A stretch of 64,000 bases of DNA. It comes from a virus. Lineage: Duplodnaviria > Heunggongvirae > Uroviricota > Caudoviricetes. Position numbers and translations under genes: made by a program. The DNA lies in the IMG/VR virus record IMGVR_UViG_2836824207_000004, positions 10,278 through 74,277 of that record; one strand, written 5' to 3'. Below, piece after piece: positions 1-64,000 of the stretch (position 1 is the first letter of the stretch; each line of letters starts with the position of its first letter). The notes below the pieces were generated by a model. The model did not search any database. It was not told the origin of the DNA and was given only the letters and a program-made list of their open reading frames with translations.

Positions 1-2395
1 CACGTTCTTCTTTTAAATTGAGCTTGTTAAACTGTTCGATCACCGTTTTAGCTAGCGTTTTTTGACTTGGCTCAATAAAATAACGCGTCATCTCTGAACT
101 CAGATCTCGATCAAGTAAGGTTTTTGTTACTTTATTAATAAAATTAAATGGGTGAGCCAACACTTCTGGCGTTTCACCTGTTTTAAGTGTAAGAGCCATC
201 ATATGTTCTTGTGTTTCCAAAGACACGTCCCCGTTTTTATCCACATAGCGTTTGGCTAAACGATAATCGGTTTTTAATGTTTCAATTGCTGCTTTAGTTT
301 CTTCAAATAAAGCGATATGAGTTTCGTTTTCTTCACTTTCTGGAATGTAATCTCGCCCATTTGGTAAATCATCAGCATTTTTAATCGCCGCAACGGATTG
401 AATAAGTTTGCGAAGCACGCCAACATTACGTAGCCCAGAAAAAACTTCAGTTTCCACTTCTCGCCCATCTACGGTACTTTCCTCGCGGGTCTCAATATAG
501 CAAAAATTTTCCAAAAATTGATCCGCACCTTTAATCCCTGTAAGACCATTGACTTTTTCTTCGCCGACAGCCAAAGAAAGCATTGAATAAATTTCTAATG
601 GGGAATTCGTAATAGGGGTTGCCGTGAGACAAAGTACACCATCTTGCTTTTGATTTTGCCCTCGTATATACCAGGCTTTAACCGCACCATTCACACCTCT
701 TGCTGAGGGATCAGCAAGTGAAAGCCATTTAACACGGCTACCAAAATTTCCTTTTTTGCCATTTTTGAAATTATGAGCTTCATCAATCACAAGACTATCA
801 ATGCCCATCAGCTCCAATAATTCGTTTTTCATTTTAGAGCCAATTAATTTTTTCAATTTGGCTAATGCCGATTTAAGCCGCTCATTATCCGCTGTACGTT
901 CTCCAAATTCATATTGGCGATCAAATTGACCTTGTGCCGATAAATAACGTTCAAGCGTATCGTCTTTCAATGAAATGGATTCAAAAGCTTCCATTGTCAT
1001 AAAAATCTTATCGTGCTTATTGTCCAAAATTGACACTAAATCAGCAGGCACTTCACTGGATTTTACGCTGAGATTGCCAGCTTTATCTTCTCTAATACCA
1101 ACAAATAAACAACGTGCAAAAACCTCATCAGCGTAAATGCCTTTTGCCTCTTTTCTCCAGTTAGTCAGCGTCGTATTAGGCACACAGAAAATCGTTTTCT
1201 TTTTAATGTTAATGGATTGTAAATGCTGAATGGTTAATAACGCACTCGCCGTTTTCCCAAGCCCTACATCAAATCCACAGATCCCACCAAATTGACGTGA
1301 TTGCTGGCGAATAAACGCCGCTTGATGAGGGCGGGGTTGGAAATCTGAATTTATCCCTATCATATTTAATGGTTCGCCATTCTCAATATTGCGGAACATT
1401 AACGCATCAGGATCATTGACTTTCTTATCGATTTCACCCATTAATTTTGAATTAGATTTCACCCACGCAGAGAAACGAATATTGGCAGAAGCAAGGATTT
1501 TTTTCATTAATACTCGACGTTCTTTGTCTTCTTCTTTTGTTTTCGCCGCCGTGGTAAAGCTGTGTGTGGTGACAAAGTTCGCTACACGCTTTAATACTTT
1601 GTCTTCAATGCTTTCATAAGAAGATGAACGGGAGGGCTTAAACTCAACCACCTGCTCCCCTTTCGTATTGGTACGAACAATGAAATTGCCCCTGCCATTT
1701 GAAACATATTGATTAAGAAAACGTACACGATCTTCAAGGCTAACAAAACTGGTTGTGATCTCAAAATCCATATCACGCACATTTGCACGCAATAACCGTT
1801 CTTCTGCTGCATTAAGTTGATTAATGAGCTGTATTTTATGTTCCCCCTCAGCTTGAGCAATCGCCTCTTCGTGTAATGTTCGAAAATCTCCAAAGTTTCC
1901 CGAATAATAATCCTCAGCGGAAATAATATTTTCACCGTTTAAGCTCACACACCATTCTTGAGATTGATTTAAATCAATCTCTGGAAAATGTTGTTGGAAA
2001 ATGGCTTTTGAAATTCCTCCATTAAGCCCAAATTTCGCCCCTTGCTCATACAGCAATTTTTCGTATTGTTGTGAAACGCTAAGCGAGGTGTTTTGTTCTG
2101 CTATTTGTGCCGTTTGCCCGAGCCAATACTCAGAAAAACGATTATGTTTTACCTCATAAACTTTAGGCGTTGAAGTCATAATCTTCAATGTGCCTTTCAT
2201 TCGTTTATCAAACCACACAGGGACGCGTGTTTTAGTAAGACGCAAGCGTTTGATTTGCTCTGAAAGCGTAGGGTAGAGTTCAAGTTTGTTAATGTTAGAT
2301 TGATTGGCGTGTTTTTGTTCGGCTTCATCATAAGCCAAAACCACAGTTGCCGTGGTTAAATCATTTAAAGAGAGCATTGTTTTCCCCTTGGTCAT
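1..2395 (-). CDS. SNF2-family DEAD/DEAH-box helicase, N-terminal ~800 aa; gene runs past window start
   Basis: Manual minus-strand translation from ATG at 2393-2395 stays open to position 1. It is absent from the ORF track because no stop lies in the window. Motif I ...RQFGGICGFDVGLGKTASALL (~1230-1270) and the DEAH box SLVIDEAHNFKN (~765-800) are present. The first ~300 aa have no recognised domain. Confidence 0.8.
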   Translation of the reverse strand, partial: MTKGKTMLSLNDLTTATVVLAYDEAEQKHANQSNINKLELYPTLSEQIKRLRLTKTRVPVWFDKRMKGTLKIMTSTPKVYEVKHNRFSEYWLGQTAQIAEQNTSLSVSQQYEKLLYEQGAKFGLNGGISKAIFQQHFPEIDLNQSQEWCVSLNGENIISAEDYYSGNFGDFRTLHEEAIAQAEGEHKIQLINQLNAAEERLLRANVRDMDFEITTSFVSLEDRVRFLNQYVSNGRGNFIVRTNTKGEQVVEFKPSRSSSYESIEDKVLKRVANFVTTHSFTTAAKTKEEDKERRVLMKKILASANIRFSAWVKSNSKLMGEIDKKVNDPDALMFRNIENGEPLNMIGINSDFQPRPHQAAFIRQQSRQFGGICGFDVGLGKTASALLTIQHLQSINIKKKTIFCVPNTTLTNWRKEAKGIYADEVFARCLFVGIREDKAGNLSVKSSEVPADLVSILDNKHDKIFMTMEAFESISLKDDTLERYLSAQGQFDRQYEFGERTADNERLKSALAKLKKLIGSKMKNELLELMGIDSLVIDEAHNFKNGKKGNFGSRVKWLSLADPSARGVNGAVKAWYIRGQNQKQDGVLCLTATPITNSPLEIYSMLSLAVGEEKVNGLTGIKGADQFLENFCYIETREESTVDGREVETEVFSGLRNVGVLRKLIQSVAAIKNADDLPNGRDYIPESEENETHIALFEETKAAIETLKTDYRLAKRYVDKNGDVSLETQEHMMALTLKTGETPEVLAHPFNFINKVTKTLLDRDLSSEMTRYFIEPSQKTLAKTVIEQFNKLNLKEER

Positions 2396-2443
2396 ATTTT
2401 CTCAAGAGAATTATGAATAATGTAAAGTTAGACCATTGGGAAA

Positions 2444-2460
2444 TTTTCCTATTAGGAAAA
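2444..2460. promoter_or_regulatory. 17-bp near-palindrome TTTTCCTATTAGGAAAA (copy 1 of 6) in divergent helicase/rha intergenic region
   Basis: Exact motif, repeated at 10631, 20334, 25138 (inverse orientation), 28863 (half) and 35344 (half). All copies sit 30-70 bp upstream of minus-strand late-type genes. Confidence 0.5.
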
Positions 2461-2607
2461 ATCAAAATTTCTCTTTTCATCTATTTCTTATTATTCACTC
2501 AAGCCCTAAAAGATAGTGCCAGTACTCACGAAAGCAGCGTTTATACTTTCCGCTCGCTGTTTCTTTTAGGGTGCTTGAGTCACCTAGCGGAAATAAGGAA
2601 AGTTAAA

Positions 2608-3138
2608 ATGCAATTAGCCAACCCAGAAAATTTTAAACAGTTTGTACAAATTAAAGATAACAGTACGGTAACCACTTCTGAGATTGTGGCAAAAGTGTTT
2701 GGAAAGCGACACGATAATGTTATTCGTGATATTCGGGCTATTCTACAAGAATGCGATGAGGATTTTGCAAAACTCAATTTTGAGGTTTGTTTTAAAATCA
2801 ATAAGTTACAGAATGGTAAACCCACACCTTATTATAATTTAACTAAAAACGGATTTATGTTACTTGTAATGGGCTATAAATCCAAAAAAGCAATGAAGAT
2901 GAAAATTGCTTATATTCAAGCTTTTGATTATATGGCTGGTGAATTGGCAAAAGGGGCGGCAGGGTTACTAGAGCAGTATTATCAATTATTAGGTGAGCAT
3001 AATGCCGAAAAACAATTTGCTAGTCTTTGTGGCAAAGGGTTAAACCAATGGAAAGAGAAAAAACCATTAATTGAGGCAACACTTCGATTATTTGAAGACA
3101 AAATGCAAATTGAGCTACCATTATTGAATAAGCTCTAA
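2608..3138 (+). CDS. Rha-family phage regulatory protein (antirepressor-like)
   Basis: N-terminus MQLANPENFKQFVQIKDNSTVTTSEIVAKVFGKRHDNVIRDIR matches the Rha (pRha) domain pattern. An AAGGA RBS precedes the ATG at 2608. The track ORF starts earlier at 2347 but overlaps the helicase start. Confidence 0.7.
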   Translation: MQLANPENFKQFVQIKDNSTVTTSEIVAKVFGKRHDNVIRDIRAILQECDEDFAKLNFEVCFKINKLQNGKPTPYYNLTKNGFMLLVMGYKSKKAMKMKIAYIQAFDYMAGELAKGAAGLLEQYYQLLGEHNAEKQFASLCGKGLNQWKEKKPLIEATLRLFEDKMQIELPLLNKL

Positions 3139-3156
3139 GCATACGAAAAATTAAAT

Positions 3157-3186
3157 CCCTGTTGACCTCAGCAGGGTTTTCTTTTA
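3157..3186 (+). terminator. Rho-independent terminator after rha
   Basis: Hairpin ccctg-ttgacctcag-caggg followed by a T-run. Confidence 0.6.
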
Positions 3187-3320
3187 TATTACCCACATAG
3201 GCGTCGAAACCTACAACCAAAGGCGGTAATCCGCACCCGACAGCATAGCGGTTTTTTTATGCGTAAAATTTGTGTTTCTCCTTTTTTCTCATAACGAATT
3301 GAACGCACATATCACTCTAT

Positions 3321-3398
3321 GCCGAGAGGGCGGAGAATAAAACACCCGAAAGGGGAATAATCCCGACCGTTCCTTTGGCGGTTTTCGAACCTCTTGGC
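3321..3398 (+). ncRNA. Conserved structured 5-prime leader element, copy A (cis-regulatory RNA candidate)
   Basis: Closing stem gccgagagg / cctcttggc encloses an acccGAAAgggg GNRA hairpin and a second hairpin. It is homologous to copies B (4225-4301) and C (36564-36639) with compensatory base changes. It is preceded by a conserved block GCGGTTTTTTT..TAAAATTTGTGTTTCTCCTTTT. Confidence 0.35.
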
Positions 3399-3419
3399 AA
3401 CCCAACTTAAGGACTAGAA

Positions 3420-3899
3420 GTGCAATTTGTCGAAACAAGTGAGAATAACATCACTTATATTCATACCGAATTTAATATTGAAAATGTAACTTATTTAGCC
3501 ATTTTTTCAAAAGATGATGAAACGTTATTTTTCTTTAACGATGACGTAAATATAACAAAATACATTCATCATCGTCAGGTATATTCTATTAAATTTCTTG
3601 TGAAAGATTATCTTGAAACAGAAAATGATGATTTGTACGCGCCACCGTTGGATCATAAATTTGGCAAAAAACAAATTGCTGAATTAAAACAAAAACTTGA
3701 GGAAATTGTCTATCAGCATTATTTAAGGTTTAAGCCAGATTGCTATGTTTTTGTAGGGGAACGCCCTTCATTAATCAGAATGTATAAAAAACTTTGTGCA
3801 AACCCAAGCGATTTTATGGTAAACTTTAAGCCAATAACGGATTTAGGCAGTCATAGAGATTGTTTTGTGATAAAAACCCCATCCTACAAGGAGGAATAA
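3420..3899 (+). CDS. hypothetical protein (159 aa), GTG start
   Basis: ORF with an AAGGA RBS, lying behind leader copy A. No recognisable domain. Confidence 0.5.
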   Translation: MQFVETSENNITYIHTEFNIENVTYLAIFSKDDETLFFFNDDVNITKYIHHRQVYSIKFLVKDYLETENDDLYAPPLDHKFGKKQIAELKQKLEEIVYQHYLRFKPDCYVFVGERPSLIRMYKKLCANPSDFMVNFKPITDLGSHRDCFVIKTPSYKEE

Positions 3900-3900
3900 A

Positions 3901-4011
3901 ATGATGAAGAAAACGACCGCTGCCGAAATGAAAAAACAAGCAGCCCAAAAATTTAAAAAAGCGTATCAACAAGCGAAAAAAAATGGCGCACTAAAAGAAA
4001 TTTCAGAATAA
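3901..4011 (+). CDS. small basic protein (36 aa)
   Basis: Strong RBS AAGGAGG 8 nt upstream of ATG 3901. Sequence MMKKTTAAEMKKQAAQKFKKAYQQAKKNGALKEISE. Below the ORF-track length cutoff. Confidence 0.45.
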   Translation: MMKKTTAAEMKKQAAQKFKKAYQQAKKNGALKEISE

Positions 4012-4028
4012 CCCCCTTAGTACAATTA

Positions 4029-4060
4029 CCCCTAGCAGTGAAAATTGGTAGGGGTTTTTC
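4029..4060 (+). terminator. terminator-like hairpin plus T-run
   Basis: acccctagc...gtaggggttttt. Confidence 0.4.
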
Positions 4061-4224
4061 ATTTGACAACCCAAATTTATTTCATTACTATTAGTTTCAT
4101 AGGTGTCAGAACCTTAGTAGCGGGAATCCGCAACCGAAATCCAATGCGGTTTTTTTGTGTCTAAAATTTGGTGTTTCTCCTTTTCTCAGCCAAGTTTAAC
4201 AAAAAACGGTAAATGACAATCAAT

Positions 4225-4301
4225 GATCGAGTGGGTGAGGAATACAATACCCGAAAGGGAAATAACTCCAGCTTACTACTAGGCTTCTGAACCACTCGAT
4301 C
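4225..4301 (+). ncRNA. Conserved structured 5-prime leader element, copy B
   Basis: 10-bp closing stem gatcgagtgg / ccactcgatc, internal cccGAAAggg GNRA hairpin and agctt..aggct hairpin. About 85% identical to copy C, with GU and compensatory changes. Confidence 0.4.
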
Positions 4302-4360
4302 ACCAGTTACCTTTATGATAAAGGCAACTGACATTATTCAGAAAATTAGTAGAGGCAATT

Positions 4361-5257
4361 ATGTCAAATATCATCACCGCTGATTACAACGGCACTCAAG
4401 TTTTCTTTCAAAACGACGCTTATCTCAATGCAACAGCAATTGCTAAACGCTTTAACAAACGCCCTAATGATTGGCTAAATTTACCAACCACACAAGAGTA
4501 CATTGAAGCCTTATCAAAAGCCGAAACAAGAAAATCTGGTAACGCTACCAAAGTGGAAAAATCCCACTTTGTAAAAACAGTAAGAGGTGGTAAAAATTTA
4601 TCAAAGCAAGGAACTTGGCTACATCGCCGTTTAGCTGTTCCATTCGCCCGTTGGTTAAATGTTGAATTTGCAATTTGGTGCGATGAAGAAATCGAGAAAA
4701 TACTAATCGGGCAAAAACAGGCAAACTTATTAACAACAGAAAACGACACCATCACCCCCGAAGAACAACGCCTTATTCAAAACGCCGTTGCTGCAACTCA
4801 TCAACGTACCAAAATGAGTTATGGCGAAATCTGGGCAAGAGTGAAAAATAAATTTGCGGTGGCGAAATATGAGCAAATCAAACGCAAAGATCATCGTGAT
4901 GTGATGATTTACATTGCTTCAATGCACTCAATGCAAGAATTGCCACCCAATAGCCTTGCGTTAGATATGGAAAATTTCTATATGCTAGCTAAAGCAATGA
5001 ATTACATCAATCATTCTGTTGCCGCTTGGGAGCGTTTAGAAGATTTATTTTCTGATTTGGAAAGCCATAAAAACTACAAAACCGCTTTCAACCTTGGCAC
5101 TGCGAGCAATCGCCTTGCACAAACGCTAGAAAGCTTTATCGCCAAGCACACCCAATCGCTTAAAGATAAAAACATACGCGAAGAAATCGAAAACTTGATT
5201 TTTAACAGCCCAAGAACAGAGCAAAGCCCCACAAAAACCGTAAATTACTTACGTTAA
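4361..5257 (+). CDS. phage antirepressor: KilA-N-like N-terminal domain plus C-terminal domain shared with the 35588-36523 paralog
   Basis: N-terminus ITADYNGTQVFFQNDAYLNATAIAKRFNKRPNDWLNL is KilA-N-like. The C-terminal ~170 aa is ~95% identical to the paralog. Confidence 0.7.
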   Translation: MSNIITADYNGTQVFFQNDAYLNATAIAKRFNKRPNDWLNLPTTQEYIEALSKAETRKSGNATKVEKSHFVKTVRGGKNLSKQGTWLHRRLAVPFARWLNVEFAIWCDEEIEKILIGQKQANLLTTENDTITPEEQRLIQNAVAATHQRTKMSYGEIWARVKNKFAVAKYEQIKRKDHRDVMIYIASMHSMQELPPNSLALDMENFYMLAKAMNYINHSVAAWERLEDLFSDLESHKNYKTAFNLGTASNRLAQTLESFIAKHTQSLKDKNIREEIENLIFNSPRTEQSPTKTVNYLR

Positions 5258-5339
5258 AAACCTAACCAAAACCGACCGCACTTCCTCGTGAACCGTGTGG
5301 CGGTTTTGCTCAACCTAAATTCAGTGAAAAGGTGGAATT

Positions 5340-5456
5340 ATGTTCAGAATTTTAATGATTATCGGCTTGTTGTGGTGTGCGTACGAACTCGATTTAGCTT
5401 CAGACTGCGATGGGCATTATTGTGGAATAACCACAGATTTGTTAGTGAAAAAGTAA
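5340..5456 (+). CDS. small hydrophobic protein (38 aa), conserved in both antirepressor cassettes
   Basis: RBS AAGGTGG precedes the ATG. Sequence MFRILMIIGLLWCAYELDLASDCDGHYCGITTDLLVKK. The paralog at 35389-35505 differs only by conservative substitutions. Confidence 0.5.
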   Translation: MFRILMIIGLLWCAYELDLASDCDGHYCGITTDLLVKK

Positions 5457-5464
5457 GAAAAAAA

Positions 5465-5495
5465 CGACCGCACTTTGTTGTGCGGTTCTTTATCT
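5465..5495. terminator. bidirectional terminator formed by an inverted USS pair
   Basis: accgcac-tttgtt-gtgcggt flanked by A/T runs. It lies between convergent genes. Confidence 0.6.
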
Positions 5496-5502
5496 TTACC
5501 AC

Positions 5503-6492
5503 TTACTGAATAAACGTGTCCGTTTGAACAAATCGCATCGTAAATTCTTGCATTGCGTCTTCTCGGCGACTGAAATCATATTCAATGCCAACAGGGCGGG
5601 CGATAATGGTTTCTTCAAAGCCACCGTTATTTGTCGCATCATTCACAAAAGCGTGCAGAATGCGGATTTGCACTAAACCGTCTAATAATACGCCCACCGT
5701 GCCATCTTTATGGATCATTGCTGAGGCTTGTTGTTTGAAAAAGCGTTTGATTGTGCCTTGTTCATCGTCCATTGTGGTGATCGATATTTCCGCCTGTTGT
5801 GAGCTTTTTACGCCATCAATGATTGCCGAACCGACATTGTACTGATCAGCCTCAATGGAGAATGGCGTGTAATTAATTTCTGTCGCTAACATATTAAAAT
5901 TAGAGGTAATCCCTCCGCCTTGTTCTCCTAATGCATTCAAAACAGGGATTGAATTAATAGCGTGATTGATGGCAGTTGTTGTAATTGATCCCGCAGCTTT
6001 GCCCCACGCACCACCGATACTAGACGAGAGTTCAGAACCGACTGCCTGACTAATCATTCCGCTTAGACTTCCAAATGCAGATCCTGAATAAGGGGAGATA
6101 TTTAGGAGCCATAAATTCTTTCTTGCTTGCTCTGTCGCATAGGATAACATTATTAATCTTTTGACTTCTTCCTGAGATAACTTCGCTGTCAAAGGACTAC
6201 TTGCAAGCCAAAACTTACTGGAATCGCTACCTATTAATCCTGGTATAAACTTATTGAGTACATTTGAGTTAATAATTGATCCCACAACATTTGCGACATT
6301 CTCAGCATTAAATCCTCCATTGATAAGTTGAACCGCCCCATTAAGAAAAGGGAGCTTATCAGAAGACATTTTAGACGCTGCTATTTTTACGCCCTGATTA
6401 ACAAGCGTATTTCCTATCTTCCCTAATGGGCTATCGCCAAATAAGTCCATTGCTCCGTTTCCTTTAGAACCAACTTCATCAAAAATTCCCAT
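5503..6492 (-). CDS. hypothetical protein (329 aa), Gly/Ser-rich, co-operonic with the ejection-type protein
   Basis: Track ORF ending 1 nt before the upstream gene. No recognised domain. Confidence 0.55.
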   Translation of the reverse strand: MGIFDEVGSKGNGAMDLFGDSPLGKIGNTLVNQGVKIAASKMSSDKLPFLNGAVQLINGGFNAENVANVVGSIINSNVLNKFIPGLIGSDSSKFWLASSPLTAKLSQEEVKRLIMLSYATEQARKNLWLLNISPYSGSAFGSLSGMISQAVGSELSSSIGGAWGKAAGSITTTAINHAINSIPVLNALGEQGGGITSNFNMLATEINYTPFSIEADQYNVGSAIIDGVKSSQQAEISITTMDDEQGTIKRFFKQQASAMIHKDGTVGVLLDGLVQIRILHAFVNDATNNGGFEETIIARPVGIEYDFSRREDAMQEFTMRFVQTDTFIQ

Positions 6493-7554
6493 TTACTCCT
6501 CCCCTGTTTTATTTTGTCTAATTTGTGCTTCAACTTGATGCAAGGCAGATAATACATTAAGCTTTTGTTGTGCATTTTTTCTATCTTTCCTAAATCGCGT
6601 TGGTGTTGGATTACTTAATGTTTGGCGATAACGAGAAAATAAGGTCGCTGCTATTTTTTGTTCTTGTTCACTTAAAATATCCCCATTTTCAACTTGCATT
6701 TTTGCAATATGCCGTTCCATCTGTCGCCTTGTGGTTTGCGTTTTGACTATTTTCGTCTTATCTTTCACTTGATATTGTTTCAAAATCGCTTTCACCAAAA
6801 ACTTATGAAATCCTGCATTTTTCTGAATGGTTTGCATTACCCGCAAAACGTGTTTACAAGCAATACCGTGTAAATTAGGATTGCGGATTTTAGGATAGGC
6901 TGTTTCTTTTCGTGCTAATGGATTTGTCCCCACATAAGCAAACCCGCCAATGGTTGCAATATAGCGATACCAGAATGTATGCCGTCCACAATCACAATCA
7001 AATTTTAATAATGAGGTTTTAAGTTGTTTGGCATCAATTTCGGCTTGCTTTTTAGGTTCGAGGTTAATCAGATGTTTGGTAATTGAACCAAATGCAGTAA
7101 ATTCAACATTGACATAATGTTTAGTCTCATTATATTTACCACTTGCTGCTGTGATAAAAGTAATCACTAAAGATCCTCTTGATGGGAGATAGCTTGCAGC
7201 AACAGGCTGTGCCCAAGGAATTTCCTTACTTGCTCTGGTTCTATCAATCGCACGAGACTTATTAATCACAAACTCAGCTGTTACCCCCTCTTTATATTTG
7301 CTATCTAAACGATGTCGTTTTCTATCAAATTCAATGAGGTCCTCTGCAGTGATCGGTCTTGACACCCCACCTAATGTGGTATTTAAAATCTCAGAAAAAC
7401 TCCCCTGAGATAAATCACCATACATTTCAGCAATTCTATGTTCAGGCAATAATCGAGAATGCTCTACGTGATTTCTTCGACTAATCTCTTGTTTAGCCCG
7501 AACTTTTTGGTGATTTAATTCAATGGACGCGATAGATGCTTGTCTTGCCATCAT
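6493..7554 (-). CDS. SWIM-type zinc-finger protein (353 aa)
   Basis: CDCGRHTFWYRYIATIGGFAYVG...HGIACKHVLRV fits the CxCx(n)CxH SWIM signature. Confidence 0.55.
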   Translation of the reverse strand: MMARQASIASIELNHQKVRAKQEISRRNHVEHSRLLPEHRIAEMYGDLSQGSFSEILNTTLGGVSRPITAEDLIEFDRKRHRLDSKYKEGVTAEFVINKSRAIDRTRASKEIPWAQPVAASYLPSRGSLVITFITAASGKYNETKHYVNVEFTAFGSITKHLINLEPKKQAEIDAKQLKTSLLKFDCDCGRHTFWYRYIATIGGFAYVGTNPLARKETAYPKIRNPNLHGIACKHVLRVMQTIQKNAGFHKFLVKAILKQYQVKDKTKIVKTQTTRRQMERHIAKMQVENGDILSEQEQKIAATLFSRYRQTLSNPTPTRFRKDRKNAQQKLNVLSALHQVEAQIRQNKTGEE

Positions 7555-10500
7555 TAAATTCTCCCTTTCTGTGCTATTCCACCCGTTACGATATGAGCAA
7601 TACGACGATCAGAAACATCTTGAGTCAAATATTGAGCAGCTGGATCTAATGAATTCGATGCTTGAGCAGTAGATTGTTCGACTTTTTGTTGCTCTATTGT
7701 TGCTTTTTTTGCCGTCTCTTGCTCAACGATTTTTAGCGACTCTTTTGAGGTATCTTGTGGCTGTTTAATCTTAGGTATAACCATACCATCTATCGATGAA
7801 ACCGGTTTCATCTGAGAAAGTAAGTCTGTATTTTTCTCTACATATTGTTTACTTAATCCAGTCATCTCGACAGGGTTATTCATAAATTTATCAACAGAAT
7901 TTAATTTGCTTTGCCCTTTTAGCAAGGCATCCCTTCCGTGAGCATTTGTCGTTACATTACCAATAATACCCGCACTAAAACGCGTAAAATCTTTTCCATA
8001 AGATCGATCTTTTAAATAAGCGTCGGCGACTTTGGCGGCGATAACTGGATCATTAACTAAGTCAGGGTTATTCACTAAATCTTCCCCGATCATTTGTCCA
8101 TATCGCATATAATTAGCCCTTCCAGTCAATTGAACAAGCCCGCGACCTCTGAAACGCCAACCATCTCCCTCCTGAGTATTACCTAGCTTAGAGCCATTCG
8201 CATCAGCATATACAACGTTAGCGAGTGCCTCAGGATTACGAACTAACGTGTTTACATCCCCACCCCATTTTTTTATTTTTGCACCGTGTACAGCCATAAT
8301 GCGTTCAGCCGAGCTATAATTCATATTTTCAGATGCCCCGTGTGCGAAATCGCCTGTTTCTCTCGCCATATTAGCAAGTGCAAAACGAATATCTTGTTCT
8401 GATGCACCATTCTTTCGAGCAATTTCAATATAGGCATCTCTCGCTTTAGCGGCATCCCCTTTATTATCAAATGAAACCACACTAGATGAATTGCTCACAG
8501 GCATACCGTTTTCAGTTATAGAAGAAGTCGGGTAGCCTACTTGCTCATTTATATAAGTCGCACCTCCTAATTTCTCTTTTAGAAAAGCAAAAATGTCATT
8601 TAATGTTGTAAAAATTAAACTTAGATATTCATTACTCAATGATACTCGTTCATTCGTATTACTGATTGCATTTACATTTTCTTCTTGAGAATGATTAACT
8701 TGTTGAAGCTGTTGCTCTACCTCTTGAGGCGAGTTTTCTGTAGGAGTTGAATGATTTAGCCCCAACCACCCACTGATCGTACTGATCGCAGAATCGGCTT
8801 TATCGACCGCCCAGTTTTTTACTGATGAACCAATATTTTTTGCACCCTGTACAGCTTGAATCCCAAGTCCTACTGCACCATCCTTTATTTTTGCACCAAT
8901 ATTTTTAGTTGTTTTCCATACGCCTGAGAAATCTAATTCATTCCAAACAGATGTAATCCAACTACTCACGCCCTCCCAAATTTGGTTTAGCTTTTCCCCA
9001 AAACTTCCCCAATCAAGACTATCCCATTGCGTTTTGATCCAACTGCTTGTGCTATCCCACGCTGCACTGACTTTAGCGGAAAAACTATCCCAACTAAGAT
9101 TGTCCCAAGTATCTTTTATCCACGCAATTGAAGCATCCCAAGCACCTGTAATTTTTTTACCAATAATACTCCAATCAAAATCTGCCGCCCACGCACCAAT
9201 TTTTTCACCTATCCAGTCGCCGATCATTGCCCCTGCAATCGTGCCAACAGGCCCTAAAAGCGATCCAATCCCCCCTCCAATTAAGGTGCCAACAGCCCCG
9301 CCGACACGTTTACCACGGTTTGATTTTCCCTCTTCATCTCGGCTATCATCAAATAATCCGCCAATGCCATCGCCAATTGCTAAAAGTGAACCTAATATAG
9401 GAATTTTCTTTAATGCCCCCTTCCCTAATCGTCCAAGCCCACCAAATATACCTTTACCAAGTTTGCCAATACCTCCCAAAAGCCCAGCACCCAATTTACC
9501 CGCACCGCCAAGCATTTTTAAAAGACCTCTTCCAATTGCAGTGGCAAACATAAAAGGTAATCGAGCCAAAAGGAAAGGGAAGCGGGCAAACATTCTCAAT
9601 AACCCAAATAATCGCCCAAAAACGCCATTTCCATTAGGCTTCTTCCAGATCCGCTTTAGCCAACTATTTTGTTGGTTATCAGCTTTTTCCTGTTGCTTAG
9701 TGAATTTTTTAAAAAATCGAAAGAAACGATTATGCTGACGCTGCTCTTTATCTTGGCCTCCAAATAACTTGCCAAATCCTCGCCCAGTAGCACCAACAAC
9801 AGTTTTCGTGGTATCAAATACCGAACCTAGCGGCCCTGTAATTTCTTTGACGCCATCAATAAGCGGATCGAGATTATCAGGGGTATCTATGGCATCTTTA
9901 ATTCCACTTAGCACTTCAACCATTGCGTTTTCGCGTGCAAGTTCCTGTGTTTCCTCCTCCGAATCTGATTTAGTCGGATTTTTTATGCCTTGTTCATCAA
10001 GTTCTGCCTCTTTGACAAAACGTCCGTCTTTATCTCGAACACGCCCGTTTTTATCTCGTTGCCATTGGTTAGGAAGCACTTCAGCATTCTCAGTCCTTTC
10101 CTTTTTCTTTGGTGGTTTATTCTGTTCAAGAATAGGTTGCGTTTGCTGTTTCGAGCTTTTTGTCTGACGTGCTTTTACAACTGGATTTAATTTTTCTTTT
10201 CCTGGATGTGTTTTACGTTCTTTAAAATGTCCAGTGTCAAATCTTGATTTATCATTTCGTTCTTCTTTCTGTTTTACTTTATGCAAATTCTCCTGATTTT
10301 TTGACCGCACTTTATCAACGACCTTGGGTGTTTTCAGTGCTTGAATTAATTCCTCGTTTGTGCGTTTTTCTGACAAATGACGCGATTTTGCTTGTTTCTC
10401 GGCTTGTGCTAACAGTGCAATTTGACGACCACCAAAATTCTCCAAAATATCGCGAATAGATGCGGTATCTTCCTTAATCTCAACTAAGGTATCACGTTTT

Positions 10501-10598
10501 TGTTCTTCTACGGTTTGTGCTTCATTTTGATTCGGGTTTTCAAATAACCCATCTTTTTCTGACATTGTGCTACTCCTTGGCAAATTGAGATGCCACAT
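7554..10598 (-). CDS. large virion/ejection-type protein (1014 aa) with glycine-zipper membrane region, Trp-repeat region and GH19-like lysozyme domain
   Basis: Gly-zipper stretch GGAGKLGAGLLGGIGKLGKGIFGG. Repeated W-x-x-S/D motifs. C-terminal region ...GDGWRFRGRGLVQLTGRANYMRYGQ... is typical of GH19-like phage muralytic domains. Confidence 0.75.
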   Translation of the reverse strand: MWHLNLPRSSTMSEKDGLFENPNQNEAQTVEEQKRDTLVEIKEDTASIRDILENFGGRQIALLAQAEKQAKSRHLSEKRTNEELIQALKTPKVVDKVRSKNQENLHKVKQKEERNDKSRFDTGHFKERKTHPGKEKLNPVVKARQTKSSKQQTQPILEQNKPPKKKERTENAEVLPNQWQRDKNGRVRDKDGRFVKEAELDEQGIKNPTKSDSEEETQELARENAMVEVLSGIKDAIDTPDNLDPLIDGVKEITGPLGSVFDTTKTVVGATGRGFGKLFGGQDKEQRQHNRFFRFFKKFTKQQEKADNQQNSWLKRIWKKPNGNGVFGRLFGLLRMFARFPFLLARLPFMFATAIGRGLLKMLGGAGKLGAGLLGGIGKLGKGIFGGLGRLGKGALKKIPILGSLLAIGDGIGGLFDDSRDEEGKSNRGKRVGGAVGTLIGGGIGSLLGPVGTIAGAMIGDWIGEKIGAWAADFDWSIIGKKITGAWDASIAWIKDTWDNLSWDSFSAKVSAAWDSTSSWIKTQWDSLDWGSFGEKLNQIWEGVSSWITSVWNELDFSGVWKTTKNIGAKIKDGAVGLGIQAVQGAKNIGSSVKNWAVDKADSAISTISGWLGLNHSTPTENSPQEVEQQLQQVNHSQEENVNAISNTNERVSLSNEYLSLIFTTLNDIFAFLKEKLGGATYINEQVGYPTSSITENGMPVSNSSSVVSFDNKGDAAKARDAYIEIARKNGASEQDIRFALANMARETGDFAHGASENMNYSSAERIMAVHGAKIKKWGGDVNTLVRNPEALANVVYADANGSKLGNTQEGDGWRFRGRGLVQLTGRANYMRYGQMIGEDLVNNPDLVNDPVIAAKVADAYLKDRSYGKDFTRFSAGIIGNVTTNAHGRDALLKGQSKLNSVDKFMNNPVEMTGLSKQYVEKNTDLLSQMKPVSSIDGMVIPKIKQPQDTSKESLKIVEQETAKKATIEQQKVEQSTAQASNSLDPAAQYLTQDVSDRRIAHIVTGGIAQKGRI

Positions 10599-10630
10599 TA
10601 TCTAGCTCTGCTATCTTCTCGCCTCGGTAA

Positions 10631-10647
10631 TTTTCCTATTAGGAAAA
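10631..10647. promoter_or_regulatory. TTTTCCTATTAGGAAAA motif copy 2
   Basis: Exact 17-mer in the divergent intergenic region 10599-10714. Confidence 0.5.
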
Positions 10648-10714
10648 ATCCAAAAATCCGAATTCAGCTCATTTCTAAAATGAAAGCTCTATTTACACAA
10701 TACAGGAGCTTTTT

Positions 10715-11227
10715 ATGGCATTAACAACAGCTGGACATTTGAAAAATCATTTTTCATTACGTCAAACAATGGGGGCAGACGCGACGAACTCTGATGCCAC
10801 TTTAGTCATTGATGGTTACGAGAATTTCTTCATTAAAGTTAAGTCGTTTCCTGATCCCTCTAGTGGCATTAGCGGGAATATTGAAGTCCCTTCCCCACTT
10901 GGCAACATTTACTATAAGCCTCAACAAGCAAAAACGGCATTTAATGGTTCAGCATCATTTTTAGAAACCGAAGATCGTGCTGTTCAAGCAATGCTTGACG
11001 AGATCAAACTGAAAGGCGGTTACTTCAATGCGTGGCTATATCACGGCGATCCTGACAAATATGTCAATCGAAAACGCTTAGAAAAATGCTTCTTTGAACA
11101 AGCTGCACCAACACAGCGTGATATGCAGTCAAATACCGAAATCCTGCTTATCGAGGGTGATATTTCAGGCAATTACTTCGGTGAGATTGAACAAGGGAAC
11201 GTTCAAACCTTAATGGGAGGCTACTAA
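10715..11227 (+). CDS. hypothetical tail/baseplate-module protein (170 aa)
   Basis: First gene of a four-gene plus-strand operon ending in the gpV-like spike. Confidence 0.45.
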   Translation: MALTTAGHLKNHFSLRQTMGADATNSDATLVIDGYENFFIKVKSFPDPSSGISGNIEVPSPLGNIYYKPQQAKTAFNGSASFLETEDRAVQAMLDEIKLKGGYFNAWLYHGDPDKYVNRKRLEKCFFEQAAPTQRDMQSNTEILLIEGDISGNYFGEIEQGNVQTLMGGY

Positions 11228-11230
11228 TCA

Positions 11231-11614
11231 ATGATAGAAATGACGGTAAGCGAACTTGCTGAAAATTATTCAGGGCATTTGCGTCCGACAGGGCTTGTTA
11301 TCACTGATGATGTCATTTTATCCCAAGCCCTTAAAGCTACTCGCTATTATGAGGGTTTTGGCGGATTGGCATTTTCTGAAGAAGGATCAAAGCAAATTAC
11401 TCCTGATACCCCTTTAACCAAAAGTGAACTTACTGTCATTTCACCGTTATTTGAGCTTTATGTGGAACGAGAAAATGCACTCATTCTTGAAGCGAGCCGT
11501 ACTCTAGGCGTTGAAGTCTATGGACGAACAGTATCGGAAATCAATAGCGATATTGTACAAAAAGAACAAGAAATTCAGCATTTAGCATTTCAATTCGATA
11601 TTATCACTATCTAA
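11231..11614 (+). CDS. hypothetical tail/baseplate-module protein (127 aa)
   Basis: Tightly packed in the operon with a 3-nt spacing. Confidence 0.45.
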   Translation: MIEMTVSELAENYSGHLRPTGLVITDDVILSQALKATRYYEGFGGLAFSEEGSKQITPDTPLTKSELTVISPLFELYVERENALILEASRTLGVEVYGRTVSEINSDIVQKEQEIQHLAFQFDIITI

Positions 11615-11616
11615 TA

Positions 11617-12528
11617 ATGGAAATTATTTTACCTAATAACAAAGTGTTGCGAGGTGATTTAACGCCTCTTGTGATCAAAAGGACAGATTTAACTGCTGTG
11701 CCATCAACCCTTGAATGTTTGATTCGAGTTGATAATGAATTAAATGAATTTATTCAAGAAGGGGAAATCATATCACTCGCTGAAAAAGACGTGAAGTATC
11801 GAATTATTGCTACCTCAAAGCAAGGCGATGGAATTAGAACCCAGGGAAACCCAGACTACACCCTGACTAAAGTCATTGCAATCTTAGATTCTTGTCATCA
11901 AATTGCTTTCGCAAAACAAAAAGCCATCATAAAAGAAAATACGAATTTTAGCACAATTTATCGTGCTTGCGGAGCAACTATTGGCGTATCAAAGGATATT
12001 AAAGTGCGTCGTTTTTCCTGTTATATCGGCTCCCCACCGAGTTTTCAAATTCAACAAGCTTTGCAACGTGAAGCAGCAACGATAGTTTGGGATGGCAAAC
12101 AAACTATCGCTTTTACCCGATTACGAGATCTATTTGAACAGCCACCTAAAGAAATTTTGCAACAAGATTGTACACAAGAATTTATTAGTGGTTTTGTCGA
12201 ACGACACGAAATACCCGCCTATTATTCAAATACAGAAAATGGTGATGTAATTACATCAACCACCAAATTAGGACGAGGAGCGGATTTTGCAATGTTTGCC
12301 GATAAGCAAATCTTAAATAATCTATCCACTTACCTAATTCAACGAAAAGTATGGACAACTAGGCTGACTCCTAATATCAATGCTGGAGATATCATAGAAG
12401 TGGAACATAAAAAGTATGTAATCATCACTGCAACCCATCTATTCAGCCAGTTTGACGCTGGTTCAGGATCGCAATTAAGCCGATTTTGGCTGGGCGAATT
12501 ATCTAATATGGTGAATAAAACAAAATAG
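11617..12528 (+). CDS. hypothetical protein (303 aa), possible baseplate hub (position-based)
   Basis: Lies immediately upstream of the gpV-like gene. No motif recognised. Confidence 0.4.
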   Translation: MEIILPNNKVLRGDLTPLVIKRTDLTAVPSTLECLIRVDNELNEFIQEGEIISLAEKDVKYRIIATSKQGDGIRTQGNPDYTLTKVIAILDSCHQIAFAKQKAIIKENTNFSTIYRACGATIGVSKDIKVRRFSCYIGSPPSFQIQQALQREAATIVWDGKQTIAFTRLRDLFEQPPKEILQQDCTQEFISGFVERHEIPAYYSNTENGDVITSTTKLGRGADFAMFADKQILNNLSTYLIQRKVWTTRLTPNINAGDIIEVEHKKYVIITATHLFSQFDAGSGSQLSRFWLGELSNMVNKTK

Positions 12529-12536
12529 GAGGAAAA

Positions 12537-13076
12537 ATGAAATTATTACCTGCTGAAGTGAAAAGTTGGGACGGTGTAAAAATGCGAATCGCCATTCCAG
12601 GCTATACCGATGGAGCAGATCAATTTCCCGAAGCGGAAATTTGCTACCCGCTTGCCGATAGACCCGCTGATACGGGCTATAAAATTCTCCCCGGTGATGC
12701 CATTTGGATTATGTTTAACGGCGGCGATGAAAATAGCCCTATTGTAATGGGCTTTCGCAATAAAAATACAGGAGTCAATAAAGATAAACGCTTTCTTGAG
12801 CATAAAAACTTTGAAACCAAAGCCGAAAATGTAATGAAAGAAAGTGCCAAAACCCACGAAATAACCGCAACAGATTTATTCACCGTAACTAGCGGAAAAA
12901 TTGTCTTTAATGCACCGGTACAGATCAACGGATCATTAAGTGCTTCTGGCGATGTTTCCATAGAAGGCGGATTTAATGCCAAAGGCAATATTTCAACGGA
13001 GGGAGACATTAATGCAACTGGCGATATTCATTCTAACGGCTCTATCACTGACAGTGATGGAGATGGCGGTGCTTAG
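12537..13076 (+). CDS. baseplate spike/assembly protein V-like (179 aa)
   Basis: ILPGDAIWIMFNGGDENSPIVMGF resembles the P2 gpV OB-fold core (..GEQVLILAVGGELDTAFVLPG..). The C-terminus is a beta-helix-like GDVSIEGGFNAKGNISTEGDINATGDIHSNG. Confidence 0.6.
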   Translation: MKLLPAEVKSWDGVKMRIAIPGYTDGADQFPEAEICYPLADRPADTGYKILPGDAIWIMFNGGDENSPIVMGFRNKNTGVNKDKRFLEHKNFETKAENVMKESAKTHEITATDLFTVTSGKIVFNAPVQINGSLSASGDVSIEGGFNAKGNISTEGDINATGDIHSNGSITDSDGDGGA

Positions 13077-13161
13077 TTAAGTTATTTTGTTCTGTTCGCG
13101 TGTAGTAGTATAAATGGTCACCCTACACGCCAACATCATTGAATACCCATTATTCTAACGA

Positions 13162-14154
13162 TTAACTATAATTTCTTGCACTTACCATCAATCCTCTTAC
13201 CCATTGCGGGATTTTCTGGCTATCTAGTCCCATTGATCTCACTTGGGCGATAAGTTCCAACAACCGATTTAAATCAAGATCACTTTCAATCGCAACAAGT
13301 GGCGAATGGTATTGTTCTAATTCGGTGTAAATATCATCAATCAACGTTGGCTTCGTTTCAGCTAATTTGGCATTCACCCAAGTTCCCTTTTTATATTCTT
13401 TAAGTACACCATCAAAATATAAGGTTTCGCCCTCTTGATAGGTGATGACGGGTTCATCTGCGGCATTGAGTAATGCCCAGTCAATCCGTGAACCCTCAAA
13501 ACGACGTAATAATTTAGCAATATTGGCAACACTCTCATCAGACATTACCGCTAAAACATCTTCACCATATTTTGACCGCACTTTGCTTTCTGTACCCAGA
13601 ATATATTGTGGGTTCGCTTTAAAATAACGCCCACTGATAAAGGTTTCCCATAAAACGTTCGCTTCTTTTAATATTTCTGGTGATGAATTTGCCAACTCAT
13701 CAATAATCAGTTTGTTAGGTCGGCTATGTTTCTTAAAGACCAATACATCAGTAACCACATCAGCCCCAGCAGTTTCAAACAGTTTATTCGGCAACCGATA
13801 CGCCCCCATAAATTCCGCTTTTAGAGAAATTTGATGGCGGATTTTGCGATAGCGTGTTCCCGTCATAATGCCTGTGCCACTCATAAACACAGCCAGCCCA
13901 TTCGGACGTAATTTATCTAGCGAACGCAAAATAAAGTAACTTTCTAGGTTTTCTTTTTGATAACGGCTATCTTTAAATTGATTACCCCCGCGATTATCCC
14001 CAAAAGGAACATTGGTAATCACTGCATCAACAATTTCATCTTCTGTCGCAGCAGCAACCGCCTCAAAGGGACTGATCGTAACTTTATGGCTATCATCATT
14101 AAATAAAATCTGATTGATTGTGCCACTCGTCTGATCAAGCTCAATACTTTCCAT
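13162..14154 (-). CDS. N6-adenine DNA methyltransferase C-terminal portion (motif IV NVPF); split from upstream ORF
   Basis: VITNVPFGDNRGG lies about 50 aa from the start. Motif I of the same domain is at the C-terminus of the preceding ORF. The junction is TAATG next to a G5 run. Confidence 0.65.
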   Translation of the reverse strand: MESIELDQTSGTINQILFNDDSHKVTISPFEAVAAATEDEIVDAVITNVPFGDNRGGNQFKDSRYQKENLESYFILRSLDKLRPNGLAVFMSGTGIMTGTRYRKIRHQISLKAEFMGAYRLPNKLFETAGADVVTDVLVFKKHSRPNKLIIDELANSSPEILKEANVLWETFISGRYFKANPQYILGTESKVRSKYGEDVLAVMSDESVANIAKLLRRFEGSRIDWALLNAADEPVITYQEGETLYFDGVLKEYKKGTWVNAKLAETKPTLIDDIYTELEQYHSPLVAIESDLDLNRLLELIAQVRSMGLDSQKIPQWVRGLMVSARNYS

Positions 14155-15080
14155 TAAAACATTTTGGGGGCTGTCGCACTAAAAATCCCCGTTCCCGCAC
14201 AAGGATCAAGCACTTTCCCACCACTAAATCCCATTTCCGTTAGCAAGTCCCACATTCCTTGTGCGATGGGTTTTGGCGTGTAATATTCATAGCTTGATCC
14301 TCGAGTTCCTTCAGCGGTAGTCAACCCACCACCAGATCCAGAATAATGCGATAAAATGATTTTTTGTTCTTGTGTAATGTCATCAATATTCATCTCACCA
14401 CGTTGAACTTTCTGTACAATCTCAATTGCCGCATTGTTGGCCGCTTGTCGTTGAGTTTGAGTTATGCCTTCGGGATTGTAATTAAATAAATCTGTAGGAT
14501 TAACTACTGTTTGTGATTCGTATTTGTCTCCTAGCCCTAAACTTTTTTCATACAATGATTTTAAATCTGAATATTCACCTACTAATTGATAAGATTGAGC
14601 ATCACCAATAGAAACCCAAGCAAAATCGTGCAATTCTTCTTTTTGTAATTTCACGTTTTGAGAGGCATCAACTACCAATAAGAAACGGTGCGATTCTCCG
14701 CCACTTGGTAGCTTTTTTTGCTCTAGAAATTCAACAGTACTAGCTTTAATACCTGTTTCTTCTTTTAATTCACGAATCGCTGCTTGTGCGGGAGTTTCGT
14801 TTTCTTCAATATGTCCGCCTGGGATCCACCATTTACCAGGTTTAAATTTGTCAGAAAGCGAACGTTGAACCAATAATATATTGCGATCTAAATCCTTAAC
14901 CAGCACATCTGCATAGCTATTTTGTTTATTTGACTCACGATCAATCACGCCTAATTGAGCAAGTAAGGCCTGAACCTTACCTGCTAACGCAATTTTTTGA
15001 ATAGGATTTGCTTCCGCTGTCATTGCATCGACAGCATCATTTAATTCGCCTGCCAACTTAATTTTTAATAAAGCATCCAT
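14154..15080 (-). CDS. Nudix hydrolase domain plus N6A-methyltransferase motif I (308 aa); truncated fusion
   Basis: Perfect Nudix box GGHIEENETPAQAAIRELKEETGI. C-terminus VLDPCAGTGIFSATAPKMF* is gamma-class methyltransferase motif I. Confidence 0.75.
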   Translation of the reverse strand: MDALLKIKLAGELNDAVDAMTAEANPIQKIALAGKVQALLAQLGVIDRESNKQNSYADVLVKDLDRNILLVQRSLSDKFKPGKWWIPGGHIEENETPAQAAIRELKEETGIKASTVEFLEQKKLPSGGESHRFLLVVDASQNVKLQKEELHDFAWVSIGDAQSYQLVGEYSDLKSLYEKSLGLGDKYESQTVVNPTDLFNYNPEGITQTQRQAANNAAIEIVQKVQRGEMNIDDITQEQKIILSHYSGSGGGLTTAEGTRGSSYEYYTPKPIAQGMWDLLTEMGFSGGKVLDPCAGTGIFSATAPKMF

Positions 15081-15092
15081 TATCTATTCCCC

Positions 15093-16028
15093 TTATGCCT
15101 GTCTTGCTTTTTCAGTCATTTTGGAAACATAAGCATTTGCAGCCTGCTGAACTAACTCAATATTAGAGCTTTGCAAGCGACTTGCAATCTCTGATAATTT
15201 TGCGTTAAAAGTAGCATCAAATACATTCACATTCCCCTCAATCACATCTTGCAAAAACTGGATATCAGCTTGTTTTTGTGCATTCTCTTCTACATTATTT
15301 TCCATTGAGCTTCCCTCTTCGGCTTCTAATTGATCTAAGTCAATAAGGTTACCATTTTTATCACGAATTTCTAAGATCGTGAGCGTTGCTAATGGTTCGT
15401 CTTCTTGTGAATCATCTAAAATAGCGGTATTATTGTGCAAACCACCTTCAGCATAATTAAAGTTCCCCGCTTGCGTATTGTTACGTCCAAGACTCTGGAA
15501 TGCGTTATCTAAGGTGGTTTTATAGACTGCTGATGAATAAGCAATTAACTCTTCAAATGCCTCTAATTCCCCATTTTCTTTTTCTCCAGCCTTAGCAACA
15601 GCAAGTACTTTCATTCCATCAATGTCAAGCCATTTGTCATAACGGTGGAAAGCAACAAAATCTTTTCTTGGTTTCGTAAGTTCTTCTCTATCCTGAGCAT
15701 TTCCTGTTGTAAATACTTCGACAATTTTCGATACGGCAATAGCATTTAATTTCCCTTTTCTGCCATCACTAACTAGATGCTTAACACTTTGCTTACTGTT
15801 AAATCTGACTTCTTTGCCATCCACCGTTCTAATTGTTTTACCCTGTAAGTTCGCTTTTAACCATTTTTCAACTGCTGTGCTGAGTGCTTTACGGCTTGCA
15901 TTCTCTGGTAGCACTAATTCGGGTAAATTCTCTTCTACGTTATTTTCTATTGCGTTTCCCTGTTCAGCTCCTAATCGATCTAAGTCAATTAAATTCCCAT
16001 ATTTATCGCGAATTTCAAGAATTTCCAC
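15093..16028 (-). CDS. repeat-module protein (311 aa, GTG start), paralogous to the C-terminus of the 1401-aa protein; probably its frameshifted continuation
   Basis: ILEIRDK.GNLIDLD...LPELVLPEN...GMK..A.AKAGEKENGELE modules occur twice here and also in the 1401-aa ORF. The reading frame stays open and homologous up to a TGA at 16113-16115. Confidence 0.55.
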   Translation of the reverse strand: MEILEIRDKYGNLIDLDRLGAEQGNAIENNVEENLPELVLPENASRKALSTAVEKWLKANLQGKTIRTVDGKEVRFNSKQSVKHLVSDGRKGKLNAIAVSKIVEVFTTGNAQDREELTKPRKDFVAFHRYDKWLDIDGMKVLAVAKAGEKENGELEAFEELIAYSSAVYKTTLDNAFQSLGRNNTQAGNFNYAEGGLHNNTAILDDSQEDEPLATLTILEIRDKNGNLIDLDQLEAEEGSSMENNVEENAQKQADIQFLQDVIEGNVNVFDATFNAKLSEIASRLQSSNIELVQQAANAYVSKMTEKARQA

Positions 16029-16060
16029 TAAATAATCAGCGATTTCTTCTTGTGTTTCAT

Positions 16061-19000
16061 CTAAAAATAGCGTACCTTTATTATCAGCGATGGCATAGCC
16101 CCCGAAGGTCTTTCACCATTTGGTGATGTAAGTACTGGGGGTGCGCCATCGCTGTTACTTTCCGCATTATCTAATAACTTATGCGTATAACCGATTAGTT
16201 TACCTGTTACTTCAAGTTCCCCATTCTCTTTTTCGCCTGCTTTGGTTTGTAGCAATAACTTCATTCCGTCAATTTCAACCTGTTTTTGGTAAACGTGAAA
16301 GGCAATGAACTTATCTTTTCTCTCTTTGTAAGTCTCTTCTCTTCCTACAAATATGCCCTGTGAAAAAACCTCCGCTATTTTAGTTAAGGCTTTCGTTTCT
16401 AGCTCGCCTACCTGTGCGTTAAAAGAAAAATGTTCCACACTTTGATCACGGTTAAAATGGACAATTTTCCCATCACTGGTTTTAATGCGTTTACCTTGCA
16501 AATGTGCTTTTAAATAATCTTGAGCGATCGCATTTAACGTTTCACGATTGGCATTCTCAGGCAAGACTAACTCAGGCAAGGTTTCCCCAACAGCATTGCT
16601 TTGCTCTGACTCCACCGTTGTCTCTTGATCTTCTTTATTAGCATTAATTTCCAAAATATCCGTACCAGAGCTAAGAGTTATTTCTGGCAATGTCCCTTTC
16701 ACATAAGCTCGGAAATAATTTTCTACCCCCTCTTTTAATTCAGTCAAACTATCAAAAGTCATTTCTTTTGGTTCACCAGATGACCATTGAATATAGGCTC
16801 TATATTTTAGCGTTTCTAAATTTTGCGACACATAAAAGAAATAGGTTTTACTCCGCCCCTTTGTAGCAAAATATGTTCCACTAATATAGCCTTTTTCCTT
16901 ACGTAATGGGCGATAATGTTTTTCTTCTTGAATTAACTCCTCGGCCAGTTGGATCGCATCGGTAACACTTTTTGCGTTTTCATTAGCACCAGATACTTTA
17001 GCTTGTCCACCATTGTTTTCTTTGGCATCAGTAACATAGCCCTTTTGTGGCGAAACATTGACCCAATAGCTTTTTTTGCCATCACTGTACCAATTGGCAG
17101 TAATATGAATGTTGTAAGGCTCAGCAGTTTTATGCACAGAATAAGTACAAGATCTTCCCTCAACCGAAAATGGCTCTAGCGTATATCCTGCTTGTTTAAA
17201 TTGTTCGATTTCTTCATCACGCCCAGGTAAGAAAGGTCTATAGCCCTCGCCTTTATAGAGTAAAGAGGTGTGAAGTAAAACAGGTTCAGATTGAATGTTT
17301 TCTGGTTGAGCATTGCTGTTTTCAGGCTCTACTTCCTCATCTTCATCTTTCAATTCAACCCAATTGCCGTTTTCGTCTTTATACTCAACGAAAAGATTAA
17401 GCACATAGCCATCATCATCGACACCATCTAATGCTGGCTGGGATTGTGAGACACTTAAGGCTTCTTTGATTGAGGCAATATGTTCACGTTCAAGCTCTGC
17501 TTGGGCGATATTCCCCTCTTGCTCGTTAATTGGCAAATTATTTTCAAGGACGCTTAATGCTGCTTCAAGCTGATCTTGTGCAAGTTGTGTCGCGTCAATA
17601 ACCAATCCGTCATCAAGGGTTGCGGCATAGTTTAATGCAATCATTAAGTTAGCTTGTTGCGTATCATCAAGTAAAAGTGGATTGAGGCTATTTTTCACTT
17701 GCTTACCATTTAGAATGGCGGTATTATCAGGCTGTAGCTCAGATTGAGCTTGGATTAGGCGACTCTCACCGTATTTGCTCGGCAAGTTTGTCGCCTTTTC
17801 TACATCAATACCATCTAGAATAGCGATATTATCAAGCAGTAGCTCAGATGATTGAGCTTGGTAAAGGTTGGAAACAGAGGATTTGTTAGCCTCGTACGAT
17901 CCAACCTTTTTCATTTCTATGCTATCCATAATTGCATCGAAACCGTCTTTACTATTGCATTCTCCCTCTAAGTTTTCTATACTGTTTCCAGTTGCACTTT
18001 TTGCATTGAATGTCCCTGGAATTGTGTTCAGGAAGGGTTCTATGCTATCAAGTGCAACTTTATTTTTCTCAAGCGTTAAATCATAATGAAGTAATCCATT
18101 AGTGTCCTCTTCAATTACGACATTAATTTTTAATGGTCTATTATCAACCAAAACGTGATTTTCTAAATGAAAATATCTTAATACATTAGGCTTTTTATCG
18201 CTTTTAAAATTATCTTGGATATAGTCCTTGCTGCCTTTAGCCGTTTTGATAATCTCTTCAAGTTGTGCTAATGCTTTTAATTTTAGAGGGTTGGCTGAGT
18301 TTGCTAACGTTTTCTTAATACCTCGCTTGCGGATCTCAATATCTCTATCTAAAAATAGGTTTTTAACCCACTTTCCTTTTAAAGTTTCAGTTAAATGTTC
18401 TAACACTTTACTCCGTAATGCCTTTTTGCCCTCTTCCGTCTCAGTGTCAAACTCGCCAAATTCTTTGCCTGAAATCACTATAGGTTGATCTTCTTGTAAT
18501 TTATCCTCTGTTTTTTCTACTTGTACACTTCCCTCTTCCTCCTCAATCACATCGCCTTTTTCATCTAAAAGAATGATATTGATCATATATTCTTCTTGAG
18601 CTTCATCTAGAATAATGTTATTGTTTTCTCTAGCAAAAGCCGTTATGGTTGATTGATCTTTCTCTGGATAGGTATCAGAGCCGATATCAATATTATCCAT
18701 AATGGCTTTTGATTTTCTTGGTAAAATGAAGTCATAATGCAATAGCCCTTTTTCATCTTGCTCAATCAACACGTCAAAATTCACGTTTTCGCCAGCAATA
18801 TTTACGCTATTTGCAAAACGATAATAGCCTTTTACATTACGCTTTTTCCCCTTTTTCGTGTTTTCTTCCCAAGCTGCTATACCATTCTTAGGTTTTGCTG
18901 TTGCAATAACCTGTTCTATAACAGCCGCAATTTGCAATTTTTTAGGATTAGCAGACCACGCGATAAGCTCGTTAATTCCACGTTGTCTAATTTCAATATC

Positions 19001-20266
19001 TTGATCTAACGCTTTATTTCTAATCCATTTTCCTTTTAAGTTATTTTCTAAGTACTCACGCACTGCCATTCTAAACTTAGTCTTCCCCTCTTCGCTCTCC
19101 GTATCAAACTCGCCAAATTCTTTGCCTGAAATCGCTATAGGTTGTTCTTTATCTTCTTCCTTGTCACTTTCCACTTGACTTAAACGCAATGCTTTTAATG
19201 CCTTATCAACAGGTTCATTAATCATTTCTGCGATTGCCTCAGGGGTATCAGTTAATTCATCGGTGTAGCTAAGGTTTAATTCAGGAATTGAATAAGTTAC
19301 GCCGATCATATTTGTGCCTGATTTTGAATAATGATAGGTTTCGGTTAAAACGTACCCCTCTTTACTTAATTCTTTGTAACTCTCACCTTTCCACCCCTTA
19401 TCTCTCAACATATTGCGAACAGCAACCACTCGGGCTTGGTAAATATTATCTAACTCATCTTCGCGGTCTGATAAACGATCTAAGGCTTTTAATTCAGCGT
19501 AAAGCGAAGCGTTAAGTTCGCTATCCATTAAGCGTTCATCTTCAAGGAGCTGGTCCACCTCTTCTTGTGCCTTCAAATATTGAAGTTCATCAATTTTTTT
19601 CAATTTCTGAGCAAGAATTTTTTCCTTTTCCGCAACACGCGTACGCAACGCATTGACACGTTCAAGGCGTTCTTTGCGATTTTTATTTTGGCGAGCAAAG
19701 GCAGCAGAATTTTTAGCGGCAATTTTCATAATGCGTAATGCCACTTGACGCACATCAATATCCTTACCTTTTTCTGGGGCAACTACAATCGTAATATCTT
19801 TTTTGTTTAGCAACCATTTGAAAGAAATCACCTCATCTTGTGGGGTAATTTTTTTCGGGGTTGTATCGGGATTATGAAAATAGATAGAAACGGTTTGCCC
19901 ATCAGAGAGTTCAAATAAAGCGACTACATTTGCCGTGCCTAATCGCATAAACGGATCGGAGATTTGATAACCTACCACAGTAAGCGGTACTGTTTTCCCT
20001 TCACTATCTTTTACATCAACGCCTGATCGGGACATCACACGTTGCATAATATTCATTTTTGCTGTCAATTTGGCATATTGTGCAATAATTGCATCCATAA
20101 TCAGTGCATTACTTGGTTCTGTTCCATCAAGAACATCATCCATTGTGCAAGGCTCATACATCAGCCCTGCTTTCATATCATCGTTTCGTAATGCGTCAAA
20201 TAATTGCTCAACAGTGGTATTTACTGGGTTTTGTTGGTTATCCCAAAAAGTCAGATTAAGTGCCAT
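16061..20266 (-). CDS. very large (1401 aa) multi-module protein with internal ~170-aa repeats; polyvalent/Dar-like virion protein candidate
   Basis: Repeat pair PIAISGKEFGEFDTESEEGK...LLHYDFILPRK / PIVISGKEFGEFDTETEEGK...LLHYDLTLEKN. Coiled-coil segment. C-terminal module paralogous to 15093-16028. Confidence 0.7.
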   Translation of the reverse strand: MALNLTFWDNQQNPVNTTVEQLFDALRNDDMKAGLMYEPCTMDDVLDGTEPSNALIMDAIIAQYAKLTAKMNIMQRVMSRSGVDVKDSEGKTVPLTVVGYQISDPFMRLGTANVVALFELSDGQTVSIYFHNPDTTPKKITPQDEVISFKWLLNKKDITIVVAPEKGKDIDVRQVALRIMKIAAKNSAAFARQNKNRKERLERVNALRTRVAEKEKILAQKLKKIDELQYLKAQEEVDQLLEDERLMDSELNASLYAELKALDRLSDREDELDNIYQARVVAVRNMLRDKGWKGESYKELSKEGYVLTETYHYSKSGTNMIGVTYSIPELNLSYTDELTDTPEAIAEMINEPVDKALKALRLSQVESDKEEDKEQPIAISGKEFGEFDTESEEGKTKFRMAVREYLENNLKGKWIRNKALDQDIEIRQRGINELIAWSANPKKLQIAAVIEQVIATAKPKNGIAAWEENTKKGKKRNVKGYYRFANSVNIAGENVNFDVLIEQDEKGLLHYDFILPRKSKAIMDNIDIGSDTYPEKDQSTITAFARENNNIILDEAQEEYMINIILLDEKGDVIEEEEGSVQVEKTEDKLQEDQPIVISGKEFGEFDTETEEGKKALRSKVLEHLTETLKGKWVKNLFLDRDIEIRKRGIKKTLANSANPLKLKALAQLEEIIKTAKGSKDYIQDNFKSDKKPNVLRYFHLENHVLVDNRPLKINVVIEEDTNGLLHYDLTLEKNKVALDSIEPFLNTIPGTFNAKSATGNSIENLEGECNSKDGFDAIMDSIEMKKVGSYEANKSSVSNLYQAQSSELLLDNIAILDGIDVEKATNLPSKYGESRLIQAQSELQPDNTAILNGKQVKNSLNPLLLDDTQQANLMIALNYAATLDDGLVIDATQLAQDQLEAALSVLENNLPINEQEGNIAQAELEREHIASIKEALSVSQSQPALDGVDDDGYVLNLFVEYKDENGNWVELKDEDEEVEPENSNAQPENIQSEPVLLHTSLLYKGEGYRPFLPGRDEEIEQFKQAGYTLEPFSVEGRSCTYSVHKTAEPYNIHITANWYSDGKKSYWVNVSPQKGYVTDAKENNGGQAKVSGANENAKSVTDAIQLAEELIQEEKHYRPLRKEKGYISGTYFATKGRSKTYFFYVSQNLETLKYRAYIQWSSGEPKEMTFDSLTELKEGVENYFRAYVKGTLPEITLSSGTDILEINANKEDQETTVESEQSNAVGETLPELVLPENANRETLNAIAQDYLKAHLQGKRIKTSDGKIVHFNRDQSVEHFSFNAQVGELETKALTKIAEVFSQGIFVGREETYKERKDKFIAFHVYQKQVEIDGMKLLLQTKAGEKENGELEVTGKLIGYTHKLLDNAESNSDGAPPVLTSPNGERPSGAMPSLIIKVRYF

Positions 20267-20333
20267 ATCAAATTATCCTTTTGTGAAAATAATAGGCACA
20301 GCATACGCACTTACTTTAAAGCGATGATTGCAA

Positions 20334-20350
20334 TTTTCCTATTAGGAAAA
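20334..20350. promoter_or_regulatory. TTTTCCTATTAGGAAAA motif copy 3
   Basis: Exact 17-mer between divergent starts 20266 (-) and 20417 (+). Confidence 0.5.
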
Positions 20351-20416
20351 ATACCGCACTTTTTCTCACTGTATTTTTCATAATACGGGTATATATCTCA
20401 ATAAAAAGGAAATGCA

Positions 20417-21283
20417 ATGACAAAGATGGTAACACCGATCATTCGGTACAACTTAAAAGAACGTATGCGTCGTTTTAACGGTACGGTAAGAAATTTTAAT
20501 ATTCCCAAATTGGTTGAAAATATTAACTCCCCCGCAATGCAAGAGCGGGTAAAACTTGGGGATTTACACGGTTATTATGGACATTGGCCACGTACAAAAT
20601 TTGGGGCTGAGCCGAAAGAAGGCGGGGTAATTGATGGCAAGGTCATCAATCTTGAACCTTGCTTTCGTACGGTTTATTTAAAAGCCTATGAAGATGGCAC
20701 AATTGAACATCAAGCAGAATTTTTTGATAATGATCCGGGTCGTAAAGCCTATGCTCAATCACAAGAAAAGAGCGGTGGTTTTTCGAGTGTTATTTTAGGT
20801 CGTGATCATTCTTTTCACGGTTTTGATTATGTCTTATTCCCGAATTATTCAGCGAATCGCCCTTATTCTGTAATGCTTGACTCGGCAGACGAAAATGTTG
20901 AGCAAGTCGTGCTTGTTCTTGATGAAATAGAAACCAGCACGGGGATCGCTCCAGAGTTACAAGCAGACTATATAGACTATCTACTAGACAGTATAGACCA
21001 ACTCAAAAAGGATAAGCTGCAGCTACTTACTGAGAATAAACAGCTTGCTGATACTCTTGCAGAAACGCTTAATCATAATGATTTACTCACTGATGACGTG
21101 CTTTTTTTGCAACAGAAATTAGTTCGACAAAAAGAAAACGAAAAATTTAATCCGATCGACCTTGATGACGCAATTTCTCAAGCTAACCACTTTAAAACGG
21201 CTAAAATTGAAACGGTTGAAACCGAAGAACCCAAAGCGATCACCGAATCAATGAAGCGGTTTAATCAAGTTTGGGGATTTTAA
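20417..21283 (+). CDS. hypothetical protein (288 aa) with C-terminal coiled coil
   Basis: Track ORF. Motif copy 3 lies upstream. Confidence 0.5.
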   Translation: MTKMVTPIIRYNLKERMRRFNGTVRNFNIPKLVENINSPAMQERVKLGDLHGYYGHWPRTKFGAEPKEGGVIDGKVINLEPCFRTVYLKAYEDGTIEHQAEFFDNDPGRKAYAQSQEKSGGFSSVILGRDHSFHGFDYVLFPNYSANRPYSVMLDSADENVEQVVLVLDEIETSTGIAPELQADYIDYLLDSIDQLKKDKLQLLTENKQLADTLAETLNHNDLLTDDVLFLQQKLVRQKENEKFNPIDLDDAISQANHFKTAKIETVETEEPKAITESMKRFNQVWGF

Positions 21284-21285
21284 CA

Positions 21286-22023
21286 ATGGCAACGCGTGCA
21301 ATTAAAGAAGCTGCGGCCCATTTTATGCAACGGTTTTTTCAGCAACTTGTCGCCAATGGTAATCAAGCCATTGCCCACTTTATCACCCGCCCTGATAATA
21401 AAAAAATGGCAATTGTACCGGGCCGCCTTGTTGATCAAGTAGAAGAAGCATTAAACAAATGGCGAGAAAAAGCCGCAAATGGAACACGCAGCCCGCTACC
21501 GATCTTTTTAATGGGCTTCGCTAAGGATTATAGCTCCACGGGCTTAGAAAAAGGGCGTAGTGTGGCACTGCCAAAATACACTGTATGCGATGATCAAGGT
21601 AACTTTTTTTATCTTCGTTTAGATAAACACGATCAGCGTGTTCAAATCGTCCTTTTTGCTCCCGATCACGAAACCGCCTTTTCACTTGCTAGCCAGTTTA
21701 AATTGTATTGTGGCGATTATGGCAATCGGCATTTATTCTCTATCAACCATTACAATGACTTGAACTACGGCTTTCCAATGCAATTAGAAGATAGCCAGAT
21801 CTTTGGGGCTTCTCAACAAATTGCAGATCAAGATAATTTGACCGTTTTAGTTTTTGATCTCACCTTTAATTGCAATACTCCTTACTTTTTAGGCGATAAG
21901 GTTAATCGCACCCCTTATCTACCAACAGTTCAAGCAGTAGTATTGCAAGAACAGCAAATTAAAACTCGACAAATGTTTTTTCATAATTTAGAAGGTACAT
22001 CTATTTCGGAGTTATTAGACTAA
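21286..22023 (+). CDS. hypothetical protein (~246 aa)
   Basis: ATG at 21286 follows the stop of the upstream gene. Confidence 0.5.
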   Translation: MATRAIKEAAAHFMQRFFQQLVANGNQAIAHFITRPDNKKMAIVPGRLVDQVEEALNKWREKAANGTRSPLPIFLMGFAKDYSSTGLEKGRSVALPKYTVCDDQGNFFYLRLDKHDQRVQIVLFAPDHETAFSLASQFKLYCGDYGNRHLFSINHYNDLNYGFPMQLEDSQIFGASQQIADQDNLTVLVFDLTFNCNTPYFLGDKVNRTPYLPTVQAVVLQEQQIKTRQMFFHNLEGTSISELLD

Positions 22024-22490
22024 TGTTATTACAAGCAAACATCGGGGGATTTCAGGGGCGACCTGCAACGGTTCTCGCTGTACTAGATGAAAATGAACAG
22101 CGTCTCTATATCGATCGTGCTATTGCACTGAGAGAAGAACGAGCAAAAAACGAACTCGGTGAAATGGCAGGCTTAATCACCAATCAACCTCAGAAAGATT
22201 TTGATTATTCGTTTTCTGAAAAAGACTTCCGCCAAGCCTTTCAGGATTTTCGTTTCTATCACAATAGTAGTCGGCTTACCTTTGGACAGTTAGCCAAACA
22301 AGCCATTCCCGCTGTAGAAATTGACAAAATTACAGAAAATGGCACAAATTTTGCCATTTATGGCGAGATAACCAATGAACAATTTGCCGTAATCGCATTA
22401 TGTTTCTTCGCCCAAAAAACGACGCAGATGCAAGATTCATTGAATGCCTTTGAGCATTACTCAGATTTCAATGAATGGATTACCATTTAA
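22023..22490 (+). CDS. hypothetical protein (155 aa)
   Basis: Track ORF with an ATGA-type overlap. Confidence 0.5.
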   Translation: MLLQANIGGFQGRPATVLAVLDENEQRLYIDRAIALREERAKNELGEMAGLITNQPQKDFDYSFSEKDFRQAFQDFRFYHNSSRLTFGQLAKQAIPAVEIDKITENGTNFAIYGEITNEQFAVIALCFFAQKTTQMQDSLNAFEHYSDFNEWITI

Positions 22491-22499
22491 GGAGGAGCG

Positions 22500-22982
22500 A
22501 TGGCACAAACTCAAGTTCATCAACAGCTACACAATATAGCAAGACAGGTTACACTTAATCACCCCAATGCGTTCGATGCAACCTGCTTTCAAAAAATCTA
22601 TTTATCTGCCAATGGAAAAAATCAAATTGGGGCGTTTGATGTTCTAGGCGGAGAAGATGTATCAGAAATTGATTTTAAACATCTTGGTATGGCAAAAGTC
22701 TTATTTGTCGAGCCGTGGCAAGCCTCAAAAATTCTTGCTGACGGTGAAAATGCGAATGATACCCGCATTAAAATAATGGCAATGATTGAACCAGATATTG
22801 AGGGAGAATTTACCCTTGATAAAGGGGATATTTTTTATATCCAAATAGATCAATCGCTAGGGCTTGCCTATGAAGTTGTTGGCATTGAATTACCTATTGG
22901 GCTTCCTACTGCAATGAATGCGAAACGCTATCTACTGAATAAACGTGATGATTTGGATTACATTGAAGACTTGCCAAAATGA
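22500..22982 (+). CDS. hypothetical protein (160 aa)
   Basis: GGAGG RBS upstream. Confidence 0.5.
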   Translation: MAQTQVHQQLHNIARQVTLNHPNAFDATCFQKIYLSANGKNQIGAFDVLGGEDVSEIDFKHLGMAKVLFVEPWQASKILADGENANDTRIKIMAMIEPDIEGEFTLDKGDIFYIQIDQSLGLAYEVVGIELPIGLPTAMNAKRYLLNKRDDLDYIEDLPK

Positions 22983-22985
22983 TTA

Positions 22986-23020
22986 AAAAGTGCGGTCATT
23001 TTCTACCGCACTTTTTTCTT
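22986..23020. terminator. bidirectional terminator (inverted USS pair)
   Basis: aaagtgcggt-cattttct-accgcacttttt between convergent operons. Confidence 0.6.
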
Positions 23021-23453
23021 AGCTAAATTGTTGCTCAAATTCTATATCATAAAGCGAATAGAAACTCCCATCTTCCCAGATCGCAAAATCACGATTTCCT
23101 TGAAAATAATTCGCATTATAGTAGTCTTTAAATTCCCAAGCTGCCATTAATGTTGCTAATTCATCAATCTGTAATGTAGCGGGATTTTTGACCGTATAAG
23201 CATCACGCAATAGAATTTCTGTTTCCCCCTCATAGCCAACAAATCCTTTAGCGTGCATAATCGCTTTTACTGACCACCAATAAGGCCCAAATTTAAGGTA
23301 ATTCAGCGGCAATTTCTTGATAAAACGATCGGTGATAGCATAAATTTCTTTATGATAATCGAGATTGGGAGAATGCTGTAAAAAATGGTGTTTGGCATCA
23401 TTAAATAAATCAATTAAATACTCATATTCAAGAAAAAATTCTGTCGCTTTCAT
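23019..23453 (-). CDS. hypothetical protein (144 aa)
   Basis: Track ORF downstream of the 544-aa gene. Confidence 0.45.
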   Translation of the reverse strand: MKATEFFLEYEYLIDLFNDAKHHFLQHSPNLDYHKEIYAITDRFIKKLPLNYLKFGPYWWSVKAIMHAKGFVGYEGETEILLRDAYTVKNPATLQIDELATLMAAWEFKDYYNANYFQGNRDFAIWEDGSFYSLYDIEFEQQFS

Positions 23454-23462
23454 AAGGTGTCC

Positions 23463-25097
23463 TTAATAATCGTTCTGTTGAGATTGTGAAGATATGATAG
23501 CTTTTGCATAAAGCTCCGCTTCATCTTGATCTAACAACATCTGTTTTGTCATAAATAGCACCATCTCTTTTTCACTAAATCCGAGATTTTTTGTTTGCTC
23601 TAGGGTCTGAGAGATCAGCCCCGCACTGCCTATCGCATTAGCTCGCGTTTGCTGGCGTTCTGATTCAAAGGCTGAAATTGAGCCATAGTAATTAATTTGG
23701 AATGGACGATTTGTGTTATTCCAGCATTTACCGTATTTATATAGCATATGTTTATCAATCAAATCGATAAAAAAATCAGCCATCGCAGCTCGAATAACTC
23801 GGCTAGACTCTGCAATTTGTGCCGACATTCTGAAAAATCCGCCATCACCTAATCCGCCAGACAACTGATCAGCAAAACCTAGCATAGACAAATCAATTCC
23901 TAATGTTCCCGCCAATAAACGTGCGTGAAGCATAATATCCTCTATTGAGACTGAGCCTTGACGACGAGAGCCCATTCCTTCGCCCTGTGTAACGACTTGC
24001 TTCTCTTCGTGGGTAAATAATACGTGGCGAATGCGGCCATATTGTGGCTCACCTTGCATTGCTTTATCTGCAAGGAGTTTAGATTTAAGCAGCGTTTGCT
24101 TAACATTTTGTGCAAGTTTTATTTGCTGTTCTCGTGTACCCCCGCTCATATTCACCATAATAAAACTTTCATCAATGGCATCGACTAAACGCTGTCCGAC
24201 AAGGGAAGCAAGAGAAATATAGAAATCGGTAAAAGGTTTTTCCGCAGTGAATAATAACGATCCGCCAATCATAGCGGGAACTATCGGCAATCGGTCAGGG
24301 TTATCTTCAGCAATATTATATTTATAGGATTTTGACAACATTCCCGCCTGCGGAACAGTAACAAATCTCGCCATTGCCATTCTAGCTATTTGTAAAGTCG
24401 TTAGTCTGGTCAAATGATGTCGTGTTGATCCCGCTAAAAATCCTACGGTTCGCCCGCCTTGTTCATAAGGCAAAATCAACGTAGGGTGAACCATTTCATC
24501 AGTTACTAACCCGACAAGCCCTTTGCCTTTCTCATAATAGGTTCTTGCATAACCATCACCAAAAGCCAACGCGTTGTAGGCAACAGAAAAGGCGTGCTTG
24601 TTAAACATTTCAGATAAATCAGAACGCACCTCCTCCAAAACTTTTTTATCCACTTCTGAAGCATTTGCGGCATCTTCAATAAAAACAACATCACCACTGG
24701 TTTCGTGTCCGCCCAATGCAGCTGTAACGTGCGTTTTAAGTGCTATCGAAATAACGGGATCTTTTTCCATTAATCGCCATTGCTGGTAAATTGCCGAACG
24801 AGAACGAGGCGGAGCATTACTTGTTCCCATCAATCCTGCAATAGTTAATCCACTTAAATCATCACCATAAGGCAACTCATAGGTTGAAGCCCATTGCTGA
24901 CTTTGACTAATCTCTTTTTCTTCAGGAAAAAGTAAACGATGTCTATCATCATCTAATAAGCGAGAGATTGAATTCGGTTTCGCGACAAGTGCGGTACTCT
25001 TTTCCGCTTGTTTTTCACCCAATCCAAACATACTTTTAAAAAAAGGCTTTTTTTTCAAAGGAAGTTCCATTCTCTTATGCCGTTCAAAATTTTTCAT
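23463..25097 (-). CDS. large structural-type protein (544 aa); portal-like is a guess
   Basis: Size and late-operon position only. No Walker motifs, so not a terminase. No motif match remembered. Confidence 0.3.
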   Translation of the reverse strand: MKNFERHKRMELPLKKKPFFKSMFGLGEKQAEKSTALVAKPNSISRLLDDDRHRLLFPEEKEISQSQQWASTYELPYGDDLSGLTIAGLMGTSNAPPRSRSAIYQQWRLMEKDPVISIALKTHVTAALGGHETSGDVVFIEDAANASEVDKKVLEEVRSDLSEMFNKHAFSVAYNALAFGDGYARTYYEKGKGLVGLVTDEMVHPTLILPYEQGGRTVGFLAGSTRHHLTRLTTLQIARMAMARFVTVPQAGMLSKSYKYNIAEDNPDRLPIVPAMIGGSLLFTAEKPFTDFYISLASLVGQRLVDAIDESFIMVNMSGGTREQQIKLAQNVKQTLLKSKLLADKAMQGEPQYGRIRHVLFTHEEKQVVTQGEGMGSRRQGSVSIEDIMLHARLLAGTLGIDLSMLGFADQLSGGLGDGGFFRMSAQIAESSRVIRAAMADFFIDLIDKHMLYKYGKCWNNTNRPFQINYYGSISAFESERQQTRANAIGSAGLISQTLEQTKNLGFSEKEMVLFMTKQMLLDQDEAELYAKAIISSQSQQNDY

Positions 25098-25137
25098 AAT
25101 GACATTTTGGAAGAAGTTAAGCTTAAATTTGTGGCAA

Positions 25138-25154
25138 TTTTCCTAATAGGAAAA
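25138..25154. promoter_or_regulatory. motif copy 4, inverse orientation TTTTCCTAATAGGAAAA
   Basis: Lies 41 bp upstream of the minus-strand start at 25097. Orientation follows the single downstream gene. Confidence 0.5.
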
Positions 25155-25213
25155 AATTTCAATGAAAAAGTAAAATAATAAACGGCAATATCACTTATCG
25201 CCGTTTATTTAAC

Positions 25214-25684
25214 TTATTTCGCTTGAAGTTCGTTTAAGGTTTTGTCTGCATTTGCAATTAACTCATCTAACTCTTGTTCTCGCTGAGTTAATGTTGCTTC
25301 CTCACTGGTAATCGTTGATTTAATTTTAGGCGGCAAAGCAACTTTTGTTCTCGCTAATTTTTTCTGGAAATCTAAACGTCCTTTATCCAATTTAGCGATA
25401 ATTTCTTGTATTGCTTGATCAATATTTTGTTGGTTCTTAATAGGCATTTCTTTGCCATTGATTTTCACCTTAAAAATATCGCCTGTTTGTTTAATTTGAA
25501 AAATGACTTGCTGTGAATCAGCGAACCCTAACGCCAATTCTTTATAAGAAATCCCACTTGTACGTTTAATCGCTGACAACTCACTTGAAGCTACTTCAAT
25601 TCCCGCTTTGGTGAAATACTTAATCACCTCTTTCGTGCTTTTGTCATCTTTACCATTCATTTTTTCGAAATCAAAAACAATCAC
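25214..25684 (-). CDS. hypothetical protein (156 aa)
   Basis: Track ORF at the end of the lysis operon, with a terminator hairpin downstream. Confidence 0.45.
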   Translation of the reverse strand: MIVFDFEKMNGKDDKSTKEVIKYFTKAGIEVASSELSAIKRTSGISYKELALGFADSQQVIFQIKQTGDIFKVKINGKEMPIKNQQNIDQAIQEIIAKLDKGRLDFQKKLARTKVALPPKIKSTITSEEATLTQREQELDELIANADKTLNELQAK

Positions 25685-25965
25685 TTTTTATCTCCTTCAA
25701 TTTGTTTTCCCCACTCAATTATCCCGTTTAGACGGCTTGCACAAATCTCACGTTCTTTCTGCACCACTCGCAAATAAATAATCGCCTCACCATAGGTTGA
25801 ACCACTGAATGCCGTTTGCGGGCAAGGGATTAAATAAATGCTCGGCGGCAGGCGATATTCCGTTTCAGTTTTTGTGCTGCAACCGCTTAATAACATCATC
25901 AGGCAAAGGCTCGCGACTACAATCTTGCCCTTTAATCCTTTTATAAATAACGCGAATATCTTCAT
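25681..25965 (-). CDS. Rz1-like o-spanin lipoprotein (overlapped architecture)
   Basis: Signal peptide plus lipobox MKIFALF...LCLMMLLSGC. The start is embedded in the Rz reading frame. Confidence 0.5.
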   Translation of the reverse strand: MKIFALFIKGLKGKIVVASLCLMMLLSGCSTKTETEYRLPPSIYLIPCPQTAFSGSTYGEAIIYLRVVQKEREICASRLNGIIEWGKQIEGDKK

Positions 25966-26242
25966 CGGCTTTTTCTCGCTGCACTTGTTCAAGTGCGGTC
26001 TGTTTTTGTGTCGTTTTTCGTTCATCTTCGAGCTGTTTTGTCTTTTCCGCTAGGTGATGATTAAGTTGCTGTATGGTTTGGGCTTGCATTTGATTTTTGG
26101 CACTTAAGCTACTTATCCTCTGCGACTGATACCAAACCCAACCACACAAGCCCAAAATCACGCATAACCACAACAGCGAGGAATATTTACGGATAAACGG
26201 CACGATGTAATTCAAAATGCGGGCCATCATAAAAACGTTCAT
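25865..26242 (-). CDS. Rz-like i-spanin
   Basis: N-terminal TM segment LLWLCVILGLCGWVWY followed by a charged coiled coil. Sits downstream of the endolysin. Confidence 0.6.
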   Translation of the reverse strand: MNVFMMARILNYIVPFIRKYSSLLWLCVILGLCGWVWYQSQRISSLSAKNQMQAQTIQQLNHHLAEKTKQLEDERKTTQKQTALEQVQREKADEDIRVIYKRIKGQDCSREPLPDDVIKRLQHKN

Positions 26243-26600
26243 CTTCACTTTTCCCATTACCGTTCCAATCTCCACCCCAGCGAATAGTGACATTTAATTC
26301 TTTGGCCGCTCGAAACATTGCCTTCGCAATTTCCTTAAATTTATCCCGTTCTGACCAAGGGATTTTTCCTTCAACCAGCGGGGCTAAATCCACCGCGTGA
26401 CCGGTTAAATGACGGCTATTCATTGTCTTAGTTGCCCCTTGCTTAAAGAGTTGGGCTTGGCGTTCTTTTGTTCTCACCCCTTCAATCACCGCAAAATCAA
26501 CAGTGCTATATTCAAGGGCTTTGTTTACTACGAGAATTAAATCTGAATGCACTCCCGAGAGTCGCTTTTTACTCATTGTTGATAGTTTAAAATTACTCAT
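26187..26600 (-). CDS. endolysin, peptidase M15 (L-alanyl-D-glutamate peptidase/VanY-like)
   Basis: SRHLTGHAVDL and DGPHFEL zinc-ligand motifs. 137 aa. Confidence 0.75.
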   Translation of the reverse strand: MSNFKLSTMSKKRLSGVHSDLILVVNKALEYSTVDFAVIEGVRTKERQAQLFKQGATKTMNSRHLTGHAVDLAPLVEGKIPWSERDKFKEIAKAMFRAAKELNVTIRWGGDWNGNGKSEDERFYDGPHFELHRAVYP

Positions 26601-26934
26601 TTTTTATACCAGCTTTACTTTTAAAAAAACCTAGTAAAAGTTGCCTTACCGCACTCGTTCCAGCCAACCCTATCGCAGCTCCAGCAGGCGTTATTAAAGA
26701 AATATCAAAATGAAAGTGCATTAATACTGGTTGCATAACCCCAGCAATTAAACTACATAACAGTGCTTCTGCTGTCACACGTCTTGGACTATCTGTCTTA
26801 CCATATAAAAAAGCCTTAAGTAATGATGCAAAAAATGCAACCACTACCGCACAGATAAGATGATTATGATTAGATAAATGAAATGTAATAAATGTCCAAA
26901 TTTGATTCCATACATCCGGATTTTTTTCTGGCAT
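26593..26934 (-). CDS. holin (113 aa, three predicted TM segments)
   Basis: Three hydrophobic helices. Lies immediately upstream of the endolysin with overlapping ends. Confidence 0.6.
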   Translation of the reverse strand: MPEKNPDVWNQIWTFITFHLSNHNHLICAVVVAFFASLLKAFLYGKTDSPRRVTAEALLCSLIAGVMQPVLMHFHFDISLITPAGAAIGLAGTSAVRQLLLGFFKSKAGIKNE

Positions 26935-26938
26935 AATT

Positions 26939-27109
26939 CTACAACCTTGTTTTGGCTATTGTTTTTAATAATGCTTCAAATTTTCGCTGCTCATTTTCCT
27001 TATAGCGTTTAAACTCCGCACCTTCAAATAAAGACTTCGTATCGCTTATGGTACTATTTGCAGCTTGTTTAAAGCTCCAGTGATACTCTAAAACAAGTGA
27101 ATTAACCAT
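26939..27109 (-). CDS. small hypothetical protein
   Basis: Track ORF 26939-27190. A later internal Met is more compatible with the upstream gene end. Confidence 0.35.
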   Translation of the reverse strand: MVNSLVLEYHWSFKQAANSTISDTKSLFEGAEFKRYKENEQRKFEALLKTIAKTRL

Positions 27110-27905
27110 CTTGGTCAAATTTTCCGAATAATTGTTTCGCTGGATCACTGATTGAGTCAGTAGAGCGAAATCGGGCAGGAAGTAATTCAACTTCCTCTCC
27201 TTTTTTATTAGTGGCTATAGGATAAGATGGTTGAATAATTACTCCTTGATTATCAAGATTAATATCAAAAAGATGAGTAATTGATTTCATCCCTTTATAA
27301 ATAAACATCATTAGCAAAGAGCAAAAAGCACTTTCAGGTAAACGTCTTAATCGCTCAACCCGAGACTCTAGCCAATCACCATAATTTATTGCATTCAGAT
27401 AAGGGGATACAACCTCCTCCTCTTTGCGAAAAAATTGGGCTGCCATCGTATAAAGAAACCAGTCCGCACGATTTGGCGTTTTATCTGCCATAAAGAGACG
27501 TTCTTCAATGACATCAAGCATAGCTCCTGTTAATGGTTGAATAAACCAAAGGTCTTCATCATCTGGAATCTGACCAATTTCAACCTGATCTAATTTATAT
27601 TGTTTTTCAACTTGCAAATAATTCGTGTAATGCCCATTACCAACATTAAAATCTGGTACATCTGACACGCTAGATAAATAAGTTGCCTCAATAAAAATGC
27701 GTTCTTGTGCCGTCAAGTGATCAATTGATAGCTCTGAATAGCCTTTATGCCAAGTAAGTTCTTTGATAGCAAATCGAAGAAATGCAGAGCGTGTAGTCTC
27801 AAGTAAATGAGTAGGAATATTAAGCAGCTCTTGTATATCTGCTATAGTTAACTCTTGTAATGTGAAAGTAAAACGTGCTGTGCGTACAGGTTGAAAATAA
27901 ATCAT
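27102..27905 (-). CDS. hypothetical protein (267 aa)
   Basis: Track ORF with overlapping stop/start against the 302-aa gene. Confidence 0.5.
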   Translation of the reverse strand: MIYFQPVRTARFTFTLQELTIADIQELLNIPTHLLETTRSAFLRFAIKELTWHKGYSELSIDHLTAQERIFIEATYLSSVSDVPDFNVGNGHYTNYLQVEKQYKLDQVEIGQIPDDEDLWFIQPLTGAMLDVIEERLFMADKTPNRADWFLYTMAAQFFRKEEEVVSPYLNAINYGDWLESRVERLRRLPESAFCSLLMMFIYKGMKSITHLFDINLDNQGVIIQPSYPIATNKKGEEVELLPARFRSTDSISDPAKQLFGKFDQDG

Positions 27906-28810
27906 TTTTTCCCTCCATAAATCCTCTGAATGTCTGCCTTATCCCAAGCGGTCAATGATGATATAGTCAGCGAAACTTCAGCTTTAGCATAACTACCATC
28001 AGAAGTGGTTGGAGATGTTATAGGATCACTAATCATTTCTATCACCAGTGGCTTATAAATACGACCTTTATATTCCATTGCAATAAGCCTAGGTGCTTTT
28101 GATGGCATTAATACATCAAGCCATTTCCCCTCACCTGATATCGCCTGCATCACATTTACCAATGCACCATCTGGCGACAGTTCTTGTGGCATAGCCCACT
28201 TAATAAGCGTTTTAATAGGATCCATAACTTCTGACTTTGGATCGCTATATGCTCGAAATAAAAGCTTCATCGTACATTTAACTGGTGGCATTCCAGCAAA
28301 CGTTTGGGTAGAGTTAAGCTTTGTTATTCCAGTTCTCCCTTCAAGACTTTTAAGCGCGCCCTGTATTGCACCTTGATTTTGGGTAGGATTCTCGCTATTT
28401 GCCCCTCCAACACCAACGGAACGCGTAAACTGACCAAAAAAGTCTGATAATAGCCCACTCTGTAACATTGCACTGATAGCTGGAGCTTTAGCTTCTGTTC
28501 CCATTTGTTCAAAAGGTGATTGCCAATTAAGTTGATATTCCATTTCCGCACCATCAAGAATCGGTGCGTATACCGCCAACTCATCAGGGTCCTTGACATA
28601 TCTACGATCTTTACCTTCCCCTACAGAATTTACTGGGTAAAATCTTGCTATTAAATGATTATTTAACCCTTGCCAATCTGAGCCTAAACCAGGGTTCAAA
28701 GAAGTTAATGCCTTATCAAAAGTTCCTTTCAGGAATTCATTCGTTTTATCTACAGCATCAGAAATAAATTGTTTTGTACTATCAAAAATCCCCATAGCAT
28801 CTAAACTCAT
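27902..28810 (-). CDS. hypothetical protein (302 aa)
   Basis: First gene behind motif half-copy 5. Confidence 0.5.
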   Translation of the reverse strand: MSLDAMGIFDSTKQFISDAVDKTNEFLKGTFDKALTSLNPGLGSDWQGLNNHLIARFYPVNSVGEGKDRRYVKDPDELAVYAPILDGAEMEYQLNWQSPFEQMGTEAKAPAISAMLQSGLLSDFFGQFTRSVGVGGANSENPTQNQGAIQGALKSLEGRTGITKLNSTQTFAGMPPVKCTMKLLFRAYSDPKSEVMDPIKTLIKWAMPQELSPDGALVNVMQAISGEGKWLDVLMPSKAPRLIAMEYKGRIYKPLVIEMISDPITSPTTSDGSYAKAEVSLTISSLTAWDKADIQRIYGGKK

Positions 28811-28862
28811 AATGTGTCTTTTACGTAAAATATGCTACGGAACAAAAAATCGAACAGTGCAA

Positions 28863-28879
28863 TTTTCCTATAATGACAA
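28863..28879. promoter_or_regulatory. motif half-copy 5 TTTTCCTATAATGACAA
   Basis: Left half-site conserved. It contains a TATAAT hexamer. Confidence 0.35.
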
Positions 28880-28920
28880 TATTCAAAAAAATGACCGCAC
28901 TTTATGCGGTCAATGAAAAA

Positions 28921-29244
28921 TCACTTTATAGCGGTAAAATCCTCCGGATATTGCCGCCGTTTCACCTCGCTTTCATAGGCGGTTTTGCAATGGTCTTTGT
29001 CGAAAAACAGCCCATTCACCAGCCGAAACCAAAACCGCCAGCGGGCTTTGGGTTTGCTCTCTAACACGGCTCGGCGGTAACAACGGCTGGAAAAGGTTTC
29101 ATCTGCCCCACCGCCCGTTAAGGCGTTGCAAAGTTGGTCGAGGGCAATCAAAACGTGATAGCCCCAAGTTTTAAATGGATTTTTCTTGCTCATTTTGGTA
29201 TTCCTCATAGGTTTGCGACCAGCCGATTGACCAGTCATACTCAA
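28921..29244 (-). CDS. hypothetical protein (107 aa)
   Basis: Track ORF that overlaps the end of the upstream tail-fibre assembly gene. Confidence 0.35.
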   Translation of the reverse strand: MSMTGQSAGRKPMRNTKMSKKNPFKTWGYHVLIALDQLCNALTGGGADETFSSRCYRRAVLESKPKARWRFWFRLVNGLFFDKDHCKTAYESEVKRRQYPEDFTAIK

Positions 29245-29809
29245 GCGGATTTTCCGCTTGTTCTAACAAAATTTTGTGCATATAGGCGTTTTCAAACATT
29301 TTTTCTTTGAGCGTTTTCGCCGCGTTCCACACCGCTTTGAATTTACCAAAATCTAACGGTTGAGCGGTGTTATCCGCACAAATCAGGGTGAAAATACGTG
29401 GCTCGCCGTTTTCTTCCGTTTTGCCGTTTAAGTCAAAATCCGCTTTGATTTCTACCAAGGTGGCACGCCCTTTTTCATCTGTATCCACCCATTTGCCGAT
29501 TTCTGGCACATACACGCCGCCATCAACACAGTTATCTCGTTTGGCATTAATTTTTGACCGCACTTGATTTCGCTGCTCGCTGAGCCGTTCCCCTTGTCTT
29601 GCCTCATCCATCACCCATTTTCCCCCTTGCAATCGGTGATATGGGCTTGGTTGTGGCTCAATCAAAACGGGATAGCCCCGCTCATCGGGGATAATCTGTT
29701 TTCCCTCACTTTGCCCTTCAAGTAAAGTGCGGTAGGTTTCTTCGCTGATTTCTATAGCACCTTCAGGTGCTGTGCCGTGATAAAAGCCTGATTTAAAATA
29801 AATCGTCAT
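29171..29809 (-). CDS. tail fibre assembly/chaperone protein (Tfa-like, 212 aa)
   Basis: Position immediately 3-prime of the tail fibre gene. Size and GKW/E-rich pattern are consistent with phage tail assembly chaperones. Confidence 0.5.
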   Translation of the reverse strand: MTIYFKSGFYHGTAPEGAIEISEETYRTLLEGQSEGKQIIPDERGYPVLIEPQPSPYHRLQGGKWVMDEARQGERLSEQRNQVRSKINAKRDNCVDGGVYVPEIGKWVDTDEKGRATLVEIKADFDLNGKTEENGEPRIFTLICADNTAQPLDFGKFKAVWNAAKTLKEKMFENAYMHKILLEQAENPLEYDWSIGWSQTYEEYQNEQEKSI

Positions 29810-29824
29810 AAATTCCCCTTAATG

Positions 29825-32437
29825 TTAAGTTAATAAGCCAGCTTCTCTAAAATAACTTTCCAGTTCCTCTAATACTTCTGGTGCAAGTACAGTCTCTCTG
29901 CTTCTGCGGCTCGTTTTCCATCTACCGATTGCCAAAAACTGAATTCGCATCGCTCCTTGATTAATGGTTCTGTGTTCATACTCATAATAAAAACACTGTG
30001 ATTTGTTAGATTTAGTTAAAATATTTATACCGAAACTGTGAGGGGTATTAACCGAAGTGGTTAGTGATGCGAAAATTAATGGTATATCAATGAAGGCTTC
30101 AGGCCACATAAAGGATTTCTCTCGCGTACCCACAATATCATTTTGATTAAAACAATAGGTCTGAATCATTGTCCCATCGGGGTACTTCATCACTTCGAAC
30201 CCACCTATGACGGATTTATTTGAAATTGATCTTGCAATAGACTCTTTTATCAATAGCTTTAAATCCGTTATCTCACTTGCGGTATGCGTATGCGAAATGT
30301 CCGCTTTTTCTGCCCGCACTTGTTGGATATCTTGAGCCAAACGGCCCACCTCAAGCTCACCCGCATTGCTCACATTGCCAAAGGCTTTAATCCAAAACTG
30401 CACCCCATCGAGCGTGTTTTGTGCTTTAATGCAGAGTTTGAGAACAAGGGATTTCGGGCGCGTTTCTTCCGCAGTTCGTGTATCTTTATCCGTACCATCC
30501 TTCGTAGAAGCAAGGTAGGTTTTTGCCCTTACCCCATCGGCGACTGCCGTGTTGTTCGCCTGCACCCTGCCTTGTTGTGCAGACTTAAACGAACCTGGCT
30601 CCACATCGGTGGTATCACCATCACGAATGACGAGAGTGATATCTTTCTCGGCTTGATAATCGCCCCCTGCTTCGGTAGGAATATAGTGAAAGTGGTCTTG
30701 AAGGGTATCTTCTTGCACCTCACCCACCGCAAGCAATGCCCCCGCGTTACGAATAAAGCGGTCTTTCGCTTTCGGCACGGCGGAAAGGCTGCCATATTTC
30801 GCCACAAGGTGGCGATACAGTTCGGGATAAGCCTGTTCACTCACCTGCTCTTCAATGTCATCAAAGGCAATCCAGCCCGCCGGAATGTTATCTGTGGGAA
30901 AATACGCCGTCATTCCCACATCAGAGCGGCGTAAATCAGGCAGTTTGTTGTTATTGCCTAACGTGCGGTATAAATCGGGGTAAGTGCTACTACCAAAAGT
31001 TGAGCCATCGCATCGCAAAAATCCGTGCGGATTTTGCACCGCACTTGGAAATGCCACGACCGCGCCGACAGGAATGATGCTTTGGATTTTCTCGTCGACC
31101 CAACCCCGATACGCTACAACCTCATTTTTAGTAAGCTGCGGAAATGCTAAACAGCGTTGCTCGCCACTTGCAGAGCGATAGACATAATTAAATCTTGGGT
31201 CGGTTGCTGAGGCAGGATTGACGTCCCACTGCCAATAGCCACCATCGGGTAGGGTGGCACGGATGCGCCCCCAACGATTGTTAGCAATATTAATAAGACC
31301 TGTTGCGGTTATATCTGGTGCGGCAATATTACCCGTAAATGTCCCACCAAGCTCGGTCATAATGCGCTTTTGACCAAGGTGATTGCCATTGGCATCAAAG
31401 GCTGTCGTAAATATATCCCAAGCAATATTGCCCGTTGAGCTACCATAGCTAAAGCAAATCCCTCTAGCGTGAGCATTGGTGCTGTAGCTTGGGTGGGTAA
31501 TGTGCATCATCAACCCATTGAGTGGGAGATTATTAAGTCTAGCGCCGTTTGGACGATAAAACCCGCTGTAGGTATAGCCATTAGCCTTGGTATAGTCGAT
31601 GGTTTTCAAAAATGCCTCGCCACCAACCTTATCTAGCTTGATGTCGTTAAGGTCATACACTGCCTTACTGGTCGCCACGGTGTCGCTACTTGCCAAATTA
31701 ATTGCATTAGATTTTTTGCTGTTGGGGATATAGTTACTCAGATTGCGGGTTAAGGCATCAATCAGCCCTTTCAACGTTTTCCCCGCTTTGGCGGTGAGCC
31801 CTAGGGTTTCTGCTTCGCTATCGGTGGCGTTGGTGAGTTGCACAATGCCCGCTTGGCTTGTGCTTGCTTTGTCGATTTCGTGGCTGTGGCCCGTTTCCTC
31901 CACGGCGTTTTGGCTAGTGGCGGTGAGAGTTTTTGGGGTATATTGAGGGTGTGGATTATCTTCATTTTCGTGCTGATTTATGAGCTGAATAAGTTTATCT
32001 TGATCTTGCATTATTTGCACATCAATACGTTCAACAGGCATTGCTTCCAAGGCAAGCGAAAATGAAATTGTTGTCTCCACTTTATCAGAGATAAAAATTA
32101 ACCCTTCGCCTTTTATTTCATCCGAAGAATAAACAGCGATAAGCGTATTATTTGCCCAAAAACCAATTTCATTACACCAAAAACCTTCATCTTGTTCTGC
32201 TTTTATAACAAAACGCATCTGGATTGTTTTCTCATCTAATCTTACAGCGGATGCAATACCTACACGCAATCTCTCTTGTTTTAGGGAAGTTTCTTCTCCC
32301 GTTGGTCGATATTTTTCCGTACCAAATGCCGCGTGTGTAATAGTCAGCGATAAATGCTGATTATTATTCATCGTAGCGAGTTTTAATCCTGCCTTAGTTA
32401 TTGTTGGGGGGCTATTGATTTGATTTACAGCCATCAC
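29825..32437 (-). CDS. tail fibre protein, P2 gpH-like N-terminus (870 aa)
   Basis: GFWCNEIGFWANNTLIAV and ASTSQAGIVQLTNATDSEAETLGLTAKAGKTL parallel P2 H (GFWMRELGLYDDAGTLIAV; ASLTAKGFTQLSSATNSTSETLAATPKA). Also has C-terminal HTHT motifs. Confidence 0.8.
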   Translation of the reverse strand: MMAVNQINSPPTITKAGLKLATMNNNQHLSLTITHAAFGTEKYRPTGEETSLKQERLRVGIASAVRLDEKTIQMRFVIKAEQDEGFWCNEIGFWANNTLIAVYSSDEIKGEGLIFISDKVETTISFSLALEAMPVERIDVQIMQDQDKLIQLINQHENEDNPHPQYTPKTLTATSQNAVEETGHSHEIDKASTSQAGIVQLTNATDSEAETLGLTAKAGKTLKGLIDALTRNLSNYIPNSKKSNAINLASSDTVATSKAVYDLNDIKLDKVGGEAFLKTIDYTKANGYTYSGFYRPNGARLNNLPLNGLMMHITHPSYSTNAHARGICFSYGSSTGNIAWDIFTTAFDANGNHLGQKRIMTELGGTFTGNIAAPDITATGLINIANNRWGRIRATLPDGGYWQWDVNPASATDPRFNYVYRSASGEQRCLAFPQLTKNEVVAYRGWVDEKIQSIIPVGAVVAFPSAVQNPHGFLRCDGSTFGSSTYPDLYRTLGNNNKLPDLRRSDVGMTAYFPTDNIPAGWIAFDDIEEQVSEQAYPELYRHLVAKYGSLSAVPKAKDRFIRNAGALLAVGEVQEDTLQDHFHYIPTEAGGDYQAEKDITLVIRDGDTTDVEPGSFKSAQQGRVQANNTAVADGVRAKTYLASTKDGTDKDTRTAEETRPKSLVLKLCIKAQNTLDGVQFWIKAFGNVSNAGELEVGRLAQDIQQVRAEKADISHTHTASEITDLKLLIKESIARSISNKSVIGGFEVMKYPDGTMIQTYCFNQNDIVGTREKSFMWPEAFIDIPLIFASLTTSVNTPHSFGINILTKSNKSQCFYYEYEHRTINQGAMRIQFLAIGRWKTSRRSRETVLAPEVLEELESYFREAGLLT

Positions 32438-32506
32438 ATATCCTTAACGATAAAAATCTGTGAGGCTAGTATAAAAAGATAGATATATTTAATACTTGTT
32501 TTTTTC

Positions 32507-32833
32507 CTAAATCACCGTTTTATAAAATTCTCTTTTTTCTTGGTTATTTTCATATCCAGCACGAGATTTTATTTCTTTAAGCTGTTTTTCAGTAGGCAGA
32601 ACAAGAATCTGTTCATTAAGTGGCTCATCAAAAGAACCAAGCCCAGCGGCTGCCATAATAGTAAGAAACTCATTTCGTCGCCCATACACCCGTAGGCTTA
32701 CCAAAGTAAGATCGTGCTTTTCATCAAATTTTGTTTCATAACGAATTGCTGGTTCCCATTTTTTAGTTCTGATCGAAAAATCACGAACAAGTTGTACAAA
32801 CCTATTACAAGCCATAGAATGACTTTCTATCAT
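32507..32833 (-). CDS. hypothetical protein between the I-like and H genes
   Basis: Track ORF 32507-32920. It was trimmed to an internal Met to avoid overlap. Confidence 0.4.
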   Translation of the reverse strand: MIESHSMACNRFVQLVRDFSIRTKKWEPAIRYETKFDEKHDLTLVSLRVYGRRNEFLTIMAAAGLGSFDEPLNEQILVLPTEKQLKEIKSRAGYENNQEKREFYKTVI

Positions 32834-32846
32834 AAATCCCCCTGCC

Positions 32847-33512
32847 TTAAATAATTGGTAATCGGCACTTGCCTTTAAATGAGGCAAAATTAAACCCAGA
32901 AAATCCCGTTCCAATAACAACTTTTGAAGGCTTGTTTTTATTTCCTAGTTCTTTTTTTACAGTCAGTCCAACAACAAATCTAGCTCCTATAATTGATTGA
33001 ATTGTAGATACATACTGCAGTATTTGTTGCCCATCTTCGCTTATATCGGTGATTGAAATTTTTATCCTAGATGTAAGCCAATGAGGGGTGTTTTTTCTAC
33101 GAACTCCTTCGGCATTTACAAGCGATGTTGTATATGGTTTATCTGTTTCCTGCCACAATTGCTCAATAGTGAAGCCATCTGGATAAAGCATTTGTAAATA
33201 AGTACGCAGAAAATGAAAACCTCTTTTAGGGTTTTTAACTCGCCAAGCCTTAAAAAGATAACGAAGTCTATCAATATCGCCATCAGCACGCATTAGACTT
33301 AGCCCATCATTTAACGCAAATTTCGTTAATAATGCACTTTGAGCCAAATAAGGCGATCCATAATGTAATAAGTCCCTTTGTCTATGCCATAGCATTTTCT
33401 TAAAAACCCTAAGAAAAACATTTTTCCAAGCTAGTTCAATTTCCTCTGTCATTTCTGAGGCCACAAATGGATAAATAGGCGTGACCTCTTTTGCTCCTGT
33501 CTGATTTACCAT
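32847..33512 (-). CDS. tail protein I-like (221 aa), position-based
   Basis: Lies between the J-like and fibre genes, as in P2 and Mu. Confidence 0.4.
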   Translation of the reverse strand: MVNQTGAKEVTPIYPFVASEMTEEIELAWKNVFLRVFKKMLWHRQRDLLHYGSPYLAQSALLTKFALNDGLSLMRADGDIDRLRYLFKAWRVKNPKRGFHFLRTYLQMLYPDGFTIEQLWQETDKPYTTSLVNAEGVRRKNTPHWLTSRIKISITDISEDGQQILQYVSTIQSIIGARFVVGLTVKKELGNKNKPSKVVIGTGFSGFNFASFKGKCRLPII

Positions 33513-33514
33513 AA

Positions 33515-34978
33515 TTACTCCACTGTATTATATCCACCGCCCCACACGCTACTTTCATACCCATTAGACGTTAAATTAATTGTGATTGACTCTTTATCTA
33601 GGTATCGAAATACTTCGGGAGCGGAATTCACTCCATTAGATATTGATACATTTAAATCACTTCTTTTGTCCGCAAGTGCTGGAATTGCCTGCTCTATCAA
33701 ACTAAATACTTCTTTATTTTTTACAACAACCTTCCCTTGCTTGGTTGAAAAAGCATTTTTGCCATATTCTTGTAACAAAAGATCAATGATTTGAGCTTTA
33801 ACTTGTAATACATCATAAGCTCTTGCAATGATTGCATTAACGGTAATATGAATTTTTTCTGTAATTGGTTCAACGAACTTTGTCTTATAGGAGTCATCAG
33901 CTTCCGCAATGACTTGTGATATTTGTCGCTTGATAGATTCTTTACTTTCAACTGAATTATCGGGTAAAGCAAAAGAGTAAAATAGCGTATTAACATTATT
34001 AATGTCAGCCCCTCGTATTTTTTCTTCTATCTGTTCATTCCATACGGCTAGAAATGCCAAATGATTAAAGTTTTTACGAAGTAATTTATCAAACTCACCG
34101 AGAAATACAGCATTATCATCATAAGTCGAAGGATAATTACACAAGTTTCTTAATGTTGCTATGTCAATAGGATTTTTCCCCGCCCGTTTTAATGCTTTCA
34201 TTTCTAAATTAATCTCGTTTTCCTCATTAGCTTGAATATATTGAAATGAAAATGTACTTCCAAGCTCAGGCTGAATGTCGCCAAAACATTGTCCGCACTC
34301 TATCGTTATAACATCATTAATCGAGGGTTGAAATCCCACAACGGAGGTTTCACCAAACTTGACATATAAACGTTTATATTCATCTGACTCAATATGAAAA
34401 ACCTTTTCTCCCGCATCAACACCATTAAATTTAAAACAGGGGTCAAATACCTCACCATTGACTTTCACTTGAATAGTAGATATATAACTACCATCCTTTG
34501 GCTCTTCAACCTCAATAGCATAAAATGGATAGGACTCGCTCATAGTATGAGAGTGTTTAACAAATTGTAATTGGGTTGCCATAATTTCTCCCTCACCATT
34601 ATTTTGCGTTGAAGCTGGTAATGTAACAGGGCTGTCAATTCGATACATACGTCCGCTTGCGTCAAATAAATAACGACCCGCTTCAATCCTAACAGGCGTA
34701 TTGCCATTATTAATGGCTTTAATCTGAACAATCGCGGGCTTTGCAGTAAAGATTAATCCTTTCAAGGCGGCATCTGCCAATACGGTTGCGTCTCTTGATT
34801 TCAAAAAAGGCTCTTGCATTGCGACTTCAAGTTGCTGGCTATACATAGCAAGCATTTGAGCGATTGCCCCTTGCATTTGTAAAAATCTCGGATCGCCCGC
34901 GTGATACAAGGCGGCAGTCAGCTCGTTTTTTAACGCCTCTTCTTTCACCGCTTCAAGGAAGTCTTCTTTGGTGTACAT
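33515..34978 (-). CDS. baseplate J-like protein (487 aa), position-based
   Basis: Large baseplate-sized gene upstream of the I-like and fibre genes. Confidence 0.45.
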   Translation of the reverse strand: MYTKEDFLEAVKEEALKNELTAALYHAGDPRFLQMQGAIAQMLAMYSQQLEVAMQEPFLKSRDATVLADAALKGLIFTAKPAIVQIKAINNGNTPVRIEAGRYLFDASGRMYRIDSPVTLPASTQNNGEGEIMATQLQFVKHSHTMSESYPFYAIEVEEPKDGSYISTIQVKVNGEVFDPCFKFNGVDAGEKVFHIESDEYKRLYVKFGETSVVGFQPSINDVITIECGQCFGDIQPELGSTFSFQYIQANEENEINLEMKALKRAGKNPIDIATLRNLCNYPSTYDDNAVFLGEFDKLLRKNFNHLAFLAVWNEQIEEKIRGADINNVNTLFYSFALPDNSVESKESIKRQISQVIAEADDSYKTKFVEPITEKIHITVNAIIARAYDVLQVKAQIIDLLLQEYGKNAFSTKQGKVVVKNKEVFSLIEQAIPALADKRSDLNVSISNGVNSAPEVFRYLDKESITINLTSNGYESSVWGGGYNTVE

Positions 34979-34988
34979 TGTTCAATCC

Positions 34989-35300
34989 TCACATAATATC
35001 TAACACAATATTGCCAATCTCTAAGATAAAGTGCATTTTATCTGGACTCACAGGCACAGAATAAATGTTCACCGCATCAGGAGGGAGCATATCCAAAACG
35101 GGAACATCTCGACGCAATTTAGCAATCACTTCATCAGCCGCCCCCATTGTAAGCGGAGCGAATAACAGGGCGTGTTTATCAAAACCATAATCAGACCCTA
35201 AATAGCTATTCACAGGTGTTGCCAACCAATGCCGCACCATTTTTTCAACATCACTTTGTGTAATTTTTGCTGTTTCCATAATGACAATGAACCTCATCAA
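34989..35300 (-). CDS. baseplate W/gp25-like small protein (103 aa), position-based
   Basis: First gene of the operon, directly behind motif half-copy 6. Confidence 0.35.
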   Translation of the reverse strand: MMRFIVIMETAKITQSDVEKMVRHWLATPVNSYLGSDYGFDKHALLFAPLTMGAADEVIAKLRRDVPVLDMLPPDAVNIYSVPVSPDKMHFILEIGNIVLDIM

Positions 35301-35343
35301 ATTAATGCTATTATCGGGGTTTACTTTCCTTGACTTCGCTAAA

Positions 35344-35360
35344 TTTTCCTAATAAAAAAC
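35344..35360. promoter_or_regulatory. motif half-copy 6 TTTTCCTAATAAAAAAC
   Basis: Half-site upstream of the start at 35300. It overlaps a USS hairpin. Confidence 0.35.
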
Positions 35361-35388
35361 CGCACAACAAAGTGCGGTCGTTTTTTTC
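35356..35388. terminator. terminator from an inverted USS pair
   Basis: accgcac-aacaaa-gtgcggt followed by a T-run. Confidence 0.6.
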
Positions 35389-35505
35389 TTACTTTTTCAC
35401 CAATAAATCTGTTGTTATTCCACAATAATGCCCGTTGCAGTCTGAGCTTAAATCTAATTCGTACGCACACCACAACAAGCCAATAATCATTACAATCTTG
35501 AACAT
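35389..35505 (-). CDS. small hydrophobic protein (38 aa), paralog of 5340-5456
   Basis: MFKIVMIIGLLWCAYELDLSSDCNGHYCGITTDLLVKK with an AAAGGTG RBS. Confidence 0.5.
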   Translation of the reverse strand: MFKIVMIIGLLWCAYELDLSSDCNGHYCGITTDLLVKK

Positions 35506-35587
35506 AATTTCACCTTTTTACTGAATTTGAGGTAAGTAAAACCGCCACACGGTTCACGGGGAAGTGCGGTCGGTTTTGGTTAGGTTT

Positions 35588-36523
35588 TTAACGTAAGTAA
35601 TTTACGGTTTTTGTGGGGCTTTGCTCTGTTCTTGGGCTGTTAAAAATCAAGTTTTCGATTTCTTGCTGTATTTTTTTATCTTTAAGCGATTGGGTGTGCT
35701 TGGCGATAAAGCTTTCTAGCGTTTGTGCAAGTCGATTGCTAGCAGTACCAAGGTTGAAAGCGGTTTTGTAGTTTTTATGGCTTTCCAAGTCGGAAAATAG
35801 CTCCTCTAAACGCTCCCAAGCGGCAACAGAATGATTGATGTAATTCATTGCTTTAGCTAGCATATAGAAATTTTCCATATCTAACGCAAGGCTATTGGGT
35901 GGCAATTCTTGCATTGGGTGCATTGAAGCAATGTAAATCATCACATCACGATGATCTTTGCGTTTGATTTGCTCATATTTCGCCACCGCAAATTTATTTT
36001 TCACTCTTGCCCAGATTTCGCCATAACTCATTTTTGTGCGTTGATGGGTTGCAGCAACGGCGTTTTGAATAAGGCGTTGTTCTTCGGGGGTGATGGTGTC
36101 GTTTTCATTTATTGATAAAACTTTTTCTGCCTTGCCTTTATTCCAATAATCAAACAATGCTTGATAACATTCTCTTTTGTAGGTGATCAAGGTTTCTCTG
36201 ATTTCAGGTTTCACCCGTTTTACATCAATGCCAAATAGCCAGCCGTTGAGGTATTGGATTGGAAGGCATAATGTTTGTTGTTCACCACCTTGTGAAGGTA
36301 TGGTTATAATGACCATACCTTGAGAAAGAACTTCATCGCGTTTAATTCTTGCATATTGAGCTTTCCAGTCCAGACCAATATTTTCACAAATTGGCTTCAT
36401 TGCGACATAATGAACGTTGTTTTGCTCAAATGTAGTTAAAGTGCGGTCGTAAAATTGGATTGTTTGGAGTTGAGTTTGAATTGACATAATAGCCTCTGTA
36501 ATTTTCGAAATTTTGCTAGCCAA
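35588..36523 (-). CDS. phage antirepressor with P22 Ant-type N-terminal domain plus the shared C-terminal domain
   Basis: YVAMKPICENIGLDWKAQYARIKRDEVLSQGMVIITIPSQGGEQQTLCLPIQYLNGWLFGIDVKRVKPEIRETLITYKRECY matches the P22 antirepressor N-terminal pattern. The C-terminal 170 aa is ~95% identical to 4361-5257. Confidence 0.75.
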   Translation of the reverse strand: MASKISKITEAIMSIQTQLQTIQFYDRTLTTFEQNNVHYVAMKPICENIGLDWKAQYARIKRDEVLSQGMVIITIPSQGGEQQTLCLPIQYLNGWLFGIDVKRVKPEIRETLITYKRECYQALFDYWNKGKAEKVLSINENDTITPEEQRLIQNAVAATHQRTKMSYGEIWARVKNKFAVAKYEQIKRKDHRDVMIYIASMHPMQELPPNSLALDMENFYMLAKAMNYINHSVAAWERLEELFSDLESHKNYKTAFNLGTASNRLAQTLESFIAKHTQSLKDKKIQQEIENLIFNSPRTEQSPTKTVNYLR

Positions 36524-36563
36524 TTTAAGGTGTTCTTATAACACGAATACCTTTTGAAATTGG

Positions 36564-36639
36564 TGATCGAGCGGTTCGAAAGCCTACAGCAGGCTGGAGT
36601 TATTTCCCTTGCGGGTATTGTATTCCTCGCCCACTCGAT
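36564..36639 (-). ncRNA. Conserved structured 5-prime leader element, copy C
   Basis: gatcgagtggg / cccgctcgatc closing stem with a GU wobble. Internal cccGCAAggg GNRA tetraloop and perfect agcct-gctgt-aggct hairpin. Confidence 0.4.
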
Positions 36640-36787
36640 CATAGATTAAAATTACCATTTTTGTCCAAACTTGGCTGAGAAAAGGAGAAACACCAAATTC
36701 TAGATACAAAAAAACCGCAATGGATTTAGGTCTTGCGGAACTGACCGCTGTAAGGTTTCGACACCTATCAGACTAATACTAATAAAA

Positions 36788-36810
36788 AGCCTATTGCTTG
36801 TCAATAGGCT
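36788..36810. terminator. hairpin AAAAGCCTATTG..CAATAGGCT bordering the accessory island
   Basis: 9-bp stem. The same 12-mer AAAAGCCTATTG starts the hairpin at 39085. Confidence 0.4.
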
Positions 36811-36831
36811 ATATTGATGTTCGGCAACAGA

Positions 36832-37068
36832 TCACTTTCTACGTCGTTTTCGGCGTTTTTTAGATGAATTGGAACCAAAAATACCTAATATTGATATTGC
36901 AACAAACAATACAAAAAACACAATTTTAAATATCCAAACTAGGATAGAAAATATCTTTTTAAATATCTTTTTTTTGCTGCCTTTTCTTTCTGCCAGCCAA
37001 ACTTCCTTAGGAATAAGATGAAGAACTGGTTTAGTCGGTTCGTTAGACATTTTCGTTATCCTCATCAT
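36832..37068 (-). CDS. small membrane protein with poly-basic tail (78 aa or shorter)
   Basis: TM segment ILVWIFKIVFFVLFVAISILGIF followed by KKRRKRRRK. It overlaps the end of the upstream gene. Confidence 0.4.
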   Translation of the reverse strand: MMRITKMSNEPTKPVLHLIPKEVWLAERKGSKKKIFKKIFSILVWIFKIVFFVLFVAISILGIFGSNSSKKRRKRRRK

Positions 37069-38305
37069 CTGATTCTGTTATTTCGTTATATTGATTGGAT
37101 TTTTTCATAGCTTGTGATTGGCGATATTCATTGGCTTCTGCAACCATTGTGAACTCCACTTCACAACCTAATTTTTCAGCAGCTTTTGCAATTTCGGCAA
37201 GATCGACCTCAAAAAATTCTTTTTTAGTATTAACTCTATTGACCTGACAATGTGCGAATTTTTTATGTAATGTGTTTTCTAGTTTTGGTGCATCATCTGT
37301 CCTAATTAAAGCGTGGACATCAAAAGGGAATGGAACACTGGCATCACCTAATTCTTTAACTCGATCTAACGGTTCTAATCTTCTTGTCATTCCGATTTTA
37401 TAAACATTTTCCCCAAAAGAACCAATGTTAGAAATGACATATACCGTACCTTGTTTGGTGAGTTGAGCCATTGATATAGCACGTTGAGAGTCTTCTATCG
37501 CTTGCTTTAAATCTTGTTCTGCTTGAGCCAGTTTAGCTAATAACTCTTTATTGGTTTTATCTAATTCAAGCAATTTTTTATACTGTGCGATCTCTTTTTG
37601 AGCTTCCCTCTCTTTTTGTTCCGCTAGTTTTCTTTGTTTTTCAGCTTCACGTTGAACTTTTTGTTCTTCTCTCATCTCTTCTTGAATACGTTGCTGTTCC
37701 TCTTTTTCTCGTTGTTTTTTAAGTTCATATTCAAAGGCTAGGTGTAATTCTTCGTGTTTCAGAGCTAAATAATCTTCGCTAATGAAGATCCGAAATATCA
37801 CGCCTTGTTTGTTTAACCTTTCAAAGGACTTAGTCATTTTATTCTTGAACAAATCAAAGTTTCGGAAAGAGACATCGTTAATCAATAAATCACATTCTTT
37901 GTCAAATGCCGTAAGCATTATAGTTGATATGTTATTCATCATAGTAAAACCATCTTTTTCAGCTGTTTTACCTAGCCCGACGACCCATTCAGCATCGGAA
38001 TATGTAGCTTGCTCTGATTTTTTTAATTCAGCTTGTTTCTGTTTATTTTCATTCCATTTTTCTTTGAAACGTTTAGAAGAGCGAAATCTGAATTTTGGTG
38101 TGTAAGGAGCAATAGTGGAGACTTCTTGAGCGCATTCTGATTGACTGCCCTTAGAAAAGGGTTGTCCTTGATTGTTTTTGAGTTTCTTCCATTTTCTATA
38201 GTAAATAACAAATAAGATTAAAAAAATAGGGGAGGATAAAAACCAAATGATTGGTAATGCGGCGTCCATAAATAAACTCCTAAAATGAATGTGGGAATTT
38301 ATCAT
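37043..38305 (-). CDS. membrane-anchored DUF4041-like coiled-coil protein with C-terminal T5orf172 (GIY-YIG-like) domain
   Basis: N-terminal TM, long E/K/Q coiled coil. C-terminus VYVISNIGSFGENVYKIGMTRRLEPLDRVKELGD...EFFEVDL fits the T5orf172 pattern. Confidence 0.6.
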   Translation of the reverse strand: MINSHIHFRSLFMDAALPIIWFLSSPIFLILFVIYYRKWKKLKNNQGQPFSKGSQSECAQEVSTIAPYTPKFRFRSSKRFKEKWNENKQKQAELKKSEQATYSDAEWVVGLGKTAEKDGFTMMNNISTIMLTAFDKECDLLINDVSFRNFDLFKNKMTKSFERLNKQGVIFRIFISEDYLALKHEELHLAFEYELKKQREKEEQQRIQEEMREEQKVQREAEKQRKLAEQKEREAQKEIAQYKKLLELDKTNKELLAKLAQAEQDLKQAIEDSQRAISMAQLTKQGTVYVISNIGSFGENVYKIGMTRRLEPLDRVKELGDASVPFPFDVHALIRTDDAPKLENTLHKKFAHCQVNRVNTKKEFFEVDLAEIAKAAEKLGCEVEFTMVAEANEYRQSQAMKKSNQYNEITESDDEDNENV

Positions 38306-38491
38306 ACCAAAATTAAGAAACTTTTAAAGTAAGTGAGAACACCTTAATCAGATTGTATTCAACGAGCTTAAAATTGAGCTGGCCAAATTTATCACTGAGA
38401 TAGCAGCATTAAAACTAACAAAAATTAACTCATTGAAAAAGTGTAGTGCTATGATATACAATAACCGTATTATTAATTAAATTCTTACCTT

Positions 38492-38770
38492 ATGATACTT
38501 TCATTTAAGCATAAAGGCTTGGAAAAATTCTATAAAACTGGCTCAACTGCTGGGATTATTGTTGCACATTCGGCTAAATTAAAGCGAATTTTAGCGCGAT
38601 TAAATAGCTCAAAACAAATACAAGATATGAATATCCCGGGTTGGAATTTGCACCCATTAGCTGGAAACCTAACCAATCATTGGAGTGTTAAGGTAAATGG
38701 TAATTGGCGAGTTACGTTTAAACTGGAAAATGGACACGCTGAAATTGTGGATTATCAAGATTATCATTAG
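38492..38770 (+). CDS. higB: HigB toxin (RelE/ParE superfamily)
   Basis: MILSFKHKGLEKFYKTGS... matches the HigB killer-protein family. Toxin-first gene order. Confidence 0.8.
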   Translation: MILSFKHKGLEKFYKTGSTAGIIVAHSAKLKRILARLNSSKQIQDMNIPGWNLHPLAGNLTNHWSVKVNGNWRVTFKLENGHAEIVDYQDYH

Positions 38771-38779
38771 GAGATTACG

Positions 38780-39073
38780 ATGAATATGTATTGCCCACCG
38801 CACCCAGCAGAAGTTATCAAAGAAGATATTTTACCCGAGTTAGGCTTAACTGTAACACAGGCGGCTAAACAGTTAGGCGTAAACAGGGTAACCTTTTCCC
38901 GATTATTAAACGGCAAGTCCGCAATTAGTGCTGAAATGGCTTTACGGCTGCACGCTTGGCTAGGGGAAAATAGCCCTAGTCCAGAGAGCTGGTTACATCA
39001 GCAAGCGGATTATGATTTATGGAAAGCCTCACAAAAGCAAACATTTTCGGTTCAGCCTGCTTTTGTAGTATAG
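38780..39073 (+). CDS. higA: HigA antitoxin (XRE HTH)
   Basis: HTH segment LTVTQAAKQLGVNRVTFSRLLNGKSAISAEMALRL. Gene follows higB with a 9-nt gap. Confidence 0.8.
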   Translation: MNMYCPPHPAEVIKEDILPELGLTVTQAAKQLGVNRVTFSRLLNGKSAISAEMALRLHAWLGENSPSPESWLHQQADYDLWKASQKQTFSVQPAFVV

Positions 39074-39084
39074 CGAATATAAGA

Positions 39085-39110
39085 AAAGCCTATTGATTAT
39101 CTATAGGCTT
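39085..39110. terminator. bidirectional hairpin aaagcctat..ataggcttt
   Basis: 9-bp stem after higA and after the convergent small terminase gene. Confidence 0.5.
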
Positions 39111-39182
39111 TGAACATATCTATTTTATTGATAATTCAACCAACCTGAAATGGGGTCGGCTAAACTCATCATCGTCCGTGTT

Positions 39183-39845
39183 TTACGCTTCTTCATTTTC
39201 CGCATCTAACAGTGCCTTTCTTTCTTCCATTTCAGCACGCTCCTGCATTAACCGCGTCTCTTCCTGTCCTGAAGCTAAAATTGCGTCAAGTTCTTCGTAA
39301 ACTTTATCCATACTTTTCACTTCAACGGTTGATTCGACTTGTTGTTTTGGAACTAAATCATAATTTACATTCCCCAAGAATTGCACAAGTCTTGAGTCAT
39401 ACATTCCAACTAAACCGCCCTCAACAAGCATTGTTTTGCCTAGATCTTTAAACCTTTTGTACGCACCGAATAATTGTTTATTTTTTATACTTCCATCTTC
39501 ATTTTTCGCAGTACAATTATCTGTAAATGTTTGTTCATCAACACCACACAATAGAGCCATTCTTGTTATTGTTGGGAAAGCAACGCCAAGTATATCCATT
39601 TTCTTTCCCTCACTGTCTTTTTGAATTAACTCATAGTATTTGAGTTTCCCTTCAACATAATCATTGATCGCAGCCTCCATTTTCTCAATAGCTAAATCTG
39701 GATCAAACTTATAGGGACGTCCCCGTTTGGTTTCCCATTGCCCCTCTTCTAATTTGAGTTCCCTCTTCGAAATTGCGGCACTCACTTTTGCTTTACGTTT
39801 AACTTTTGTTTTTGCCGTTGTTGCAGCTTCCTTTCTAGTCGCCAT
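39183..39845 (-). CDS. terminase small subunit (Terminase_2-like)
   Basis: KRGRPYKFDPD...PTITRMALLCGVDEQTF...LVGMYDSRLVQFLGNVNYD match the pattern of Terminase_2 small subunits. No large subunit follows. Confidence 0.6.
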   Translation of the reverse strand: MATRKEAATTAKTKVKRKAKVSAAISKRELKLEEGQWETKRGRPYKFDPDLAIEKMEAAINDYVEGKLKYYELIQKDSEGKKMDILGVAFPTITRMALLCGVDEQTFTDNCTAKNEDGSIKNKQLFGAYKRFKDLGKTMLVEGGLVGMYDSRLVQFLGNVNYDLVPKQQVESTVEVKSMDKVYEELDAILASGQEETRLMQERAEMEERKALLDAENEEA

Positions 39846-40476
39846 ATCTATATCCCACTAAATCCAGTTGCTTTTCGCTTCCATCACTTAACACGCTTTT
39901 GAATTGACGCAATATATTGTCATCATAGGATTCTTTTGATAGCCTTCTTCGAGTGGATGAAATACGTTGGTTGATTTTATCGACTTGCTTCATCACTAAT
40001 GACCCCGCTTTAATATCCTCATCGAAATTAGGGTTGAGTTCACGCATTCGATTTACCGCATCAACGAGTTCAGCACTCTCATCACAAAGCATTGATAAGT
40101 GCATACTCAGAACCTGAGCTGACGCACCTTTAACTATGGTTTCTGTCAGCCCCTCTAAAAGCTGATTAGCATAATGCTGCACACTGCTATAAATAGCGAG
40201 TTGCTCAACACTTCTTGGATCTCGTTCTGGGTAATTCGACATACCCAGCAAATAATCCATTGACACGCCATAGCACAATGATGCCCGAGCAAGAAAATTA
40301 TGATTAATCGCCGTTTTCGAGGTTTTTCTTTCCATCTTGGAAATCATACTCGTATTAGTATAGCCCATTTCCGCTGCGGCTCTCTCTGGGCTTTTCCTTG
40401 CAAGTAAACGCGCACTTAAACAACGTGCACGGATTAAATCAGGATTTAACTTAAAGTTACTAATTTTTTTCGTCAT
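39835..40476 (-). CDS. XRE-family HTH protein (213 aa) at the late-regulator (Q) position
   Basis: HTH AAEMGYTNTSMISKMERK...ASLCYGVSMDYLLGMS. Sits between NinG and the small terminase gene. Confidence 0.5.
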   Translation of the reverse strand: MTKKISNFKLNPDLIRARCLSARLLARKSPERAAAEMGYTNTSMISKMERKTSKTAINHNFLARASLCYGVSMDYLLGMSNYPERDPRSVEQLAIYSSVQHYANQLLEGLTETIVKGASAQVLSMHLSMLCDESAELVDAVNRMRELNPNFDEDIKAGSLVMKQVDKINQRISSTRRRLSKESYDDNILRQFKSVLSDGSEKQLDLVGYRYGD

Positions 40477-40549
40477 ACAACAACCTTACTTAACTAATCC
40501 ACTTAACCACACTCTCATTTCTAACTTTTTATAAACGACTAAATCAATA

Positions 40550-41224
40550 TTACCGCTCCCGCTTTTCTAATAACTTCACTTTCCGTTCAAAAATCCGCTT
40601 AATCCGTCTTAAATCCTCATCGCTATAATGCCTTGGGCGTTGGTCGTTTTCGATTTCTTGCACCTTTTCAATACCCAAACGCTCAATGATCCCAATGCGA
40701 TATTGATGATAGTTTCCGTCAAGCCAGCGATTACAGCGTTTGCACTGACCAAAAATGTTTAACGAATAAAACCGCAAGTGCGGGGCTGAACCCCGACTAC
40801 GATAATGCCCCGCGTCAAATCCCCCGCCTAATTTCTCGCTAATCAACGGCGTACCGCACGAGATACATTCCTTATTCGCATCACGAAAACGGATATATTT
40901 ATTCACCGCACTTTGTGCTTCAGCAATGAGCTGATGATGCGTTTTATTCTTCTCTTTAAGTGCGGTCATTCTTTTGCGAGTTTCTGTTCGCTCCACCTTA
41001 GCCATTTTTTCACGCTTTTTGCGTGATTGTTCTGCCGATAATTTGATCGCACAATCCACACTACAGACTTTCTGTAAGCTACTTACTGTCTTTGTGTAAT
41101 AAGTGCCACACACTTTGCATTTATGCTGTTTTGGTGCTTTTGCCATTATTACCCCACAAGCACGAGCGTTATCATATATGTGGTATAGCAAACCACCCCA
41201 ACGCAAATTGCGATATAAAACCAT
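40550..41224 (-). CDS. ninG: NinG/Rap-like protein
   Basis: CISCGT...DAGHYRSRGSAPHLRF...NIFGQCKRCN parallels lambda NinG (CISCGT..DAGHYR..AP.LRF..NI.KQC..CN). Confidence 0.8.
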   Translation of the reverse strand: MVLYRNLRWGGLLYHIYDNARACGVIMAKAPKQHKCKVCGTYYTKTVSSLQKVCSVDCAIKLSAEQSRKKREKMAKVERTETRKRMTALKEKNKTHHQLIAEAQSAVNKYIRFRDANKECISCGTPLISEKLGGGFDAGHYRSRGSAPHLRFYSLNIFGQCKRCNRWLDGNYHQYRIGIIERLGIEKVQEIENDQRPRHYSDEDLRRIKRIFERKVKLLEKRER

Positions 41225-41297
41225 TTATCGCCCATTGTTACTTTCTCCTGTTAAAAACCGTCCCAAGCCTCTTTCAATTCCATCAATAATCCCTTTT

Positions 41298-41459
41298 TCA
41301 TTTGAATAACAACAAGAAGCTCAATCCGCCAACACCGAAAATGACTAGCAACATTAACGCCTCAATTCTATTGATATGGTGTTTACTCTGTTTTTCCGCC
41401 ACCCAAAAGCCAAAGTACACACCTAAAAAACTTATAACACTTGATAAAATCGATAACAT
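41298..41459 (-). CDS. small two-TM membrane protein (53 aa)
   Basis: GGGAGGAAAG RBS precedes the ATG. Sequence MLSILSSVISFLGVYFGFWVAEKQSKHHINRIEALMLLVIFGVGGLSFLLLFK. Below the track cutoff. Confidence 0.45.
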   Translation of the reverse strand: MLSILSSVISFLGVYFGFWVAEKQSKHHINRIEALMLLVIFGVGGLSFLLLFK

Positions 41460-41470
41460 CTTTCCTCCCG

Positions 41471-41920
41471 TTAAAAAAATGAATGAAGTTGATTGATCAC
41501 ATTCGGATCGGTCGTATCGTTGAAAATATGCTTAATTGCCGCATTAATCAGAGCGGAGTAGCATTGTTCAAACTCGTCTTGTTCCATATTGCCGTAACTT
41601 AAACTTTGAGGCTCTACTCGCATTCTGCCGTCAATGGTGTAAGTAACCTCTCGAAACCCAGCAAGCACAGTAAGATTTTTGCGAAAGGTATCAAACTGCT
41701 TCGCCTCGCTTTGGAACTGCAGTTCTGTGTTTTCTGCGGCCCAATACTCAAAACAAAATTTAAAGAAAGCGAACACTTTACGATGAAACTGTGGATTGCG
41801 TGTACGTTTGATTTCAACGGAATACATTTCCCCGTTTTTGAAGCCTTGAAGTGCGGGCAAAAACATTTCATCAGCTGGCACAAACGTGCCTCCCGCACCT
41901 TTAACCATTTCAATAATCAC
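41471..41920 (-). CDS. conserved phage early protein (149 aa)
   Basis: Track ORF co-operonic with dam. I could not place it in a family. Confidence 0.5.
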   Translation of the reverse strand: MIIEMVKGAGGTFVPADEMFLPALQGFKNGEMYSVEIKRTRNPQFHRKVFAFFKFCFEYWAAENTELQFQSEAKQFDTFRKNLTVLAGFREVTYTIDGRMRVEPQSLSYGNMEQDEFEQCYSALINAAIKHIFNDTTDPNVINQLHSFF

Positions 41921-42528
41921 GGGTTATACCCACCGCACTTCTTCACAAAATCCAACGTAACCGACCGCTGTACAAAATCTTCCATCGCGGGATCGAACAC
42001 CACAACCATTTGCCCTTTTGTGTTGCCTTTGATTTCTTCGCCCGTGATAGGGTGAATAAAATTAATGCGGCCGCCGACAATGTCGATGACCTCATTGGCA
42101 ACATTGTGAATGTGGTTTTGATACCATTGCGTCGATTTATCGTTATTGAGCAACATCACCACCAAATAACCTGCGTCGCGTAATTCCTTTGCCCGTTTGA
42201 GGTAAGGCGTAACGTTGGAGTAAGGCGGATTGACGAAAATACGCAAAGGAAAATGGCAGGTTTCCGCCACCTCATCAAGCAATCGATCGAATAAATCCTC
42301 ACCGAGAAAATCTGTTGCTATGCACGTTTTATTAAATCCCTCCGCATCGTCATCATCTTCAGGGGCTGGCTTACCGATATAACGGTAAGCCAAGGCATTT
42401 TTGTGGTCGGCACAGCCGTCAATATCAAACCAGTTAAAACGCTGTAAAAGCCAGTCAAAAAAATATCTCGGGGTTCGCCACGTGTCTTTGTCAAATTGTT
42501 GTTCGGTCATTGTCTGTAGCTCTCCCAA
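41917..42528 (-). CDS. dam: phage DNA N6-adenine methyltransferase (Dam-type)
   Basis: VNPPYSN catalytic motif. 203 aa, typical of phage Dam. Confidence 0.8.
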   Translation of the reverse strand: MGELQTMTEQQFDKDTWRTPRYFFDWLLQRFNWFDIDGCADHKNALAYRYIGKPAPEDDDDAEGFNKTCIATDFLGEDLFDRLLDEVAETCHFPLRIFVNPPYSNVTPYLKRAKELRDAGYLVVMLLNNDKSTQWYQNHIHNVANEVIDIVGGRINFIHPITGEEIKGNTKGQMVVVFDPAMEDFVQRSVTLDFVKKCGGYNP

Positions 42529-43346
42529 TCAAAATTTATCACTGCACCTTTACCTTCCCGCATTCGATCAATGATTCTCTCACCGACATATCTGCTCAAT
42601 TCATCTTCCGATAGGTTGCTGATTAAAATTGTTGGTTTCATTTGCTCATAACGCTCATTGATGATTTCAAATAAAATAATCTTTTCCGATTCAGAGCAAA
42701 ATTGAATGCCTACCTCATCAATGATAAGTAAGTCCTTATCTGTGTAGATCTCCATTACTTCATTCTCGGTTAAAGAGGAATTTTTATCCCAAGTTGATTT
42801 TACTTTGCGGATAATTCTTAACGCGGTGGTTATCAACACTTCATCTTGATGTTGCTCGATGATGTGATGAGCAATCGCACTAGCAAGATGATTTTTCCCT
42901 GTACCGGGTTTCCCACAAAGAATTAGCCCTCCACCAACTGATTTGCGATCAACCCATTTTGTTGCATAAGCCTCACAAAAACGTTTAGCCTTACGGTTAT
43001 ATTCGGTTTCTTGATAATTACTAAAACGAGCCTGTTCAAAACGTTTAGCAATGCCAGAAGTCATTTTTAATACGTTAATGTTATGCTCACGTTCCGTTTG
43101 TTCCTGACGCGCTTTATCTGCCTCAAGTTTAAGGATTTTTTCCTTTAGGCATTCTGGGCATTGCGTTTTTGACTCAATCCCTCCCCCCATAGGAAAGTGT
43201 ATTTTTCGATAAAATTGGCGATACGATCCGTGCTTTTCACAGTCACCAATTTGTTCTTTCACTTCAGCATTTTCGACTTCAGAATTAAACCCTTCTAAAG
43301 CATTTTTCAATTCCTTTTGCAGGCCTTCTAGCGTTACTTTAAACAT
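42507..43346 (-). CDS. DnaC/IstB-like helicase loader
   Basis: Walker A LILCGKPGTGKNHLASAIAH and Walker B LLIIDEVG. The track start at 43418 overlaps the upstream gene, so an internal Met was chosen. Confidence 0.75.
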   Translation of the reverse strand: MFKVTLEGLQKELKNALEGFNSEVENAEVKEQIGDCEKHGSYRQFYRKIHFPMGGGIESKTQCPECLKEKILKLEADKARQEQTEREHNINVLKMTSGIAKRFEQARFSNYQETEYNRKAKRFCEAYATKWVDRKSVGGGLILCGKPGTGKNHLASAIAHHIIEQHQDEVLITTALRIIRKVKSTWDKNSSLTENEVMEIYTDKDLLIIDEVGIQFCSESEKIILFEIINERYEQMKPTILISNLSEDELSRYVGERIIDRMREGKGAVINFDWESYRQ

Positions 43347-44151
43347 TAATAAAATCCTCCGCCCATTCTGGTGTTTTGGTTTCCCCGTATATTTTTTTTG
43401 CAAATCCATTGTGTGCATCTGGCTTGTTATTCAACGGATTTGGCAATGCTTTCACATTTTCAGGTTGTGAATAATCATCTTCCCAACGGCGGTTGTTCAG
43501 GTATGTTGTCGGATGTAATTTTTCAAAACCGAACTGCCCAAGTGAAAATCGCCTGCGAATATCCAAAACGAGCATATCGGTAAACTCACGAATGGATTTA
43601 CCTGATGACTTAAACGCGGTGCCAAAACTTTTTAGTGCTTTTGCACGGTTGACTTTAACCAAGCCTGCCTGCCAGAAATCGGCAAAACACAGCTCAAATT
43701 CAGATTGCTCAACCGAGCTTTTTTTATTTATTTTTTTATTGTTATTTTGAGTAGTGTTTTTATTGTTATTTTGTGTGTGAACTTTTTTCACAGGATCTTG
43801 TGAACTTTCTTCACAGGTGCTATGAACTTTTTTCACAGGTGAACTTTCTTCACTAGTGAACTTTTTACACAGGTTAGGCGTGAAAACATTCACCCCTCTT
43901 GCCCCTTTTTGGCGAGTTAATAACCCGATTTCCGTTAAATGATTGCAGGCATCAATCACAGCTCTGTTGCTCAACCCTGTCACTTCCATTAACTGGCTAA
44001 TAGAAATCGCATCACAATCTTTGTTCCAGCCTTTTGTTTTACGCACAATCACTAAGTAACATTTAAGTTCTGAACCAGTTAAATCGCAGATTAAGTCATC
44101 AACCACTGCATTAGGAAGCTGGAATGAATTTGGGATAAATTGGTTACTCAT
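43339..44151 (-). CDS. replication initiator/replisome organiser (O-like)
   Basis: N-terminal winged-helix region [33 protein letters not shown]...[19 protein letters not shown] resembles a phage replisome organiser N-terminus. Confidence 0.6.
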
Positions 44152-44936
44152 AGCCCCACCGCCTTATCTTGCGTAAATTCACCGTTCCAATTTGCTTTCA
44201 TCGGCAAATTGCCTTTCACATACCATTCATAGAGCTTTGCTGCTCCTTTCTTTAACAACACGGGTTTATAAGCGATAAATGGATCTTTACCGTGTTGAGA
44301 AATTTCTGTGGTTTCTTCCGTGAGATATTGATCTCGGGCGTAGGACTTAACGCGTTTTGTTCGGTTATCTTGATACAGCCAGTTTTTGCCAATCAAAAAC
44401 TCACCCACTTTTAACGCATTAACCCCATTCAACCCTTTCACAAATTCAAATGGAGAAATTCCATTGCGGAAATAACTTTCCATCGAAGCGATTTGTTCAG
44501 ATTTTTGTTGATTTTCCAGTAAAGCCTGTTGCTCTCGAACCAATGCCCGCTGCTCGCGTTCTTTTGCGTCCGCCCAAGCCCGAGCGGCAGCAACAGGATC
44601 GTTAAAATTAGGCAAAAGTGCGGTGTTTTTTTGCTGATTTTCTAGTTCATTTAAACGATCAATAATCTTGGCTCTTAACTCAATCCGATAGCCAGAAACT
44701 AAAATCATCGTTTCTCGTTTTGGTAAACGAATTTCACTTGTTAAACCTGTTTCAGGATTTTTAATAATAAAAATCCCTTTAAAATCAAGACTATCCATAT
44801 TTGGATAGAGTTCATCAAGCATATTACGAATATCACGCATAACGTGAGCGTGTTGTTTTTCACATAATTGAGCAATTTCGCGACTGCTCATCGTAATACT
44901 TGATTTTTCTGTATTTATCGGTAATAATTTCGTCAT
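44148..44936 (-). CDS. Rha-family regulatory protein (second copy)
   Basis: [27 protein letters not shown] matches the Rha N-terminal domain. Confidence 0.7.
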
Positions 44937-44963
44937 CTATGTAGCTCCTTATAGCTCTTAATT

Positions 44964-44989
44964 GCCACCGTGCCAACGGTGGCTTTTTA
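44964..44989 (+). terminator. plus-strand terminator hairpin inside the minus-strand early operon
   Basis: gccaccg-tgccaa-cggtggc followed by TTTTT. Confidence 0.45.
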
Positions 44990-45049
44990 TTGCTTAAAAT
45001 TTACTTTTTTCTTACAATCTAATGCATTTTCACAACGAGTAGATTTGCT

Positions 45050-45457
45050 ATGGATATGTCCTCTATTTTCACTTCTGTCAAAACCACGCTTGATTTGCTC
45101 TCTGGTTTTGAGAGTAACGCTGTCTTGAGTGAGCGTGTTGCTTTGCTCAAGGATCAAATTGAAATACTCAGATATGCTCACGAAACGGCTCAAAAAGAAC
45201 TGTCCGAATATAAAGAAAAGTGTGCCGCACTTGAGAATGAAATAGCGAGTTATCGCCAAGCTGAACAATTTATCTTTGAACATGGTGCGGCGTTTAAAAA
45301 AACCTCTAGCGGGTACATCGAAGCGGTTTATTGCCCAAACTGTCTCACGGTCGCAGGAGGAAGTTTCAGCACATTCCCGTTTCAGTGTGGAAAATGTAAG
45401 TGGCGAAGCATGTTTAAGGTTTCTGAATTTAAAGGCATCTTTAAATCTCTGCCGTAA
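45050..45457 (+). CDS. coiled-coil plus zinc-ribbon protein (135 aa) on the strand opposite to the early operon
   Basis: CPNC...CGKC ribbon and heptad coiled coil. Own TACAAT -10 element upstream. The overlapping minus-strand ORF 44987-45463 is low-complexity. Confidence 0.5.
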   Translation: MDMSSIFTSVKTTLDLLSGFESNAVLSERVALLKDQIEILRYAHETAQKELSEYKEKCAALENEIASYRQAEQFIFEHGAAFKKTSSGYIEAVYCPNCLTVAGGSFSTFPFQCGKCKWRSMFKVSEFKGIFKSLP

Positions 45458-45474
45458 GCTCATTTTCTATCTCC

Positions 45475-45915
45475 CTATTGCTTATGAATAGCAATCGCCA
45501 CTTCGATCGCTTTTGCCGTGGTCTGTTGTGATTTGTGCAATAACTTATGCAACACATCTTGCTCTTCCTGCGTCAGTACGCCGTCGCTCAAAAACTCGTT
45601 GAGCTTGGCAAATAAAATCCCACGCTCTGCCAGTTCTTGCAGTTGTAACTGCGATAGCTCGACTAAGTCAGTTTCGTTTTCGTTCGGTACAGCAAAACTC
45701 ACCTTGCCTAAACGCCGATTGATTTCATCCGACCAATTACTTACGCCATATTCAAGCTCAATGGCAATCAATTCTTCGCAGGTGAAACGCTGTCCTTTCG
45801 TTTGATAAAGGCGGTTATTCAATGCCTGCTCTGTCATACCAAGAAAGCCCGCAACGGCTGCTTTTCCGCCTTGGCACTTTTCTATCATTTCAATAATCGT
45901 TTTCTTCATTGCCAT
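45475..45915 (-). CDS. CII-like HTH regulatory protein (146 aa)
   Basis: HTH KAAVAGFLGMTEQALNNRL. Located between the cro-like gene and the replication genes. Confidence 0.45.
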   Translation of the reverse strand: MAMKKTIIEMIEKCQGGKAAVAGFLGMTEQALNNRLYQTKGQRFTCEELIAIELEYGVSNWSDEINRRLGKVSFAVPNENETDLVELSQLQLQELAERGILFAKLNEFLSDGVLTQEEQDVLHKLLHKSQQTTAKAIEVAIAIHKQ

Positions 45916-45963
45916 AAATTCCTTGTGGATTTTGTGGTTTTGTTTTTGGGTGGGTTTGGTAAA

Positions 45964-46161
45964 TTAATCCTGAAATTCTGGGAAGAGCTCTCTTTTAGAT
46001 AGCCCTGTTACTTCTTTCCACTTATCCGCAGAAATATCTTGCGTAGAGATCCTTCCCCCAGATTTTTTCATTCTATAAATGAATTGAGAATTTTTGCCTA
46101 GAGCTTTAGCAAGTTTGGCTTGTGAGCCAACAGCCAAGATTGCTTTTTCTATTGGTGTCAT
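45964..46161 (-). CDS. Cro-like HTH repressor
   Basis: MTPIEKAILAVGSQAKLAKALGKNSQFIYRMKK is a Cro/YdaS-type HTH. Transcribed divergently from the CI-like gene. Confidence 0.6.
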   Translation of the reverse strand: MTPIEKAILAVGSQAKLAKALGKNSQFIYRMKKSGGRISTQDISADKWKEVTGLSKRELFPEFQD

Positions 46162-46266
46162 AAATAACCTCAACTATAAATTTAATTGCAATCAACAAAT
46201 GATAAATCAAGAGTTGATTTTTGTAAACATTTAATTTATTGAAAAACTAAATAATTTATTTAATCT

Positions 46267-46746
46267 ATGCAAAATCAAAACAAGGAGAAGCAAATGGAAA
46301 GTTTGGAGCATCAAGAAGTAGAACTAAGTCTGAAAGATCAGCTCGTTATTAAGCGTTTAGAGCAAATGGTTAAAGAAATTGGAAGTAAAATCGGATTAGC
46401 AAAAATAGCAGATGTATCTCCTCAAGCCGTAAATAACTGGTTTAAGAATGGCAAGGTCAGTGTTGATTCAGCACTAAAGTTACACAAGCACTTTGGCTAT
46501 CCTGTTGAGTGGATATTAGGGAAGGATAATAGCGATAATTCAGTTATATCTGGTAATAAATCACTAAATGTCGTTGGTACAACAATGAATGGCGGTTTGG
46601 TAAATCAAGTAAATAATGAAGGCACTTTGTATACAGAAGATTTGGTTGAGATCAAAGCTCAATTGGCACGCCTTGAGACTAAATTGGATCTATTGCAGCG
46701 TATTGAAACTAAAATTGATGTAATACTAATGCAGAAAGAAAAATGA
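46267..46746 (+). CDS. CI-like repressor, XRE HTH plus coiled-coil C-terminus, no S24 peptidase domain
   Basis: HTH LAKIADVSPQAVNNWFKNGKVSVDSALKL. The C-terminus lacks the LexA-type Ser/Lys motifs. Confidence 0.65.
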   Translation: MQNQNKEKQMESLEHQEVELSLKDQLVIKRLEQMVKEIGSKIGLAKIADVSPQAVNNWFKNGKVSVDSALKLHKHFGYPVEWILGKDNSDNSVISGNKSLNVVGTTMNGGLVNQVNNEGTLYTEDLVEIKAQLARLETKLDLLQRIETKIDVILMQKEK

Positions 46747-47081
46747 AAAACATAGCCAAACGAATTAAAGAAATCAGAGAACGAAAAGGTATATCAAGAG
46801 AAGATCTTGCTGATAACCTACATTTGTCTGTAGAAACATTGATCGGTTATGAAGAGGGATTAACCAAATTATCTACTGACTTAATCAGCGAGTTTGCTTT
46901 TGTTGATGAACATGGAGAATTATTCATTAAACGCCTACAACAAGTGCCGAATGGCGGAATAAAAATTTTATCGGACAATCCTCACTACGCCCCATTAGAT
47001 TTTACTCAAGAGGAATTGGAACGTTGTTACATTATGGGAAAATTGGTCAAAGCACTGCCATTACATATGATTGATCTATAA
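46743..47081 (+). CDS. XRE-family HTH protein (112 aa) co-transcribed with the repressor
   Basis: ATGA overlap with the repressor gene. HTH RIKEIRERKGISREDLADNLHLSVETL. Confidence 0.55.
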   Translation: MKNIAKRIKEIRERKGISREDLADNLHLSVETLIGYEEGLTKLSTDLISEFAFVDEHGELFIKRLQQVPNGGIKILSDNPHYAPLDFTQEELERCYIMGKLVKALPLHMIDL

Positions 47082-47093
47082 ACTCAAACATAA

Positions 47094-47230
47094 TGGGCGT
47101 GGCGGTTGAGCATAGGAGTTATTTGTAACCACCAAACCAGTAATTGAATTTTATTGGGTGTGGCGGTTGAGCATAGGCTGGAGCTGTAACAATAGTCCAC
47201 CAAAGCCAGAAGTTGAATTTTGTGGGCTAG
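47094..47230 (+). repeat. about 2.1 tandem copies of a ~62-bp repeat (TGGGYGTGGCGGTTGAGCATAGG...TTGAATTTT)
   Basis: Direct repeat units at 47094 and 47155, with a partial third at 47222. Confidence 0.6.
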
Positions 47231-47302
47231 GTAAAAGAACGAATAGAGCTTTGTAGCAACTAGAAGAGCGAATATCAATGATATAAAGTTTAAAGGAACG
47301 AT

Positions 47303-47842
47303 ATGGCAAGTATTGAAGATATTATTATTCCCCAGCAAGAAATCAATCATATCATGGCGATAGAAAAACAAATTCATTTTAAAGGAGCCACATGGGGGAA
47401 AAAACAAAAAACTCAGCCTTATCCTTATTGGCTTGAGTTAAAGCTTCCGTTCTTCGATAGTGATGGATTACCTATACCTCAGCTTAGGGCCTATTTTGCC
47501 TATCGTCCTGCTCGTAGAGAAAATTTAATGCCATCGATGAACTTTATTGCTTTTTATAAAAACAGACGGTTATTTGCTATTGATCAAGGTGAAAAGTTAG
47601 TTCATGTAAATAAAATAACTCATGTAAAGCCCATAGCCGAAAGCCGTATTTGTGGTGCTCACTACCACATTCTACACGGTAAAGAAAACCAAGAAACGGG
47701 CTATTTACTAGATGAAAAATATCAAAAATCAAATGATTTTTTTGAATTGATGTGCTATTTTCTAGCAAAATTTAATACTGTCGCAGTGGGGCAAATTCCT
47801 CACCCAATCTTATCAAACAACGGACAAATGGAGCTATTATGA
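47303..47842 (+). CDS. hypothetical protein (179 aa), first gene of the rex-position pair
   Basis: Track ORF. No recognised domain. Confidence 0.55.
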   Translation: MASIEDIIIPQQEINHIMAIEKQIHFKGATWGKKQKTQPYPYWLELKLPFFDSDGLPIPQLRAYFAYRPARRENLMPSMNFIAFYKNRRLFAIDQGEKLVHVNKITHVKPIAESRICGAHYHILHGKENQETGYLLDEKYQKSNDFFELMCYFLAKFNTVAVGQIPHPILSNNGQMELL

Positions 47843-48603
47843 TATGCAGCACAGTCTTATCCAATCTAGGCTATGAATGTCATTCTATTGCCGATGATTT
47901 GATTTTAATTAATACCCCTTTCACTCTTGAAGATGGTAGCGTTATTCAGGCATACATTGAACAAGTGGGAGAAAATCGTTTTACTGTCACTGACGATGCT
48001 CAAACTTTGTGGGAAATGAACGCTCGAGGAATCAATCTAACCACTAACCGTATCGACCAAATAAAAAGCACGTTAAAACGTTACGGATTAAACTTGAACG
48101 ATCGAGCGGAAATCAACACGACAACAAGCGGTGAAATGCTTACACATAATTTGCAACGCATCATTCAAGCGGCAATTATCACAGATACGCTTGCTATGGA
48201 TTGGTACAACGTGCCAATAGATAAATTCGAGATGATGGTAAAGTCTGATTTTCGCCATCATCAATTCCCTCAAAATATCGGATTTGATGTGAAAAAATCA
48301 GGATTGAGCGGTCATCAAATTACAATCCCAATTTCATTAACCGGCGGAGAGCGACACACCAAACAGATTTTTACAACGAGTGTAAAAGCAAAAGGCAGTT
48401 GGAGCAGTGCTTATGGCGTTCTAGGTAAAATAATGGATCTGACCAATCCAACAGCACAAACAAATGATGAATCTTATGTGGTCATTGATGATAAAGCAGT
48501 AGGTGATCAATTAAATAAACTTATTCTGCTCTTTAATCAATCTCCGGCAAAGATTCTGCCTTATGATAAAAAAGATATTTGGCTTGAAAAACTCGCCGCT
48601 TAA
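47839..48603 (+). CDS. hypothetical protein (254 aa), second gene of the rex-position pair
   Basis: Start overlaps the upstream stop (ATGA), so the two are translationally coupled. A terminator follows. Confidence 0.55.
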   Translation: MICSTVLSNLGYECHSIADDLILINTPFTLEDGSVIQAYIEQVGENRFTVTDDAQTLWEMNARGINLTTNRIDQIKSTLKRYGLNLNDRAEINTTTSGEMLTHNLQRIIQAAIITDTLAMDWYNVPIDKFEMMVKSDFRHHQFPQNIGFDVKKSGLSGHQITIPISLTGGERHTKQIFTTSVKAKGSWSSAYGVLGKIMDLTNPTAQTNDESYVVIDDKAVGDQLNKLILLFNQSPAKILPYDKKDIWLEKLAA

Positions 48604-48610
48604 AACATCA

Positions 48611-48636
48611 AACCGCCCCCACGGCGGTTTTCTTTT
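48611..48636 (+). terminator. Rho-independent terminator
   Basis: aaccgcc-cccac-ggcggtt followed by TTTC TTTT. Confidence 0.65.
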
Positions 48637-48894
48637 GCCTCAAATCCCTTAGAACCATTTTCGTGACGCCACGAAAATGGTATTCCAGCAAAATTCATTT
48701 CTCAATTTCCACTTTTTTACGCCTTCTTTGTTTAAAAGATAAGCAATTAAACAAATTTTTTCAAATTATTTTCCTTTAAAAATCAACAATATATTTACTT
48801 TTGGTGTAAATTTTATATTTATTTGATAAATTAAATATTTACAAATAATTAAATTTTTGATTTAATACCCCCATCAAAACGAAACAACGTTTAA

Positions 48895-48908
48895 TGCTCT
48901 TTAACAAT
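48895..48908 (+). promoter_or_regulatory. boxA-like antitermination element TGCTCTTTAACAAT (copy 1), with hairpin 48924-48943
   Basis: 14/14 match to the start of E. coli rrn boxA (TGCTCTTTAACAATTTA). A hairpin agccctg-cggtaa-cagggct lies 15 nt downstream, the spacing expected for a nut site. Confidence 0.5.
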
Positions 48909-48950
48909 CAAGATGAAATAAAAAGCCCTGCGGTAACAGGGCTTGGATAA

Positions 48951-49121
48951 TTAAACTTCGCGAACAGGTGTTTGTCGGTTAGTGTCCATAACAAGCCCGA
49001 TACAATGTAAGCAGTTTTGTTTGGTCGTATAACCTTCACTTTGAGCTATAGGTTCGTGATTGGCGGCTTTTAGTCGCCAATACCACTGACCATTAACACC
49101 TTTGAAAATTTCAAAATACAT
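48951..49121 (-). CDS. DUF1508 (YegP-like) small protein (56 aa)
   Basis: MYFEIFKGVNGQWYWRLKAANHEPIAQSEGYTTKQNCLHCIGLV fits the DUF1508 repeat. Confidence 0.7.
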   Translation of the reverse strand: MYFEIFKGVNGQWYWRLKAANHEPIAQSEGYTTKQNCLHCIGLVMDTNRQTPVREV

Positions 49122-49135
49122 AGAGGTAACTCCTT

Positions 49136-49357
49136 ATGCAAAACGAAATGAAACGCTATGCAATTTCTTACTTCTTCAAAGGAAAGAAGTGGTGTTCAGA
49201 TGTCTACGCCAACTCATTTGAAGAAGCACAAGAAAAAGTCAAAGCAATGTCCCAAGCAACTATTGATGGTGAGCTTTACTGTTCAATATATGTTCCAGTC
49301 AAGCCACAATCACGCATTGCAAGGTTGCTTTTAAAGCTACTACATAAATTTAGCTAA
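49136..49357 (+). CDS. hypothetical protein (73 aa)
   Basis: Track ORF with an AGGTAA-like RBS. Confidence 0.45.
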   Translation: MQNEMKRYAISYFFKGKKWCSDVYANSFEEAQEKVKAMSQATIDGELYCSIYVPVKPQSRIARLLLKLLHKFS

Positions 49358-49381
49358 TTCAATATTTCATCTTGGTGATGA

Positions 49382-49395
49382 TGCTCTTTAACAAT
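49382..49395 (+). promoter_or_regulatory. boxA-like element TGCTCTTTAACAATTTAGAAC (copy 2)
   Basis: 17/20 identical to rrnB boxA. Confidence 0.5.
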
Positions 49396-49613
49396 TTAGA
49401 ACCCACTCCCCTTTTTACAAAAGGAAGCCGAAAGGTTGGCAAGTCTGTGCCAGTGGGGCTGAGGCAAACAGGCTTATTTATTCAATGCCGTATTTACGGA
49501 GAACCAAGGCAGCAGAACCGAGAGGAATGCAATGCAAAGAATCAACCGTGATACCGAGCCGAGATGAACGTTAGACAAGTGCGGCATTGAATAAATAACA
49601 ACAACGGAGGTGA

Positions 49614-49931
49614 ATGATGAATATCGTCATTGAACGTAACCCAGCGAGCAAAAAATACTGCGAAAAGGCAGAAATTCGCTCAATGGGCAAGGCTGGCAGA
49701 TTAGCAAGAATGTTTGCCAAATCTCGCCAGAAAAAAATCAAAACGGGAAAACCTGACCGAATTAAGACCGCACTTGTAATGTTGCCGATTCCGTCAAAAT
49801 CCCAAATTGAAAAAGCGGCGGCTCAATTTCAAGCCGTCAAACCGAATTACCACAAAGGCGAAATCGGCGTAAATACCGTGCGGGCCACACAAAAAATCCG
49901 CCGTGGTTGTCAGGAGTTAATGAGGATTTAG
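49614..49931 (+). CDS. small basic protein (105 aa); N-like antiterminator is only a guess
   Basis: Lys/Arg-rich. First sizeable ORF after the second boxA. Confidence 0.45.
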   Translation: MMNIVIERNPASKKYCEKAEIRSMGKAGRLARMFAKSRQKKIKTGKPDRIKTALVMLPIPSKSQIEKAAAQFQAVKPNYHKGEIGVNTVRATQKIRRGCQELMRI

Positions 49932-49934
49932 ACG

Positions 49935-50192
49935 ATGAAAAATAAAATTACTGATTTAAACAACCATCTTTTTAGTCAATTAGAAAAATTGTTAGATGAA
50001 GATTTAACAGATGAAGAATTAAAAAGGGAAATTGCTAGAGCGAATGCGGTATCTGGTATTGCATCGAATATCATTCAAAATTCTAATACAGCCATTAAAG
50101 CAATGCAGCTTTTCGGTGACCGCACTATTGAGGCAGATGCACCCGATTTTTTAAGAATATCAAAGGCACAAAATGACAAAAAAACGCTTTAG
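49935..50192 (+). CDS. hypothetical protein (85 aa)
   Basis: Track ORF. Confidence 0.45.
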   Translation: MKNKITDLNNHLFSQLEKLLDEDLTDEELKREIARANAVSGIASNIIQNSNTAIKAMQLFGDRTIEADAPDFLRISKAQNDKKTL

Positions 50193-50880
50193 GTTTACTG
50201 ATGAACATATTGCTTTTATCCGTGAACATAAAGATTTAGCTCCTAAAGATCTCATTCAGGCCTTTTATCAACAATTTGGTTTGCTAAAGAATAGGCAGGT
50301 TTTTAGAAAGCTAAAAAAACGATTAGGAATTATCTCAACGGTTCAACATTGCAATCGATATACCAAAGAAGAGTTAGCCTTTATCAAAGAAAATTGCACT
50401 TTACCGCAAGCGGAATTAACCAAACTATTTAATCAAAAGTTTAACCGTAATCAGACCGCACAAGTAATTAGGGCACTGTGTGCTAAAAGAGGTTGGCTGA
50501 CTGGTAGAAATGGGCGATTTAAAAAAGGAGAACATTTAAAGCCTATTGGTTACGAGCGATTTTGCCCTATGGCAAAAGCCGTGTTGATAAAAACAGGAGT
50601 TAAGCGTTATGAAAGAAAATCACACGTTATCTGGGAACAAGCCTTTGGCAAAATCCCTCAAGGATTTGTTTTGTGGTTTAAAGACGGCAATATTCAAAAT
50701 TGTGAGTTATCTAATTTAGAACTAATCAGTCGTAATGAAATGCTATGGCGACATAAGCTGAATTACCACGAATTAGACAGCAGTGTGAAACAAACTTTTA
50801 ATGTGTTTATTCAACTACGAGAAAAATTGATAAAACTCAAAAAGCAACAGCAACAAAAGGACCGCATAGCAAAAGGATAA
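50173..50880 (+). CDS. HNH endonuclease (HNH_3-like)
   Basis: SHVIWEQAFGKIPQGFVLWFKDGNIQNCELSNLELISRNE is typical of HNH_3 homing-type endonucleases. Confidence 0.7.
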   Translation: MTKKRFRFTDEHIAFIREHKDLAPKDLIQAFYQQFGLLKNRQVFRKLKKRLGIISTVQHCNRYTKEELAFIKENCTLPQAELTKLFNQKFNRNQTAQVIRALCAKRGWLTGRNGRFKKGEHLKPIGYERFCPMAKAVLIKTGVKRYERKSHVIWEQAFGKIPQGFVLWFKDGNIQNCELSNLELISRNEMLWRHKLNYHELDSSVKQTFNVFIQLREKLIKLKKQQQQKDRIAKG

Positions 50881-50935
50881 GCTAAGGTGCTGTCACCACC
50901 TGAGATTGTAGGTTCAAGTCCTACTGCGGTCGCCA
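50860..50935 (+). tRNA. tRNA-like element with Asp (GUC) anticodon arm, non-canonical 5-prime half that overlaps the HNH stop
   Basis: Perfect acceptor pairing GACCGCA/TGCGGTC with a G discriminator and CCA. T-arm gtagg-ttcaagt-cctac. Anticodon arm aggtg-cuGUCac-cacct. The D-arm is one nt short and the V-loop is 6 nt. Confidence 0.3.
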
Positions 50936-50943
50936 ATTTATCA

Positions 50944-51009
50944 CAAGGCACACTGAGTCATTATCTACGGATTATTTTAGACCAATCTTCTTGCCGTAGT
51001 TAGTGTGCC
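50944..51009. repeat. nested inverted repeat (12-bp arms ACAAGGCACACT / AGTGTGCCTTGT with an inner 6-bp pair)
   Basis: Perfect 12-bp arms separated by 42 bp. Lies directly after the tRNA-like element. Confidence 0.6.
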
Positions 51010-51116
51010 TTGTCATAACTTTCATTCAAAACCGCATTCTTAGCCGCTCGTTTTTAGTCTTTTTCATCGTGGCTTTGCGTGCGGTTCTAAATGAGATGAG
51101 AAATAGGAGAAACGCA

Positions 51117-52265
51117 GTGAAAAAATATGAATTAACCGATGAATATATTGAGATCGGATTTACAACTAAAATTAAACTCTATCGCATAAAAGCTTTAGTA
51201 GCAATCGCATCAATCGGCGTTAGTGCTGGTGATTTGGGTGGCTATATTGAGAAAGAGTCAAACTTAGATCAGAGCGGCGATGCCTGGGTGTACGATAATG
51301 CCAAGGTGTACGATAATGCCAAGGTGTACGGCGATGCCGTGGTGTCCGGTAATGCCAAGGTGTCCGGTAATGCCAAGGTGTCCGGCGATGCCGTGGTGTG
51401 CGGTAATGCCGTGGTGTACGGTAATGCCAAGGTGTACGGCGATGCCAAGGTGTGCGGCGATGCCAAGGTGTACGGTGATGCCGAGGTGTACGGTGATGCC
51501 GTGGTGTGCGGTGATGCCAAGGTGTACGATAATGCCGTGGTGTGCGGTGATGCCGAGGTGTACGATAATGCCGTGGTGTCCGGTGATGCCGAGGTGTCCG
51601 GCGATGCCAAGGTGTACGGCGATGCCGTGGTGTGCGGTAATGCCGTGGTGTACGATAATGCCGAGGTGTGCGGTGATGCCGTGGTGTACGGTGATGCCGA
51701 GGTGTACGGTGATGCCAAGGTGTACGGCGATGCCGTGGTGTCCGGTGATGCCAAGGTGTCCGGCGATGCCGTGGTGTGCGGTGATGCCGTGGTGTACGGT
51801 AATGCCAAGGTGTACGGCGATGCCGTGGTGTACGGTGATGCCGTGGTGTCCGGTGATGCCGTGGTGTACGGTGATGCCGAGGTGTACGGTGATGCCAAGG
51901 TGTACGGCGATGCCGTGGTGTCCGGTGATGCCAAGGTGTCCGGCGATGCCGTGGTGTGCGGTGATGCCGTGGTGTACGGTAATGCCGTGGTGTGCGGTGA
52001 TGCCAAGGTGTACGGTAATGCCGTGGTGTGCGGTGATGCCAAAGTGTCCGAGAGATCTGATATTGTATGGTTTTCGAATGTTGGTACGGAGTACGGAACA
52101 TTAACCGTATTTAAAACTAAGCAAGGAGTATTGTGGGCTACTAGAGGATGTTTTAGTGGCTCTGTTGAGGAGTTTTTGAAAAAATCCGCGGAAGTTCACG
52201 ATGAAAAAACGAAAAGAGAATATCAACTCTTGATCGAAGTGGCTAAATCCAGATTAGGTGAATAA
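51117..52265 (+). CDS. 6-residue-repeat (beta-solenoid-like) protein, about 43 copies of V-[YSC]-G-[DN]-A-[KVE] plus unique N- and C-terminal domains
   Basis: GTG at 51117 has an AGGAGA RBS. The in-frame ATG at 51096 is an alternative start. The repeats are encoded by 18-bp tandem DNA repeats. Confidence 0.6.
   Translation: MKKYELTDEYIEIGFTTKIKLYRIKALVAIASIGVSAGDLGGYIEKESNLDQSGDAWVYDNAKVYDNAKVYGDAVVSGNAKVSGNAKVSGDAVVCGNAVVYGNAKVYGDAKVCGDAKVYGDAEVYGDAVVCGDAKVYDNAVVCGDAEVYDNAVVSGDAEVSGDAKVYGDAVVCGNAVVYDNAEVCGDAVVYGDAEVYGDAKVYGDAVVSGDAKVSGDAVVCGDAVVYGNAKVYGDAVVYGDAVVSGDAVVYGDAEVYGDAKVYGDAVVSGDAKVSGDAVVCGDAVVYGNAVVCGDAKVYGNAVVCGDAKVSERSDIVWFSNVGTEYGTLTVFKTKQGVLWATRGCFSGSVEEFLKKSAEVHDEKTKREYQLLIEVAKSRLGE
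51271..52050 (+). repeat. about 43 tandem 18-bp repeats (GGTGTACGGCGATGCCAA variants)
   Basis: Variation is concentrated at codon positions giving Y/S/C, D/N and K/V/E. All three minus and plus frames are open here, which is an artefact. Confidence 0.8.
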
Positions 52266-52318
52266 TACGCCCACACGGAAGGCGTTAAACCCGTGCAGAC
52301 ATAAATACTCCTAAGTTT

Positions 52319-52346
52319 GCCCACTGTAACAGGTGGGCTTTTTTAT
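52319..52346 (+). terminator. Rho-independent terminator
   Basis: gcccac-tgtaaca-ggtgggc followed by TTTTTT. Confidence 0.7.
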
Positions 52347-52358
52347 AGGTACAAAAAA

Positions 52359-52667
52359 ATGAAAATTTTTATTAATTTAACCGCAAAAGAAGCAACACCA
52401 GAGCAAAAATCTGCTGGTGTTATTGATGTCGATCCAGCGTTACGCCATCAATTCAACCGAGCATTAACCTTCTTCAGCCAGCCGAGCAAAGCATTGATTG
52501 AAGAGCGTGCCGCCTATCTAACCACAATGGCGGCACAACTTAATGCCGATTATGTGTTGGTTGATGCACCTCTGTTTTTAATTTCAACCCTTGAAAGCAA
52601 ACTCAAAGCAAGAGGCATTCAGCCCGTTTATTCCCTCTATCCCTATAGTGGATTTGTTGAAGTTTAG
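52359..52667 (+). CDS. hypothetical protein (102 aa)
   Basis: ATG 52359 lies downstream of the terminator. The track ORF started earlier at 52317. Confidence 0.45.
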   Translation: MKIFINLTAKEATPEQKSAGVIDVDPALRHQFNRALTFFSQPSKALIEERAAYLTTMAAQLNADYVLVDAPLFLISTLESKLKARGIQPVYSLYPYSGFVEV

Positions 52668-52688
52668 CCTGCACAGAGGAAACAAAAA

Positions 52689-52964
52689 ATGCACGACCTT
52701 ATCAAACACACAATACAAACCCTACTCTTTCTTGTTGCCACTATCGTTGTGCTTAGCCTTGCCGAAGCCTACGCACAAACAGCGGAAGATTACTACGCAA
52801 TGCAAGGTTTCAGCACTGAACAACTCGCCGAAATGGAACGCCAAGCCAACCTTGAGTGGCAACAAGAACAAGGCGACTTACCGCCCAATTTAACCGTTGA
52901 GGCTGAAAAATACCTCAAAAATTACACCGCACTTTTGCAGGAGGCGTTAGACAATGGCAAGTAA
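52689..52964 (+). CDS. small secreted protein (signal peptide)
   Basis: LLFLVATIVVLSLAEAYAQ signal sequence. Confidence 0.5.
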   Translation: MHDLIKHTIQTLLFLVATIVVLSLAEAYAQTAEDYYAMQGFSTEQLAEMERQANLEWQQEQGDLPPNLTVEAEKYLKNYTALLQEALDNGK

Positions 52965-53628
52965 AAAACGCAAGTATCTTTACAAACTCATTCAAGACCC
53001 TGTTTCATTTTATTGGCACGGTGAATGTTGGATTAATGACAAATTATGGAAAGCCACATTAAAAATGGTGAATCAAAAAGTGGCAATCAACCGTCTAAAT
53101 AAAATTATTGATAGCTACAACTTACAACATTCAGGAGCGGTGAAAACCTCAACGGTTATTCCAAACTTCGACCTTGAAAAAACTTCTCCTTATCAAGTTA
53201 TTCTGCCCGCAATACCTGATGATAAATGGCGAACTGCCACACCAAAGCCCAAAAATACGCCTGAGTTGCCCGTTATTCCAATGCGAAAAGAAGAACCCAC
53301 ACAGACAAAGGAAGCCACAATGAACACCGAAAGCCCACAAGAAATCCAAACCGTAACGATTAAAACCCAACGTAAAAAAGTCACGCCACGCAAGCCGTTT
53401 ACGCCTTATGGCTTGAATGGTTATCTCGTGGACAAAAACGGCAAAGTACGGCTAATGCTTGACCGCAAAGCCAACGCCCAAACCATCACGCTTGAACCTG
53501 AAATGTTCGCAATGCTTGCGGATATGGTCAAGGCGACACAAGCACAGGAGAGGAACAATGAATTACCTACAAATCGCACAAGCCTACGATCGCCAAAGCG
53601 AACGATTGTTAGAAGCCCATTACGCTGA
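52954..53628 (+). CDS. hypothetical protein (224 aa)
   Basis: Track ORF. Its 3-prime end overlaps the next gene by ~70 nt, so the true end is uncertain. Confidence 0.4.
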   Translation: MASKKRKYLYKLIQDPVSFYWHGECWINDKLWKATLKMVNQKVAINRLNKIIDSYNLQHSGAVKTSTVIPNFDLEKTSPYQVILPAIPDDKWRTATPKPKNTPELPVIPMRKEEPTQTKEATMNTESPQEIQTVTIKTQRKKVTPRKPFTPYGLNGYLVDKNGKVRLMLDRKANAQTITLEPEMFAMLADMVKATQAQERNNELPTNRTSLRSPKRTIVRSPLR

Positions 53629-54784
53629 AGATGGCTTTGAAGAACGGTTACAAGCAGAAATCCAACGCATTGACGAGCAAATCAGAAAGGGCGATGAAAC
53701 GCTCTTTGACGAGTTCACCCAAACCCTGTGCGACAACGATTTATTTTGGCTTGCCGTAGGAAGCGGAGCGGATTACCTCCCCTACCGACAACAAACCATC
53801 GAGAAATTAGCCAAGCAAAAAAATCATTCAGAGGATTTAATAATGGAATTCAATTTAATTTTATCCACCGAAAGCAAAGTGCTTTCAACCAACATTTCCA
53901 CCTTCCAACAACAAGCCGAAAACTATCTTGCCGGGCTTAGCAACAGATTTGAAACGGATGACGACTTCGCCCAAGCAAAGCAAGACATTAAAGATTTAAC
54001 CGAGCTAGAAAAACGCACTAAAGAAGCCATTGCCAATGCTCAAAATGGCGAAATTAAACAGCTTATTGAACAGGCTCAAGCGATGGCAGAACGTTTCCGC
54101 CAAGCTCGTTTAGAGCGTGAAAAGCTGGTGAAAACCAAAGAAGCGGAAATCAAAGCGAGCATTGTTAATGACGCATTTGAGCGACTTGCCGTCATTAAAT
54201 CAGGCTTTGAAAATGATGTGTGCATTGCACTTGAACAGGTTATCTCAAAAGCCACGATTAAAAAACGCTTAGACGAAGCAACCAAACGCCGTAGCACCCT
54301 TGCTACTCTCACGAAAGCTGTAAATGCCGAAGAAACCCTTATCGGGGCAGAAATTGCAGCAGAAGCCGCACGCCTTTCAGCGCGCCGCAAGCTAATCCCT
54401 ATCTCTTATGAGTATCTCTTTAAGGATTGGCTCAACCTGATTACTGGTGATGACGACCTTGAACCTATCATTCAAGCACGCATTGCTGATGAAGAAAAAC
54501 GTGAAGCGAAAATCAAAGCCAAAGCGGAGCAAGAGGCAAAAGCTCGCGCAGAAGCGAAAGCAAACCTTAACGCATTACAAACCAACGAGAAAACAGAAAC
54601 CAATGAAAACACGGCGCATATTGAACCGCAAACGCCAACACAAGAAACGGCAGCAACGGCAACGCAATTTATTCTCAAAATCCCAGCTCAAGAAATCCCA
54701 TTTACAGGAACGCTTGAACAATTAAGAGAATATTTCGCTCCAGTGAAAGCGTTGGGAATTACTGCAACGATTGTTAAACAATAA
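53558..54784 (+). CDS. coiled-coil protein (408 aa) upstream of recT
   Basis: Strong RBS GGAGAGG precedes ATG 53558. Long E/K/A-rich coiled coil. Confidence 0.5.
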   Translation: MNYLQIAQAYDRQSERLLEAHYAEDGFEERLQAEIQRIDEQIRKGDETLFDEFTQTLCDNDLFWLAVGSGADYLPYRQQTIEKLAKQKNHSEDLIMEFNLILSTESKVLSTNISTFQQQAENYLAGLSNRFETDDDFAQAKQDIKDLTELEKRTKEAIANAQNGEIKQLIEQAQAMAERFRQARLEREKLVKTKEAEIKASIVNDAFERLAVIKSGFENDVCIALEQVISKATIKKRLDEATKRRSTLATLTKAVNAEETLIGAEIAAEAARLSARRKLIPISYEYLFKDWLNLITGDDDLEPIIQARIADEEKREAKIKAKAEQEAKARAEAKANLNALQTNEKTETNENTAHIEPQTPTQETAATATQFILKIPAQEIPFTGTLEQLREYFAPVKALGITATIVKQ

Positions 54785-54794
54785 GGATTATACG

Positions 54795-55574
54795 ATGACA
54801 ACAGCACTTCAAACCTTAACAAATAAACTCGCTGAACGCTTTGAAATGGGCAGTAGCGAAAATCTACCACAAACCCTAATGGCAACTGCCTTTCGTGGGC
54901 AAAATGTAAGCCCCGACCAAATGACCGCCCTACTGGTTGTTGCTAACCAACACGGCTTAAACCCTTGGACAAATGAAATCTACGCATTCCCAAATAACGG
55001 TGGCATTGTGCCGATTGTCGGCGTGGATGGTTGGTCTCGCATTATGAACGACCACCCACAATTTGACGGTATTGAATTTACCTTTAATGATGATAACAGT
55101 TGCACCTGTAATATCTACCGCAAAGACCGCACTCGCCCAACAACAGTTACGGAATATATGATCGAATGTAGCCGCAACACGCAACCGTGGAAATCGCACC
55201 CAAAACGAATGTTACGCCACAAAGCGATGATCCAATGTGCAAGGTTAGCTTTTGGCTTTACTGGTATTTATGACCAAGACGAAGCTGAACGCATTGTAGA
55301 AAATCAAAAAGAACCGTTAAATGTAACGCCAAAACCGAATGTGATTGAAGGGCAAGCAGTCGAATTAGCCACATCTGAACAAATCGACACCCTCAATCAG
55401 CTTATTCAGCTCACGAACACTGACACTGAAAAAGCCTTTGCCTACTACAGTGTGCAAAGTATTGAGCAGTTGTCAAAAGCGAAAGCGGAGCATTTTATCA
55501 AGACCCTTAACGGGCGATTAGATGAATCTGCACAAAATGACAACAACAAGGCGAGCGAGGAAGTTCCACTATGA
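54795..55574 (+). CDS. recT: RecT-family single-strand annealing protein
   Basis: ..IYAFPNNGGIVPIVGVDGWSRIMNDHPQFDGIEF.. and ..RMLRHKAMIQCARLAFG.. match RecT. Confidence 0.85.
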   Translation: MTTALQTLTNKLAERFEMGSSENLPQTLMATAFRGQNVSPDQMTALLVVANQHGLNPWTNEIYAFPNNGGIVPIVGVDGWSRIMNDHPQFDGIEFTFNDDNSCTCNIYRKDRTRPTTVTEYMIECSRNTQPWKSHPKRMLRHKAMIQCARLAFGFTGIYDQDEAERIVENQKEPLNVTPKPNVIEGQAVELATSEQIDTLNQLIQLTNTDTEKAFAYYSVQSIEQLSKAKAEHFIKTLNGRLDESAQNDNNKASEEVPL

Positions 55575-56203
55575 TAGACGGTTTGATCACCCTTGATTGT
55601 GAACAAGGTTCGGAAGAATGGCTAACCGCACGGTTAGGCATTCCTACCGGTACGGGGTTCAAAAATATCGTTCGAATAAGCGGTGATAGATCCGCTACCT
55701 ATATAAAATACCTTGCCGAGTTGGTCGAAGAAAGCATTTTAGGTTTACCTGATAGCCGTTATAAATCTGATTATATGGAGCGTGGCAACCAGCTTGAACC
55801 GCTTGCACGCGGTGCTTATGAGTTCTTGACTGGCAACAAAGTACAGCAAGTCGGCGGCGTGTACCTTGATGAGAAACGAGAAGTAATGGTTAGCCCTGAT
55901 GGACTCATTCCCGAACTGAAAAAAGGGTTAGAAATTAAATGCCCGAAAATGAGCACACACATTACTTACATTATTGAAGGGGGCATACCGCTTGAATATG
56001 TTATCCAAGTGCAAGCGAATCTGTGGGTAACAGGCTATGAAACGTGGGATTTCGTCAGCTACTGCCCCGAATATCAAAAGCAGCCGCTTTATTTATTCAC
56101 GGTAGAACGAAATCAAGCATTGATGGAAGCGTTTGATTACCATATTCCCGAATTTTTGACCGCACTTAAGGCACTTAAAGGAGAAAACCAATGGCAGGCA
56201 TAA
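55571..56203 (+). CDS. YqaJ-like recombination exonuclease
   Basis: [21 protein letters not shown]...VSPDGLI... fits the YqaJ/lambda Exo-like fold. Paired with recT. Confidence 0.8.
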
Positions 56204-56670
56204 ACAAAGCCATCATCGTCGGCAATTTAGGCAACGATCCAGAAATCCGCACAATGCAAAATGGCGATCAGGTTGCAACAATCAGCGTGGCGACATCAGA
56301 AAGCTGGACGGATAAACAAACAGGCGAACGGCGAGAACTCACCGAATGGCACAGAATTGTACTTTATCGGCGGTTAGCGGAAATTGCAGGGCAATACCTC
56401 AAAAAAGGCTCAAAAGTTTATGTGGAAGGTCGTATCAGAACCAGAAAATGGCAAGATCAACAAGGCATTGAGCGTTACACCACCGAAATTCAAGGCGATG
56501 TATTGCAAATGCTAGACAGTCGCCAAGATGGACAAGGTGCGCAAACAAACGCACCACCACGTCAAACGCAATCAACAAAATCCAATGCTTATGCCAACGC
56601 TAAAAACGGCAACTACACGCCACCAGCGCAGAATAATGGTGATGAGCTAGATGATGATATTCCGTTCTAA
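56191..56670 (+). CDS. ssb: single-stranded DNA-binding protein
   Basis: [39 protein letters not shown]... with acidic tail DDDIPF. Confidence 0.9.
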
Positions 56671-56672
56671 GT

Positions 56673-56721
56673 TGTCTAATTTAGACAATTCTAGACAAAA
56701 TCTAGACAATTTTTTAGACAA
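56673..56721. promoter_or_regulatory. array of five TAGACAA sites (one inverted, four direct at 10-12 bp spacing)
   Basis: ttgtcta at 56673, then tagacaa at 56682, 56692, 56703 and 56715. Iteron or operator-like. Confidence 0.5.
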
Positions 56722-56723
56722 AT

Positions 56724-56745
56724 GCCCTCAGTTGAGGGCTTTTTT
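56724..56745 (+). terminator. Rho-independent terminator
   Basis: gccctca-gt-tgagggc followed by TTTTTT. Confidence 0.7.
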
Positions 56746-56756
56746 ACGAGGTAACA

Positions 56757-57074
56757 ATGAACACAGACCTACTCAACGAACGAGCAAAAACGCACGGCGA
56801 TTTTATCAGCGGTGCAGAAACCTTTTATCACCTGATGAAACCGATTATTGACAGCCAGCTTTTTGAACGCAACAAAGTCAAAGCCTACGCCGCCACAATG
56901 ATTGCCGCCAAACTTACCCGAATTTGCAACGGTGATGAAAACTTCCCCGACCACTGGGACGACATTATCGGCTACGCTCAATTAGCAACGGGCAAGCAAT
57001 TTGAGCCAACTTCGGCAGTAAGTCTGCCTTTTGCTCAACATATTCATCCAGACTTAGGAGGAGAAAACATATGA
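56757..57074 (+). CDS. hypothetical protein (105 aa)
   Basis: Track ORF. Confidence 0.45.
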   Translation: MNTDLLNERAKTHGDFISGAETFYHLMKPIIDSQLFERNKVKAYAATMIAAKLTRICNGDENFPDHWDDIIGYAQLATGKQFEPTSAVSLPFAQHIHPDLGGENI

Positions 57075-57466
57075 TTATCGAAATACCAACAACAAAACAA
57101 GTTAATATCAAATATATAAAACTAGTAATCCCTGTTAGATATGACGACGAAGATATCCCTTATAATTTTCCGTTGCGCGATGGTGATCAATGGTGCGGAA
57201 TAATTGATTTAGATGCATCTAAAATTGAAAACTGGCCAGAAAACCATCCCGCAAAAATGAATATGAAAATCTGTGATGAGGGAGAATATTATTTACTAGA
57301 TGAAAATAAAAATGTTATTAGCTCACTGATTAATGATTATATTCCTGATTGTTTACCTAATGATTATGGCGATTATATTGATTTACATATTGATGAAGCG
57401 GGTAAGGTTACCAATATGCCTAACAAATTAATATTTGATCAGTTCTTTGGTGGTTGCAGTGAATGA
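57071..57466 (+). CDS. hypothetical protein (131 aa)
   Basis: Track ORF with an ATGA overlap. Confidence 0.45.
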   Translation: MIIEIPTTKQVNIKYIKLVIPVRYDDEDIPYNFPLRDGDQWCGIIDLDASKIENWPENHPAKMNMKICDEGEYYLLDENKNVISSLINDYIPDCLPNDYGDYIDLHIDEAGKVTNMPNKLIFDQFFGGCSE

Positions 57467-57525
57467 TCATTAAAAATTCATAAAATTTAACCGCTAAATA
57501 GCGGTTTTTTATTGGAGAAAAGAAA

Positions 57526-58422
57526 ATGTTTTGGTTTAAAAATGCAATGATTTACCGCTTAACAAAAGCGATGGATTTTTCCAACCTCTCAAGCCAACTT
57601 GAGGCCTGTGAATTTACGCCTTGCGGTAGTAGTGAGGCAAGTAAATTTGGCTGGATTGCACCACTTAGCACGAGTGAACAGCTCTGCTTTGAGGCAAATG
57701 GGCAAATCCTACTTGTGGCCCAGCGAGAAGAAAAAATCTTGCCAAATTATGTCGTAACCAAAGAGCTAACTAACCGAGTAAAAGCGTTAGAAGAAAAAGA
57801 AGGGCGTAAACTCAAAAAAGTCGAAAGGCTGTCTATTAAAGATGATGTGGTTGCCTCTCTTTTGCCTCAAGCCTTTACCCGTAGCACCTACACCGCACTT
57901 TGGATTGATACGCAAAACCAGTTGATTTATGTGGACGCGGCTTCCGCTAAACGAGCCGAAGATGCATTAGCGTTACTACGTAAATCCCTAGGCTCATTGC
58001 CAGTTATTCCACTCGCCTTTGCAAATGACGCATCGCTAGTTATGACAAACTGGGTAAATGAAGCACCTGATTGGCTAACCGTGCTGGAAGAAGCCGAATT
58101 GACGGGGTTAAAAGAAGATGGCATAGCTAAATTTAAGCGACAAGATTTAGATAGCAACGAAATTTACTCATTACTTGAGGCGGGAAAAGTGGTAACAAAA
58201 ATCGCTCTAGAATGGGAAGGGAATTTAAGTTTTGTACTTTGTGATGATGGCACACTCAAACGCCTTAAATTTGCTGATGAAATCAAAGAGAAAAATGATG
58301 ACATTGCCAAAGAAGATATTGCTCAATGCTTTGACGCGGATTTTTTATTAATGGCTGCAACCATTTCAGAATTAACTAAGAGATTGCTCAATGAATTTGG
58401 TGGAGAAAAGGAAAGAGTATGA
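57526..58422 (+). CDS. rdgC: RdgC recombination-associated protein
   Basis: Full-length collinear similarity to E. coli RdgC (MFWFKNAMIYRL...FTPCGS...LRKSLGSLPVIPL...KRLKFADEI...). Confidence 0.85.
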   Translation: MFWFKNAMIYRLTKAMDFSNLSSQLEACEFTPCGSSEASKFGWIAPLSTSEQLCFEANGQILLVAQREEKILPNYVVTKELTNRVKALEEKEGRKLKKVERLSIKDDVVASLLPQAFTRSTYTALWIDTQNQLIYVDAASAKRAEDALALLRKSLGSLPVIPLAFANDASLVMTNWVNEAPDWLTVLEEAELTGLKEDGIAKFKRQDLDSNEIYSLLEAGKVVTKIALEWEGNLSFVLCDDGTLKRLKFADEIKEKNDDIAKEDIAQCFDADFLLMAATISELTKRLLNEFGGEKERV

Positions 58423-58628
58423 ACATTATAAAACGCTTGGCAGCAAAAATATTAAAAGCTGAAATTAATGCTTATGCCAAACAAATTGCTGTATTAGAAG
58501 ACGCAATCAGCAAGCAAACTAAACAAATGCTCGGCTTGCAAAAAATTATCGAAAATCAAAGAATCGATATTCTTGAATTAAGAAAACAAGCACAAAAACG
58601 ACCGCACTTTAAACGTAAAAGAAAATAG
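58419..58628 (+). CDS. small coiled-coil protein (69 aa)
   Basis: Track ORF. Confidence 0.4.
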   Translation: MNIIKRLAAKILKAEINAYAKQIAVLEDAISKQTKQMLGLQKIIENQRIDILELRKQAQKRPHFKRKRK

Positions 58629-58643
58629 CAAGGGGAATAAATA

Positions 58644-58841
58644 ATGACAGAAATAGAATATATAAATCCACAAAAAGGGAAATACATTCTTTTAGAATAT
58701 TCCAAATCCTCTGGCTGGGATATAGTCCGAGAAACAAGATATGGTTTGCCACTTGATGAAATAAAACAAGTACACGCATATCAAATTAAATATCGTGATA
58801 TTAGCCCTAAAAATTTATTGATTGTGCCAGTGGAGGATTGA
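58644..58841 (+). CDS. hypothetical protein (65 aa)
   Basis: AAGGGGAA RBS upstream. Confidence 0.4.
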   Translation: MTEIEYINPQKGKYILLEYSKSSGWDIVRETRYGLPLDEIKQVHAYQIKYRDISPKNLLIVPVED

Positions 58842-59173
58842 TTATGGAAATTAAAGAAACTTTACACGTACGAGACTTTATTTATCACGGCTTGCGTTTT
58901 GTCTCGGAAGATTGTCCCCTACTAAAAGAGCCAGGAGATATTAATTATGCACGTTGGATTATGTCAATGCACGATGTTCCCGCCACCTTAAGTTTTGACA
59001 TTGAGGAGTATGTTAAACAATTCCCTTTATATTGTATGTATAACGGGATTAAACATAAATTTATTAATGTTTCACGGTTAGGTGATGTATTTATTACTGA
59101 TAATCTAGAAAGTGAATCTTATAACAAACGAGTGTCAATTACTAACTTATATCAATTTTCAAAGGAAGTTTAA
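58838..59173 (+). CDS. hypothetical protein (111 aa)
   Basis: Track ORF. Confidence 0.45.
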   Translation: MIMEIKETLHVRDFIYHGLRFVSEDCPLLKEPGDINYARWIMSMHDVPATLSFDIEEYVKQFPLYCMYNGIKHKFINVSRLGDVFITDNLESESYNKRVSITNLYQFSKEV

Positions 59174-59175
59174 TT

Positions 59176-59277
59176 ATGTATTTAAACGATTTTGGTACAG
59201 CAATACTAACAATACTTATTTTTATAGCAGTTGTTGTTTTCGGTCTAGGTGTGCTAGTAGGTTGGTTATTTTTGTAA
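59176..59277 (+). CDS. small membrane peptide (33 aa)
   Basis: AAAGGAAG RBS precedes the ATG. Sequence MYLNDFGTAILTILIFIAVVVFGLGVLVGWLFL. Confidence 0.4.
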   Translation: MYLNDFGTAILTILIFIAVVVFGLGVLVGWLFL

Positions 59278-59288
59278 GGAAAATTAAA

Positions 59289-59792
59289 ATGAAACCATTT
59301 AATTTAGAAAAAGCCTTAGCGGGTGAGCCAGTTAGATTGAGTAACGGAAGAAAAGCGTATATTAAATACGTTCTCGGTGATGAATATAGTACGAATTACC
59401 CATTACGGGGCTTCGTAGAATGGAAAAGATTTCGTGACAGAAGTATTAGTATCGGAGAACACAGTTGGACACTTAAAGGCGAGTTCGCCAAATGCAAAGA
59501 AAACGAGTTAGATATTGTCGGAATGTGGGAAGAACCTAAACCTAAACCTAAACGTTTTATTAATGGTATCGAAGTGCCTGAACCAGTAACAGAAGAAACG
59601 TGGATAAATGGTGCAAAGTATTATTACGTAACATTAGTTACACCTAATTTAATTAATATAAGTAGCTTTTATATAGATAATGCTATTGATTACCACCTAA
59701 TTAAAAACAATCTAGTCTTTGAAACTCAAGAAGGGGCAGAAGCAATGGCTAAAGCATTGCTAAATTATAAAGTAGAGGTAAAAAATGAGTGA
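59289..59792 (+). CDS. hypothetical protein (167 aa)
   Basis: ATG 59289 has an AAGGAAAA RBS. The upstream part of the track ORF is probably untranslated. Confidence 0.45.
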   Translation: MKPFNLEKALAGEPVRLSNGRKAYIKYVLGDEYSTNYPLRGFVEWKRFRDRSISIGEHSWTLKGEFAKCKENELDIVGMWEEPKPKPKRFINGIEVPEPVTEETWINGAKYYYVTLVTPNLINISSFYIDNAIDYHLIKNNLVFETQEGAEAMAKALLNYKVEVKNE

Positions 59793-60018
59793 GTGGATTA
59801 GTGCGAATGAAAAACAGCCCGATATTGGTTCAGAAGTTTTATATTATTCAATAGAGAATGGAGCGGGATTAGGTTTAGTTAAAGCAATTGACTATGACTT
59901 TATCAATGACGAAGGCAAACCATACAAATTACTGCTTATCTATGATCCAAATGATGAGACAGAATTTATTACTTCTGCTGAATATTGGATACCAGTACCC
60001 CAGCCACCAAAAGCATAA
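59785..60018 (+). CDS. DUF551-like phage protein (77 aa)
   Basis: N-terminus EWISANEKQPD and C-terminus YWIPVPQPP match the DUF551 pattern. Confidence 0.55.
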   Translation: MSEWISANEKQPDIGSEVLYYSIENGAGLGLVKAIDYDFINDEGKPYKLLLIYDPNDETEFITSAEYWIPVPQPPKA

Positions 60019-60020
60019 CA

Positions 60021-60048
60021 AGCCACTGTAACAAGTGGCTTTTTATTA
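60021..60048 (+). terminator. Rho-independent terminator
   Basis: agccact-gtaaca-agtggc followed by TTTTT. Confidence 0.65.
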
Positions 60049-60093
60049 TCATAATGATTAACGGTGTTTTCGTCAAATAACAGGATTTATAAA

Positions 60094-60378
60094 ATGAAAG
60101 TAGAAATCGCAAGATATGAACTTAATGATTTAGTGGTTTATGCAGAAAGATATGCACTAGGAAGAAGCACTTATGCAGTAAATGATGTCTGTTCTTTCAT
60201 AAAAAATCATTATAAGAAATTATCAAAAAACACACTAAATATCTTGATAAAAGATATTCAAGACTACTGTGATAATCGCGGAGAGGTTACCTTCAGAGAA
60301 ATGTGGAAAGAAATATTAGGTTTATTAGAAGAAGAATATGCACATTGGCAACCATTACCTGATGAACCAAAATCTTAA
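60094..60378 (+). CDS. hypothetical protein (94 aa)
   Basis: ATG 60094. A terminator follows at 60404-60432. Confidence 0.45.
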   Translation: MKVEIARYELNDLVVYAERYALGRSTYAVNDVCSFIKNHYKKLSKNTLNILIKDIQDYCDNRGEVTFREMWKEILGLLEEEYAHWQPLPDEPKS

Positions 60379-60444
60379 CTCAATTACCAACATATTTATC
60401 ACTAGCCTAACCTAGCAAGTTAGGCTTTTTTATTGGAATAAATT

Positions 60445-60927
60445 ATGCAAAAACCCATTTTAGATGCCTGTTGTGGTAGCCGTATGTTTTGGTTCGACAA
60501 GCAAAATCCGAATGTGTTGTTTGCCGATAATAGACGGCTTGAAACCACAATGAAAGATAGGGATAAGCTCCGCAAACTTGAGATAAATCCTGACGTTATC
60601 CACGATTTCACCGATATGCCCTACCCCGATAAATCATTCAAACTTGTCATCTTTGACCCACCACATTTAAAGGCAGGTGGTGATAGTAGCTGGCTCGTGA
60701 AAAAGTATGGCCGTCTAAACAAAGACTGGCAAACACAGCTCAAAAAAGGTTTTGATGAATGTATGCGTGTGCTTGATGGCTGCGGCACGCTCGTTTTCAA
60801 GTGGAATGAAACGCAAATCACAGTCAGTGAAATTATTAAAGCTATCGGACATCAACCGCTAATTGGGCATAAATCAGGTAAAGCCAATAACACACATTGG
60901 CTTTTGTTTTTTAAATTCCCAGTATAA
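60445..60927 (+). CDS. small DNA methyltransferase-like protein (160 aa; motif I LDACCGSRMFWF, DPPH motif)
   Basis: FDPPHL resembles the amino-methyltransferase motif IV. The order of motifs I and IV is preserved. Confidence 0.45.
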   Translation: MQKPILDACCGSRMFWFDKQNPNVLFADNRRLETTMKDRDKLRKLEINPDVIHDFTDMPYPDKSFKLVIFDPPHLKAGGDSSWLVKKYGRLNKDWQTQLKKGFDECMRVLDGCGTLVFKWNETQITVSEIIKAIGHQPLIGHKSGKANNTHWLLFFKFPV

Positions 60928-60943
60928 TCTTAGGAAAACCTCA

Positions 60944-61540
60944 ATGCAAAAACTCATCAAATCCAAGGCGAGGGTAAGAGCGTTTGGCGAGGTGTACACA
61001 CCTCAAAAACTGGTGCAAAAAATGACCGCACTTTTACCCGAAGAGAGCTTTGAGCCTGAAAAGAAAATCCTCGAACCCAGCTGTGGCACGGGGAATTTTT
61101 TATACGACATTCTAAACCGCAAGCTATGTAAAATCCTCGTAGGTCCAAAGCACCCTTATTACAAAGTGCTGAATATGTATCAAGCACTAGCGAGCGTTTA
61201 CGGCGTAGATATTCAACTCGACAACGTGATCGAATGCCAACAACGTTTAAAAAGCCTATTTTACGAACGCCTCGCAATGCTGCACGTTAAGCCTTTTGAC
61301 TATTTTGTCGATCACGTCTTAATTAACAACATCAGGCGAGGAAACGCCCTTGAGGACGCATTCACCTTTATTGATGTCGAGATCGTTTTCAAAGATCGTG
61401 ATATTGGTATTAAGGTAGAGAAAGATAGTTTTTTGCTTAGCGAATATGAATGCCATTTGCAACAGAACACATCTCAACTCCAAGCCGTGCGATTGCTGGC
61501 ATTTGAAGATGAGATAGGGATTACTCGCAACAGTCAATAA
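60944..61540 (+). CDS. N6A-methyltransferase N-terminal-domain-like protein lacking the NPPY catalytic motif (198 aa)
   Basis: FGEVYTPQKLVQKM...EPSCGTGNFL is an HsdM/type IIG-style motif X-I pair. No motif IV was found. Confidence 0.45.
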   Translation: MQKLIKSKARVRAFGEVYTPQKLVQKMTALLPEESFEPEKKILEPSCGTGNFLYDILNRKLCKILVGPKHPYYKVLNMYQALASVYGVDIQLDNVIECQQRLKSLFYERLAMLHVKPFDYFVDHVLINNIRRGNALEDAFTFIDVEIVFKDRDIGIKVEKDSFLLSEYECHLQQNTSQLQAVRLLAFEDEIGITRNSQ

Positions 61541-61559
61541 TTTTCTACAGGAAATCAAA

Positions 61560-62948
61560 ATGTTTACTTATGGCTCAATCTGTTCAGGCATTGAGGCGGT
61601 TTCTTGTGCTTGGCATAAATTCGCTACGCCATTATGGTTCAGCGAAATTGAACCCTTCCCAAGTGCGGTGCTGGCTCACCATTTCCCAACCGTGCCAAAT
61701 CTAGGTGATATGACCGCCTTGCCTAACAAAATTTTACACCGTGAAGTCCCCGCTCCTGATGTGCTTGTTGGTGGCACACCTTGCCAAGCCTTTTCTGTGG
61801 CAGGGCTTCGACAATCCCTAGATGATGAGCGGGGGAATTTAACCTTAGTTTTAATCAATATTTTAGAGGCAATTGATTATGTTAGATACCAAGACGGAAA
61901 GCCCCCGTGCGTTCTTGTGTGGGAAAACGTTCCGGGTGTGTTATCCACCAAGGACAACGCTTTCGGACACCTTTTGGCTGGATTGGCTCAAGAATCAAAG
62001 CCTTTACAACCAGCAGGGCGAAAATGGACAAACGCTGGTTATGTGCATTCAAAACGCACCCTCGTCTGGCGAACCCTCGACGCTCAATATTTCGGAGTCG
62101 CCCAACGCCGTAAAAGAGTGTTCCTTGTGGCAAGTGCTAGAGGGCGAAGTGTCGCCGAAATACTCGTTGAGCGCCAAAGCCTGTCTGGGAATATTACGCC
62201 GTGCGGAAATCCGCAAGAAAACCCTACCGCCTTTGCTGAAAGCAGCTTTGGAGCATACCGTTCAACAAACATCGCTGGGACGCTAAAACGTTGCGGTGGT
62301 GCGTTAAGTGGCGGGAGTGAAACATTCATTATACACGGAACGCAAAACCCGATGATTGCTAAAAATCAAGCCCATTATTTGGGACGAAATAATGGACAAG
62401 AAAATGTCCTTTTTGAAATCAAAGGCGTGGAAGCGGTAAGGATAGCGGAAAAATCCTTATCCCCCACTTTAAAAGCCCGAATGGGAACAGGCGGTAACAA
62501 CGTCCCCTGTATTGCTCTTACAGGTAACACCATCGGACGGCAGCCTCATAACGGCGGTAATGGCAACGGCTTTGATGACACGGGTGTAAGTTATACCTTA
62601 ACCAGCACGGATGTTCACGCCGTTGCTTACGACAACCAATGTGTGAGCTGGAACGGCAATACAACGCCTAAGAGTAGCAATAACATTGCCCTCACAATGC
62701 GGGCAAATCAAGGTGGCGAAGGATATGGCGTTGCTTACGCCCACACCATAAGAAAACTCACCCCAAAAGAATGTGAACGATTACAAGGGTTTCCTGATGA
62801 TTGGACGAAAATCCCCTATCGCAACAAACCCACCGAAGATTGCCCCGACAGCCCACGCTACAAGTCCATTGGAAACAGTATGGCTGTCCCCGTAATGGAA
62901 TGGATAGGGCTACGCTTAAAACAATATTTAAAATATACCGCACTTTAA
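61560..62948 (+). CDS. dcm: DNA cytosine-5 methyltransferase
   Basis: CSGIE (motif I variant), GGTPCQAFSVAG (motif IV), ENV (motif VI), and QGFPDDW near the C-terminus. Confidence 0.85.
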   Translation: MFTYGSICSGIEAVSCAWHKFATPLWFSEIEPFPSAVLAHHFPTVPNLGDMTALPNKILHREVPAPDVLVGGTPCQAFSVAGLRQSLDDERGNLTLVLINILEAIDYVRYQDGKPPCVLVWENVPGVLSTKDNAFGHLLAGLAQESKPLQPAGRKWTNAGYVHSKRTLVWRTLDAQYFGVAQRRKRVFLVASARGRSVAEILVERQSLSGNITPCGNPQENPTAFAESSFGAYRSTNIAGTLKRCGGALSGGSETFIIHGTQNPMIAKNQAHYLGRNNGQENVLFEIKGVEAVRIAEKSLSPTLKARMGTGGNNVPCIALTGNTIGRQPHNGGNGNGFDDTGVSYTLTSTDVHAVAYDNQCVSWNGNTTPKSSNNIALTMRANQGGEGYGVAYAHTIRKLTPKECERLQGFPDDWTKIPYRNKPTEDCPDSPRYKSIGNSMAVPVMEWIGLRLKQYLKYTAL

Positions 62949-62981
62949 CGTGCTTTTTTAACTTAAACACAGGAGAAAACA

Positions 62982-63845
62982 ATGAAAAAATCGTATTTAG
63001 TTTTAGCACTCACGGCAGCATTAAGCCTTTCTGCTTGTACGCCATTCTCAGTGGACGAGGGGGAAATTGGGTTAGTTACCAAGTATGGCGAAATTGTCGA
63101 AACAAAATCGGCAGGTTTGCACTGGCGGTCGTGGTTGGAAGATGACATTAAGTTTTCCACCCGTGAGCAAAAAATCACGTTAGGTTCATTCGATAGTTCT
63201 GGAGATTTAACAAGTGGCATTTCTGCCTACACTCGCGATACACAGACCGTTACTACCGCTTTAGTGATTACTTATAAGCTCACTGACCCAATTTTAGTTT
63301 ATAAAAACTACCGCACTACGGAGAATATGATTAACCAGCTAATTGAGCCACGCAGTCGCCAAGCCCTTGAAATTGTGTTCAGCGGCTACACGGCCCAGCG
63401 TGCTTTGGAAAACCGAGCAAAACTCACAACGGATATTACCGCTCAAATTCGCGAAGCAGTAAAAGGCTATCCACTGGAAATCACGGCGGTTCAAACGGTT
63501 ATTCAGTTTAACAAAGAGTATGAAAAGCGAGTTGAAGAAAGCGTGCAGAAGAACGTTGCAATTCAGACCGCAGAGCGTGAGCTGATTATCCAGCAAAAAC
63601 AGGCGGAGATTGTAAAAGTCAATGCACAAGCTAAGGCAGACGCTGAGGTTATTCAGGCAAAAGCTGACGCGGAGAAAGTACGTTTAGCGGGTGAGGCAGA
63701 GGCCGCTGCTATCCGCGCCAAGGGTGAAGCGTTGAAAGAAAATCGTCAACTCGTTGAACTCACCGCTGCGGAAAAATGGAATGGTGTACTACCAACCACA
63801 ATGACACCAAATAGTTCAGTGCCATTTATTAAGGTAGGTCAATAA
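62982..63845 (+). CDS. SPFH/band-7 (prohibitin-like) lipoprotein
   Basis: Lipobox LSLSAC. SPFH core ...GEIGLVTKYGEIVETKSAGLHW... and an Ala/Glu/Lys-rich coiled coil. Confidence 0.7.
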   Translation: MKKSYLVLALTAALSLSACTPFSVDEGEIGLVTKYGEIVETKSAGLHWRSWLEDDIKFSTREQKITLGSFDSSGDLTSGISAYTRDTQTVTTALVITYKLTDPILVYKNYRTTENMINQLIEPRSRQALEIVFSGYTAQRALENRAKLTTDITAQIREAVKGYPLEITAVQTVIQFNKEYEKRVEESVQKNVAIQTAERELIIQQKQAEIVKVNAQAKADAEVIQAKADAEKVRLAGEAEAAAIRAKGEALKENRQLVELTAAEKWNGVLPTTMTPNSSVPFIKVGQ

Positions 63846-64000
63846 TGGTAGATGTACTTGAGGTGATTTTTTATTTAATCTGTATCGGCGTAATGTGCTT
63901 AGTTGGCAATGTGATGTACGAGTCAAAAAAGCTACTTAAACGCCAGCAAGATCAAGTTGAGATGCAAATCAAGAAACTTCAATCAGACAATAAGGAGTAA
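63845..64000 (+). CDS. small TM protein (51 aa) coupled to the SPFH gene
   Basis: ATG overlaps the SPFH stop (TAATG). Sequence MVDVLEVIFYLICIGVMCLVGNVMYESKK.... Ends exactly at 64000. Confidence 0.4.
   Translation: MVDVLEVIFYLICIGVMCLVGNVMYESKKLLKRQQDQVEMQIKKLQSDNKE

Follow-up and report, generated by a model that had tools for sequence, protein, structure and literature searches.

The closest relative of solved structure to the protein described here is YdcK of Salmonella and E. coli (crystal structures 2F9C and 2PIG; Pfam PF18836, B_solenoid_ydck; NCBIfam NF040481), a chromosomally encoded beta-solenoid protein of irregular hexads, likewise without an assigned function. Phage relatives are grouped in PHROGs 7964, 5070 and 20532, all catalogued without an assigned function, and include orf229 (gp229) of Sfi19, gp43 of 587AP2 and gp34 of phiRM10, which have the same three-part architecture of N-terminal cap, hexads and C-terminal domain. 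These proteins are 210 to 270 aa long with about 12 to 25 hexads, are encoded by 18-bp DNA arrays of 12 to 25 copies (84 to 89% matches), and occupy an early position near Gam-like, SSAP or exonuclease genes. Likenesses also exist to three better-known groups. Bactofilins (PF04519; BacA, 2N3D) are three-sided beta-helices with about 18 residues per turn. NeuO, the phase-variable polysialate O-acetyltransferase of prophage CUS-3 (PMC3046976), is a prophage-encoded beta-helix protein and a proven enzyme, whose gene carries a variable-number tandem repeat. In the case of the pentapeptide-repeat DNA mimics (Qnr, MfpA), together with Ocr and Gam, the likeness lies in an acidic, regular beta-solenoid rod, encoded on a mobile element at a site that would suit counter-defence.

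The locus studied here belongs to a temperate phage found as a prophage of Avibacterium paragallinarum, a poultry pathogen. In the window (the whole stretch of 64,000 nt that was analysed), the gene order is a repressor-like gene (46267), an HNH endonuclease gene, a tRNA, the rod-protein gene, a terminator, small ORFs, and RecE-like, RecT and exonuclease genes. The RecE/RecT-type recombination and exonuclease genes (53630 to 56200) lie about 1.5 kb downstream of the rod gene, and the structural genes (portal, baseplate and tail fibre) are found at 5 to 35 kb on the opposite strand. The features of the locus are the following.

50173 to 50880, plus strand: HNH endonuclease gene (Pfam HNH_3, 45.3 bits; PHROG 1891, E 2.7e-51)
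50860 to 50935, plus strand: tRNA-Asp, anticodon GTC (ARAGORN; Rfam RF00005, 42.3 bits against a gathering score of 29)
50935 to 51116, plus strand: structured leader between tRNA and gene, with two hairpins and, at its 3' end, the Shine-Dalgarno sequence AGGAG (51106 to 51110)
50935 to 50954 with 51002 to 51021, and 51022 to 51045 with 51071 to 51094, plus strand: inverted repeats of the leader (repeat search)
51117 (GTG) to 52265 (stop), plus strand: open reading frame of the rod protein, 382 aa
51117 to 51287, plus strand: N-terminal cap, aa 1 to 57 (homology to the YdcK N terminus; AlphaFold pLDDT 81 to 94)
51288 to 52043, plus strand: 42 tandem 18-bp units encoding V-[Y/S/C]-[G/D]-[D/N]-A-[V/K/E], the predicted beta-solenoid rod and hypervariable VNTR (Tandem Repeats Finder, unit table, PF18836)
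52044 to 52061, plus strand: degenerate unit 43 (VSERSD), junction to the C-terminal domain (in-frame unit table)
52062 to 52265, plus strand: C-terminal domain and stop codon (four beta strands and two helices; AlphaFold pLDDT 85 to 95)
52319 to 52348, plus strand: intrinsic terminator, GCCCAC-loop-GTGGGC followed by a T run (promoter/terminator scan)

An earlier note on this DNA had begun the gene at an ATG at 51096. The GTG at 51117 is the likelier start, with a conserved AGGAG 6 nt upstream that is kept in all alleles compared. Four of these (L004, L019, L025 and L005) have an ATG at the equivalent position, and in them a start at 51096 is excluded because an in-frame stop lies 6 codons upstream of the equivalent start. 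Long ORFs in the other frames and on the minus strand over the array are by-products of the stop-free repeat unit. No DNA nearly identical to this stretch was found among deposited phage genomes, the exact protein was absent from the gene-position index, and the rod gene matched none of the PADLOC defence models.

The family had gone unrecognised in the earlier note, but it has thousands of members under PF18836 and the three PHROGs. The window protein matches PF18836 with 97.9 bits (cut-off 30; E 6e-29) and PHROGs 7964, 5070 and 20532 with E values of 1.4e-140, 2.7e-108 and 2e-63, respectively, the last over residues 292 to 381; between them the PHROG profiles take in the N-cap, the repeats and the C-terminal domain. 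A phmmer comparison to the YdcK structures (E 2e-18) covers query residues 23 to 293, including the cap, in which residues 23 to 60 align with 2f9c residues 25 to 65 (AG.sGGw+d.+n.LsQqGD.W+yD). The YdcK equivalog model NF040481 gives 106.2 bits, below its cut-off of 350, over residues 1 to 310 only, so that the C-terminal domain lies outside the model. We counted 5,869 relatives at E <= 1e-10 among 8,000 candidates scored, and 85 deposited phage genomes had a family match; the family is very frequent among temperate phages infecting Firmicutes, Proteobacteria and Bacteroidetes. Relatives whose sequences or alignments were inspected follow one plan, a YdcK-like N-terminal cap, 1 to 43 hexads (typically about 18) and a C-terminal domain of about 70 aa. 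Within this widespread and already catalogued family, the copy in the window is notable for the longest tract seen here and for its range of 2 to 43 units across prophages. The usual database names of relatives are "polymer-forming cytoskeletal protein" (PGAP) or "hypothetical"; the former, as well as "glycerol kinase" and "acyltransferase," is unsupported. A literature search found no paper or experiment on any family member.

Both unique terminal domains announced in the earlier note are present (aa 1 to 57 and aa 316 to 382) and conserved in relatives. The cap carries the motif KYEL...LYRIKAL...AGDLGGYIE.E.NL.Q.G.AW, in which G41, G42, E45, E47, N49, L50 and W57 are invariant or nearly so in 75 sequences. 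The C-terminal domain is marked by VGTE.GTLTV, TRGCF.G, EF, H and EY.LLIEVA, and it matched nothing in Pfam even at E <= 10, no PDB entry by sequence, and no PDB structure better than E 0.8 in Foldseek. A likeness to the beta-beta-beta-beta-alpha unit of Pur-alpha was dropped, its Foldseek E values of 2.6 to 2.9 being nonsignificant. An exhaustive profile search recovered 944 cluster representatives with this domain at the C-terminal end (2 of the 150 listed differ) and, among the matches listed, at least three in-register hexads in 92 of the 102 representatives of at least 150 aa. In these matches the domain nearly always follows the N-cap and hexads. With the same domain as query, a word-indexed search gave no more than 26 fragments, most of them from partial genes located at the ends of contigs. 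The multi-module relatives P0007 and P0009 do not have the domain, which is therefore not always needed. YdcK differs from the window protein in lacking this 70-aa domain and in its irregular hexads; the repeats in the window are near perfect in DNA and variable in number.

The beta-solenoid that had been proposed from the regular hexad is borne out by homology to the solved YdcK beta-helix and by AlphaFold, which places one strand every six residues with pLDDT 84 to 89. That model, of a construct of 21 hexads plus the C-terminal domain, had pLDDT 82 overall and was the one confident model of five. In the full-length model the array was poor (pLDDT 30 to 63), probably because relatives are half as long; the best Foldseek match of the full model was 2pig (YdcK). 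The solenoid would be three-sided, with three hexads (18 residues) per turn, V1 and A5 forming the core, G3-D/N4 the turn, and positions 2 and 6 the variable surface residues. The best AlphaFold model is right-handed and fits BacA (2N3D) at 2.5 Å over 102 residues and superposes well only on right-handed helices (2.5 to 3.4 Å), against about 11.5 Å for YdcK and all left-handed helices (LbH enzymes), although four of the five models were of low confidence. Homology to YdcK, in disagreement with this model, implies that the helix would be left-handed.

Tandem Repeats Finder reports a single 18-bp array at 51275 to 52040 (42.6 copies, 84% matches, no indels, score 923), which outranks every other repeat of the window by a wide margin. 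Read in frame, the tract of about 43 six-residue units that had been described consists of 42 clean units and one degenerate unit, from 51288 to 52061. Across these 43 units, position 1 is always V; position 2 is Y (22), S (11) or C (10); position 3 is G (37), D (5) or E (1); position 4 is D (29), N (13) or R (1); position 5 is A (42) or S (1); and position 6 is V (20), K (16), E (6) or D (1). The alternation of TAC, TCC and TGC at position 2 stands as first described, but the variable positions number four instead of three, since position 3 is D in five VYDNA units. Array GC is 0.61 compared to 0.40 for the window, the coding strand has a strong G-skew (+0.33 to +0.39), and at silent codon positions the Avibacterium arrays hardly vary, either internally or from one to another. 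Of the variable nucleotides in the array, the five that are nonsynonymous all have A as one state. Two explanations of the repeat were rejected. A Chi-site decoy was considered because of 20 copies of GTGGTG, all on one strand, but neither the GCTGGTGG nor the GNTGGTGG octamer occurs in the array. As for the target of a diversity-generating retroelement, an idea prompted by the A states, no reverse transcriptase domain was found in the part of the window's ORFs that was scanned, Tandem Repeats Finder detected no second, invariant copy elsewhere in the window that could be a template repeat, and the base changes are restricted.

That the array could expand or contract in frame, as had been suggested, was demonstrated by comparing copy numbers across prophage copies. 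With a 2.2-kb upstream flank (49100 to 51280) identical at 99.3 to 99.6%, L022 and L034 have 17 units, L001, L002, L003 and L021 have 31, and the window has 42. Other Avibacterium alleles have 2, 4, 5, 6, 19, 20 or 38 units. Size changes between alleles are always multiples of 18 bp and keep the frame, every residue class modulo 3 is represented among the copy numbers, and both terminal domains are intact in alleles with 2 to 6 hexads. Unit order is scrambled between alleles, with duplications of several units at once (units 23 to 28 of the window equal units 33 to 38). The 43-unit array of the window is the longest single-module array seen here, save that of L064, which is about the same size. 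The latter, an independent, error-rich, long-read-like contig, has 42.9 units in the same order over approximately the first 30; since other assemblies hold arrays of 31 and 38 units as well, the long array is unlikely to be an assembly artefact. The short-read contigs L023 and L029 to L033 break off inside the array, so that entries for the gene are often labelled partial. The N-terminal coding part is 96.5 to 98.8% identical to that of L001, L022 and L064, while the C-terminal part is 100% identical to that of L019, whose N-terminal part is only 88.8% identical. Judged by these identities, the two halves of the gene have different histories, with the array as the junction between them.

Slippage or unequal recombination would make the 18-bp repeat expand, contract and reshuffle, a process in which the RecE/RecT-type recombination genes of the phage itself probably assist. 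As the unit length is divisible by three, such changes preserve the reading frame every time and alter nothing but the length of the rod and its surface pattern. Alleles may also use the array as a stretch of common sequence for re-assorting their N- and C-terminal halves. The repeat differs from that of NeuO, a 7-bp unit at the 5' end of the gene that switches the frame on and off; in the window protein the repeat makes up the helix itself, and its 18-bp unit never costs the gene its frame.

An early, accessory setting was found for the gene in the 12 phage or prophage contexts examined (Streptococcus, Ruminococcus, Mannheimia, Liberibacter and metagenomic), where it often adjoins recombination or methylase genes. 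The order is cro, orf229, Mu-Gam-like and Sak4 in Streptococcus phage Sfi19; cox, gp34, Gam-like and Rad52 in Ruminococcus phage phiRM10; and RecT, exo, gp43 and a terminator in Mannheimia phage vB_MhS_587AP2. In metagenomic prophages the neighbours are Bro-N antirepressors, ERF, DNA methylases, MazG and Lar, and the Liberibacter homologue follows the C2 repressor. A link to the hypervariable prophage genes of the hyvI/hyvII type in Liberibacter was discarded, the homologue being another early gene, a split one, that no annotation connects with them.

We tentatively prefer to see the product as a noncatalytic protein of the cytoplasm that interacts with the host early on and owes its rod length to a fast-evolving VNTR. 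Three observations point to this role, namely, the gene position, its variability and the absence of catalytic features. The protein would act by binding: its conserved terminal domains would provide the specific contacts, and the solenoid, free to vary in length, would be a rigid spacer or scaffold. Most likely, it would serve host takeover, counter-defence or the protection of phage DNA transactions early after infection or induction. The early accessory region is where anti-defence and host-takeover genes typically sit, although an early position is common to many unrelated functions. One elaboration, which we regard as possible but rather unlikely, is that the array is a phage contingency locus in which rapid, frame-preserving changes of rod length and surface ladders (positions 2, 4 and 6), together with re-assortment of alleles through the array, are selected in an arms race with a host factor, the protein evading a defence sensor that recognizes it or tuning the reach between its conserved end domains. 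If this is true, the family would be a new class of phage proteins, programmable in length, for counter-defence or host takeover. The length variation could also be selectively neutral.

Among the rival explanations, the name "polymer-forming cytoskeletal protein" used in GenBank implies a polymer, and a bactofilin-like protein could assemble inside the infected cell into filaments or scaffolds of right-handed beta-helices, for example disturbing division or organising phage replication. The right-handed fit comes from the one confident AlphaFold model of five, whereas the solved-structure relative by sequence is YdcK, and the window protein has no PF04519 match at E <= 0.1 (some relatives have precomputed, partly faint ones). 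Bactofilins polymerise through end-to-end helix contacts, which the conserved nonrepeat domains capping both ends of this helix would block, and alleles of 2 to 6 hexads could hardly form a bactofilin core; we consider such a polymer unlikely. A DNA mimic or decoy, an acidic rod blocking a host nuclease or a restriction or defence protein (for example, RecBCD) as Gam, Ocr and pentapeptide-repeat proteins do, would suit this allele, with its pI of 4.36, rod net charge of -25 (-0.58 per hexad) and Asp at the turn in 29 of 42 units. Most relatives are also acidic (median, -0.24 per hexad), and Gam-like, SSAP/exonuclease, methylase or Lar genes adjoin the gene in several phages. However, some of these phages already have a Gam-like gene beside the rod gene, alleles with only 2 to 6 hexads exist, and the period of 6 (18 bp) and three-sided section are unlike the period of 5 and four-sided section of the known pentapeptide mimics. 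Charge is not conserved, ranging from -0.83 to +0.29 per hexad and leaving the rod neutral or positive in 23 of 108 relatives; with values up to +0.29, mimicry cannot be the general mechanism of the family. It is possible for this acidic allele, and as an account of the protein it seems to us improbable.

An enzymatic reading, in which the protein is an acyl- or acetyltransferase of the left-handed beta-helix type acting on a molecule of the host or the phage, takes its cue from database names such as "putative acyltransferase." The hexapeptide acyltransferase profile PF00132 did not match the window protein, the best of the enzyme family models reached 39.7 bits (cut-off 440), and the catalytic His and loop insertions of hexapeptide acyltransferases are absent from 42 consecutive units. 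Repeats without His, no acyltransferase match above cut-off, and alleles of 2 to 6 hexads with both terminal domains count against catalysis and make a transferase very unlikely. Neither an enzyme nor the ice-binding or adhesin roles raised in the earlier note are supported. An ice-binding surface would show flat, Thr-rich ladders (T-x-T type) and be exported, but Thr is absent from the repeats and the bacterium that carries the phage is a pathogen of birds; an adhesin-like fibre fits poorly with a gene among early genes, outside the structural module, whose product begins MKKYELTDEY, without signal-peptide character as read from the sequence. It has also to be considered that the DNA array itself is functional (a recombination hot spot, an R-loop-prone G-rich tract or iteron-like sites) and the protein secondary. 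The base composition, the G-skew, the one-strand GTGGTG copies, the almost invariant silent positions and the joining of differently related gene halves could all be read in this way. Homogeneous silent sites, however, are predicted by recent unit duplication alone, and the array has no exact Chi-type octamer. From phylum to phylum the hexad pattern of the protein is kept although the DNA unit is not the same (for example, GGCAACGCTCGGGTATAC in Rodentibacter, TCCGGTGACGCTCGGGTA in the Ruminococcus phage), and nearly all alleles retain the reading frame and both terminal domains, so we hold this explanation to be highly improbable.

Returning to the host-interaction protein, the Avibacterium alleles form a natural series of 2, 5, 6, 17, 19, 20, 31, 38 and 43 hexads with almost identical promoters and terminal domains, a ready-made set for studying the function of the rod and the importance, if any, of its length. 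The locus could also serve as a VNTR for strain or prophage typing in A. paragallinarum.

Immediately upstream, the "tRNA-like element" of the earlier note is a genuine tRNA-Asp(GTC), and the inverted repeat reported beside it is real, its 20-nt arms being 90% complementary. The HNH gene and the tRNA make up one presence/absence cassette directly upstream of the rod gene, carried by L001, L002, L003, L021, L022, L034 and L064 and missing upstream of the homologous gene in L020, L004, L026, L027, L019 and L024. The leader RNA has a predicted fold of -57.8 kcal/mol (z = -5.3), equalled by 0 of 200 shuffles. On the other side, the intrinsic terminator has a counterpart in the Mannheimia phage homologue, where an annotated terminator is likewise found directly 3' of the gene.

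Tandem Repeats Finder (TRF) detected one outstanding tandem array in the window (51275-52040; period 18, 42.6 copies, 84% matches and 0 indels), carried by the only ORF with non-repetitive ends (51003-52265, + strand). Read in frame, it consists of 42 clean hexads, each encoded by an 18-bp unit, and a degenerate 43rd. The earlier note had described this repeat correctly overall, with variation confined to three positions, to which position 3 has to be added: V1 and A5 are invariant (codons always GTG and GCC), position 2 is Y, S or C (TAC, TCC or TGC), position 3 is D in five units and otherwise G, and the residues are D or N at position 4 and V, K or E at position 6. Six of the 18 nucleotides vary (nt 5, 8, 9, 10, 16 and 17), five of them nonsynonymously, and silent sites are almost invariant both in the window array and among 182 units pooled from nine Avibacterium arrays. 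G+C content is 61% in the array versus 40% in the window, with a coding-strand GC skew of +0.33 to +0.39 (51288-52043). We also observed 20 copies of GTGGTG in the latter interval, on the coding strand only, A among the states of all five nonsynonymous variable nucleotides, and 34 uses of the Asp codon GAT within the array. Neither a reverse transcriptase nor an exact Chi octamer was found in following up the array, so that reading it as a DGR or as a Chi decoy is unsupported.

The start of the gene had been placed at ATG 51096. It is instead most likely GTG 51117, preceded by AGGAG at 51106-51110; the same position is an ATG in four alleles, where an in-frame stop six codons upstream excludes the earlier choice. 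Long ORFs also cross the array in other frames and on the minus strand, as by-products of a stop-free unit. The surroundings of the gene are as follows.

5-35 kb, minus strand: portal, baseplate, tail fibre, tape-measure-like protein and DarA-like head protein genes
about 44-46 kb: antirepressors and a repressor-like gene
after about 44-46 kb: rightward early region with the repeat gene, then RecE-like, RecT-like and exonuclease genes (1.4 kb downstream of it)
50173-50880, +: HNH endonuclease gene upstream of the repeat gene, its 3' end overlapped by the tRNA
50860-50935: tRNA-Asp(GTC), bona fide
51288-52043, +: 42 clean hexads, in-frame reading of the array
52044-52061, +: degenerate 43rd unit, VSERSD
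52319-52338: intrinsic terminator 3' of the repeat gene

The family, which the earlier note did not recognize, is catalogued. The protein scored 97.9 bits (cut-off 30) with Pfam PF18836 (YdcK beta solenoid repeat), gave very strong matches to three PHROGs annotated as unknown function and matched the crystal structure of Salmonella YdcK (2F9C/2PIG) with an E value of 2e-18, the N-terminal cap being within the alignment (…AGDLGGYIEKESNLDQSGDAWVYD against 24 YdcK residues). These matches place it in the PF18836/PHROG 7964 family; a YdcK orthologue was ruled out (106 bits versus an equivalog cut-off of 350). Among 8,000 candidates scored in a search of 5.8 billion proteins, 5,869 were hits at E <= 1e-10, and tblastn showed 85 deposited phage genomes to contain the gene, their hosts being Streptococcus, Bacillus, Liberibacter, Vibrio, Xanthomonas, Bacteroides, Mannheimia and others. 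Several annotated CRISPR-spacer matches overlie the homologous gene of Vibrio phages 1.034.O and 1.034.X, and this gene is therefore a target of host CRISPR systems in Vibrio breoganii phages.

The inspected sequences and alignments follow one plan, an N-cap (KYEL…LYRIKAL…AG.LGGYIE.E.NLSQ.G.AWV), hexads (residues preferred across the family: V / Y,S,C,F / G / N,D / A / R,W,E,Q,K) and a C-terminal domain (VGTENGTLTV…TRGCF.G…EFL…H…EY.LLIEVA). A profile of the last domain retrieved 944 clusters in an exhaustive search of 1.84 billion representatives, and it was C-terminal in all but two of the 150 hits listed. Among the listed hits of at least 150 aa, 92 of 102 had at least three in-register hexads and 86 the cap motif GG[YFWL][IV]. 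For the domain itself, Pfam has no family, a sequence comparison with the PDB gave no relative and Foldseek returned nothing significant. A few relatives of 618 to 629 aa (P0007 and P0009) string together three consecutive N-cap and hexad-helix modules and have no C-terminal domain; cap plus helix therefore behaves as an independent, duplicable module.

In the full-length AlphaFold model, which had YdcK as its best PDB match, the cap is confident (pLDDT 81 to 94), the C-terminal domain forms four strands and two helices (75 to 94) and the long array is poor (30 to 63), which probably reflects aligned relatives of half the length. With a construct comprising 21 hexads and the C-terminal domain, one model of five was confident (pLDDT 82, against 60 to 63 for the rest) and showed a short strand every six residues, as in a solenoid. 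The protein is a solenoid rod that bears a conserved domain at either end, and a beta-solenoid of 18 residues per turn is well supported. Homology points to a left-handed helix and the single good AlphaFold model to a right-handed one; we lean toward the former.

The array proved to be a hypervariable VNTR that keeps the reading frame and through which alleles also become mosaic. Length variation in frame, as the earlier note had predicted, was evident among related prophage loci (L numbers): the 2.2 kb upstream of the array (window 49100-51280: HNH, tRNA, leader and N-cap) is 99.3 to 99.6% identical in the window, L022/L034 and L001/L002/L003/L021, and the arrays behind it have 42, 17 and 31 units, respectively. 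The remaining Avibacterium alleles have 2, 4, 5, 6, 19, 20 and 38 units. Unit variants follow a wholly different order in alleles with near-identical flanks. Several units have recently been duplicated together: window units 23 to 28 equal units 33 to 38, and blocks of 5 units in L020 and of 4 units in L019 each occur three times. TRF also reported higher-order periods of 54, 72, 90, 108 and 126 bp. Since each hexad turns the helix by a third and copy numbers represent every class modulo 3, the two end domains do not keep a fixed orientation to each other. Relatives in other Pasteurellaceae, Sfi19, phiRM10 and metagenomic prophages show equal DNA-level homogeneity with different codons (12 to 27 copies, 82 to 94% matches), so that concerted evolution of the array is a family trait.

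The array is also a recombination junction: in the window, the stretch that encodes the N-cap is 96.5 to 98.8% identical to L001/L022/L064 and the C-terminal part 100% identical to L019, of which the N-cap part is only 88.8% identical. Several short-read contigs (L023, L029-L033) end inside the array. The earlier note had considered an assembly artefact, against which argues the independent locus L064, with 42.9 units in an order equal to that of the window over about the first 30. Together with L064, the window allele (43 units) is the longest single-module array that we encountered; the top 120 relatives have 7 to 26 hexads (mode 18) and C-terminal-domain representatives at most 22. Both terminal domains are intact in the other Avibacterium alleles except L005 (A. 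paragallinarum NCTC11296; 5947-6222), with a nonsense codon at the conserved Trp57, and L064 (5243-6004), where the copy of about 43 units is riddled with single-base errors or indels. The gene is sometimes in decay. In Mannheimia haemolytica (L018/L066-L069), the gene is reduced to 88-aa remnants in which the N-cap is fused to only the final 26 residues of that domain at the C terminus.

The window as a whole is a temperate phage of Avibacterium paragallinarum, with five near-identical loci in strain NCTC11296 and many more in IMG/VR prophage contigs. What had been called a tRNA-like element is the tRNA-Asp(GTC), and the inverted repeat reported beside it corresponds to two, between tRNA and start codon. 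The HNH and tRNA cassette (50173-50935) is present in some Avibacterium prophages (L001/2/3/21/22/34/64) and absent from others (L020, L004, L026, L027, L019 and L024), suggesting a mobile homing-endonuclease/tRNA insertion. As RNA, the 187-nt leader between tRNA and gene (50930-51116) folds into two long hairpins (-57.8 kcal/mol), far more stable than shuffled sequence (z = -5.3); it matched no Rfam family and may be a processing site, an attenuator or a 5'-end protection. Directly after the terminator, a 102-aa ORF (52359-52667, +) had no Pfam, PHROG, NCBIfam or PADLOC match and no DNA match in any related prophage locus. Because these loci hold about 3 kb of different DNA there, the site is a variable cargo slot.

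The repeat gene lies in the early accessory region, and homologues were co-directional among early/accessory genes in 12 of 12 contexts examined, mostly between the immunity switch and replication/recombination genes.

Sfi19: cro, orf229 (homologue), Mu-Gam-like, Sak4, helicase
phiRM10: cox, gp34 (homologue), Gam-like, Rad52-type SSAP, NinB/NinG
Mannheimia 587AP2: RecT, exonuclease, gp43 (homologue), terminator; methylases further on
Liberibacter phage: homologue directly after the C2 repressor region, split in two ORFs
Xanthomonas CP1: homologue adjoining phage RNA polymerase and homing endonuclease
Metagenomic prophages: homologue beside Bro-N antirepressors, ERF, DNA methylases, MazG, Lar and RNA-repair genes

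This region is the usual place of counter-defence and host-takeover genes, and the position is suggestive of such a role, if not specific. The N terminus has no signal-like sequence, which points to a cytoplasmic protein. It is also probably non-catalytic, since the repeats have neither His nor loops, no enzyme model came near its cut-off and alleles of 2 to 43 hexads retain both end domains intact; an acyltransferase is hard to credit. The conserved end domains would be the acting parts and the rod a rigid spacer or scaffold whose length can vary, most plausibly serving host takeover, counter-defence or shielding of phage DNA transactions early in infection. We hold this general reading tentatively. 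A DNA mimic, as the earlier note had proposed, is unlikely and is weakened by a rod charge that spans -0.83 to +0.29 per hexad across the family. A bactofilin-like polymer is equally doubtful, and a primarily DNA-level role of the array would be, if anything, slightly less probable than the enzyme.

We found no paper on any family member. Since the family, the repeat and one solved relative are already public in databases, and many phage genomes have an annotated homologue, the window protein is an extreme new member of a known but uncharacterized kind rather than a new kind. Its value lies in a documented natural allelic series, a conserved C-terminal domain that is still unexplained and a very common early phage gene without known function. 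If the length variation were part of an arms race, the finding would gain in importance.

Elsewhere in the phage, three Rfam sRNA-Xcc1 matches above the gathering score (60 to 72 bits; 3321-3406 and 4225-4309, +; 36558-36639, -) are each followed directly by an ORF. Two of the three ORFs are antirepressor-type (4361-5257, KilA-N and ORF6C; 35588-36523, -, P22_AR_N and ORF6C) and the third (3420-3899) has no Pfam match; the element resembles a 5' leader or regulatory RNA that antirepressor genes have in common. Two adjacent early ORFs of 179 and 254 aa (47303-48600; DUF6978-like and DUF1828) have E values of 1.3e-4 and 2.1e-14 with PDC-M24A/B, a candidate defence system in PADLOC, and may be a prophage-encoded defence pair. 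The N-terminal 250 to 350 residues of a 1401-aa ORF (16061-20266, -) resemble phage P1 DarA and the "internal head protein" of Xanthomonas phage Rb1; the ORF is a candidate for a Dar-type anti-restriction head protein. A 420-aa ORF with DUF4041 and T5orf172/MUG113 (37043-38305, -) is located on the structural-gene side, near one sRNA-Xcc1 copy.
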